A stretch of DNA of 32,000 nt from Candidatus Saccharimonadota bacterium (GTDB taxonomy: Bacteria > Patescibacteriota > Saccharimonadia > Saccharimonadales > Saccharimonadaceae), in the NCBI GenBank assembly GCA_000503915.1, contig CP006915.1, positions 180,001-212,000 on the forward strand. Reading direction: 5' to 3'. The translations under genes were made by a program, and so were the position numbers. How positions within the stretch are numbered: the stretch's first letter is position 1; each line of letters starts with the position of its first letter. Positions 1-32,000 of the stretch are shown piece after piece. The notes below the pieces were generated by a model. The model was not told the origin of the DNA. It worked only from the letters and a program-made list of their open reading frames with translations, and did no database searches.

Positions 1-277
1 TCTCATAAGGCATAATATCGTGGTCTTTTTGCACTTCATGGTCTGAGAATTTACGACCGATCAAGCGTTTTACCCCGTAAATTGTATTTTCAGCGTTTGT
101 CACGCGCTGGCGCTGCGCTACTTGACCGACCAGGCGCTCACCTTTCTTATTTATAGCAACGACACTTGGCGTCGTGCGGTTACCTTCAGCATTAGCAATA
201 ACCTCCGGCTTGCCAGCCACCATATAGGCAAATGCCGAGTTGGTTGTACCGAGGTCGATTCCGATAATTTTACCCAT
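1..277 (-). CDS. dnaK: Chaperone DnaK (Hsp70), N-terminal part only; gene runs off the left edge
   Basis: Not in the ORF track because it is truncated. Minus-strand translation from ATG 277-275 gives [32 protein letters not shown], the canonical Hsp70 N-terminus. AGGAGGA SD at 284-290, 6 nt upstream. Confidence 0.9.
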
Positions 278-325
278 GTTGAGTCCTCCTTGCTACTTAC
301 TATCTACCATATTCTATATACTACT

Positions 326-352
326 TTAGCACTCCTCGCTGGACAGTGCCAA
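326..352 (-). promoter_or_regulatory. CIRCE-like HrcA operator (imperfect), just downstream of the predicted dnaK TSS
   Basis: TTAGCACTC-N9-CAGTGCCAA versus the CIRCE consensus TTAGCACTC-N9-GAGTGCTAA. Confidence 0.7.
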
Positions 353-362
353 AACTATTACT

Positions 363-391
363 AGTGTAAAAAATTAGCACTCTCATGTCAA
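363..391 (-). promoter_or_regulatory. Predicted sigma-70 type dnaK promoter
   Basis: Minus strand: TTGACA (391-386, inside the CIRCE spacer), 17 nt, TACACT (368-363). Confidence 0.5.
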
Positions 392-400
392 GAGTGCTAA
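374..400 (-). promoter_or_regulatory. Perfect CIRCE operator. On the minus strand the same hairpin is followed by a T-tract, so it may also terminate the pilin transcripts.
   Basis: TTAGCACTC-TCATGTCAA-GAGTGCTAA, an exact match to the consensus arms. Minus strand reads AATTAGCACTC..GAGTGCTAATTTTTT, 13 nt after the pilin stop at 413-415. Confidence 0.9.
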
Positions 401-412
401 TTAAAAAATTTA

Positions 413-926
413 CTATAAGTCCTGAGCTAACTTAGCCCACCAGTTGCCAACGGTATAAGTACCACATGTTCCCCCGGGGGAAGATCCTGAGCTGCTACTT
501 ACTTCTCCTGTACGAACACCGAGCACATAGAATGCCGTCGGACATCCATTTGACCCTGCACTATAGCGATAGTAATAATATATCTTTGCTCCTGTCGTGT
601 TCATATCCCCTGTATTTATAGGATCCACCGGAACGCTATAGAGTACCCCTGCCGTCACCAGTTGCTGCAAAAACGGATGATTGCCATTTGGGATTCGAGC
701 TAATCTCCCATCCACCTACAGAGTTGCCGACTGCATTTGGATACGAGCTATTTTGTATCTTATAAAGCTCCAGTGCTTTTGCGATTGAAGTAATATCCTG
801 AAGACGCTGCGCATCACGGGCGCGCTGCTGAATGCCGTTATATGCCACTACTGTGATCGCCGCCAGGATTGCAATCACCACGATGACAATAAGAAGCTCG
901 ACTATAGTGAATCCTCTATGCTTCAT
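413..926 (-). pseudogene. Type IV pilin-like protein, frameshifted (divergent fifth paralog)
   Basis: The N-terminal frame (ATG 926, ORF 636..971) starts MKHRG/FTIVELLIVIVVIAILAAI, a prepilin leader plus class III signal. The C-terminal globular part (..NGNHPFLQQLVTAGVLYSVPVDPINTG..) continues in the +1 frame (ORF 413..715). The frames switch near the minus-strand CCC-AAA run at 687-692. A GAGGGTGA SD precedes the ATG. Confidence 0.75.
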
Positions 927-1447
927 CAATTCACCCTCAATGCATAGTTCATGCCATAGGCTGTATCCCAACCGCTTTGGCAGGTACCATCAAGATCGGT
1001 TGCTGCTTGAGGAAGTGTTTCAAGATGAGCATAAAGATAAGTCCCGCTTGCGCAGCTTGCTTTCATATAAGCAAAACAAGTCAGACCCGTGCATGCTCCT
1101 AGCCCACCTGGGTCAACTAGTGCTTTTGATAAATAGCCCCCCTCTGTCAAGCAGGCGTTGATTGACTTTAATGAGCCAGCTCCATCATAATCGGATGGTA
1201 GCCATCCGTAACTATTAGTACCTCCACTTCCACACTGCAAAGAAGCATAATCGCCATCATTGTCTACTGCGTAGAGTTTTAACGCCTTAGAGATTTGAGC
1301 GAGATCTTGCTTACGAACGTTATCTCGTGCACGAGCTTGGATACTGTTATACGCAACGATAGTAATTGCCGCGAGGATAGCTATCACCACAATGACAATG
1401 AGGAGTTCGACGATAGTGAAGCCTGTTTGTCTTGCCCACAATTTCAT
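926..1447 (-). CDS. Type IV pilin (prepilin-type N-terminal cleavage/methylation domain)
   Basis: Starts MKLWARQTG/FTIVELLIVIVVIAILAAITIVAY. The Cys-containing C-terminal domain is shared with paralogs (YAHLETLPQ..TD.DGT..YGMNY..VN). Start trimmed to ATG 1447, which lies 6 nt after a TATAAT box. Confidence 0.85.
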   Translation of the reverse strand: MKLWARQTGFTIVELLIVIVVIAILAAITIVAYNSIQARARDNVRKQDLAQISKALKLYAVDNDGDYASLQCGSGGTNSYGWLPSDYDGAGSLKSINACLTEGGYLSKALVDPGGLGACTGLTCFAYMKASCASGTYLYAHLETLPQAATDLDGTCQSGWDTAYGMNYALRVN

Positions 1448-1453
1448 GTGCAC

Positions 1454-1463
1454 ATTATAGCAT
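1454..1463 (-). promoter_or_regulatory. Extended -10 promoter (TGCTATAAT) for the pilin at 926-1447
   Basis: Minus strand reads CTTATGCTATAAT-gtgcac-ATG. Confidence 0.6.
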
Positions 1464-1548
1464 AAGGGGCATTTGCGAGAGACTCTGATGATCGTCGCAC
1501 CGAATGGCAAATCGGCTGGACATCAGCAAAGGATAATACTCATAACTC

Positions 1549-2052
1549 CTAAAACTTTATGTAGTAGTTTACGTTTTCAGTTGTGTCAATACCTGACGCA
1601 CAGGTTCCATCTGTGGCAGTGTCTGAGAGCGGTATCCCTTCCATATGTGCATACAGAAATGTTCCCATACCACAGGTGTATTTCAGGTAAGTAAATTTCG
1701 TTTGCCCTGAGCATGTTTTGTTGAAACAAGGATCTTCGACATTTTTAGTAATGTACCCCCCGTTCTTGAAGCAATCCATAATAGGTATCCGCACGCCAGT
1801 TCCATCATAGTCAAAGTGGGTATATCCATCGCCATTACCATTACCGCAGTTACTCGCAGCATTCATATAGTTGCCGTTATCTGCGTAATAAAGTTTTAGC
1901 GATTTCTCTAAAAATGCGAGATCAGCAGTACGAATACTGTCGCGTGCACGCTGCTGAATTCCGTTATATGCTACGACCGTAATAGCAGCCATAATCGCAA
2001 TCACCACAACAACAATCAGTAGTTCAACGATAGTAAAGCCGCGTAGTTTCAC
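1549..2052 (-). CDS. Type IV pilin paralog
   Basis: Starts (GTG)KLRG/FTIVELLIVVVVIAIMAAI. AAGGTGA SD lies inside the end of the upstream gene, with a 3 nt intergenic gap, consistent with translational coupling. Confidence 0.85.
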   Translation of the reverse strand: MKLRGFTIVELLIVVVVIAIMAAITVVAYNGIQQRARDSIRTADLAFLEKSLKLYYADNGNYMNAASNCGNGNGDGYTHFDYDGTGVRIPIMDCFKNGGYITKNVEDPCFNKTCSGQTKFTYLKYTCGMGTFLYAHMEGIPLSDTATDGTCASGIDTTENVNYYIKF

Positions 2053-2055
2053 GAT

Positions 2056-2559
2056 TTAATTCACCTTAACCACATAATTCATACCATAGGAGGTGTCATA
2101 CACCGTGCAATTGGTGCCGTCTGTGTCTGTGCTCGTTTGCGGCAAGGTCTCTAAGTGTGCTATATAAAATGTTCCTGCGCTGCCACTACATTTCATGTAG
2201 GCAAAGCAAGTTAGTCCTGTACATGAACCCAAGCCAGAAGGATCCCTTAATTCTTTGCTCAAATAGCCGTCCTTCATTAAACAGCCATTCACCGAAAGCC
2301 ATGCTCCTGTAGTGTCGTAGTCTACCGACAACCAACCGGATCCGGTACCACCAGAGCCACAGCCCGCCTCGGCGTAATCTCCATTATCTACGGCATAAAG
2401 TTTCGTAGCTTTCGCTAATTGTGCTAAGTCTTGTTTTCGAACGCTGTCCCTAGTCCGTGCCTGAATACCGTTATACGCAACTATCGTAATGGCAGCCAGA
2501 ATAGCAATCACCACAATAACGATCAGAAGTTCCACAACGGTAAAACCACGCTTTTGCAT
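2056..2559 (-). CDS. Type IV pilin paralog
   Basis: Starts MQKRG/FTVVELLIVIVVIAILAAI. By eye the C-terminal domain closely resembles that of 926-1447. Confidence 0.85.
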   Translation of the reverse strand: MQKRGFTVVELLIVIVVIAILAAITIVAYNGIQARTRDSVRKQDLAQLAKATKLYAVDNGDYAEAGCGSGGTGSGWLSVDYDTTGAWLSVNGCLMKDGYLSKELRDPSGLGSCTGLTCFAYMKCSGSAGTFYIAHLETLPQTSTDTDGTNCTVYDTSYGMNYVVKVN

Positions 2560-2565
2560 GGCCTA

Positions 2566-2574
2566 ATTGTAGCA
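2566..2574 (-). promoter_or_regulatory. Extended -10 promoter (TGCTACAAT) for the pilin at 2056-2559
   Basis: Minus strand reads CTTATGCTACAAT-taggcc-ATG. Confidence 0.6.
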
Positions 2575-2598
2575 TAAGCAGTATAAGGAGGATTTTTG

Positions 2599-3126
2599 CT
2601 AATCGGTAATTTTCACAAAGTAATTCATGCCATAATCTGTATCGAGGTTAACAGCACAGGTACCATCCGTGTCGGAAGTCGTATGCACGAGCGTCTCAAG
2701 ATTGGCATATACATAAGTAGTAGCAGTCCCGCCTTGAGAGCATGTATACTTCATGTACGCATGACAGTCTAGGCTGCCTATTGAACAGTTTATGCTGCCC
2801 GAAGGGTCTACGATATCCTTATCTATAACTCCAGCCGTTTTGAGACATTTATTCATCCCACTCGGTGAATAGTTATAATTAAACCAGCCGCTGCCGTTGC
2901 CGTTTGACCCGCAACCGACTCCTATCCACATCGGCCCATTGTCTACCGAATACAACTTCAAGGCTTTCGCTATAGAGGTGAGGTCACTCTTACGAATATT
3001 GTCTCTCGTTCGTTGTTGGAGGCCACTGTATGCAACGATCGTAATCGCGGCGAGGATAGCGATGACGACGATAACAATCAGGAGCTCAACGATGGTAAAG
3101 CCTGTATGTTTTGCCCACAGCTTCAT
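2599..3126 (-). CDS. Type IV pilin paralog
   Basis: Starts MKLWAKHTG/FTIVELLIVIVVIAILAAI. The ORF-track start at 3132 is a TTG inside the promoter, so ATG 3126 is preferred. Confidence 0.85.
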   Translation of the reverse strand: MKLWAKHTGFTIVELLIVIVVIAILAAITIVAYSGLQQRTRDNIRKSDLTSIAKALKLYSVDNGPMWIGVGCGSNGNGSGWFNYNYSPSGMNKCLKTAGVIDKDIVDPSGSINCSIGSLDCHAYMKYTCSQGGTATTYVYANLETLVHTTSDTDGTCAVNLDTDYGMNYFVKITD

Positions 3127-3132
3127 GAGCAA

Positions 3133-3142
3133 ATTATAGCAT
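3133..3142 (-). promoter_or_regulatory. Extended -10 promoter (TGCTATAAT) for the pilin at 2599-3126
   Basis: Minus strand reads CTTATGCTATAAT-ttgctc-ATG. Confidence 0.6.
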
Positions 3143-3149
3143 AAGGGGG

Positions 3150-3614
3150 TTACTTTCGGGTGACTTTAACCATAGCGTGGCGAATCGGCTGACCATCGAG
3201 CAAGTAACCGGCTTGTAGCTCCTCGGCAATCACTTCGTGTTCGCCCTTCGCATCTTCATCGATCTGGATCGCTTCGTGCAGTTCGGGGTTAAAAATAGTG
3301 CCAGGTTTGGCATTAATACGTACAACATTCATGCCTTCCAGCGATTTCTCAAGGCTCCGCACTAGGTTAATGACGCCTTGCGCCCACTTGTCGGCTTGCA
3401 AATTCTCGGGAACGTGGGCGATTGCTCGCTCGATATTATCGATAACCGGCAGTAGCTTCAAGATGGAGGTTGCGCGACCCGCGCTCCGAGCGGCTTCTTT
3501 TTCCTGTTCTATACGCCGAACATAATTTTCAAAGTCAGCACGCGTACGTTGCAGGTCGGCGGTCAATTCTGCGACTTGCTGTTCGAGTTCTCCTTGTTTT
3601 TTACTCTTCGCCAC
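3150..3614 (-). CDS. grpE: Nucleotide exchange factor GrpE
   Basis: 154 aa with a coiled-coil N-terminus (ELEQQVAELTADLQRTRADFENYVRR) and a GrpE-type C-terminus. GTG start directly abuts the hrcA stop. GAGGAGG SD is present. Confidence 0.9.
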   Translation of the reverse strand: MAKSKKQGELEQQVAELTADLQRTRADFENYVRRIEQEKEAARSAGRATSILKLLPVIDNIERAIAHVPENLQADKWAQGVINLVRSLEKSLEGMNVVRINAKPGTIFNPELHEAIQIDEDAKGEHEVIAEELQAGYLLDGQPIRHAMVKVTRK

Positions 3615-4319
3615 CTAAAGTGCCTCCTCGAGCATGGCACCAGTCTGACGGACAAGCCGCATTACGCGGCCGTAGCTCTGGCGCGTCGGACCGAGTACGC
3701 CGATATAGCTACTGTCGGAAAATGGTGAGCGAAATTTACTAATAATCAGTGTTGCGCCGCTGCTTTTGCCGATCGGATTTTCACTACCGATAAAAACATT
3801 CAATGGCTGGTTAGGGGCAGCCTCGCGTAGCCACGGCTCGAGGTTGTCGAGCAAGCGAGCGACAGACTGCGCCTGCGTGCTGATCATAAATTCTGGCTGA
3901 GAGAACAAATTGCCCATACCGCTGAGGTACAGTTCGTCACCAATAGTTGCCAAACCAAGATTTTGTGTCAGATCGACGAGGCTGTCAACGGCGCTGCGAA
4001 TCGCTCGGTCAGCCTGGCTGGCCTGTGTACTTACCCGCGCCTCAATCGCTCTCGCACTGCGATCGAGCCCCGTCGTTTCATCATTTTGCTGTGTCAGTAG
4101 ATTGACATAAAAACGATAGCCTTTGTCGGTCGGAATACGGCCAGCACTGGTGTGTGGCTGGGTGATTAATTCCAGCTCTTCCAGCTTCGCCATCTCACTG
4201 CGAATCGTCGCACTGGAGACACCAAAGAGCTTCGCCAGCATTACGCTACCAACCGGTACAGCAATCTCGGCATATTGCTCGATGATCGCGGAAAGAATCG
4301 CCACTTGTCGCTCTGTCAT
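3615..4319 (-). CDS. hrcA: Heat-inducible transcription repressor HrcA (short form)
   Basis: N-terminal wHTH (MTERQVAILSAIIEQYAEIAVPVGS..). Sits upstream of grpE, with a CIRCE in its promoter. Confidence 0.85.
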   Translation of the reverse strand: MTERQVAILSAIIEQYAEIAVPVGSVMLAKLFGVSSATIRSEMAKLEELELITQPHTSAGRIPTDKGYRFYVNLLTQQNDETTGLDRSARAIEARVSTQASQADRAIRSAVDSLVDLTQNLGLATIGDELYLSGMGNLFSQPEFMISTQAQSVARLLDNLEPWLREAAPNQPLNVFIGSENPIGKSSGATLIISKFRSPFSDSSYIGVLGPTRQSYGRVMRLVRQTGAMLEEAL

Positions 4320-4326
4320 GTGTACG

Positions 4327-4332
4327 ATTATA
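4327..4332 (-). promoter_or_regulatory. -10 box (TATAAT) of hrcA, 7 nt before the ATG
   Basis: Minus strand reads GCTATAAT-cgtacac-ATG(4319). Confidence 0.55.
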
Positions 4333-4340
4333 GCGCTAGT

Positions 4341-4367
4341 TTGGCACTCTGGTCAAGCGAGTGCTAG
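4341..4367. promoter_or_regulatory. CIRCE operator in the hrcA / adk-like divergent intergenic region
   Basis: TTGGCACTC-TGGTCAAGC-GAGTGCTAG, with each arm matching 8 of 9 consensus positions. It ends 8 nt upstream of the hrcA -10, so it covers the -35 region. Confidence 0.8.
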
Positions 4368-4369
4368 CC

Positions 4370-4398
4370 TTGCCAATGCCCTCGAGAGCCCGTATACT
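4370..4398 (+). promoter_or_regulatory. Predicted promoter of the adk-like gene
   Basis: TTGCCA (4370-4375), 17 nt, TATACT (4393-4398). The ATG at 4408 is 9 nt downstream. Confidence 0.5.
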
Positions 4399-4407
4399 TC
4401 TCTATAC

Positions 4408-5028
4408 ATGAATACTCAGCAGATTTTACAAATAAAAGAATGGCTTGGCACTGGATCGATCAATATTTTTGGACGGCCATTTGCCGGTAAAGACACTCAA
4501 GGCGAGAAACTCGCACAGCTGTTTGATGGGGTGTTGATGGGTGGTGGCGACATTTTACGAAATAGCACCATCCCCGAACATCTGGATGCCATCTTACACC
4601 GCGGCGAGCTAATACCCAGCGACGATTACGTCGCAATCGTGCTCCCCTACTTATCCAAAGAAGAGTACGCAAGTCGACCTCTACTCCTCAGTTCCGTAGG
4701 ACGATGGATCGGTGAGGAGCAGGGAGTTATGGCGGCAACAAAAGCAGCCCAGCATCCACTCAAATGCGTCCTCTATATTGATATCGACGAAGCAATGGTC
4801 ATGCAGCGCTGGTCAGCTCTGGAAAGCCATGACGACAGAGGCGGACGTTATGATGACACCGCCGAGATACTGCAAAAGCGGCTCGAAGAATACAGAAGTA
4901 AAACCTTGCCCGTAATCGAAGAGTACGACCGTCTAGGTTTACTTGAACGCATTGACGGTCACGGTACGCCCGAAGAAGTTCACGAGCTCATTCTTGCTTG
5001 TCTGCTTCGGCGAGCTACTAGCCAGTAA
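4408..5028 (+). CDS. Adenylate kinase family protein (divergent P-loop)
   Basis: MNTQQ..NIFGRPFAGKDTQGEKLA..GGGDILR..GELIPSD..R.DD..ILQKRLEEYRSKTLPVIEEY..IDGHGTPEEV follows the Adk layout. The ORF-track N-terminal extension (4123-4407) is antisense to hrcA and was rejected. Confidence 0.6.
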   Translation: MNTQQILQIKEWLGTGSINIFGRPFAGKDTQGEKLAQLFDGVLMGGGDILRNSTIPEHLDAILHRGELIPSDDYVAIVLPYLSKEEYASRPLLLSSVGRWIGEEQGVMAATKAAQHPLKCVLYIDIDEAMVMQRWSALESHDDRGGRYDDTAEILQKRLEEYRSKTLPVIEEYDRLGLLERIDGHGTPEEVHELILACLLRRATSQ

Positions 5029-6433
5029 TCAGCTGACTATTTCGCAGCATCATCGCGATGCCCGTGAAACCAACGATCAGTATTATAGTGACGACAGCGA
5101 GAATTTGACTGACACGACGCGGGAGTAATTTTGCGAGGTAATAGCAGCTTAGTCCTATCAGAACCAATAGTGCCGGGAGGATATAGCGGCCGTTCAGCGC
5201 CAGACCAAACACTTGATAAGTCAGATATTCCGAATAGTTCACCGACAAGTGAGCCCCCATCACAAATAGTGCTGTGCCGGTAGCGAATAGCCTGAGCATA
5301 CTCTCATCCTGCTTGGTCTTTCGCCATTGATTGGTGTCACGCACTATACCGTAGCCAATCGCACCAATCATGACAAGGAGCAACCCAGGCGCTAGCCACG
5401 TCGGCGGCGTCGCCTCATGTCGCCAGCCCTGCGTTTGGATATCGGCAATATTCGTCACGCTATGGGTGAGCCATTTTGCCGTAAAAACGGGCAGGGGTAG
5501 CGGCGTCTCATCGCGCGTCACCCCACTCCCCAACCATGAGCCCTTATCCGTTGGTGCACCGGCATCAAGCCACTTTTTTCGGCTACTTGCCCAAAATACT
5601 TCACACGCTTTTTCTCCTTGCACCTGCTCGCAAGTTGGAGCCACCGCACCATAACGATAGAGATTTCCTCCAACCCGTTCGATGAACAGTCCACTCACGA
5701 TCACTAGGAAGACTCCAGCAGCAATGACACGCCAATCTACTCGCTTGCTACTTTTTACGAATAGTGCCCATTTTCTATAGACGAGTAGAGCAACAACGAA
5801 TACCAAGACAAGTCCGAGCGGAAGTAGCGTCCGCTTTATGAGCCCACCAGCCACGATAATGTTGAGCAGTAGCAGCGTATCAAGCACGGTTGGTCGCCGC
5901 CAGATACGTAGCACCAGGAGTAGCGACAACACATAGCCAAGCCACACGAAAACATCATTATTGACCTCCGCCGATACCATCAGCACCATTGGCAAATTGG
6001 TAATGATTGCCAGTGTTACCGTTGTTGTCGCCGCCGATACACCAAGTCGCCGCAACAGCCGCACCAACATGATCATTGTCAGAAGTGCCGCCAGTACGGA
6101 GATAACTCGAATGACATAGACTTCGATTTTTTCGCCCGGCAAAGCCCTGGCTATAAAACTAGCACCGTAATGATAGAGGTAGTCAACTTCTCTAGTCTTA
6201 TCACCGAGCGATCGTGTCGGCGTCTGCTCTTCAAAGATGGGACTGAGCGAATGATCGGCATAATGGCGGATAAAGTTGAGGTGGTTGTTCTCATCAGGAG
6301 GCGTGCCGACATGAGTAACAAACGCTAGCAGTAGCGCTTGTACGACGAAGGCACCGAGGACGATACGACGGGCGGTTTTGCTACCGGCAAATTTTGATAG
6401 TGTGTCAAAAAAAGAAAAAAGTTTCTGTTTCAT
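5018..6433 (-). CDS. Polytopic membrane protein, possibly a GT-C type glycosyltransferase
   Basis: 471 aa, more than 10 predicted TM helices, first loop contains PPDENNHLNFIRHY. The function call is weak. Confidence 0.4.
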   Translation of the reverse strand: MKQKLFSFFDTLSKFAGSKTARRIVLGAFVVQALLLAFVTHVGTPPDENNHLNFIRHYADHSLSPIFEEQTPTRSLGDKTREVDYLYHYGASFIARALPGEKIEVYVIRVISVLAALLTMIMLVRLLRRLGVSAATTTVTLAIITNLPMVLMVSAEVNNDVFVWLGYVLSLLLVLRIWRRPTVLDTLLLLNIIVAGGLIKRTLLPLGLVLVFVVALLVYRKWALFVKSSKRVDWRVIAAGVFLVIVSGLFIERVGGNLYRYGAVAPTCEQVQGEKACEVFWASSRKKWLDAGAPTDKGSWLGSGVTRDETPLPLPVFTAKWLTHSVTNIADIQTQGWRHEATPPTWLAPGLLLVMIGAIGYGIVRDTNQWRKTKQDESMLRLFATGTALFVMGAHLSVNYSEYLTYQVFGLALNGRYILPALLVLIGLSCYYLAKLLPRRVSQILAVVTIILIVGFTGIAMMLRNSQLITG

Positions 6434-6442
6434 GGCGTGGTA

Positions 6443-8221
6443 TTAATCTCTCTTCAACATTACCATAAATGCTTCCGACGGAATATCGACTTTACCAAAA
6501 CGCTTCATGCGTTTTTTACCTTTGGCTTGTTTGGCGAGCACTTTTTTCTTTCGGCTGACATCGCCGCCGTAGAGACCGGTCGTCACATCTTTGCGGTAGG
6601 CACTCAAGTCTTCGCGGGCAATAAACTTGCCGCCAATCGCTGCCTGCAGCGCGACTTGAAAGTTTTGCCGCGGGATCACCTCTTTAAGTTTTTTTACTAT
6701 CTCCCGACCCAGGCTCTGGCTTTCAGAGCGGTGCGCCATAACGCTGAGCGCGTCAACCATCTCACCGGCGACATAAAAGTCAACTCGCACGAGGTCTTCT
6801 GGATGATAGCCTGAAAGCTCGTAGTTGAAGCTGCCGTAGCCGCTAGTCACACTTTTAAGCTGATCGTAAAAGTCGGTTAGTAGGTTGGCAAGCGGTGCCT
6901 CAAAGCTCACCAATGCGCGCTCTTCGATGTAGCTGAGGTTTTTCTGTCGGCCGCGCTTCGCCACAATCAGCTGGATTACCACGCCGATATATTCCTGTGG
7001 GACGACGATTTCGCCATTGATCCACGGCTCGCGGATTTCTTTAACTTTCGTAACCGGTGGCAATTCACTCGCTGACTTGATATCGATCTCTTCACCCGTT
7101 GTCAGCGTAACTTGGTAGTCGGTACTCGGATTTGTCACGACGAGGTCGAGGTCGTATTCGCGCTCCAACCGCTCGCGGATGATATCCATGTGGAGTAGTC
7201 CCAAAAAGCCGATCCGGACGCCGTAGCCAAGCACCGGCGAATTTTCCGGCTCGAACTGTAGGGCCGAGTCGCTCATTGCCAGCTTTTCGATCGCTTCCTT
7301 GAGATCATTATAATCTTCGTTGGAGACCGGGAAGAAGCCGGCGTAGACAAACGGCTTGACATGCTGATAGCCCGGCAGTGTATGCGTAGCGCGTGCTCGA
7401 GAAACGGTCACTGTGTCACCGACGCGAGCTTCGCGCGTGGTCTTCAAGTTGGTCACGATATAGCCGATCTCTCCGGTGGCAATCTCCTTCATTGGTGCCA
7501 TTGTCGGACTAAGCGCGCCAACTTCAAGTGCCAAGCCGTGAGCACCAGTCGCCAACATCTCGATCGTGTCACCTTTTTTAATCGAGCCGTCGACCGTCCG
7601 AGTATAAAGGATCACGCCGCGATAATCGTCGTAGTAACTATCAAATATAAGCGAGCGGGTCGATGAATGAGATTCACCGCTCGGCGGTAGAATTTGCTGA
7701 ACAACTGCATCAAGGACAGCCGGTACACCTTCGCCGGTTTTAGCGCTGATCTTTATAATCTCGTCATCACTACACCCGAGTAAGTTCTTGATTTCTGCAC
7801 TGACCCGTGACACATCAGCCGCTGGCAAATCTACTTTATTGAGAACTGGAATAATAGTGAGGTTTGCAGCGAGAGCCAGGTAGACATTGGCAAGCGTCTG
7901 CGCCTGGATTCCCTGGCTAGCATCGACAACCAAAATTGCCCCCTCACAAGCCTCCAAGCTACGGCTGACTTCGTAACTAAAGTCAACGTGTCCCGGTGTA
8001 TCGATGAGATTTAGCTCATATTGCTTATAATGCATCCGAACCGGCGCCAACTTAATAGTAATGCCCCTTTCTCGCTCTAGTTCCATAGTATCGAGCAGTT
8101 GGCTTTTCATGTCACGCTGTTTCACCGTGCCGGTTAATTCCAGCAAGCGGTCAGCCAGCGTACTTTTGCCATGGTCGATGTGGGCAATGATACAAAAATT
8201 ACGGATATGGTCTTGAGTCAT
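6443..8221 (-). CDS. lepA: Elongation factor 4 (LepA)
   Basis: IRNFCIIAHIDHGKSTLADRL..DTPGHVDF..NKVDL GTPase motifs and a LepA-type C-terminus. TGCTATAAT lies 9 nt upstream of the ATG. Confidence 0.95.
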   Translation of the reverse strand: MTQDHIRNFCIIAHIDHGKSTLADRLLELTGTVKQRDMKSQLLDTMELERERGITIKLAPVRMHYKQYELNLIDTPGHVDFSYEVSRSLEACEGAILVVDASQGIQAQTLANVYLALAANLTIIPVLNKVDLPAADVSRVSAEIKNLLGCSDDEIIKISAKTGEGVPAVLDAVVQQILPPSGESHSSTRSLIFDSYYDDYRGVILYTRTVDGSIKKGDTIEMLATGAHGLALEVGALSPTMAPMKEIATGEIGYIVTNLKTTREARVGDTVTVSRARATHTLPGYQHVKPFVYAGFFPVSNEDYNDLKEAIEKLAMSDSALQFEPENSPVLGYGVRIGFLGLLHMDIIRERLEREYDLDLVVTNPSTDYQVTLTTGEEIDIKSASELPPVTKVKEIREPWINGEIVVPQEYIGVVIQLIVAKRGRQKNLSYIEERALVSFEAPLANLLTDFYDQLKSVTSGYGSFNYELSGYHPEDLVRVDFYVAGEMVDALSVMAHRSESQSLGREIVKKLKEVIPRQNFQVALQAAIGGKFIAREDLSAYRKDVTTGLYGGDVSRKKKVLAKQAKGKKRMKRFGKVDIPSEAFMVMLKRD

Positions 8222-8249
8222 CAGAGGTAAATTATAGCATTTTTACTCT

Positions 8250-9878
8250 TTAGCCGCGAACACTCGCCGTAAAGAGCTTACGGACGCGCCGAACGATCGG
8301 GTCAACTTCGCGTAGCTTCAGAAGTTTACAGAGTGCCATATAGACAATGAAGCTAACGACGACTATTAGTACAAACTTCGGGAACGTGAAGTAGAAACTA
8401 CTGTTATCACCGGCCGGCAACGGAATAGTCGCTACCATAATATAGCTGACAATAGCCATGAAACCAGTAGCACTCGCCATTCGCCAGACTGCCCCCCAGA
8501 GTTCACGGTTTAGTAGTCCCCTGATGCGGATATTGATAACAACAAAGAGGATAACGACCTCCACTGCCGCCATGATCGACTGCGCCCAGGCGAGTCCGTA
8601 TGGCCCCATCTTCAGAGTCATCGTAAACCAGACTGCGAGCACGATCGTCAGACCGATAGAAAAGATCGAGATGTAGAGAGGTGTCTTGGTATCCTGCTGC
8701 GCATAGAATGCTCGCGCCGTGATGTAGTAAATCGAGCGAAAAAGAATCGCGATGACAAGTGCACCGAGCAAACCTGCCATTAGCGAGTCACCCCCGGCTC
8801 GGATAAAGTTCACCAGGTATCCTCGAGTGAAGAACGTCAAAACCGATACGGGAAGCGCCAGCCAAATGATGATACGGAGAACCTGCTGGAGCTCGCTCCG
8901 AAATAGGTCAGGTCGACCTTCGCTCAAACGCTCGGTCATCTTTGGGAAGGCTGCCGTCGAAATGGCCACACCGATCAGGTTGATTGGTGCCATATGAAGT
9001 GTAACCGCCTGGTTGTACGCACGCACAGTGCCGGCTGCCATCCGCGAGGCAAGGTTGGTTTCGACGATACCGACGAGATAGTCCATTCCCTGATCAAGCG
9101 AACGAGCAGGCAGTAGCGACAGTACTTTGCGGAAGCCACGATTTTTCCAATGAACCTTGAAACGGTAGTCGAGCCCCAAACCCATCAAGCCGATACTGCT
9201 AATAACCAGCTGCATGATCGAACCAAGTACCACGCCGAGCGCCACGCCCATAATGCCACCGTCAAAGATTTGCCAGCCAAAGAGATTGATGCCATCTGTA
9301 AAGAATAGAATACCAATGATAATACCGATATTGTAAATAGTCGGCGCTAGGGCATAAAAAGTGAATCGTCCGATTGCTTGCTGGATACTCGAGATGACCG
9401 TCGCGATTGCAAACAGAAAGGGGTTGACCGCAATCACTCGCATCATACTGATTGCCAGTGCCGTCCCCGCTTCGTTGAGCCCCGGCGCAATGACAAACTT
9501 GATGAGTGGTTCTGCGAAAATGATAATCAAAATACTTGCCACCAGCGTAAGTAGCGCCATAAAGTTGATCATACTGGTCGATAGTTCCCAGGCTGACTTT
9601 TTGTTGCCACTCGCTAAGCGCTGGTTGAAAACTGGAATGAAAGTCACACTGAGCGCGCCCGACACCAGAATAAAGAACATGAAGTCCGGCACCATGAACG
9701 CCGCTGTATAGGCATCGAGTCCTACAGGATACGTACCGTAGTAATAGCCGTTGAGCAGGCGCTCACGCAGGAAGCCAAACAGCATTGAGACCAGCGTTGA
9801 ACTGGCGATCAGCACAGCGGCAAACTGAACCGTCAGTCTGCGATTGGCTCTGGTGACGATACTTTGGACTCGGCCCAT
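8250..9878 (-). CDS. murJ: Lipid II flippase MurJ (MviN family)
   Basis: 542 aa, about 14 TM helices, N-terminus LLGFLRERLL..AFMVPDFMFFILVSGALSVTFIPVF is typical of MurJ. Confidence 0.85.
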   Translation of the reverse strand: MGRVQSIVTRANRRLTVQFAAVLIASSTLVSMLFGFLRERLLNGYYYGTYPVGLDAYTAAFMVPDFMFFILVSGALSVTFIPVFNQRLASGNKKSAWELSTSMINFMALLTLVASILIIIFAEPLIKFVIAPGLNEAGTALAISMMRVIAVNPFLFAIATVISSIQQAIGRFTFYALAPTIYNIGIIIGILFFTDGINLFGWQIFDGGIMGVALGVVLGSIMQLVISSIGLMGLGLDYRFKVHWKNRGFRKVLSLLPARSLDQGMDYLVGIVETNLASRMAAGTVRAYNQAVTLHMAPINLIGVAISTAAFPKMTERLSEGRPDLFRSELQQVLRIIIWLALPVSVLTFFTRGYLVNFIRAGGDSLMAGLLGALVIAILFRSIYYITARAFYAQQDTKTPLYISIFSIGLTIVLAVWFTMTLKMGPYGLAWAQSIMAAVEVVILFVVINIRIRGLLNRELWGAVWRMASATGFMAIVSYIMVATIPLPAGDNSSFYFTFPKFVLIVVVSFIVYMALCKLLKLREVDPIVRRVRKLFTASVRG

Positions 9879-9893
9879 AGCGGTTTAGATTCG

Positions 9894-11759
9894 CTACGCC
9901 GCGTGTAGCATAGCCTCTTTCGGCAGCGATGTATCTTTCATTAGTTCATCAACGGCACTCTCTTCGATAGTTTCTTCTTTCAGGAGGACAGCCGCTAGCT
10001 TTTCAAGACTCGGCATATTGGCTTTTAGCACCAGCTCTGCACGATGTGCGGCTTCTTTGATCAGGATCTCGACCTCATGGTCGATCTCCTTGGCAGTGTC
10101 GTCACTATATGGTCGCTCATGAGTAATCTTGTCGAACACCATGCCCCCATTATCTTCATGGAAAACTTGGTCGCGCAGCTTGCTGCCCATACCTTGCTCG
10201 ATCACCATATCACGGGCAATCTCAGTCGCTTTGCGGAGGTCTGAACCAGCGCCCGTCGTGATCCCATCTTCGCCATACTTTATCTTCTCAGCGACGCGAC
10301 CACCCATCGCTCGGGCAAGAATGTCTTTGAACTCATACACATTGGTGTAGCTTTTGTCTTCCGGCGGTAAGAACCAGGTGACACCACCCGTACCGCCGCG
10401 CGGAATAATCGTCACCTTGTGTACTGGGTCGCTGTCGGGCAAGATATGACCGACGATGGCATGGCCTGCTTCGTGATATGCCGTCAATTCTTTTTCTTTT
10501 TCGTTCATGATTTTGGCCTTACGCTCTGGTCCGATGGCAACTTTTTCAAACGCTTCGGTCAGATCGGCATTGCTCACCTTTTTCGCATTGCGGCGAGCGG
10601 CAATAATCGCCGCCTCGTTGGCGATATTGGCCAGATCTGCACCGCTACTGCCGGCAGTTTTCGCAGCTAGTTTATCAAGGTTGACGTTTTCTTCAACCGG
10701 TTTATTCTTAAAGTGCACTTTAAGGATGGCCTCGCGGTCGCGCCGCTCGGGCAACATAATGTTGGTGCGACGGTCGAAACGGCCTGGTCGCAGTAGTGCC
10801 GGGTCAAGTACGTCGGCACGGTTGGTGGCTGCCAGAACGATTACGTTAGTACCGGTCTCAAAACCGTCCATCTCTACCAAGATCTGGTTCAATGTCTGCT
10901 CACGCTCGTCGTGTCCACCACCCATACCGGAACCGCGGCGGCGTCCAACGGCGTCGATCTCGTCGATAAATATAATGGCCGGAGCATTCTTCTTGGCTTT
11001 TGCGAATAGGTCGCGCACACGTGAGGCACCAACGCCGACGAACATTTCGACAAACTCCGAGCCGGAGATGCTAAAGAATGGCACGTTGGCTTCACCAGCG
11101 ACGGCACGGGCAAGCATCGTTTTACCGGTTCCCGGGTTACCGACGAGCAGTACGCCTTTTGGAATCTTGGCGCCGAGCTGCTGATACTTCTTTGGATGCT
11201 TGAGGAAATCTACCACCTCTTCGAGGTCTTGCTTGGCAGAATCATTGCCAGCGATGTCGGCAAAGACGACTTTTTCCTTATCGAGGCCGTACAGTTTTGC
11301 TTTACTCTTACCAAAGCCGAGCGCTTGGTTGTTTTGTCCTTGCGCCTGGCGCATCATGAACATAAAAATCAGTCCGATCAAGATAACCGGCACGATGATG
11401 CTGGCTACCGACCAGATAGCATCACCTGTTTGCGATGGTGGCGTCACCTTGACGTCAACCTTGGCATCTTGCTTCAAGCCCTGATCGTAAATTGTACTGT
11501 TTTCTTTGGTCGCGTGTTCAGTCGCGTGATCCTGGCCTTTCGGGGTCACCTTGACATCATTGCCCTGGATCTCAAGCTTGGCAATTTTGCCTTCGTTCGC
11601 GCGCGTCGTCACGTTTTTGATCGTAACTTCCTTGAGCGTCCCATGCGGTGACATGACTGCTATTACCGCCAAGGTAGCGACCACCAGAATAGCCCAGAAG
11701 AGTGTCAGGCGCATGAGGTTACTAATTTTCTTACGCGGCGGCTGATTTCTATTTGCCAT
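9894..11759 (-). CDS. ftsH: ATP-dependent zinc metalloprotease FtsH
   Basis: Walker A GNPGTGKT, second region of homology, HEAGHA zinc motif, N-terminal TM pair. Confidence 0.97.
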
Positions 11760-11838
11760 AGGCTTACGTTAAGATCCTTTCTGAGCTAGCTGCATTATAA
11801 AGAGAGAAGTGAAAATCCCACTTCTTATATAATAGCAG

Positions 11839-12726
11839 TCAGTCGTCTGATTTGACAATGAATTCACGTCGCACAAAATGAACGTGTAGTCCCCCACCGA
11901 TTTGTTGTCTACTACTTGGGCGAGCTGTCTTGATGCCATACCATAGTGCCAGTAGCTGCGGCCGCGTCAGATGACCACCCGTCAGTCCACGAAGCAGCTC
12001 GAGGGCAGATGTTTCATCAATCATTGTGAAGAAGTAACGCGAAGCAGCCAGCTCATTATCTTTTAGTAGTGGCTTTGCTTCCTCGTCAATCTCTTTGGTT
12101 AATTGTAGCTGCCTATCACGTCGCTCTGCCAGCTCCTGTTTTAGCGCTAAGCTAATCTCAGGCTGTATGCGGCGACGTAGGCGATTACGCAGGTAGTCAT
12201 CCTGTTGATTCGTCTCATCCTCCACCCACTCCAGATTTTGCTTCGCCGCATAGGTATATAAATCCATCTTCGTAAGTCCAAGCAGTGGCCGATGAACCGT
12301 TGAATCACCTAACACCGCCAGACCCCGCCAACCGGTGCCACGAATAAGATTAATTGCGATCGTCTCTACCAGATCATCGAGATGGTGCGCTGTGACAATT
12401 TCAGCGTCGTAGCGCGCTGCCACCTCACGTAAAAATGCATAGCGTCGTTCGCGGGCGAGGGCTTCGCTCGCACCAGCTCCCAGCTCCTCGCGTTTCAATC
12501 TGGCGGGCAGGCCATAGTGTGCGGCAAGCGCCGCCACGAACCGTGCATCAGCCGCTGAGTCCGGCCGAATCCCATGGTCAAAGTGCGCCACCACCAGCGT
12601 ATCTTTATCTCCAAAGGTCAGACCTCTTAGATCATTATTTGATGGTATAGCTATTTTTTTGCGAACCATCATATCAAGCAGGACCACCGAGTCCACCCCG
12701 CCGCTGACTGCTACAACATAGTTCAT
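11839..12726 (-). CDS. tilS: tRNA(Ile)-lysidine synthase TilS (short form)
   Basis: MNYVVAVSGGVDSVVLL PP-loop motif. Start trimmed to ATG 12726, because the longer ORF overlaps the upstream small gene. Confidence 0.85.
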   Translation of the reverse strand: MNYVVAVSGGVDSVVLLDMMVRKKIAIPSNNDLRGLTFGDKDTLVVAHFDHGIRPDSAADARFVAALAAHYGLPARLKREELGAGASEALARERRYAFLREVAARYDAEIVTAHHLDDLVETIAINLIRGTGWRGLAVLGDSTVHRPLLGLTKMDLYTYAAKQNLEWVEDETNQQDDYLRNRLRRRIQPEISLALKQELAERRDRQLQLTKEIDEEAKPLLKDNELAASRYFFTMIDETSALELLRGLTGGHLTRPQLLALWYGIKTARPSSRQQIGGGLHVHFVRREFIVKSDD

Positions 12727-12727
12727 A

Positions 12728-12901
12728 TTAGCTTGTCTTTTTACCGATCCAGACGGCCAGCCAGATGCCAAAAAAGCCGCCAATCGTACTACCGAGAACG
12801 CTCCAGCCATCAAGCAGATTACTATCACCGAATAATACAGGGACGTATGCCCCCGCAATACCGAAAATCGTTGCGAATAGTAGGATAGCTGACTTATTCA
12901 T
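12728..12901 (-). CDS. Small two-TM membrane protein
   Basis: MNKSAILLFATIFGIAGAYVPVLFG..GGFFGIWLAVWIGKK. TATAAT (12913-12908) lies 6 nt upstream of ATG 12901. Confidence 0.6.
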   Translation of the reverse strand: MNKSAILLFATIFGIAGAYVPVLFGDSNLLDGWSVLGSTIGGFFGIWLAVWIGKKTS

Positions 12902-12932
12902 AATCTTATTATAGTTCACACAAAGCGCGTAT

Positions 12933-14162
12933 TTATAAATAGCGCGTGCTACCGAACGGAATCTTTTGTTTGACCATCTGCGTTGTGAGCGTGTCGGCGG
13001 AGTGGATTACCCGCTTGCCGTAGCGACCATTGATATTGTCCACTGCCCGCGTGACTGCCTTTTCTTTCGCCAGCTCGTCACCAAATAGGTGCAGCTGGGC
13101 TTCATCAGGCTCGGTTAGTTCGTAGCAGCTCACACCGATTTCCTTGAGTGGGTACGGCGCTGTTTCAAACAGTGCCTTTGCCTGATCGTAAATTGCTTGG
13201 TTGGAGAAAAAGGGCAGGGCGGCCATATGCCTGGCGTGCCAGTAGCCTCTGTCGTAGCTGCGGGCATGAACTGAAATACCACGCGCCACTAAGCCCTGGG
13301 AGCGGACTTTCTCGCCAACTGATTCGCAGAGATTGTGGAGCCGTTGCAGTACTTTTTCTGGCGGTAAGTTATACTCTTCGAGTACGTATTGCCTACCAGC
13401 CGTACGCATAGGAAAATCACGCTTATCGACTTCCCAGCCCCTCAGTCGTTGATACCACTCACTGCCGACGATACTTTGAAAGACCATCTTCCGTAGCGTT
13501 ATTTCTTCGGCATCGAGAAACTGTAAGGGCGTGAGAATGCCGACAGCGTTTAGCCGTTTTTCAAACCGGCCAGCAATACCGGTCAGGTCGGTCAGCTCCA
13601 ATGTGGCGAAAACGTCGCGTAAGTTTTCGTGCGTGATGACATCAAGTCCGTCCGGCTTGTGTAAGCTAGCGGCGGTTTTCGCCAGAAAACGATTGGTACC
13701 AATTCCGACGTTGCAGCGCATCGCGCACCCTACTTCACCACGCAGCCGCTGTTTTATCTCTTGCCCAATTTCTACCAAGTTTCGCCCAGCGATAGCCGCC
13801 GTCGTCTCACTAAAATCAATTACTCCTTCGTCGATACTCTTCATACGTACATGCGCCGAATAGTCATTCATAATACGCATCAGCTGATGGTAGACATAGC
13901 GATACTTCGGTGGATCGCTCTCCAGGCCGATCAGGTCAGGGCAAAGCAACTTCGCATCCTTCAGACGCATACCTAGCTTCACACCCATAGCCTTGGCTTC
14001 GTAGCTGGCCGTCACGATCATCGTATTTTCGGTGCGGCGATTTACCACCGCCACTGGTCGGCCGCGTAGCATTGGCCTGGCTTGCTGCTCGACCGTGGCA
14101 AAGCAGCTATTGAGATCTATATGCATGATAAGCGGCCGAGCCTTGTTGTAGTTATCCTTCAT
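12933..14162 (-). CDS. dinB: Y-family DNA polymerase IV (DinB)
   Basis: IMHIDLNSCFATVEQ..VVVNRR..ASYEAK..SIDE motifs. AGGGAG SD at 14171-14176. Confidence 0.9.
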   Translation of the reverse strand: MKDNYNKARPLIMHIDLNSCFATVEQQARPMLRGRPVAVVNRRTENTMIVTASYEAKAMGVKLGMRLKDAKLLCPDLIGLESDPPKYRYVYHQLMRIMNDYSAHVRMKSIDEGVIDFSETTAAIAGRNLVEIGQEIKQRLRGEVGCAMRCNVGIGTNRFLAKTAASLHKPDGLDVITHENLRDVFATLELTDLTGIAGRFEKRLNAVGILTPLQFLDAEEITLRKMVFQSIVGSEWYQRLRGWEVDKRDFPMRTAGRQYVLEEYNLPPEKVLQRLHNLCESVGEKVRSQGLVARGISVHARSYDRGYWHARHMAALPFFSNQAIYDQAKALFETAPYPLKEIGVSCYELTEPDEAQLHLFGDELAKEKAVTRAVDNINGRYGKRVIHSADTLTTQMVKQKIPFGSTRYL

Positions 14163-14176
14163 AACTGAAGCTCCCT

Positions 14177-14681
14177 GTTCTTTGACTGGTCAAAGAACCA
14201 AACCCACTTCTTTTCACCTTGACGTGAAAAATCGGGGTCCCCACAAAACTTGTTTCGTGGGGTGATAGTGATGCAAGAGGGTCAAGTCCGGCTTCTTTCA
14301 CTTGGTAAGCCGCTGTAAAAATGAACAATCGTCTGCGGAACTCGGGCTTATTGACGTGCCACTGGCACGTCAATGCATCCTCAAACAGTCCTCGACTGGT
14401 AAGATTGTTGTTTGTTACATCGTCTGAGCCAGGAGAAAGAAGAGGACGGCGGGGTCTGGGGTATCTGCAAGAACCGGGTTGGGTAGTGCCAGCTTTTCCT
14501 GGTGCGACGAGGATGTTTGAGGCTTTTGCCGAGTTCCGCAGTCGCCAAAGAAAAGCTGGCACTACCTGACGCCGCGTTCTGAAGCCACCCCGGTCGTTTT
14601 GGTTCTTTTGCAGACTCAAAAGAACGACTTGCTTCTTGGTCTCAAGAAGATTCTGCCATGGTCTGGTCAAGACAGGCCATT
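14177..14681. other. Dense array of perfect hairpins and long-range helices; unclassified structured RNA or hairpin-ended element
   Basis: Local hairpins at 14177-98, 14211-30, 14239-62, 14289-312, 14351-73, 14602-25, 14632-49 and 14658-80. Long-range pairs are 14333-45/14529-41, 14379-94/14508-22 and 14482-98/14550-66. ORFs in the track here are low-complexity and overlap the palindromes. Confidence 0.5.
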
Positions 14682-14945
14682 TCATATATGATCCCCCTCA
14701 CGTGTCAAATGCCACGTCAGCCGCTCGCTATCGAACTCCAGCCGGTAGTCAGCTCCGCCGTCGGTCACGTCAAAAATATGAAGTGTTTTTGAGCCTTGCA
14801 CTACCGGGTGACGCAGGCCAATTTCCGTAACCATGACTTCACGACCGTTTGGCCGCCTGAACTTGACCGGCCGACACGGGTTGAGGCCACCACCAAAGGT
14901 AGCAATTGCCTGCACCCGTTCATGTAAGAAAGTTTCGTCATTCAT
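14682..14945 (-). CDS. Small hypothetical protein (87 aa) encoded upstream of dinB
   Basis: MNDETFLHERVQ..PVKFRRPNGREVMVTEIGLRH..LHIFDVTDGGADYRLEFDSERLTWHLTRE. GGAG SD lies 5 nt before ATG 14945. The upstream 87 residues of the ORF-track model are R/K/S-rich and look non-coding. Confidence 0.55.
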   Translation of the reverse strand: MNDETFLHERVQAIATFGGGLNPCRPVKFRRPNGREVMVTEIGLRHPVVQGSKTLHIFDVTDGGADYRLEFDSERLTWHLTREGDHI

Positions 14946-15208
14946 GACTTCTCCAAGAGGACTCTGCCCTCTACTTCGTTTTGGAAGTGAATCCCAAAAC
15001 TCGTTACTCCCGCTAAGGCTCGGCTTCTGAGCCTCGTGCTTCGCAGGGATTAGTGATAGAGAAACGACAGATTGGGTGTTGCCCGTCTTTTTCTTGCCCG
15101 TTTCGTAGCCTAGAGAAAAAGCCGAAAGACAACGATGAATGGTCCGCCATCTGGAGGGACGCTTTGCCGCCAAGCGCGGCCAGTGTGTATCGCAGTGCTT
15201 GTACATCT

Positions 15209-15217
15209 ATTGTACCA
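15209..15217 (-). promoter_or_regulatory. Extended -10 promoter (TGGTACAAT) that would give a ~257 nt leader for the 87-aa ORF
   Basis: Minus strand reads TGGTACAAT at 15217-15209. Confidence 0.4.
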
Positions 15218-15284
15218 CCGTTTACATATCCCTTACTTTGGAGCATAATAAGAGCCATCAATAAGCATAAGGGTATACGCATAC

Positions 15285-15827
15285 ATGGAACCAAATAAAA
15301 AAGAAACATTCGCGTCGGCAGCAACAGAAGAAATGACACCTTCGCCCGCACCAGCCACGCTAGCGGAAGAACCGGTCTCGTCTGTCCCTGATATAGAGAC
15401 AGAACCGCCTACTGGCGCTCACATAAACAATATAAATAATATTGACCCAGACCCCCAGACCGCGCTGGAAAATATGGATCCAGACGCCACCCCAGCAGAC
15501 AAAGAAAAAGTCTTTACCCAACCTAAAAAGTCACACACCAAAATATTCATCATCATCGCGGCTGTACTCGTCGTCTTCCTCGCAGCAGCCGTCGCCTACT
15601 ACTTCCTCTATATGCAGCCAAAGCCAGCCACTTCTTCGACAACCACGCCTTCTTCCAGCGAGACAACTTCCAGCCTAGAGTCCGATATCACCTCAGCCAC
15701 AGACACCCTGACTCAAGGCAATAGCGACGAATCAGCCGTCACCGACACTGACGACAGCTCATATATCACTGACACCGACACAAGCGCCGCAGGCGTAGGA
15801 GACAGCATCGATGAAAGCACATTCTAA
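15285..15827 (+). CDS. Single-pass membrane protein with an acidic N-terminus and a Ser/Thr/Asp-rich C-terminus
   Basis: TM helix IFIIIAAVLVVFLAAAVAYYFLYM, flanked by low-complexity disordered regions. Confidence 0.65.
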   Translation: MEPNKKETFASAATEEMTPSPAPATLAEEPVSSVPDIETEPPTGAHINNINNIDPDPQTALENMDPDATPADKEKVFTQPKKSHTKIFIIIAAVLVVFLAAAVAYYFLYMQPKPATSSTTTPSSSETTSSLESDITSATDTLTQGNSDESAVTDTDDSSYITDTDTSAAGVGDSIDESTF

Positions 15828-16572
15828 TCCCTCACGGCTCACCGCCATCGTAGCCATAATGGCAACTGTTTTCACACTGGGCACTCTGCCCGTGTCGGCC
15901 GTATCAGACGGTAACACGCTAAAGTCATCCAACACTTGTACGCGCATTACAACGCTCGAGAGTACCGCGACGGCGGCTCTTTCTAGCAAGCTGGCGGCGA
16001 TGAACAACAATTTCTCTGCCCGCACGACAAAACTTGACGAACGTAAAGCAACTATCGACCAAAAGGTCAGTGCTGCACGCGAAAAAGCCTCAAGCAATTT
16101 TGATAAAGCTATTGCAAGAATTCTAGAGAGAAACCTGACCGACACGCAAAAAGAAGCGGTCACAACATTCCAGGTAGCCATGAAGACAGCCGTAAAGACT
16201 CGACAGGAAGCAGTCGATACTGCTCGTGCTACCTACCGCACTAATCTGGCGGAAGCCATCAAAACTCACCAGGTCAGCTTGGAGGCCACTGCCACGGCCT
16301 ACCAATCTGCTGTCGAGACGGCCTTTACAACCGCCAAAGCCAACTGTAGTGATAGCACTGCCACAGCGACGCTCCGTACCGCAGTTAAGGCTGCTCGTGA
16401 TACATTCAAAACTGCCCGGCAGGAGCTTCGTACTACCAATGTTACCGACGTCAAATCATTTATGACGGCTAGAAACGATGCGATCAAAGCCGCAAATGAA
16501 GCCTTTGCCATGGCTGCACAGGAGTATAGCCAAACACTCGAGGATAGCCTTAGCCTTAGTAGCGCTCAGTAA
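15811..16572 (+). CDS. Secreted alpha-helical repeat protein (hypothetical)
   Basis: Signal peptide MKAHSNPSRLTAIVAIMATVFTLGTLPVSAVS, then an A/T/K/E-rich helical repeat region. 17 nt overlap with the upstream gene. Confidence 0.65.
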   Translation: MKAHSNPSRLTAIVAIMATVFTLGTLPVSAVSDGNTLKSSNTCTRITTLESTATAALSSKLAAMNNNFSARTTKLDERKATIDQKVSAAREKASSNFDKAIARILERNLTDTQKEAVTTFQVAMKTAVKTRQEAVDTARATYRTNLAEAIKTHQVSLEATATAYQSAVETAFTTAKANCSDSTATATLRTAVKAARDTFKTARQELRTTNVTDVKSFMTARNDAIKAANEAFAMAAQEYSQTLEDSLSLSSAQ

Positions 16573-16575
16573 CTT

Positions 16576-17673
16576 CTATTGGAATATGGACCTGCTTGAT
16601 TCAGAACTATAATCATCGCCGGTTTCAACCAGCTTGTAGCATACTTCGCCAGCTGGATGGCCATATGTTTCGACATAATAGTTATATCCATCTGAGTAGT
16701 CGCTGTTTTTGTCCCTGCTCTGACGGTAACTATCTGACAGGGAATCGTCTGCGTGGTCATAAGTAACACAAAGTTTATAACGATACTCATCTTGCCCATT
16801 CTGAGAAATCTCAGACTTTACGATGCCCACTTTCTCATAACGTACCAAGCCATCATCGACTAACGTCTCGCCGTCCCCTGATGCAATCCGGACATCACTG
16901 AGACTATCCGGCAGCTTCTGGTTTTGGCTGATGTAGCTATTGACCGCATCATTAACATCACCGAGATGGCTCTCGATCCGTCGATCATCTTTCAAGCTCA
17001 CTGTTGTGACAACCGGACCGACAACGCCCCAAACGAGCAGCCCCAAAGTAACCACTAGCATGCCAAAGCTAAAAATCATAGCGAAGCGTTTTGACTTGAA
17101 TGGATTGAGAACGCGCAGGAAAGTCAGCGCATAAAAAACCGTGGCCGCGCCAAGCACCCACAAGGCAACCATCTGGCTGTCCTGACTGTCGCTTGAGCCG
17201 ATCACCATACTGAGCAGTGTAAAGACCATCGCGATCAAGGTACCAATACCAAGCAGGGCATAGAGCACAACATGAATTACCATGATGACGGTGGCAGCGC
17301 CAGTCTTTTTGGCCGGTTCGTGCTTGCGATAAAACAGGTCGGTCACGAAAGCAATCGGCAGCAGGACGATCGTCGCGGCCATGGCGTATGGCACGACATC
17401 TTCAACTGCCTCCCCCATAATCGCATTGACAGCGATAATCCCCACCAGCCAGATAAGCCCGAGGATCAGCCAGCCCCAAAACGCATACGACAGCCACTGC
17501 AATATAATACTGCCCGGTGTGTTGACGTGCTGCTTTTCGACTGCTGGTGACTGCGTCGGGAATACAGAAGGAGCCACTGGCGCTTCGTCGGTACGAGGCA
17601 ATGCCGGTTCATGTGCCTCTATTAGTGTTGGCTCGTGCCGCACTTCTATTTTATTTTCCCTATCTTCGTCCAC
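16576..17673 (-). CDS. Multi-pass membrane protein with a C-terminal extracytoplasmic domain (hypothetical)
   Basis: GTG start with GGGAGA SD 8 nt upstream and TGCTATACT at 17710-17702. Pro-rich N-terminus, about 6 TM helices. Confidence 0.7.
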   Translation of the reverse strand: MDEDRENKIEVRHEPTLIEAHEPALPRTDEAPVAPSVFPTQSPAVEKQHVNTPGSIILQWLSYAFWGWLILGLIWLVGIIAVNAIMGEAVEDVVPYAMAATIVLLPIAFVTDLFYRKHEPAKKTGAATVIMVIHVVLYALLGIGTLIAMVFTLLSMVIGSSDSQDSQMVALWVLGAATVFYALTFLRVLNPFKSKRFAMIFSFGMLVVTLGLLVWGVVGPVVTTVSLKDDRRIESHLGDVNDAVNSYISQNQKLPDSLSDVRIASGDGETLVDDGLVRYEKVGIVKSEISQNGQDEYRYKLCVTYDHADDSLSDSYRQSRDKNSDYSDGYNYYVETYGHPAGEVCYKLVETGDDYSSESSRSIFQ

Positions 17674-17768
17674 TGCCCATGTCTCCCTTTAAGTTATTTT
17701 AAGTATAGCACTAGCGCTTACTTTATACCCGCTTCCCGCCTCAGCCTCTGGAAAACTAGGGTAAACTT

Positions 17769-17777
17769 TGCTACAAT
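17769..17777 (+). promoter_or_regulatory. Extended -10 promoter (TGCTACAAT) for the ~275 nt tRNA leader
   Basis: TGCTACAAT on the plus strand, about 285 nt upstream of the tRNA at 18062. Confidence 0.5.
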
Positions 17778-17917
17778 CGTTCTTGTCCTACCGCCCGTCA
17801 AGGCGGACCGAAACGACAAACCAAGCTTGCTGTTTGTCGGTTCGAGAGGAGGCGTAACGGAAGAGTGCCAGCTTTCGATTTTAATCGGAAGCGAGAACTC
17901 CGAGTGAACGCCGACGA

Positions 17918-17962
17918 GGCAGCATAGCCCCGCCTGTCTGATCGACAGAACGGGCAGGTCAG
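17918..17962 (+). repeat. tRNA-leader element copy 1: 7-nt acceptor-strand mimic followed by a conserved 38-nt hairpin element
   Basis: GGCAGCA-TAGCCCCGCCTGTCTGATCGACAGAACGGGCAGGTCAG. 37 of 38 positions are identical to 26263-26300. Confidence 0.8.
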
Positions 17963-18061
17963 TTGGAGAGCCTTCAGCGAAAATAATAGCGTAACGCTCT
18001 AACCGACTGGTCAGACTTGTCGAGACCGATACGGTCGCACCTTACACAATCCACCCATTAA

Positions 18062-18138
18062 GGCAGCGTAGCTCAGTTGGTTAGAGCGTAGGACTCATAA
18101 GCCTAAGGTCACTGGTTCAATTCCAGTCGCTGCTACCA
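18062..18138 (+). tRNA. tRNA with CAU anticodon, elongator tRNA-Met-like
   Basis: GGCAGCG-TA-GCTCAGTTGGTTAGAGC-G-TAGGA-CTCATAA-GCCTA-AGGTC-ACTGGTTCAATTCCAGT-CGCTGCT-A-CCA. Resembles E. coli metT in the D and T arms. There is an A31:G39 mismatch. Confidence 0.85.
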
Positions 18139-18144
18139 CGTAAG

Positions 18145-18169
18145 AATCCCACTCCATGTGGGATTTTTT
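18145..18169 (+). terminator. Rho-independent terminator after the tRNA
   Basis: AATCCCAC-tccat-GTGGGATT followed by TTTT. Confidence 0.8.
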
Positions 18170-18193
18170 CGTGGTAATACGGACTGGGACTGA

Positions 18194-18310
18194 CCCAGTG
18201 ACCGCGGCAGCTCCAGCTGACGCATGGTCACTGGGTCGCAAAGCGGAGAAAGGAAACTCGTGCTTGCACGTGTCCCTTTCGGAGCGGAGGAGCGAGCAGA
18301 GCGAGCGATA
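18194..18310 (+). repeat. tRNA-downstream conserved element, copy 1 (stem plus 90-nt core)
   Basis: The 90-nt core 18221-18310 differs at 4 transitions from the reverse complement of 25372-25461. It is preceded by the stem CCCAGTGACC/GGTCACTGGG. Confidence 0.85.
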
Positions 18311-18497
18311 TCCCAGTCGCCTCTACGAAGATATAAAGCTATAAAGCGGTTTTTCTTTTTCGGACTTTTTTCATCTGTTAAGGGTTAGCCCCTGGGATTT
18401 ACCCCTATATCAAAATCGGGTGCAAACATTGATGGCTAGAACTCACTCTCCAAGCACTTACACTCTTGCCTGTGACACTACTTCAAAAGTTATGGTT

Positions 18498-19316
18498 CTA
18501 ACGTGCCGTTTGAGAGCGCCTGTGTTGTTCCAAGTTTTGGAGGATCTCTGCCCTAGACTGGTGAGCCCCGGGTAATCCTACATTTGTTTCAAGAATAGGG
18601 ATGTGTAGATCGATTGACGCCGTCTCGCCATGAGCAAAGTCTGTAATCCAATTTGATATATCTGCGTAGCCATGTGGATTAGTACGCTGGTCTAGCTCCA
18701 TCTGGAAGCTGTAAGTACCAGTGAACACGCCCGTCACGACACTCATCTTTCCATGTAATCCGCCAAGAACAATAGCGGGATATGACACGCTCAGAGCTCC
18801 GGCATTGATGAATACATACAGTCCGTGCTCAAACTTCTTTGGTCTGTAATGCTTATCGAGCAAGATGGTCAACAGATTCTTTGAGCGCACGAAAGTGTGA
18901 TTGTTCATGCATGCAATCATTAAGATGACTTGTCGCGCAATCGCATTAGGCTCAATTTCGTGAAGTGAAACCTGCCAGCTAGCGCCACGAGCCCATTGCA
19001 GCTCAAGTGGAATTACATTTTGAGCCCTTGTTTGACGTATCATTTCAAGGTAGGCCGGTACCGTTTCGCGACCTGTCCGGCTATTGCAATCAGAGCATAG
19101 GTAGTACCCGCCTGTCCCACGCTGAGCATTCTGAAACTCTCGACCTCGAAAATCCCAGGGAACAGTCTCTGCTGTCAACGCATCCAACATGTTGTAGAGA
19201 CGAGTTGGACCGTTTTCACCAGAGCCACGTGGCGGTACGTGCTCGAATGTCAACGACTTCGTGAGACCGCACCTCGTACAAGTGCTTTTCTCCTGGACTA
19301 CTTCGCGATCGGCCAT
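18498..19316 (-). CDS. Hypothetical protein with an HNH / beta-beta-alpha-Me nuclease-like N-terminal motif
   Basis: CTRCG-x8-EHVPPRG ... YYLCSDCNSRTG, a CxxC..EH..CxxCN pattern. Start trimmed to ATG 19316, 5 nt after the upstream stop. Confidence 0.45.
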   Translation of the reverse strand: MADREVVQEKSTCTRCGLTKSLTFEHVPPRGSGENGPTRLYNMLDALTAETVPWDFRGREFQNAQRGTGGYYLCSDCNSRTGRETVPAYLEMIRQTRAQNVIPLELQWARGASWQVSLHEIEPNAIARQVILMIACMNNHTFVRSKNLLTILLDKHYRPKKFEHGLYVFINAGALSVSYPAIVLGGLHGKMSVVTGVFTGTYSFQMELDQRTNPHGYADISNWITDFAHGETASIDLHIPILETNVGLPGAHQSRAEILQNLEQHRRSQTAR

Positions 19317-19321
19317 AGTTG

Positions 19322-19603
19322 TTAGTACTCGGGTAGCGACAAGAGATTGTCTGTCCACTCTTTATTCGCATAGGTGCGTATGTACGGGTCTGAGTTTTTA
19401 GGATGAACAACCCCAACATATACGTAATCGGTTGGGTAGTCTCCCACAATTGCCTTATTTGTTGTCGACCGCTCCAGCCAACCAACCATTTCTGCACGGG
19501 ATGATCGTCCCGTGTCTTGCGTACGAACGTTTCTCCACTTTACCTCAGCGATATGTTCGTGACGCTCGCCTCCAATCATGTGACGTTGATATATTTGGAT
19601 CAT
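19322..19603 (-). CDS. DUF3892-like small protein
   Basis: GGERHEHIAEVKW ... YIRTYANKEWTDNLLSLPEY matches the remembered DUF3892 pattern (HEHI..v.W, dNLL.LP.f). GGGAGG SD is present. Confidence 0.6.
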   Translation of the reverse strand: MIQIYQRHMIGGERHEHIAEVKWRNVRTQDTGRSSRAEMVGWLERSTTNKAIVGDYPTDYVYVGVVHPKNSDPYIRTYANKEWTDNLLSLPEY

Positions 19604-19896
19604 AGAAAATACCTCCCCTATGAAAAAGTTATGTTAGTTCTTTCCCACCCTTTGCATAGGCGCAAATGGTCTCGCAGTATGTGTGACGGCTCCCTTGCTA
19701 ACCGCATCGCTTAAAGCTTAATATTTGGCCTGTTCTAATTATATTCGCATAAGCGTTTTTCCACAATACTGTTGTCTATTTGACGGCCTTGACAGCTGTT
19801 GTGTATATATCTACTGGGACTGTATGAATTGACAAACCGGGGGGCATAATTAGCTATGGACTATGGCCTCATTCGTATGGTAAAGCCTATGAATAA

Positions 19897-19905
19897 TGCT
19901 ATGAT
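19897..19905 (+). promoter_or_regulatory. Extended -10 promoter (TGCTATGAT), 9 nt before ATG 19915
   Basis: TGCTATGAT-aaatcccat-ATG. Confidence 0.5.
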
Positions 19906-19914
19906 AAATCCCAT

Positions 19915-20253
19915 ATGACAAAACCATCATTTTTTTCATGGATAATTATCATCGGTCTCATTGCGGGAGCCATAGGCTATACAGCTGGGATCCGTACTGG
20001 TATTGATCAGGGAACGAAAAAAGCAAACGCTAAAGCTCAATCGCGAATTGATGAGGCAACGAAGGGAGCGGATCAAGCCTGGTCGTCTTACGCAGACTTA
20101 AGCAGGGACTACGGAAAACTAAGTGATAAGTACGATACTCTCTATAACGCTGCTAAAGCATATGTTTCCATCACCCCCTACGAGACGCGCCAGCCAGTTA
20201 CTTGCAACTCATACACTTATGGCATGAACAACCTTTCCACCACTTGTTATTGA
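19915..20253 (+). CDS. N-terminally anchored small protein (hypothetical)
   Basis: TM helix FFSWIIIIGLIAGAIGYTAGI, then a helical region and a C-terminal Cys pair. Confidence 0.65.
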   Translation: MTKPSFFSWIIIIGLIAGAIGYTAGIRTGIDQGTKKANAKAQSRIDEATKGADQAWSSYADLSRDYGKLSDKYDTLYNAAKAYVSITPYETRQPVTCNSYTYGMNNLSTTCY

Positions 20254-20287
20254 CGCCGTTCGCCCTTATGGCTTCTTGTCTTATAGA

Positions 20288-20317
20288 AATACTCCTCTCG
20301 TTCGGAGGAGTATTTTT
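20288..20317. terminator. Terminator hairpin between convergent genes
   Basis: AATACTCCTC-tcgttcg-GAGGAGTATT followed by TTT. Confidence 0.7.
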
Positions 20318-20331
20318 ACTTTCCCTATTTC

Positions 20332-20466
20332 CTACTCAACGTCATCATCATCGGGCAGGGAAGTGAGACGTTCGGTGACAAAGCTACGTAATTCTTCGAT
20401 GCTTCGTTCCCTTTTCCAAGTGGATAGTTCTTCTATATTTCCTTCTGCGAGCTGTGCTGTTTCCAT
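20332..20466 (-). CDS. Possible 44-aa acidic small protein (below the ORF-track cutoff)
   Basis: METAQLAEGNIEELSTWKRERSIEELRSFVTERLTSLPDDDDVE. TGCTTAAAT lies about 45 nt upstream. SD is weak. Confidence 0.3.
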   Translation of the reverse strand: METAQLAEGNIEELSTWKRERSIEELRSFVTERLTSLPDDDDVE

Positions 20467-20621
20467 TGTGGTGAACCTTTATACTTTGTTGGTTTTATTT
20501 TGTTGTAGTACTATTTAAGCATAAAAACTTTAAAAAAGCAATAGCAATTTGTAACATTTTTGCTTTTTGTACCCCGCTTATGGTATAAATTACTAGAGGA
20601 AACTACGAAAAACACAAAAAC

Positions 20622-21347
20622 ATGAACACTTTGGATCTACTTATCATCATCGTCGTGGCCGCACTGATCCACGCCAGCTTCCAGCTGAGTGTCAGTATGT
20701 TGACGCTGCTTGGTGCACATACGATCGGATCAAAACGTTCACAGATCCGCTTGGTTGCCCTCACCAACTCTTTTACCTTCGGTGCTGCTGTCATGACAAT
20801 GCTCATCGTATCAATGGCGGCGTTTATCCTTAGCCGGTACCAAAACGAGCAAACTATGACCATACTATGGATCATCGGCTGCGGATTACTGCTTGGTCTG
20901 GGAATGGCTGTCTGGGGATTTTATTACCGGAAAGAGCAGGGGACAACACTCTGGCTTCCCCGTCCACTTGCCCGCTATTTGTCCGATCGTACCAAAGCTA
21001 CCAAGCAAACCGGCGAGGCCTTTGGACTCGGGCTTTCTAGTGTAATCGCCGAACTGATCTTTATCACCGCACCGGTCTTTATCGCCGCACTCGCGCTTAT
21101 CAAGTTGCCAACCGAATGGCAACCGGTGGGTGTCCTTGCCTACACGTTTGTTTCCCTGCTGTCGCTGCTCGTTATCAATGGCCTAATCGGCAGCGGCCAT
21201 CGCATCAGTCGCATCCAGCGCTGGCGCGAGGATAATAAACGCTTTTTGCAATTCATCGCCGGTAGCGGGCTGGTCGCACTCGGCTTTTATATCTACGTCG
21301 ATCAGGTGCTGACGCCGTCTGTACTCGCCTTGAGTGGAGGCCTCTAA
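20622..21347 (+). CDS. Six-TM membrane protein (hypothetical; LysE/DsbD-like topology, unassigned)
   Basis: 241 aa, hydrophobic throughout. TGGTATAAAT promoter-like box about 40 nt upstream. Confidence 0.7.
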   Translation: MNTLDLLIIIVVAALIHASFQLSVSMLTLLGAHTIGSKRSQIRLVALTNSFTFGAAVMTMLIVSMAAFILSRYQNEQTMTILWIIGCGLLLGLGMAVWGFYYRKEQGTTLWLPRPLARYLSDRTKATKQTGEAFGLGLSSVIAELIFITAPVFIAALALIKLPTEWQPVGVLAYTFVSLLSLLVINGLIGSGHRISRIQRWREDNKRFLQFIAGSGLVALGFYIYVDQVLTPSVLALSGGL

Positions 21348-21638
21348 ATGAAAAAAGCGGCACCAATAGACGTAGTCAAACGGGACGGGAAGCGGCCAAG
21401 CGAACATTTCAACCCAGATAAACTACATACCAGCATTATGGCGGCTTGCCTGAGCGTCCGTAGTCCACAAGGCGAAGCAAGCCTCACGGCACAAACTGTC
21501 TGTGATGCAGTGGAGCATTGGTGCGGCCAAAAATCTGAGATTACCTCTGCCGATATTCGTCGTATCGCCAGCACCCACCTAGAGAGAATTCACCCCGAGG
21601 CGGCGTATTTATATAAGCACCACCGATTGGTGCTATAG
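21348..21638 (+). CDS. Stand-alone ATP-cone domain protein
   Basis: IDVVKRDGKRPSEHFNPDKLHTSIMAAC ... ITSADIRRIASTHLERIHPEAAYLYKHH fits the ATP-cone pattern. The ATG directly follows the upstream stop. Confidence 0.65.
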   Translation: MKKAAPIDVVKRDGKRPSEHFNPDKLHTSIMAACLSVRSPQGEASLTAQTVCDAVEHWCGQKSEITSADIRRIASTHLERIHPEAAYLYKHHRLVL

Positions 21639-21646
21639 GAGAACAT

Positions 21647-23023
21647 ATGGCCAAAAAACACTCATTTGACTATGATTTAATCGTCATCGGCAGCGGTGCC
21701 GGCGGGAGCGCGGCAGCCAGCATCACGGCCAGGAATGGTCAGAAAGTTGCTATCGTTGAAGCCGACACGTTTGGCGGTGACTCACCGAACTGGAGCGACG
21801 TACCGACCAAAGCCTTGCTGCATGCTGCCCAGCTCTACGACGAAGCCCGCCACGGTGCCCGCTTTGGCCTAAGATCCAACACGCTCGGCTACAACTACCC
21901 CAGCTTACGTGCCTGGAAAGAGCTGGCTGTCAAACGTACTGGGGCAGGTGGCAATCGCAAGTTTTACGAGAATGAAGGAATCGCCACGTATAACAGCGCC
22001 GCTCACTTCCTTAGCCCAAATGAAATCAGCGTCAATCGCCGCCACCTATCCGCCAAAACATTCTTGGTCGCCACTGGCTCGCACTGGGTTGCACCTGATG
22101 TCCAAGGCCTCGCCAACGTCGGCTACCTGACGCCTCGCACTATCCTCGAAGCCATCCGACCGCCAAAGAGTTTATTTATCATCGGTGCCGGTACGATCGG
22201 CGTCGAGATTGCCCAACTAATGGCAATTTTTGGCACCAAAGTCTACCTGTCTGAAGTCGCTAGCCGCATCCTGCCAAAAGAGGATGAGGAAGTGGGGGAG
22301 TTGATGGAGCGTCTTTTAGAAGAGCAAAAAGGCGTCACTTCCCTAACCCAGACTCGCGTACTCGTCGCCCAAAAAGAAGGCCTGCAAAAGAAAGTCACCT
22401 ACACCCGCGGTGGCGTCGAACGCTCGGTTAAAGTCGATGAGATTCTGGTCGCCACCGGTCGTCATCCGACCGTTGATCTTGGCCTCGAGAACGCCAGCGT
22501 TGAGTATACTCCCAAAGGTATCGAGGTAAACGAACATCTGCAAACCTCGGCTCGACACATTTATGCAGCCGGCGACGTACTTGGCCACAGTAGCCACACA
22601 CACACTGCCCTGCTCGAAAGCCGCGTCGCGGCGCACAACCTGCAGAGTAAGCAAAAGATCAGCCCCGACTACACCGCCACGCCCCGCCTCACCTTCACAT
22701 CACCGGGCATTGCCTCGGTCGGCCTGACCGAAGATGACTGCTTGAAGCGCGACCTGACTGTAAAGAAATCCTTGGCACCACTCAATATGATCGCGCGTAG
22801 TAACACTAGCGACTTTCGTGATGGGTTCGTCAAACTAATTGCTGATAAAAATGGCACGCTCATCGGCGCGACCGTCGTCGCCCCGCACGCCGCCGAGATC
22901 ATCCACGAGCTGGCATTGGCCATTAAGTACAGTATGACCGCCCACGACCTCGCCCTAACGCCACACGCCTTCCTCAGCTGGAGCGAAGCTGTCCGCGTCG
23001 CCGCCGGACGAATACAGACGTAA
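21647..23023 (+). CDS. Pyridine nucleotide-disulfide oxidoreductase family protein (Lpd/GR/MerA-like) lacking the redox-active Cys pair
   Basis: FAD GxGxxG (VIGSGAGGS), NAD site (IIGAGTIGVE), ATGRHP and AAGDV motifs. GGDSPNWSDVPTKAL aligns to GGTCLNVGCIPSKAL. Confidence 0.85.
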   Translation: MAKKHSFDYDLIVIGSGAGGSAAASITARNGQKVAIVEADTFGGDSPNWSDVPTKALLHAAQLYDEARHGARFGLRSNTLGYNYPSLRAWKELAVKRTGAGGNRKFYENEGIATYNSAAHFLSPNEISVNRRHLSAKTFLVATGSHWVAPDVQGLANVGYLTPRTILEAIRPPKSLFIIGAGTIGVEIAQLMAIFGTKVYLSEVASRILPKEDEEVGELMERLLEEQKGVTSLTQTRVLVAQKEGLQKKVTYTRGGVERSVKVDEILVATGRHPTVDLGLENASVEYTPKGIEVNEHLQTSARHIYAAGDVLGHSSHTHTALLESRVAAHNLQSKQKISPDYTATPRLTFTSPGIASVGLTEDDCLKRDLTVKKSLAPLNMIARSNTSDFRDGFVKLIADKNGTLIGATVVAPHAAEIIHELALAIKYSMTAHDLALTPHAFLSWSEAVRVAAGRIQT

Positions 23024-23033
23024 ACTAACCACT

Positions 23034-23792
23034 CTATTCGTCAATGCGAGCCGGTATGACGACCAGATTGTCAACTAATACTTTGCCACTACTGGCTACG
23101 AAGCTAAGATTGAGATGGATATCGTACCCTCCGTCACCCTTAACGGTATATTTTACGGTCGTCCCCTCAGGTTGTCCAACATCGGCAAGCCCGGGATAGG
23201 CTGAATAGTCAGCCCGTACATACGGTGCTGTACTGAACTTGTCTGCGTTCAGATCGTTCGATAACTTTTTAAAGTCAGTCACCCCTGAATTATCTCCAAC
23301 TTTACTCAGCCACTTTCCGTCAGAGGCTGCAAAAGTTTGTGCCTGAACTTTTTGAAATACGTCTGTCGAGAGTTTGTCGACACATGTTTGATCGCCCGAC
23401 TTGAGCGCATTTACGAATATTTTGTACGCGGTTTTTGCCGAGCTATCAGTAAGCGGCGCAGCGGTCTCAGTACAGTCTGTGCCTGTGGTCGTACTGGCTG
23501 ACGATGATGGCTTGTTTTGTAAATAAGCAAACGCGACCAGACCAGTTCCTATCAGTATCAGCACGATGAGAGCGATAAGCACCGTCGGTAGAAGCCATTT
23601 TTTAGGCTTCGGAACTTGGGTTACTGTCTGTTCGGGCACAGATTGAACATAGACAGGGTCGGCCGACGGTGACGGCGCAAACGAAGAACCAGATGGTTCA
23701 TGATTAGCCGGTTGCTGGCTCGTCGGCGGGACAAATGATTCTGGCGGACGAGAGTCGTTATTTATCGGATCATTTTCATTTTGATTTTCCAT
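23034..23792 (-). CDS. Single-pass membrane protein with a Pro-rich N-terminus and an extracytoplasmic domain (hypothetical)
   Basis: TM helix WLLPTVLIALIVLILIGTGLVAFAYL. Confidence 0.7.
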   Translation of the reverse strand: MENQNENDPINNDSRPPESFVPPTSQQPANHEPSGSSFAPSPSADPVYVQSVPEQTVTQVPKPKKWLLPTVLIALIVLILIGTGLVAFAYLQNKPSSSASTTTGTDCTETAAPLTDSSAKTAYKIFVNALKSGDQTCVDKLSTDVFQKVQAQTFAASDGKWLSKVGDNSGVTDFKKLSNDLNADKFSTAPYVRADYSAYPGLADVGQPEGTTVKYTVKGDGGYDIHLNLSFVASSGKVLVDNLVVIPARIDE

Positions 23793-23867
23793 ACAGATGA
23801 GAAACCTCGCTTATGTTTACTACCCATTATTAAACCACTGACGAAGCGAATCAGCAAACACAATTTT

Positions 23868-25211
23868 TCAGGTTTTTTTATTTTGAATACCGATAGCAGA
23901 TACAACACCACCTGCTATAAGCAAGGTTGAGCAAAAAATAATGCCAACATAGAAACCGTCTAGGTCAATATTTTTACCGACAAAGAGACCGATCATTGCG
24001 ACCGACAGCAATCCAGCGATACGAGCCGCAGCGTTATTAACCGCTGAACCAATCCCAGCCTGAGAAGACTTGATAGAGCCAAGAATAGCCGAGGTGAGTG
24101 GGGCGACGGTAATAGAAAGTCCAAGACCAAACAGCAATATGCCAGGCAATAATTCCATCCAATAATTTGTCGGTACCTTTGCCATCAACATGTAAAGCGT
24201 ACCGATGCCGGCGACAATTGGGCCAACCGACATGAACAAACGTGAACCGTATTTACCCGAGAGCGCGCCAAAACGAGAAGACAGAAAGAACATGATAATC
24301 GTAATTGGTAGAGAAGAAAGACCAGCCATGGTAGCTGAAAAGCCAGCGACCTGCTGGAGGAAGATCACCAGTAAAAAGCCTTGGAGGGAAAGCGCAGCGT
24401 AGATGAAAAACGTCGCTATGTTGCCAACGCTAAAATTACGAACGCGAAAAAGCTCGAGCGGCAGCATGGGCTGCTTTGTCCGTGCTTCGTGCAGTACAAA
24501 GAAAAGTAACGAGACAGCACCGACGGCGAAAGTTCCCCATATGGACAGGTGGCTCCAGCCAAAATTGCCCTGTTCTATCAGTGCATACACTAACCCGCCA
24601 AGGCCTACTGCCCCGAGTACAATGCCGAGGATATCAAGACGTGCTCGCTCCCTCGTTTTATCATCGAACCTCAGCTGAGTAGCAAGAATGAGTGCAGCGG
24701 CAATCGGGATCACATTGATAGCAAAGACTAGTCGCCACGAAAACAAGTCCACCATCAATCCACCGATGAGCGGTCCGACAATAAATGCAACTCCCGTCCA
24801 GCCGGTCCATTGACCGATTGCTTTTGACTGCGCCGCACCTCTAAAGACACTCATAATCAGCGCTAAAGAGCTCGGAACAAGCAGCGCTCCGGCAATCCCC
24901 TGCAAGCCACGCGCGATCACCAATTGCTCACCACTTTGCGCAAGCGCACAGAAGAGTGACGTCACCAAAAAACCGACAAGCCCCGCCAGCAGTACTTTTT
25001 TACGACCAAAGATATCCGACAGCGAGCCAGCCGCAAGAATTAGCATACCAAGGGTTATCAGATACGCGTCATTCACCCACTGCTGAATCAGCAGATTGCC
25101 GCCAAACTCCTCGCTGATTTGTGGCAAGGCAACACTGACTACCGATCCATCAAGAAACGCTACAAATGAAGCCAAGACGGCAATGAATAGCACTAGACGT
25201 TGCTTTGTCAT
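23868..25211 (-). CDS. MFS transporter (drug:H+ antiporter-like, about 14 TM helices)
   Basis: 447 aa with MFS-type motifs (GSLSDIFGRKK). TATACT (25223-25218) lies 6 nt before the ATG. Confidence 0.85.
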   Translation of the reverse strand: MTKQRLVLFIAVLASFVAFLDGSVVSVALPQISEEFGGNLLIQQWVNDAYLITLGMLILAAGSLSDIFGRKKVLLAGLVGFLVTSLFCALAQSGEQLVIARGLQGIAGALLVPSSLALIMSVFRGAAQSKAIGQWTGWTGVAFIVGPLIGGLMVDLFSWRLVFAINVIPIAAALILATQLRFDDKTRERARLDILGIVLGAVGLGGLVYALIEQGNFGWSHLSIWGTFAVGAVSLLFFVLHEARTKQPMLPLELFRVRNFSVGNIATFFIYAALSLQGFLLVIFLQQVAGFSATMAGLSSLPITIIMFFLSSRFGALSGKYGSRLFMSVGPIVAGIGTLYMLMAKVPTNYWMELLPGILLFGLGLSITVAPLTSAILGSIKSSQAGIGSAVNNAAARIAGLLSVAMIGLFVGKNIDLDGFYVGIIFCSTLLIAGGVVSAIGIQNKKT

Positions 25212-25371
25212 ATCACGAGTATACTCCTATGGCCATAAAGACACTTCTGCGGCTGGCAGTTGGGGCAAGATTATCGGCAGACAAGCTGCCTCCTCCGCTT
25301 ATTCATTCTGGCAAAAGTAAACTTTTCCAGAATTTCACTGCACTTCGCGACCAGCGACTGAATGGCAGGAT

Positions 25372-25488
25372 TATCGCTCGCTTTGCTCGCTCCTCCGCTT
25401 CGAAAGGGACACGTGCAAGCACGAGTTTCCTTTCTCCGCTTCGCGACCCAGCGACCATGCGCCACTTCATGGCGCGGTCGCAGAACCA
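25372..25488 (-). repeat. tRNA-downstream conserved element, copy 2 (inverted relative to copy 1)
   Basis: Core 25372-25461 matches the reverse complement of 18221-18310 at 86 of 90 positions. It is preceded on the minus strand by the stem GCGACC/GGTCGC. Confidence 0.85.
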
Positions 25489-25540
25489 AACCCAAGCCCA
25501 ACCATGAAATAACGACCACTAAATGGTGATCGTGATTTCA

Positions 25541-25618
<78 letters not shown>

Positions 25619-25651
25619 ACAAAATGTTATCATGACCTGGCCTATTTCATA

Positions 25652-25714
25652 CTCATAACCACGGTTATGAGCGAACGATACGACATGGAGCTGACCAGAC
25701 TGCTCCACCCCGCG
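25652..25714 (-). pseudogene. tRNA-fMet 5'-half remnant
   Basis: 25688-25714 is an exact 27-nt copy of tRNA positions 1-27. It is followed by a 16-nt filler and CTCATAACC, which here forms the hairpin CTCATAACC-GT-GGTTATGAG. Confidence 0.75.
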
Positions 25715-25742
25715 TTACATCTCCTACTCTAACAGATGTAGC

Positions 25743-26189
25743 TCACTTCTGCAAGCTACGATAGGCGCCACCAAATAGGAAATTAATCCACTGCTGGATA
25801 TTACTCTCACTGACTCGCCGCGGCGTTTCCTCAGCTGTCGCCTCACCGCCAGCCGATTTGGCAGCCACGGAATTTGGCGGCAAGATGAGTACCTTCTCCC
25901 CCGGTAGTATTAAGCCGAGCCGTTCACGAATGGCGAGCTCCTTGTACTCATCGCTCTCGTAGTACTTTTGCTGGTAACGCAATGTGTCTTTCTCCAGTTC
26001 GACAAGTGTTAGCTCACGCTGCTTGTGGTTGAGCTCCTTTTGCAAGTTATAGTTTCGCTCCATCGCCTGCACCGACCCCCACGCCCAACTGGCCGCAATA
26101 AGCAGGGCGATTGCCACCACAACATTATTCATCGTGAAATAGCGATGACGGAAATGGTAGTAGGTTTTACGGAGATTTATGTTTTTCAT
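25743..26189 (-). CDS. Septum formation initiator family protein (FtsB/DivIC-like)
   Basis: N-terminal TM helix, then a coiled coil (LQKELNHKQRELTLVELEKDTLRYQQKYYESDEYKELAIRERLGL). Confidence 0.7.
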   Translation of the reverse strand: MKNINLRKTYYHFRHRYFTMNNVVVAIALLIAASWAWGSVQAMERNYNLQKELNHKQRELTLVELEKDTLRYQQKYYESDEYKELAIRERLGLILPGEKVLILPPNSVAAKSAGGEATAEETPRRVSESNIQQWINFLFGGAYRSLQK

Positions 26190-26212
26190 AGCACGGGTAT
26201 GCGTTTACCTCC

Positions 26213-26232
26213 ATTATAGCAGATGCTATAAT
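26213..26232. promoter_or_regulatory. Back-to-back divergent extended -10 promoters forming a perfect palindrome
   Basis: ATTATAGCA-GA-TGCTATAAT. Reads TGCTATAAT on both strands, toward ftsB-like (minus) and toward the tRNA leader (plus). Confidence 0.6.
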
Positions 26233-26245
26233 TACCCAGTACCAT

Positions 26246-26300
26246 GGGGGTGTAGCCGGGTGTAGCCCCGCCTGTCTGACCGACAGAACGGGCAGGTCAG
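26246..26300 (+). repeat. tRNA-leader element copy 2
   Basis: GGGGGTG-TAGCC(GGGTGTAGCC)CCGCCTGTCTGACCGACAGAACGGGCAGGTCAG. Confidence 0.8.
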
Positions 26301-26338
26301 CGGATAGAAAGCGGGCATTTAAAATTTACTTCTGGCTT

Positions 26339-26414
26339 GGGGCTGTAGCTCATCGGTTAGAGCAGGCGGCTCATAACCACTTGGTAGTAGGTTCGATTCC
26401 TACCAGCCCCACCA
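26339..26414 (+). tRNA. tRNA with CAU anticodon, tRNA-Ile2 (lysidine)-like
   Basis: GGGGCTG-TA-GCTCATCGGTTAGAGC-A-GGCGG-CTCATAA-CCACT-TGGTA-GTAGGTTCGATTCCTAC-CAGCCCC-A-CCA. The TAGAGCAGGCG.CTCATAA...CTTGGT stretch resembles E. coli ileX. There is a C29:A41 mismatch. Confidence 0.8.
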
Positions 26415-26441
26415 GAAGCAAGTTTTAAACGTTGGTCGCCG

Positions 26442-27233
26442 CTACGCACTCAACCTATGCGAATCACGCATAGGTGTTTTCTGACCGTCTTTTGCAACCT
26501 TAAATGTCAGCTGGTATTTTTGATAGTCGGCGTTCTTCAGTATAATCCTCAACTTTATGTCATTCGTATAGAACTTCTGTAAGTCCTGACCGACACGTGC
26601 CGGTATACCAGTATCATCGATCGCCGCCAGCAAAGCTTCGAGGTATCGTCCGTACTCCGCCACCTGTTCTGGTGGCTCGTCGAGGGAGTGATACTTCATC
26701 AGAGCATGATCAAGATGTAGGTCACCTTCGACGTTCACAATACGACGAGCGTGTGCGAGTATGAGATTGTAAAATTTCTGGAAGGCCACGACAAAATGCT
26801 TTTTCTGCGTATCGTTGTTCATCGCTTCATACTGGATAGTGCTTAGCTCGTTCAGCCCAAAACGTTCGACTGCTTCTCGGACTTCCGGCACTTTCGTACC
26901 AATCGTGCGGATAACATTATCAAGCGGTCGCTCCCTGGGAAGATCGTCAGCCAGGTCATAGGCTCGTCCACCCACCAGCTCCTCGAAAGCAGTCAGCGGC
27001 CGAATAGCATGGCGAGCAATATCCTCACGGCGTATACGTTCAACGCTCTCTTCTAGTGTAGCCGGGCGCTCATACTGAGCATGTTCCCGCTCATGATACG
27101 GGAGTTTTTTCGTGGCTACATCGGCACGATCGTCATCGGGCATATCAGGGTAGTCATCAATCGAGCGGACGTCGCCCTCGTCATCTACAAAGATACGAGG
27201 TTTGTCAGTACCGTTGCTAAGTACTTCTGTCAT
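26442..27233 (-). CDS. Hypothetical cytoplasmic protein with an acidic N-terminus
   Basis: 263 aa. Minus strand reads TTGACT-17 nt-TAAAAA-6 nt-ATG. Confidence 0.7.
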   Translation of the reverse strand: MTEVLSNGTDKPRIFVDDEGDVRSIDDYPDMPDDDRADVATKKLPYHEREHAQYERPATLEESVERIRREDIARHAIRPLTAFEELVGGRAYDLADDLPRERPLDNVIRTIGTKVPEVREAVERFGLNELSTIQYEAMNNDTQKKHFVVAFQKFYNLILAHARRIVNVEGDLHLDHALMKYHSLDEPPEQVAEYGRYLEALLAAIDDTGIPARVGQDLQKFYTNDIKLRIILKNADYQKYQLTFKVAKDGQKTPMRDSHRLSA

Positions 27234-27398
27234 ATCTATTTTTTATCATAAAACGTTATAAAAGTCAACAGACGCTACTACAGTGACGGTTGCTTAAGCA
27301 CCTTTTGGTTGATCGGCACTGGGCAGCGGGTGCGCTTTGTTGTAGCGCTCCTGCCAGATGCGGTATTCGCGCGAGTTCTCGCCACCTAATTTTTCTGC

Positions 27399-27713
27399 CT
27401 AGCTCTTGGTTAGCGCGCGCCGCGCTATAAGATGAGCCATCTGCTTTGCGTCCACGCCCAGTATCGACTCACCGTCGTAGGGTTCCTCGCTGAGTCCTGG
27501 TGGCAAGACAGCCATTTCATCAGCGTGGTCACGGTCACTTTCAAAGCTGCGCACATTCCCCGAAGGTCGGCGCCTACGAACTGCTCGGCGCTGCTTATCA
27601 TCGGTCACTTTGTCAATTTTCTGGCGTGCTAGCCGCTCAGCGTGCAGCCTGTCTTTATCCTCGTCTGGTGTATAGCCGAGGTCGACAAATGCTTCGCTTT
27701 CGTGACTGCTCAT
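27399..27713 (-). CDS. Highly charged small hypothetical protein (104 aa)
   Basis: Start trimmed to ATG 27713 (MSSHESEAF..). TGGTATACT lies 6 nt upstream. Confidence 0.55.
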   Translation of the reverse strand: MSSHESEAFVDLGYTPDEDKDRLHAERLARQKIDKVTDDKQRRAVRRRRPSGNVRSFESDRDHADEMAVLPPGLSEEPYDGESILGVDAKQMAHLIARRALTKS

Positions 27714-27757
27714 GCGCGGAGTATACCATAAGCAGCACAAAAAGTCAATAGCCGAGT

Positions 27758-28867
27758 CTATTCCCAGCGGAAGACTTTGAAAGCGATAGCGTAGATAATA
27801 ACCAGCCAAATCGCCAGTAAGCCAATCTGCGGACCAAGATCAACCAAGTGCTTACCTTCGGTGGTGATCAGGCGAATGCCGTCGATCACTGGGGTCAGGG
27901 GCAGGAAGCCGGAAATGTTCTGCAACCATTCCGGCATCAGAAAGCGTGGGAAAAATGTACCAGAGAGGAACATCATCGGAAAGACGACGATGTTTGACAG
28001 TGGTGCTGCCTGTCGCTCATTTTTCGCCCAGCCGCCCAACGCCAGACCGATACCGAGGATAGTGATAATTCCGAGGATCAAAAAGATACTGAGCTCAAGG
28101 TAGCTTCCCACTACTTGCAAGTGGAAGACGACGATGGCAACCACAAACATAACAGCAATGCTCAGTAGGCCGATTGCCGCTTGACCAATCATGGTCGACA
28201 AAAAATATTGCCAGACTTTGAGCGGTGTGGTGCTGAGGCGACGGAGAATCCCCATTTTCTTAAGCTCTGGGAAGACGTTGACCGGACCAAAAATACCCAT
28301 GCCGATGATGGCAAAACCAAGCAGGCCGGCAAAAGTATAATCAAAGGCCGAGAGGCTTCTTTCGTTAAGCTCCTTGCCCTTCACGGTAAACGGTGCCTTG
28401 GTTGGTACAAACTGGGCATTCATCTGCTTGAACTGAGCATCGAGAATCGACGTCAGCGCCGTACCCGACTGCTGGTTATTCTGTGTATAGACCACCTCGG
28501 CTTGTCCGCTTGGGAACGTATCGCCCTTTTGAATCCCACCAAATCCTGCCGGTAGCACGATCGTGGCGTCGATCTCTGAGCGGCTCATTTTCGCTTTGGC
28601 TTCATCGAGCGTTTTGACGTCTTTATTTACCTTGAGGACTTTGCCATCTTTTAACTTGCCCTCGAATTGCTTCGCCACCACACTATCAGACTTGTTGATA
28701 AGAGCTATATTGAACGAGACATCGCCGCTGCCACTATTGAGGCCACCGAAGACGAACAAGAAGATCAGCGGAAAACCAATCGTAAAGAAGATCGCCAGTT
28801 TGTCACGGAAAAAGCGGCGTGTGTTGATACGCACAAAAGTCATGACTGTATAGAGTGAGCGGTTCAT
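27758..28867 (-). CDS. ABC-2 type transporter permease
   Basis: 369 aa, with an N-terminal TM helix, a large loop, then 5 TM helices. The start overlaps the ATPase stop (TAATG). Confidence 0.85.
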   Translation of the reverse strand: MNRSLYTVMTFVRINTRRFFRDKLAIFFTIGFPLIFLFVFGGLNSGSGDVSFNIALINKSDSVVAKQFEGKLKDGKVLKVNKDVKTLDEAKAKMSRSEIDATIVLPAGFGGIQKGDTFPSGQAEVVYTQNNQQSGTALTSILDAQFKQMNAQFVPTKAPFTVKGKELNERSLSAFDYTFAGLLGFAIIGMGIFGPVNVFPELKKMGILRRLSTTPLKVWQYFLSTMIGQAAIGLLSIAVMFVVAIVVFHLQVVGSYLELSIFLILGIITILGIGLALGGWAKNERQAAPLSNIVVFPMMFLSGTFFPRFLMPEWLQNISGFLPLTPVIDGIRLITTEGKHLVDLGPQIGLLAIWLVIIYAIAFKVFRWE

Positions 28868-29622
28868 TATTCGCCCTCTCTTAGATCTTTGCCGGTCAGG
28901 TCGATAAAGACGTCCTCAAGATTAGCTTGCTCAACCTGTTGTTTCTTGGTAAAGCCGCGTTTTAGCAGTGCTTTGACGAGGTTTTTCGGCGTATCGATGG
29001 CAATGATCTTGCCGGCATCCATGATAGCGATCCGATCGCATAGGATTTCGGCTTCGTCCATGTAGTGGGTTGTCATGATAACACTAATGCCTCTCTCGCG
29101 GACTTGTTTGATTAAATCCCAGAGGTGGCGGCGTGCCTGCGGGTCAAGGCCAGTGGTCGGTTCGTCAAGGAAAAATACCTTTGGACCGTGCACCAGCGCA
29201 GTGGTAATACTGAGGCGCTGTTTTTGACCGCCCGAGAGATCTTCGACGTAGCTATTCGCCTTTTCTTCCAGCTCGACGTCGCGCAGGAACTGCATCGCAT
29301 CAACTTTCTCGCCGTAGGCAGCGGCAAACATTTCAATGACTTCTTTGAGTTTCGTCTTATCTTGAAAAGCTGGAGATTGTGGCTGGACACCGATCAGGTA
29401 TTTGATTTTTTGCGAGTCTTTTGCCACATCTATTCCATTAATCGAGACACTGCCACTGTCAATCGGCCGGAGCGCTTCCATCATTTCGAGCGTTGTAGTT
29501 TTACCAGCGCCGTTGGGACCGAGGATACCAAAAATTTCACCCTTTTTGACACTGAAACTGACGCCATCGACCGCTTGCTTATCGCCGTAGCGCTTCTTAA
29601 GATCTTTTACTTCTACCATCAT
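28867..29622 (-). CDS. ABC transporter ATP-binding protein
   Basis: Walker A GPNGAGKTT, signature LSGGQKQRL, Walker B FFLDEPTTGLD. Start trimmed to MMVEVKDLKKRYG. Confidence 0.9.
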   Translation of the reverse strand: MMVEVKDLKKRYGDKQAVDGVSFSVKKGEIFGILGPNGAGKTTTLEMMEALRPIDSGSVSINGIDVAKDSQKIKYLIGVQPQSPAFQDKTKLKEVIEMFAAAYGEKVDAMQFLRDVELEEKANSYVEDLSGGQKQRLSITTALVHGPKVFFLDEPTTGLDPQARRHLWDLIKQVRERGISVIMTTHYMDEAEILCDRIAIMDAGKIIAIDTPKNLVKALLKRGFTKKQQVEQANLEDVFIDLTGKDLREGE

Positions 29623-29674
29623 ATCTTTAGCTATTATACATCTGCCTAGAGGGGTTCGCCAGAGAAAAAGGCAC

Positions 29675-29702
29675 AAAAAAGCCTCGCTGTCATCACGAGG
29701 GC
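29675..29702 (-). terminator. Rho-independent terminator after the small gene at 29798-30004
   Basis: Minus strand reads GCCCTCG-tgatgacag-CGAGGC followed by TTTTTT. Confidence 0.7.
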
Positions 29703-29797
29703 TACTGCGGGCCGCTCGCTCGGACATAAGTGCGAGGCATTTTTGGCACCTGTTTGTTTGATACTACTGTATCACCAAACGTGCTTATGGTGCAAGA

Positions 29798-30004
29798 TTA
29801 TTTTTTCTTAGAAACAGTCAGGAAACCGTTGCGTGGGTTTTCTTTGACAACGCGGTCTGCTGGCAGGTCGGTTGGAGTACCTTTTTCGTTTTTCTCTACC
29901 TTCGCGAAGAAGTAGATAGTTTGTGGTTTACCACCACGGAGCGTGACATCGGTCTTGTGCAGGTAGTAGGTGACGCCCTTCGAGTTAGTGTGTTTGTAAG
30001 CCAT
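29798..30004 (-). CDS. Conserved-looking small basic protein (hypothetical)
   Basis: MAYKHTNSKGVTYYLHKTDVTLRGGKPQTIYFFAK.. AGGAGGT SD is present. Confidence 0.7.
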   Translation of the reverse strand: MAYKHTNSKGVTYYLHKTDVTLRGGKPQTIYFFAKVEKNEKGTPTDLPADRVVKENPRNGFLTVSKKK

Positions 30005-30071
30005 TGGTTAATACCTCCTATTAGTTCTTACAACTGTAAGAGTACCCCTTGCGTCCCTCCCTGTCAACACT

Positions 30072-30695
30072 TTAAATACTTTGGTAGTGTTTCTGGAGCA
30101 TCATCCGTAGTAGCGCTAGGCCAAGCAAACGGAGAAAAATCAGCAAGCCTAAAAAGGCACTGATAAGGAGTGAGAAGCCGGCAAAATCAGGCGACCACAG
30201 GGGACTGGCAAACTCATGGCGATAGAGGCTAGGGTCGGGCAACTGGGCTTTTTTCGAACCATAATAGCCGGCCGGATACTTGGCAAGCTCGCTCGCAAAA
30301 CACTGAACATAGGCCTGCGAATAACCACTGTATTGCTGTTTGCACGTTGCATCCGCCTTTGCATTGATATTATCTTTGCTGCTGGCGCTTGCCATCTGAA
30401 TAGCTTTTTGGGTATCGCGCCTATACTGCCCTTCCAGATAGACCACACCGCTGTCCGCATTCATATGTGTGCCCGAATGGCGCTGCAAATCATAAAGGCG
30501 TTGCTGGATCGCCGTCGCGTCGCCTTGTTCATCGGCATTGAGTACAGCGGTGCGACGCTCGATCATACCGATATTATTCAGTCGTAGGAAGGTCGCCGAG
30601 ATCAAGCCAAACAAGATCACCAAGAGGACAAGCTGCCACGTCTTAATACGCTGCAACTCCTTGATGCTTCGCCTTACTGTTCGTTTATTCTCCAC
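30072..30695 (-). CDS. Bitopic membrane protein (hypothetical)
   Basis: GTG start. TGCTATACT promoter at about 30742-30734. N- and C-terminal TM helices. Confidence 0.65.
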   Translation of the reverse strand: MENKRTVRRSIKELQRIKTWQLVLLVILFGLISATFLRLNNIGMIERRTAVLNADEQGDATAIQQRLYDLQRHSGTHMNADSGVVYLEGQYRRDTQKAIQMASASSKDNINAKADATCKQQYSGYSQAYVQCFASELAKYPAGYYGSKKAQLPDPSLYRHEFASPLWSPDFAGFSLLISAFLGLLIFLRLLGLALLRMMLQKHYQSI

Positions 30696-30748
30696 CTACA
30701 AGCTACCCAGCCTCACCTCTTTTACTGTTTTCCAGTATAGCACGCCTG

Positions 30749-31963
30749 TCAGCGCCGATAGAGCATGAAACGCGGTGTCATGATAAGGAGCGTCAGCCCG
30801 GCTGTAACCACGAAGAATACTCGGAGCCCCAGCTCGCCCGAATACAAGGCAAAGATCGCCGCAAGGATGAGTGCAGCGAAGCTCGCGCCAAAGTTTACCA
30901 TTATTTCAATAATATACAAGTAGGCAAGCCGTTTCCCCGATGAATCCGCCGCGTCAAACAGACCACGCGTGAACGCCATCGAATAGCCAGTGGTGCCGGC
31001 TTCATTCATAATATTGGCGAGGACGACGCTCGTCGGTGTCGAGATAAATGCTCGCATGAGGTGGATGAATGAATTAAAGATGGTGCTGAATTTTAGTAAC
31101 ACACCGCCCTTACGGCGATCGATCAGTTTTCCAAAGCTATACGACGCTGCCAAGGCAGCCACCAGCGAAACAGCGCTCAGTAGACCGACTTTGGCGTAAA
31201 TTTCGTCTCCGTCACCAGCGAAAACAATCACCGCCATAAATAGCGTCCAGCCTGTTCCGGTCGCAAAGACGTCGATCCCCACTCCCACTTCCGCGACGAA
31301 GCTTCGCCAGGTCGTTCGCCACGGAAACCCTTGAAAATCAAGTGTTTGATGCGTCTTTACGGGTTCACCTGTCCTAAAAAGCGGTACTGCGGCGAGCAAA
31401 AAGAGTACGGCTGCGATAATCATGACGATTTCTGGCCCCGCTACGAACGCCAAAAAGCCTCCCAGGATCGGGCTGACGCCGGAAGCGACTTTTTCCAATA
31501 TATTCATATAGGCGATTTCTTTGCCGGCATGCTCTACATTCTTCACTTTCGAGAAATCTACCATGTAGCTAAGGTCATAGAGACAGGTCGATGAAGCCTG
31601 GAATATCCACCACAGACCCAGCGCCCATAGGTGATACTCGGGTAACAGTGGCAAGAAGACCATACTGATTCCCGCTAAAATATTGCTCACTAGCGTGCTA
31701 TGTTTTGGACCAATTCTGGCAATAATGAGTGCCGCGGGCCAGGCGAAGAGAGTTTTATAGCCATAAAACGCTGCCCAGAAAAGAGCTAAGAATACGAGGC
31801 TATAGTGTTCCTGCAACAGATAGATAGAGGTAAAAACCGTCACCATACGCAGAGCAAACAAACGCATTGTACGCGAAGCATAGAGCTCAGCAACTTCATC
31901 AAAGGTAGCATAGCGCCAGAAATGACGCCGCAGTAGCAGACGATGGATGAATGATTTTAGCAT
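30749..31963 (-). CDS. MFS-like 12-TM transporter
   Basis: 404 aa, hydrophobic throughout. Confidence 0.75.
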   Translation of the reverse strand: MLKSFIHRLLLRRHFWRYATFDEVAELYASRTMRLFALRMVTVFTSIYLLQEHYSLVFLALFWAAFYGYKTLFAWPAALIIARIGPKHSTLVSNILAGISMVFLPLLPEYHLWALGLWWIFQASSTCLYDLSYMVDFSKVKNVEHAGKEIAYMNILEKVASGVSPILGGFLAFVAGPEIVMIIAAVLFLLAAVPLFRTGEPVKTHQTLDFQGFPWRTTWRSFVAEVGVGIDVFATGTGWTLFMAVIVFAGDGDEIYAKVGLLSAVSLVAALAASYSFGKLIDRRKGGVLLKFSTIFNSFIHLMRAFISTPTSVVLANIMNEAGTTGYSMAFTRGLFDAADSSGKRLAYLYIIEIMVNFGASFAALILAAIFALYSGELGLRVFFVVTAGLTLLIMTPRFMLYRR

Positions 31964-32000
31964 GTTTGTCTATGAATAAGTGGTTAATCCGCTTATGTTC

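Follow-up and report, generated by a model that had tools for sequence, protein, structure and literature searches.

Between dinB and the conserved gene upstream of it, Candidatus Saccharibacteria bacterium RAAC3_TM7_1 carries about 520 bp made up of hairpins, and the question raised by this locus is whether these hairpins form a structured RNA, belong to a protein-coding gene or are parts of a mobile element. We analysed the locus within a window of 32,000 nucleotides, that is, the whole stretch of DNA under study, to which all coordinates refer. The genes and reading frames at the locus are as follows:

12933-14162, minus strand: dinB, encoding the Y-family DNA polymerase IV (Pfam IMS 4e-36, IMS_C 8e-14)
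14152-14685, minus strand: ORF177, a reading frame of 177 codons, annotated in GenBank
14163-14681: palindromic insert of ~520 bp; the "top" strand of the element is the + strand of the window
14171-14176, minus strand: Shine-Dalgarno-like AGGGAG, 8 nt upstream of the dinB ATG, read from the sequence
14682-14945, minus strand: conserved 87-aa gene, 5' of dinB, with 162 Saccharibacteria relatives at 70-80% amino-acid identity

The 87-aa gene, which has no match in Pfam or NCBIfam, overlaps the start of dinB in most species. At the window locus the two genes are separated by the insert, whose top strand is antisense to the operon, and the AGGGAG motif of dinB sits just beyond hairpin 14177-98. 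The initial annotation placed the hairpins correctly between the 87-aa ORF and dinB and overlooked that ORF177 spans the whole of this region. The ATG of ORF177 overlaps the TGA of the 87-aa gene (ATGA, 14682-85), and the frame runs 11 nt into dinB, with its stop 8-10 nt past the dinB ATG; it corresponds to the GenBank hypothetical protein RAAC3_TM7C00001G0217.

Insertion at the overlap of the 87-aa gene and dinB

The junction was compared across 80 Saccharibacteria loci, obtained by scanning one genome per species for the 87-aa protein. Inserts of more than 40 nt occupy the junction at 14 of the 80 loci. The region is an insertion, because the 87-aa gene and dinB directly overlap or abut (-20 to +7 nt) in 64 of the 80 species, and the comparison shows that the element sits exactly at the ATGA stop/start overlap of this two-gene operon. 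Three close homologous inserts (L081-L083), found in metagenome contigs through protein-database look-ups, have the same synteny and the same orientation, and share 84% identity with the window insert and with one another. By comparison, the inserts of L030 (together with the near-identical L087-L090), L062 and L068 align poorly with the gene strand of the window and better with its + strand, and the element is therefore inverted relative to the genes at these loci. The blocks shared by these inserts and the window + strand are the hairpin with CCAAA followed by CCACTTCTTTTC; TCAAGTCCGGCT; GGGGTCTGG; and GAAGCCRCCCC...GTTTTKG followed by a hairpin. L030 and L062 are 60% identical to each other, with whole hairpins swapped for compensating sequences.

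In a neighbour-joining tree of dinB, carriers of the insert are interspersed with genomes that have an empty site, and single hairpin-unit remnants are found at the junction in L013 and L056. Within 636 kb of Saccharibacteria DNA, ten loci have the TTCTTT..AAAGAA hairpin unit at the junction, and a single further occurrence lies elsewhere. Neither the 32-kb window nor the 8-kb flanks of the 80 loci contain a second copy; nearly all Saccharibacteria copies at the loci examined lie at the dinB junction. Two histories fit this distribution, namely repeated insertion, or a single ancient insertion that was later lost in some lineages and inverted once. A metagenome scan with the terminal motif returned only the known L081 contig and the hairpin-less chance matches L084 and L085. 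No match was obtained in a viral scan with the same motif, in a BLAST search of phage genomes with the insert, or in a BLAST search of E. coli genomes with the terminal unit.

Fold strength and evolution of the helices

A repeat search of the window recovered the helices of the initial annotation at their positions, among them 14177-98 and 14350-74, both perfect palindromes. Helix S (14482-98/14550-66) has 17 bp and is 100% paired, helix A (14330-45/14529-44) spans 16 nt and is 94% paired, and in helix B all 15 of 15 positions are paired around one bulge. The two ends, described earlier as related hairpins, are 88% complementary in the same search (14192-207/14593-608). Over 522 nt, the minus strand folds at -201 kcal/mol (z -6.7) and the plus strand at -221.6 kcal/mol (z -8.1), and none of 100 shuffles folded as well. 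A 150-nt sliding scan of the whole window gave z < -5 only at the insert and at 18076-18325. The hairpins are therefore real features of this DNA, as the helices are recovered and the fold surpasses that of shuffled sequences.

Identity among the four close homologues amounts to 84% in the insert, as compared with 66-76% in the 87-aa gene and 70-81% in dinB. Variable columns make up 17% of the paired positions and 40% of the unpaired ones. In the helices listed in the initial annotation, both partners have changed in 14 pairs, as compared with 5.5 ± 1.7 in shuffles; helix S and hairpin 14350-74 contribute five such pairs each (4 sequences). Helices A and B are invariant in these homologues and consequently carry no covariation signal. 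Substitutions in ORF177 are spread over the three codon positions as 20/26/28, as compared with 101/62/291 in dinB. As they lack codon periodicity, ORF177 is not under selection at the amino-acid level, and constraint appears, from these alignments, to act on the nucleic acid rather than on a protein. The region had been described as a possible relic of a hairpin-ended element; the element part of this description stands, whereas its status as a relic is doubtful, because the helices covary and the sequence of the insert is better conserved than that of the flanking genes.

The strand on which this constraint acts was also examined. Pairs common to the predictions for both strands are 97% Watson-Crick. 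Where helices shared by both predictions are mismatched, G.U pairs occur mostly on the + strand (10 versus 2 on the minus strand), and the alignment folds better on the + strand (-167 versus -150). In the L030/L062 pair, the strand test reverses (4 versus 7). In sum, the counts of G.U versus A.C and the minimum free energy favour the + strand in the window group and are reversed or neutral in L030 and L083, in line with the earlier view that the strand evidence is ambiguous.

Architecture of the element

The alignments and the repeat search define the following parts:

14158-14163: direct repeat TTCATA (TATGAA on the gene strand), copy at the dinB start, read from the sequence; possible target-site duplication
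14177-14230: left terminal hairpin units, 14177-98 and 14211-30
14239-14262: extra, lineage-specific hairpin, inside a 39-nt stretch missing from L081-L083 in the alignment
14333-14394, minus strand: X box copy 1, CGAGGACTGTTTGAGG - hairpin 14350-74 - CCGAGTTCCGCAG
14482-14566, plus strand: long hairpin S, 17 bp perfect, with X box copy 2 (X', 14508-14541) at its apex
14593-14680: right terminal hairpin units, inverted relative to the left end: GTTTTGG with 14602-25; 14632-49; 14658-80
14681-14686: direct repeat TTCATA, copy at the stop of the 87-aa gene and the ancestral dinB ATG, read from the sequence

The element consists of two inverted units, each with one to three TTCTTT..AAAGAA terminal hairpins and a long hairpin that bears the X box, of which the consensus is GGACTGTYTGAG-[hairpin]-CGAGTT. 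Hairpin 14177-98 reads GTTCTTTGAC-TG-GTCAAAGAAC and is followed by CCAAAC. This type of left-end hairpin also terminates the viral-database element L093 and the Ralstonia elements described below, and the design of a long hairpin with an apical X box recurs in L093 and in Ralstonia L098/L099. The outermost units of the right end vary among the close homologues. Terminal inverted repeats are present, as seen from the 88% complementarity of the end arms and from the inverted alignment of the ends across family members. The element is small (519 bp), and its sole long ORF shows neither a family match nor codon periodicity.

The X box is present in two inverted copies (X and X'), which give rise to helices A and B. 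The initial annotation took these helices, which cross helix S, for a giant pseudoknot or a switch. Our comparison does not support this reading, as the duplicated X box accounts for both helices, L062 has a single box and L030 lacks the domain.

Direct repeats of 5-6 nt also flank other inserts (CTATGA in L083, ATGAGG in L030), and L062 and L068 are without a clear repeat. The putative 5-6-bp target duplication is ambiguous, because the repeats coincide with the ATGA that both genes require. Resemblances to the LexA (Cheo) box, the integron attC site, the GGGG ends of Tn3-type elements and the GTAA ends of IS66 were considered and discarded, as these motifs do not fit the element.

A stop-free frame bridges most inserts

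All junction inserts of more than 100 nt were examined, at 17 loci that comprise several unrelated sequence families and both orientations. At 14 of these 17 loci, a gene-strand ORF leads from the stop of the 87-aa gene to the dinB start: it opens 3-33 nt ahead of where that stop codon ends, and closes 0-13 nt beyond the start of dinB. In L068, the ORF terminates 6 nt short of an alternative TTG start codon of dinB. The remaining five frames of the large inserts are interrupted by 1-16 stops. Dinucleotide shuffles stay open at p 0.0003-0.014 for each large insert, with 18 of 3000 doing so for ORF177. Furthermore, the indels that separate the four close homologues (3, 3/21/33 and 39 nt) all have lengths divisible by 3, and the three homologues of the window insert keep the frame of ORF177. 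The Ralstonia and Burkholderia copies, which lie between non-overlapping genes, have stops in all frames.

Coupling of termination and reinitiation is established for gene pairs that overlap in ATGA. The ATGA overlap at 14682-85, together with the ORF177 stop 8-10 nt past the dinB ATG, gives ORF177 this coupled geometry at both ends, and from these reading frames we infer that ORF177 is translated and coupled to dinB.

Two further features of the insert were noted. dinB has an SD-like AGGGAG of its own, which counts against its dependence on the relay. On the plus strand, an 82-aa ORF (14321-14569) was considered and discarded, its start codon not being conserved (ATA in L081).

Related elements in other genomes and phyla

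A search with the X-box pattern CGAGGAYNGTYTGAG-N(3-33)-CGAGTTCCGCAG recovered three IMG/VR contigs (L091, L092 and L093). L093 carries a complete element of ~410 bp, with inverted ends of ~52 bp that each contain a TTCTTT..AAAGAA hairpin, and with two X boxes in inverted orientation. L091 contains two copies of the element. L092 is a Saccharibacteria contig, whose TopA shares 96% identity with its counterpart in an oral-taxon-488 genome, and it holds a fragment of the element inside the topA ORF. This X-box segment forms an in-frame insert of ~58 aa that is missing from homologues of 92-96% identity.

The terminal unit of L093 matches Ilyobacter (94-100%), Pseudoalteromonas, Burkholderia and Caballeronia (20 places), as well as 134 Ralstonia records with 1-17 places each. 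Related elements occupy 1-20 places per replicon in Ralstonia, Caballeronia and Burkholderia. At the cbiE/cobaltochelatase junction of R. solanacearum FJAT91 (L099), two inverted units of ~230 nt have mirrored ends, and each is composed of a GC hairpin, the hairpin unit and a long hairpin with the apical X-box core CTGTCTGAGCGAAGCGAGTT. In strain T95 this element is missing and the two genes abut; across Ralstonia strains the cob-gene junction is filled in some and empty in others. Filled and empty strains have diverged around the site, so that exact ends and a target duplication are not readable there. In addition, a single ~232-nt unit is dispersed at 83-87% identity, and further copies lie in the aceF-lpdA gap of Burkholderia and the mdcE-madL gap of R. 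wenshanensis. Presence/absence polymorphism is thus seen at three sites: the dinB junction, topA and the Ralstonia cob-gene junction.

Profile searches in both directions support homology for part of these copies. An HMM built solely from the units outside Saccharibacteria matches, on the strands expected, L062 (E 6e-4) as well as L082/L083 (E ~1e-3). An HMM of the Saccharibacteria element matches L092 (3.8e-11), L091 (1.7e-6, 1.7e-4) and L093 (2.2e-5), and gave no match to the Ralstonia/Burkholderia elements. The proposed link between the window element and those of Ralstonia and Burkholderia is based on the terminal unit, the X-box core and the architecture, with no significant end-to-end alignment. 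Absence from most orthologous loci, inverted terminal hairpin units and a dispersed repeat family all support the earlier suggestion of a hairpin-ended element.

Rfam scans of both strands, of the region and of the whole window, found no family, in agreement with the initial annotation, in which no known RNA class was recognised by eye; only tRNAs and generic hairpin models scored. In scans of L093 and L094-L098, generic hairpin (miRNA) models scored far below threshold. The left end of the window element matches BTH_s39 (RF02692, Burkholderia) below threshold (16.7 bits, E 0.63, as compared with a gathering score of 77 bits), and in the copies from Burkholderia and Caballeronia, Bp1_Cand684_SIPHT (RF02421) directly adjoins the hairpin unit. 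The element is covered by neither model, and both are transcript predictions rather than characterised RNAs. No name for the family was found in Rfam 15 or the searchable literature, and a description beyond that reach is possible.

Proposed explanation and its alternatives

The insert is probably a MITE/REPIN-like non-autonomous palindromic element that is tolerated as a translated relay spacer. According to this explanation, the hairpins would belong to the element itself rather than to an RNA device of the host, and they may be needed for propagation as folded single-stranded DNA, be kept perfect by hairpin-templated repair, or both. The host would tolerate the insert because one gene-strand frame is kept stop-free, as the strong frame statistics suggest. 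Ribosomes that end the 87-aa gene would restart at the old dinB ATG, translate through the insert and thereby melt ~520 nt of helices, terminate ~10 nt beyond the new dinB ATG, where they would reinitiate, and we propose that the translational coupling of dinB therefore survives. The 177-aa product is probably a by-product. Overall, a selfish palindromic repeat appears to have landed at the gene overlap, and the host appears to have kept a frame open through it.

How such an element moves is a separate matter. Mobilisation as a single-strand hairpin transposon, either as a REPIN mobilised by a RAYT or as an IS200/IS605-type PATE mobilised by a Y1/HUH enzyme, refines the preferred explanation rather than competing with it, and we regard it as a tentative possibility. 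The near-perfect hairpins, the inverted-doublet design and the almost exclusively Watson-Crick pairing point in this direction, as does the GCGAAGC at the X-box apex of some copies, a sequence that Hirao et al. in 1992 reportedly described as a very stable DNA mini-hairpin. However, units of ~230 nt are far longer than REPs, the copy numbers seen are 1-20 per replicon and not hundreds, and terminal inverted repeats as well as a possible 5-6-bp duplication are both foreign to IS200/IS605 elements.

The helices could instead belong to a functional structured RNA, either a cis-acting mRNA gate on dinB translation or a separate + strand ncRNA antisense to dinB. Conservation of the insert above that of its neighbours and its covariation would fit such an RNA as well as an element; the compensatory changes in helix S and hairpin 14350-74, the strong folds (z -6.7 and -8.1), the excess of G.U mismatches on the + strand (10 versus 2) and the better + strand alignment fold (-167 versus -150) also speak for it. 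Nevertheless, the insert is missing from 64 of the 80 orthologous operons and occurs in both orientations relative to the genes, while members of the family lie inside the topA ORF and between unrelated genes in other phyla. The structure itself is not constant: L030 lacks the S/X' domain, and the 39-nt stretch with hairpin 14239-62 is missing from the other three close homologues. Furthermore, the shared pairs are 97% Watson-Crick, with fewer wobbles than an RNA would usually show; in the L030/L062 pair, the strand test gives the opposite result (4 versus 7); no copy has an Rfam match; and no convincing promoter or terminator was found at the insert. We consider this explanation unlikely and, as it stands, unsupported.

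In a related proposal, the long X-box hairpin and the hairpin units beside it would be a functional RNA or ssDNA device, conserved across phyla and transcribed or used from the top strand of the element, that has been co-opted as a translational gate of dinB, which we judge to be quite improbable. If true, synthesis of the error-prone polymerase would depend on ribosomes translating ~500 nt of helices, and the relay ORF would serve regulation and not mere damage control.

We regard it as very unlikely that ORF177 is, in line with its annotation, a true coding gene of the operon with incidental hairpins. The 177-codon frame does overlap its neighbours on both sides in the classic manner of coupled genes, three homologues retain it despite their indels, and an open frame of this kind is unlikely by chance. 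Against a protein, its substitutions are flat over codon positions (20/26/28 versus 101/62/291 in dinB), and the stems change with compensation while the encoded residues change. Neither Pfam nor NCBIfam gave a match for ORF177, and its only 3 homologues among 5.8 billion proteins all derive from the same insert. In addition, the inverted element in L030, L062 and L068 is bridged by a different ORF off the other strand, and unrelated inserts are bridged too. Lastly, chance palindromic debris free of constraint, for which only the absence of a known family could be cited, is refuted by the fold z-scores, the conservation above the flanks, the covariation and the homologues in other genomes, and has virtually no probability.

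Comparison with known palindromic elements

Our comparison with described elements reveals partial likeness to several classes. MITEs such as Correia/NEMIS of Neisseria resemble the present element in having no transposase, in their terminal inverted repeats, in inserting between co-transcribed genes, in forming a strong hairpin when transcribed and in their presence/absence polymorphism among strains. By comparison, the present element is larger and has a conserved, covarying interior with an internal box, whereas in typical MITEs conservation is largely confined to the ends; its target duplication is putative, and no parent IS has been linked to it.

REPINs and BIMEs, REP doublets mobilised by RAYTs (PMC3116915), are alike in their two inverted hairpin-forming units, their extragenic positions inside operons, their long persistence and their mainly vertical inheritance. 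However, REPs measure 20-40 nt and occur in tens to hundreds of copies, as compared with a unit of ~230 nt, about ten times longer, at 1-20 per replicon here. REP families are also lineage-specific, whereas the present sequence is conserved across phyla, and no RAYT is linked to the element. PATEs derived from IS200/IS605 share the subterminal hairpins and the lack of coding capacity. The initial annotation had drawn this likeness, and the hairpins fit it; the comparison fails because the present element has terminal inverted repeats, which those elements lack, as they do target duplication.

According to a review (PMC10969869, citing Ogata 2000 and Delihas 2007), Rickettsia palindromic elements (RPEs) insert in-frame into unrelated genes. 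RPEs and the ORF-carrying intragenic ERIC/BOX sequences are likewise palindromic selfish DNA that survives by means of an open frame. The topA copy of the present element behaves exactly alike, being an in-frame insert. The likeness is one of behaviour, and RPEs are ~150 bp and confined to Rickettsia, whereas the present element measures 400-620 bp and spans several phyla. The dinB insert differs from RPEs further in that it is not fused to a host protein, a separate relay ORF being placed between two formerly overlapping genes.

Significance of the proposed relay spacer

The candidate "giant novel RNA" of this locus is replaced by a composite palindromic repeat with conserved internal structure, found in candidate-phylum bacteria as well as in several other phyla. 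The genome that accommodates this element is very small and dense in genes, and almost every insert at the junction is bridged stop-free, whatever its family or orientation. The bridged inserts constitute a natural experiment that points to selection for the translational coupling of dinB, and the relay-ORF pattern at the dinB junction is the part that specialists might find notable. For genome annotation, the locus is a caution: a "hypothetical protein" such as RAAC3_TM7C00001G0217 may be a translated spacer and not a gene.

Palindromic inserts at the small-gene/dinB junction

In other lineages, the junction between the small gene and dinB holds further hairpin-rich inserts that are unrelated in sequence:

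L009:3393-3667, hairpin-rich junction insert
L031:4265-5002, hairpin-rich junction insert
L006:4268-4419, hairpin-rich junction insert
L019:436-579, hairpin-rich junction insert
L027:4268-4398, hairpin-rich junction insert
L073:4268-4374, hairpin-rich junction insert
L007 and L076, hairpin-rich junction inserts

Each of these inserts is bridged by an ORF, and a family search with the bridging ORF of L031 (259 codons) returned no match. Palindromic insertions seem either to have a hot spot at this junction or to be tolerated here and nowhere else.

ORF177 is the 177-codon frame spanning the dinB element, the palindromic repeat between the small gene and dinB. On the opposite strand lies a further ORF:

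14321-14569, plus strand, 82-aa ORF inside the dinB element

This ORF is not conserved, because its ATG reads ATA in L081, a close homologue of the insert. The contigs L087 and L089 are near-identical around the insert. Their dinB genes are called at different lengths (545 aa at L087:3459-5096 versus 425 aa at L089:3423-4700), which suggests a further insertion or frame change downstream.

Relatives of the element at other sites

A Saccharibacteria topA gene contains an in-frame insert of ~58 aa derived from the dinB element family (L092:10215-10390, minus strand), in which the X box, the conserved internal box of the family, is translated as RGEDCLSEASSAA. The insert is missing from homologues of 92-96% identity, and another topA homologue carries a different insert at the identical spot.

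The terminal hairpin unit (TTCTTT..AAAGAA type) lies beside RNA models in other bacteria:

L095:1501-1681, Pseudoalteromonas, directly adjoining TwoAYGGAY RNA (RF01731, 51 bits)
L096:925-1040 and L097:900-1045, from the Burkholderia and Caballeronia group, adjoining Bp1_Cand684_SIPHT (RF02421), an sRNA candidate with scores of at most 119 bits

Different structured partners may travel with this unit.

A second stable fold beside tRNA-Met

A second region of the window also folds very stably, with a z of about -5.5 when scored over 150 nt at a time. It is located just 3' of a tRNA-Met gene and contains a terminator-like hairpin:

18076-18330, stable fold
18062-18138, tRNA-Met
18107-18152/18158-18203, 46-nt inverted repeat (80%) of the tRNA-Met 3' half
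18192-18203/18226-18237, perfect 12-nt inverted repeat

Comparison of this fold with the dinB element found no similarity; it could be an integration-site scar. Three tRNA-Met (CAT) genes are present in the 32 kb, the other two at 25541-25618 and 26339-26414.

The protein encoded upstream of dinB

The small gene itself is conserved across Saccharibacteria, with 70-80% identity at the protein level:

14682-14945, minus strand, 87-aa protein gene

In most species, its stop overlaps the start of dinB. The protein has no match in Pfam or NCBIfam, and it may assist the Y-family polymerase as an accessory factor not recognised before.

Follow-up and report, generated by a model that had tools for sequence, protein, structure and literature searches.

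The question raised by this locus is what kind of element follows two different tRNA(CAU) genes as a nearly identical, inverted pair. In the window, i.e., the whole 32,000-nucleotide stretch of Saccharibacteria DNA analysed here, a repeat search recovered inverted arms at 18218-18310 and 25372-25464 (93 nt, 95% complementary). BLAST between the two copies aligned 90 nt with 4 mismatches, all of which, on reading the sequence, are A/G differences; the 90-nt core with four such differences described in the initial annotation is confirmed. Each copy lies ~80 nt downstream of its own tRNA(CAU) gene in the same relative orientation, and ARAGORN and Rfam both place these tRNA(CAT) genes, at 18062-18138 (+) and 25541-25618 (−). 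The same tools locate a third tRNA(CAT) gene at 26339-26414 (+). As had been proposed, the conservation is at the nucleotide or structure level and not at that of protein.

On balance, we favour the view that the repeats belong to a tRNA-linked structured family, probably an RNA, which may have a host function and spreads between tRNA 3′ flanks. We hold the family, its anatomy and its selected helices with high confidence, while the RNA nature and host function, read from sequence, are put forward tentatively.

Anatomy of the units beside tRNA-Met and tRNA-fMet

The units, each ~190 nt long as a whole, share one order: tRNA, terminator hairpin t1, segment A′, a small hairpin, segment A″ with the core and, in the majority of units, another terminator-like hairpin. 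A′ is an inverted copy of the variable loop, T-arm, acceptor 3′ strand, CCA and trailer, and A″ repeats part of this tRNA segment in direct orientation, the ~75-nt core replacing the T-loop. Each unit sits within a direct-inverted-direct triplication of its own tRNA's 3′ third. At every one of the 12 filled loci, the sequence after the terminator loop repeats, in inverted form, 34-46 (median 43) of the 46 nt that make up the tRNA 3′ third and its trailer. In the same alignment, four of seven empty loci have the descending strand of the terminator alone (12-19 nt), the inverted copies retained at L019a and L019b are longer (25 and 40 nt, respectively), and at L033b the inverted match is ~140 nt away. 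The pristine example is L029a, where the pseudo T5 (9/9) and pseudo 3′ end (19/19) both match the tRNA.

Unit 1 follows tRNA-Met(CAT) 'a' (18062..18138, +; ARAGORN; Rfam tRNA, 70 bits), whose 3′ third (variable loop through CCA) gave rise to its flanking copies. Its t1, CCACG..ATCCCAC-TCCAT-GTGGGAT-TTTTTTCGTGG (18136..18174, +), was identified by reading and is absent from the list of the consensus scan; the stem begins within the tRNA CCA end and its descending strand belongs to A′ (18160..18203, +; local alignment 44/46 nt, score 52). The tRNA-derived portion of A′, GGACTGGGACTGACCCAGTGACC, occupies 18181-18203 (BLAST, 22 nt at 86%). The mini-hairpin GCGGCAGCT-CC-AGCTGACGC (18204..18223, +), seen in sequence and fold, is the centre of the A′/A″ palindrome. 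It is followed by the pseudo variable-loop and T-stem 5′ strand GGTCACTGG (18226..18234, +; 9/9 identical to tRNA 18107-18115) and by core-1 copy 1 (18235..18309, +), 75 nt with three helices recognised by CM R1 (89.5 bits), covariation and fold. These helices, P-ext (18243-44/18284-85), the outer stem (18248-53/18275-80) and the inner stem CGTG/CACG with its CUUG loop, are flanked by GGAG-rich single strands. The unit ends in a decayed pseudo T-loop 3′ part, T-stem 3′ and acceptor 3′ strand, ATCCCAGTCGCCTCTACGA (18310..18328, +), in which ~14-15 of 19 positions match the tRNA and the first 11 nt equal the tRNA allele found in relative L027.

On the opposite strand, tRNA-fMet(CAT), with its C1-A72 mismatch (25541..25618, −; ARAGORN, Rfam), is followed by t1 (25499..25546, −; inverted repeat I6, terminator scan), whose stem contains CAACCA of the tRNA 3′ end. 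Then come A′, an inverted tRNA-fMet 3′ third plus trailer (25476..25515, −; 43/46 query nt aligned, score 40), the mini-hairpin GCGCCA-TGAAG-TGGCGC (25459..25475, −; sequence and fold) and the pseudo variable-loop and T-stem 5′ strand (25448..25456, −), read as GGTCGCTGG where the tRNA has GGTCGCAGG. Core-1 copy 2 (25373..25447, −; 75 nt, CM R1 90.9 bits, 95% identical to copy 1) precedes a pseudo T-loop 3′ part and T-stem 3′ strand, AATCCTGCC (25364..25372, −; 9/9 identical to tRNA-fMet). A second, tandem unit lies at 25259..25358 (−; nhmmer E=0.0038, repeat D6, comparison with L029b). It consists of a pseudo T5 GTCGCTGG (25358-25351), core-2b (25350-25273) and a decayed pseudo tRNA 3′ end AATCTTGCCCCAAC (25272-25259), and is the orthologue of the unit after tRNA-fMet in L029. 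The motif CAGTCGC, noted earlier as present after both copies, is after copy 2 the beginning of this diverged unit (25358-25259; nhmmer).

This anatomy changes the reading of several features of the initial annotation. The two spacers between tRNA and core are indeed unrelated in sequence, yet by local alignment they have a terminator hairpin, an inverted tRNA 3′ third and a mini-hairpin in common. The short tRNA repeats were found as described (CCAGTCGC at 18123-30 and 18313-20; AATCCTGCC at 25551-59 and 25364-72), and the tRNA fragments beside the cores are genuine scars of tRNA-derived DNA; the tRNA-derived flank is, however, not one-sided, since GGTCACTGG and GGTCGCTGG, 5′ of the cores, are also copies, namely of the variable loop and T-stem 5′ strand of the respective neighbour tRNA. 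Both stems 5′ of the core, CCCAGTGACC/GGTCACTGGG and GCGACC/GGTCGC, with their nested mini-hairpins, are seen in sequence and fold. Their strands are the inverted and direct copies of each tRNA's T-arm, and the "compensatory stem change" between them is thus a by-product, not the sign of a selected helix. The stem pairing is lost in L025a and L025b, where the two copies derive from different tRNA alleles. Separately, an unrelated 30-nt hairpin is cleanly inserted at GTAGC|TCAG of a pseudo D-arm.

Distribution of the family and covariation within the core

The repeats are paralogues, both copies of core-1, which is a ~75-nt three-helix module of a previously undescribed, Saccharibacteria-specific family. 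Homologues were found in only two Saccharibacteria MAGs in the genome scan, and three more came from the metagenome scan; they adjoin tRNA-Asn, Tyr, Phe and fMet, which extends the tRNA linkage claimed for the window to other Saccharibacteria. In all, the family is linked to six different tRNAs and comprises at least four subfamilies (core-1, 2a, 2b and 3), besides tandem units and empty orthologous sites. Homologues beside other tRNAs in other Saccharibacteria have the same anatomy and 81-88% identity. Syntenic relatives have core-1, core-2a, core-2b, core-3 or nothing at the same three tRNAs, and about two thirds of the orthologous tRNA sites in relatives are empty. Two copies, L017 and L019c, are inverted. 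These counts rest on ~15 distinct units from ~10 genomes, the majority from one syntenic region. The core had no match in Rfam down to E=5, nor in phage, plasmid and viral collections.

Covariation, sought in relatives, proved genuine, but it is located in the three helices inside the core and not in the 5′ stem. The central fold noted earlier, GAAAGG..CGTG-CUUG-CACG..CCTTTC, is present and its central hairpin covaries in relatives. Ten core-1 copies are 99.3% paired, with both-side changes at four pairs, which none of 500 shuffles matched. Across 13 units of four subfamilies, whose helices differ in sequence (5-6 distinct per helix), the three helices contain 155 Watson-Crick pairs, 4 G-U pairs and 0 mismatches, a tally that comes from a manual decomposition biased towards pairing and includes one pair from an extra T entered for L019c (outer stem 7 bp). 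L030, near-identical to L029a and outside this set, has one unpaired cell. Between the orthologues L018 and L037, one G-C pair became A-U by compensation and a G was lost symmetrically from both internal-loop strands. The second tRNA-fMet unit differs from L029b by 9 changes, 0 of them in the 36 paired positions (P=0.0024), and window copy 1 differs from L029a by 5, again with 0 in paired positions (P=0.037). The folding stability of the core alone is not unusual (z = 0.4 and -1.4). As judged from these comparisons, the core helices are under purifying selection across subfamilies and between orthologues. Since G-U pairs are present and A-C pairs absent, and since the apex GCUUGC can be read as a CUUG tetraloop, the tRNA-sense strand is favoured as the folded strand. 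The importance of the units lies in this fold conserved by selection, in a tRNA-derived setting without described counterpart.

Possible role and formation of the units

In the reading that we favour, the tRNA-sense strand would fold, most likely as RNA, produced either by an extended tRNA transcription unit or by a promoter that escaped detection. The pseudo T-stem and A′:A″ pairing would clamp the core, and the invariant GGAG-rich single strands would be its working surface. A role as sRNA or GGA sponge, as suggested earlier, may apply; so may GCGNAGC-type motifs or a purely DNA-level hairpin function. A strong terminator between tRNA and unit counts against the RNA reading, and consensus and terminator scans found no sigma-70-like promoter for the units. 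With so many empty sites the units are dispensable, which fits selfish DNA as well as accessory RNA.

The E. coli tyrT distal repeats, or rtT RNA (RF00391), form a conserved non-coding unit downstream of a tRNA, each repeat ending in a copy of the tRNA 3′ end. Our units resemble them in these points and in possible release as a small RNA; however, the core lacks a sequence or structure match to them (Rfam to E=5), the module interrupts the tRNA copy at the T-loop, an inverted tRNA copy comes first, and one family serves six tRNAs.

New units may arise at other tRNA 3′ flanks by recombination or template switching, with the T-arm (GGTTCRA) as the junction. Tandem inversion duplications of Salmonella and DUP-TRP/INV-DUP rearrangements arise at short palindromes through snap-back or template switching, and they offer a transposase-free way to make the unit flanks: they have the same direct-inverted-direct order, with junctions at hairpins (here the tRNA terminator and mini-hairpin). 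Whereas those are large, unstable and sporadic, the present ones are 35-45 nt, recur at many tRNAs, always carry a conserved inserted module and are retained between orthologues. Disrupted archaeal tRNA genes, with non-canonical introns and split or fragment genes linked to mobile elements, likewise tie tRNA fragments and loop insertions to recombination of mobile DNA (PMC3293823), but they need a splicing endonuclease, whereas in our units the insertion is confined to a spare partial copy and leaves the functional tRNA intact.

Rival readings and the probable history of the two copies

The less likely but most serious alternative is that the core is selfish, non-autonomous DNA, a miniature moved in trans by an enzyme specific for hairpins or single strands (HUH/IS200-IS605-like, integron-integrase-like or a serine recombinase) acting on the T-arm hairpin (GG|TTCRA), so that the conserved helices would serve mobility and not the host. 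Insertions in real tRNAs would be lethal, and survivors would therefore be confined to spare partial copies. Presence/absence polymorphism, the different subfamilies that close relatives carry at one tRNA and the occurrence of both orientations agree with this, and the tandem array of the window fits a permuted segment (core, T-loop 3′ part, T3, ATTCA, variable loop, T5) inserted at the T5|loop boundary. The 30-nt hairpin in the pseudo D-arm shows that conserved loops of tRNA arms do receive small insertions here. IS1397 inserts into palindromic units, and IS200/IS605-type elements, like our units, have neither target-site duplications nor long terminal inverted repeats. With REP/BIME/REPIN sequences, hairpin-loop-targeting IS and IS200/IS605 miniatures the units have in common that they are short, structured, intergenic and inserted in a palindrome loop; they differ in their target, a T-arm copied from a tRNA, in their apparently low copy number and in the structural constraint under which orthologous copies evolve, and neither a GTAG-headed REP sequence nor a gene for RAYT or TnpA was seen. 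Stems kept while loops change, and the L018/L037 compensation, are unexpected for dead insertions. Furthermore, a partial tRNA 3′ copy was never found on its own, lacking a core; the inverted copies have no constant common 5′ flanking motif, the window encodes no integrase, transposase or reverse transcriptase that could be the candidate enzyme, and transposases and integrases go unmentioned in the paper on the RAAC3 genome. The 7.1-kb segment between the copies, earlier suspected to be invertible, behaves neither as an invertible nor as a mobile segment: the order and orientation of the 241-aa ORF, ATP-cone and Pyr_redox genes relative to DinB and DivIC are constant in seven relatives, most of them without a core, and an independent near-identical assembly has the three in the same arrangement.

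It is improbable that the core is the protein-binding scaffold of a guide-type RNA, whose following 15-22 nt (T-stem 3′ strand, acceptor 3′ strand, CCA) would direct it to the tRNA gene beside GGTTC or, in a variant, act as a decoy of the tRNA 3′ end. It would resemble transposon-end omega-RNAs or the tRNA-homing guides of CRISPR-associated transposons. The layout of conserved scaffold, variable 15-22-nt tRNA-matching tail and terminator agrees with this, and the L018 and L037 tails are identical although L037's tRNA has changed. However, the window tails have decayed (unit 1, ~14-15/19; unit 2, 9 nt) whereas core identity is still 95%, tail length is set by tRNA geometry, and TnpB, Cas12 and recombinase genes are absent nearby.

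Even less credible is the proposal, already disfavoured, that a unit is the attL, arms and attR remnant of a tRNA-targeting element or prophage after deletion, with the core as a conserved arm of integrase-binding sites. The attL/attR scars of such elements have crossover sublocations in the anticodon loop or T-loop, and they leave a displaced partial tRNA 3′ end, directly repeated downstream of the intact tRNA and possibly of an older allele, beside variable neighbours; the displaced copies in L025b and L037 do retain an older tRNA allele, as attR sites do, and gene content beside these tRNAs is hypervariable. The "end of an integrative element" suggested by the initial annotation nevertheless does not hold for a ~190-nt unit in which the core interrupts the partial tRNA copy at the T-loop, whereas an attR identity block is contiguous; an integrase was present at 0 of ~12 filled loci. 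The inverted tRNA copy and central hairpin, always present, are not products of integration; covariation points to a folded single strand and not to protein-binding duplex repeats; and the link to six tRNAs and the lack of phage, plasmid or viral matches also speak against it.

A recent intragenomic segmental duplication or chance repeat without wider significance can practically be dismissed: the window copies are each other's closest relatives and have a common derived 3′ duplication, GAGCGAGCA(G/A)AGCGAGCGAT, but the diverged homologues with the same anatomy beside other tRNAs of other Saccharibacteria refute it. The derived duplication, together with the distribution in L029, where core-1 lies at tRNA-Met and core-2b alone at tRNA-fMet, indicates the direction of copying: copy 2 most probably derived from the tRNA-Met locus and was placed beside an older core-2b unit at tRNA-fMet.

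The repeat pair and its tRNA neighbours

The inverted repeat pair reported in the initial annotation is real. A repeat search recovered it as 93 nt at 18218-18310 and 25372-25464, with 95% complementarity, and BLAST gave four mismatches in 90 nt; all four are A/G differences, and they run both ways, two each. A 93-nt repeat within 32 kb is far beyond chance expectation. The reported tRNA linkage also held, with about 80 nt between each repeat and the tRNA(CAT) gene upstream of it, and with the same relative orientation at both loci. By ARAGORN and Rfam, these genes are tRNA-Met 'a' (18062-18138, + strand) and an initiator-type tRNA with C1-A72 (tRNA-fMet; 25541-25618, - strand); we call the copy after the former W1 and the fMet-side copy W2. 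A further tRNA(CAT), tRNA 'c', was found at 26339-26414 (+ strand). Three CAT-anticodon tRNA genes within 8.4 kb (18062-26414) and a TilS-like (PP-loop) gene in the same window (11839-12858) suggest that one of the two elongator-type CAT tRNAs is probably tRNA-Ile2.

The window ORFs include pilin-like paralogues, HrcA, LepA, MurJ, FtsH, TilS, DinB, a Pyr_redox protein gene (21647-23023), MFS, DivIC and an ABC transporter, and no integrase, transposase or reverse-transcriptase domain is encoded among the ORFs of the window. The Pyr_redox product shows 100% identity to a protein of Candidatus Saccharibacteria bacterium RAAC3_TM7_1. Five paralogous ORFs, of ~167-194 aa, are arrayed at ~413-3150 (- strand; repeat families D1-D4), and the sole member scanned (926-1510) has an N-terminal methylation (type IV pilin-like) motif. 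A conserved ORF across the repeats was considered and rejected on reading of the sequences, since the ATG-initiated frame over both window copies is not present in homologues.

A near-identical contig of a metagenome-assembled genome (MAG; DPRQ01000018.1) is colinear with the window over both repeats. It has NN gaps with lost sequence at five places, one of which spans 25248-25383, that is, a second unit described below and part of core copy 2; a Logan contig begins at 18252, within core copy 1. Short-read assemblies are broken by these repeats.

Anatomy of the units and covariation in the core

Repeats of the neighbouring tRNA T-arm had been noted 3' of each core. Sequence there is indeed tRNA-derived, but so is the sequence just 5' of the core, which had been missed: GGTCACTGG (18226-18234) is identical to the variable loop and T-stem 5' strand of tRNA-Met, and GGTCGCTGG (25456-25448) is the matching region of tRNA-fMet with one change. 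The core is followed, in order, by the T-loop 3' part, the T-stem 3' strand and the acceptor 3' strand. With tRNA-derived sequence on both of its sides, the core thus occupies the T-loop position of an incomplete copy (A'') of the tRNA next to it. The cleanest example is L029a, an orthologous tRNA-Met locus, with GGTCGGTAG (9/9) before the core and AGCCTACCTGGTGCTACCA (19/19) after it.

Every filled locus (a tRNA with a unit) also holds a largely complete inverted copy of the tRNA from the variable loop to CCA and the trailer (A'), starting after the terminator loop. In the filled loci (n = 12), 34-46 of 46 nt of this copy were aligned (median 43, scores 34-56). Four of the empty loci (n = 7) show the terminator descending strand alone (12-19 nt); as for the remaining ones, L019a has 25 nt, L019b has 40 nt of the inverted copy without a unit, and at L033b the match lies ~140 nt downstream. 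A small hairpin sits between the inverted and the direct tRNA copies, and a second terminator-like hairpin usually closes the unit, after A''. The architecture is therefore a direct-inverted-direct triplication of the tRNA 3' third, and the whole unit measures about 190 nt. Folding of W1, L029a and L005 (a homologous locus after tRNA-Asn) gave two long helices, in which A' pairs with both halves of A'', and the core branches off to the side. Derivation of the mini-hairpin from the anticodon arm was considered and dropped, as the sequences disagree. The terminators after these tRNAs (18136-18174 and 25499-25546, and those of relatives too) pair into the encoded CCA end; the fMet terminator additionally pairs with part of the acceptor 3' strand, and the CCA-pairing extension is also seen at several empty sites.

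The compensatory stem that had been described 5' of the core, CCCAGTGACC/GGTCACTGGG at one locus and GCGACC/GGTCGC at the other, proved to be A' paired with A'', and it differs between the loci because the two source tRNAs differ. At L025a and L025b, two tRNA loci of one homologous region, A' matches the present tRNA allele and the core-adjacent copy matches an older allele, so that pairing is only 3-4 bp. Given this allele mismatch, the A'/A'' stem is no evidence for structural selection, and helix P1 was rejected as a selected stem since its pairing is lost at both loci.

Covariation is instead found within the core. In ten copies of the core-1 subfamily, a 14-pair structure is 99.3% paired. 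It is built from P-ext and a middle stem, of 2 bp each, together with an outer stem and an inner stem that is capped by a CUUG or CUCG loop. Four pairs are changed on both sides, the observed score was reached in 0 of 500 shuffles, and slid controls collapsed. Two single-stranded stretches, AAGCGGAG and GGAGCGGAGGAG, hardly vary among core-1 copies. When 13 units from the four subfamilies were compared, the three helices contained 155 Watson-Crick pairs, 4 G-U pairs and 0 mismatches, by a manual decomposition made by eye and leaning to pairing; one pair in this tally is due to an extra T entered for L019c, which has an outer stem of 7 bp. The distinct sequences in these units amount to 5 P-ext combinations, 5 outer stems and 6 inner stems; L030, a core-1 copy outside the set, has one unpaired cell. 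A d(GCGNAGC) mini-hairpin at the core 5' end was dropped in favour of P-ext, as L017 breaks the mini-hairpin and compensates P-ext.

Orthologous units tell the same. L018 and L037, colinear across the whole unit, show three kinds of difference: an outer-stem G-C to A-U compensation, the loss of one G on each internal-loop strand, and U-to-C changes on the two sides of the inner stem. Between the second unit of the window and its L029b counterpart there are 9 differences, 0 of them in the 36 paired positions (P = 0.0024), and W1 differs from L029a at 5 positions, 0 of them paired (P = 0.037). The core helices are under purifying selection. G-U pairs are present but A-C pairs are not; this, like the GCUUGC apex, points to the tRNA-sense strand as the folding strand. 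A window search for pyrimidine-rich targets of the GGAG strands returned the units alone.

Homologues, turnover and the history of the window copies

A pattern scan covering 185,579 species genomes, in which exact motifs were required, as in the metagenome scan, yielded genuine homologues from no more than two MAGs, each of them from Saccharibacteria; L005 follows a tRNA-Asn gene and L011 a tRNA-Tyr gene. The other 11 of the 13 genome-contig matches were in unrelated phyla, with alignment to the unit limited to the search pattern, and were judged to be chance. The metagenome scan added L016 (after tRNA-Phe), L018 (after tRNA-Asn) and L017, while seven syntenic relatives were obtained via Pyr_redox homologues and L037 via a neighbour of tRNA-Asn. 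The 192-nt unit had no BLAST match in E. coli genomes, phages or plasmids, and pattern scans of viral contigs gave no hits either. Rfam 15, suggested as a check in the initial annotation, gave no family besides tRNA: at gathering score only tRNA matched, and in permissive searches nothing overlapped the units at E<=5 (window) or E<=1 (four other loci); miRNA-like matches in those four loci reflect the long tRNA-terminator-A' hairpin. We also found no description of such units in the literature on T-loop insertions, TnpB with tRNA, Saccharibacteria MITEs and pseudo-tRNA mobile elements.

Four subfamilies can be distinguished, namely core-1 (W1, W2, L005, L011, L016, L017, L018, L029a, L030 and L037), core-2a (L025a, L025b and L017b), core-2b (the second window unit, 25358-25259, and L029b) and core-3 (L019c). 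The covariance model R1, built on core-1, scored <=20 bits on the remaining subfamilies, which were therefore compared by hand. Taking the window and the seven relatives together, units occupy about one third of the sites at the three orthologous tRNA(CAT) genes, and one orthologous site may hold different subfamilies in different genomes. Two cores, one in L017 and the other in L019c, run opposite to the tRNA. At L017 (225-640), one tRNA-fMet is followed by two units, core-2a in sense orientation (~262-410) and core-1 inverted (~500-600), each between T-arm-derived flanks. In this sample of ~15 distinct units, mostly from one syntenic region, we thus see a new Saccharibacteria family of structured modules of ~75-80 nt, set in a stereotyped tRNA-derived triplication, with turnover of units among tRNA loci.

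L031a (~7900-7957, - strand) is a decayed short remnant, GTTCGAGCACGTGTGGGCGATACTTGAC, like a deleted core-1, and L019b (13880-13940, - strand) keeps the inverted tRNA copy after the terminator without a core unit; they are possible intermediates or remnants.

In the window, copy 2 is immediately followed by a second unit (core-2b, 25259-25358, - strand); the two make up a tandem array a short way upstream of the MFS gene start (25211). The CAGTCGC reported after both copies is present, and this diverged core-2b unit explains it. At L029, core-1 follows the orthologous tRNA-Met, tRNA-fMet is followed by core-2b only, and W1 and W2 have in common a derived 3'-tail duplication. From this distribution and the common duplication, the simplest history would have the RAAC3 lineage gain a copy of the tRNA-Met core-1 at tRNA-fMet, ahead of the older core-2b. 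The W2 array junction reads T5, core-1, AATCCTGCC, ATTCA, GTCGCTGG, core-2b (T5 and T3 being the T-stem 5' and 3' strands). Judging from this one array, the junction is as expected if a permuted segment (core, T-loop 3' part, T3, x, T5) had been inserted at the T5|loop boundary.

The proposal that the two copies bracket an invertible 7.1-kb segment found no support, as nothing suggests inversion or a mobile element. Its central genes (241-aa ORF, ATP-cone and Pyr_redox) are arranged identically with respect to DinB and DivIC, in order as well as in orientation, in 7/7 relatives and in the independent, near-identical MAG, and variation around the segment is confined to tRNA-adjacent genes. With Pyr_redox as the reference, the window, L029 and L033 have tRNA-Met (with its unit, if any) on the + strand, and L019, L025, L027 and L031 have it on the - strand; the genes flanking this tRNA are different in every genome compared, which marks a hypervariable tRNA-adjacent spot.

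Known element classes and the nature of the family

None of the systems compared is known to combine a T-arm copy that is split, a tRNA copy that is inverted and a core that covaries. The nearest analogues are the E. coli tyrT/rtT repeats, tRNA att scars, tandem inversion duplications, hairpin-loop-targeting repeats and IS200/IS605 miniatures. The rtT repeats have in common with the units a copy of the tRNA 3' end at the unit end, but not the repeat body or the split T-arm, and no RF00391 match was found in the units. Compared with MITEs, the unit ends are complementary only over TCG...CGA (3-5 bp, versus terminal inverted repeats of ~10 bp or more) and there is no target-site duplication, the T-loop being replaced and the junction bases not doubled. 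As for a related autonomous insertion sequence, the comparison covered 32 kb of this genome and ~20-kb pieces of relatives, and the window encodes no transposase domain. Set against IS200/IS605-type miniature elements and omega-RNAs, the features are mixed: the sense copies all follow T5 + (G/T)TC, and they lack target-site duplications and terminal inverted repeats; this motif is missing at both inverted copies, there is one central hairpin versus two similar subterminal ones, and neither TnpA nor TnpB is encoded in the window. In REP/REPIN terms, the inverted doublet here consists of locus-specific tRNA T-arm copies, without a conserved GTAG head and with no RAYT in the window. Diversity-generating retroelements differ as well, since the A/G changes are bidirectional, no reverse-transcriptase domain is present, and the copies, which lie between genes, are conserved in other species too. 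Integron attC sites carry boxes of the form RYYYAAC...GTTRRRY; an imperfect palindrome (A':A'') and one tandem array are also found here, but no integrase was seen, and the junction G|TTCGGC, compared by eye, departs from GTTRRRY at one base. Disrupted archaeal tRNA genes (PMC3293823) are among the nearest analogues too, without the defining combination.

As far as sequence allows, the folded molecule would be an RNA on the tRNA strand, and new units may arise by recombination or template switching at the T-arm. A host-useful RNA appears to have the edge over a selfish element that depends on the fold in order to spread, given that stems are retained and compensated in orthologous copies. A selected structure in a T-arm copy of the neighbouring tRNA would point either to tRNA-linked RNAs with regulatory or quality-control roles, as yet unrecognised as a class in the Candidate Phyla Radiation, or to tiny elements that spread in a new way, with the highly conserved GGTTCRA and TAGCTCAG boxes, the most conserved sequences in biology, as landing sites.

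Integrase scars are less likely. The direct tRNA repeat behind the initial att-like interpretation is present, but the core interrupts it at the T-loop, the window has no integrase domain, and the unit is ~190 nt. A guide RNA is also less likely. A trivial duplication fares no better, its isolated local form being refuted by homologues in other Saccharibacteria beside other tRNAs.

On the most far-reaching reading, the units might be tRNA-specific RNAs or single-stranded DNA mini-circles in which a conserved protein-binding core lies inside antisense and split sense copies of the cognate tRNA 3' third. Their fold would mimic a tRNA gene or minihelix and serve tRNA-specific surveillance, processing or decoying, or else act as a folded recombination substrate integrating at T-loops. 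We consider this proposal improbable; if true, the tRNA-mimic or recombination-substrate reading would be a mechanism undescribed for bacteria, in a minimal-genome phylum. Saccharibacteria genomes are ~0.8 Mb, with mean intergenic spacers of ~72 bp (PMC3812714), yet units of 190-290 nt are retained, and they adjoin about a third of the sampled tRNA genes. In practical terms, metagenome assemblies break at these repeats, which are also easily mistaken for att sites or covarying stems.

Fragments of tRNA 5' sides were also observed in the window. A 30-nt hairpin, CCCGCCTGTCTGA(T/C)CGACAGAACGGGCAGG, part of repeat D5, is present in two copies (17929-17958 and 26267-26296, 97% identity) and was not found in the other loci. 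It is inserted cleanly, without target-site duplication, into partial 5' copies that derive from tRNA-Met 'a' and tRNA 'c' and lie upstream of them, at the D-stem/D-loop junction between GTAGC and TCAG; in L019 nothing interrupts the orthologous partial copy. Upstream of tRNA-Met 'a' (17918-18009), a direct partial 5' copy (GGCAGCATAGC..TCAGTTGGAGAGC) is followed by an inverted D-arm copy (17994-18009), an arrangement that mirrors the 3' side, and this tRNA looks embedded in an older, split self-copy. A perfect 27-nt copy of the tRNA-fMet 5' half lies 96 nt upstream of that gene (25714-25688, - strand), with a 27-nt copy in L019 too, and is followed by an anticodon-loop fold-back, CTCATAACC|GTGGTTATGAG (25673-25652).
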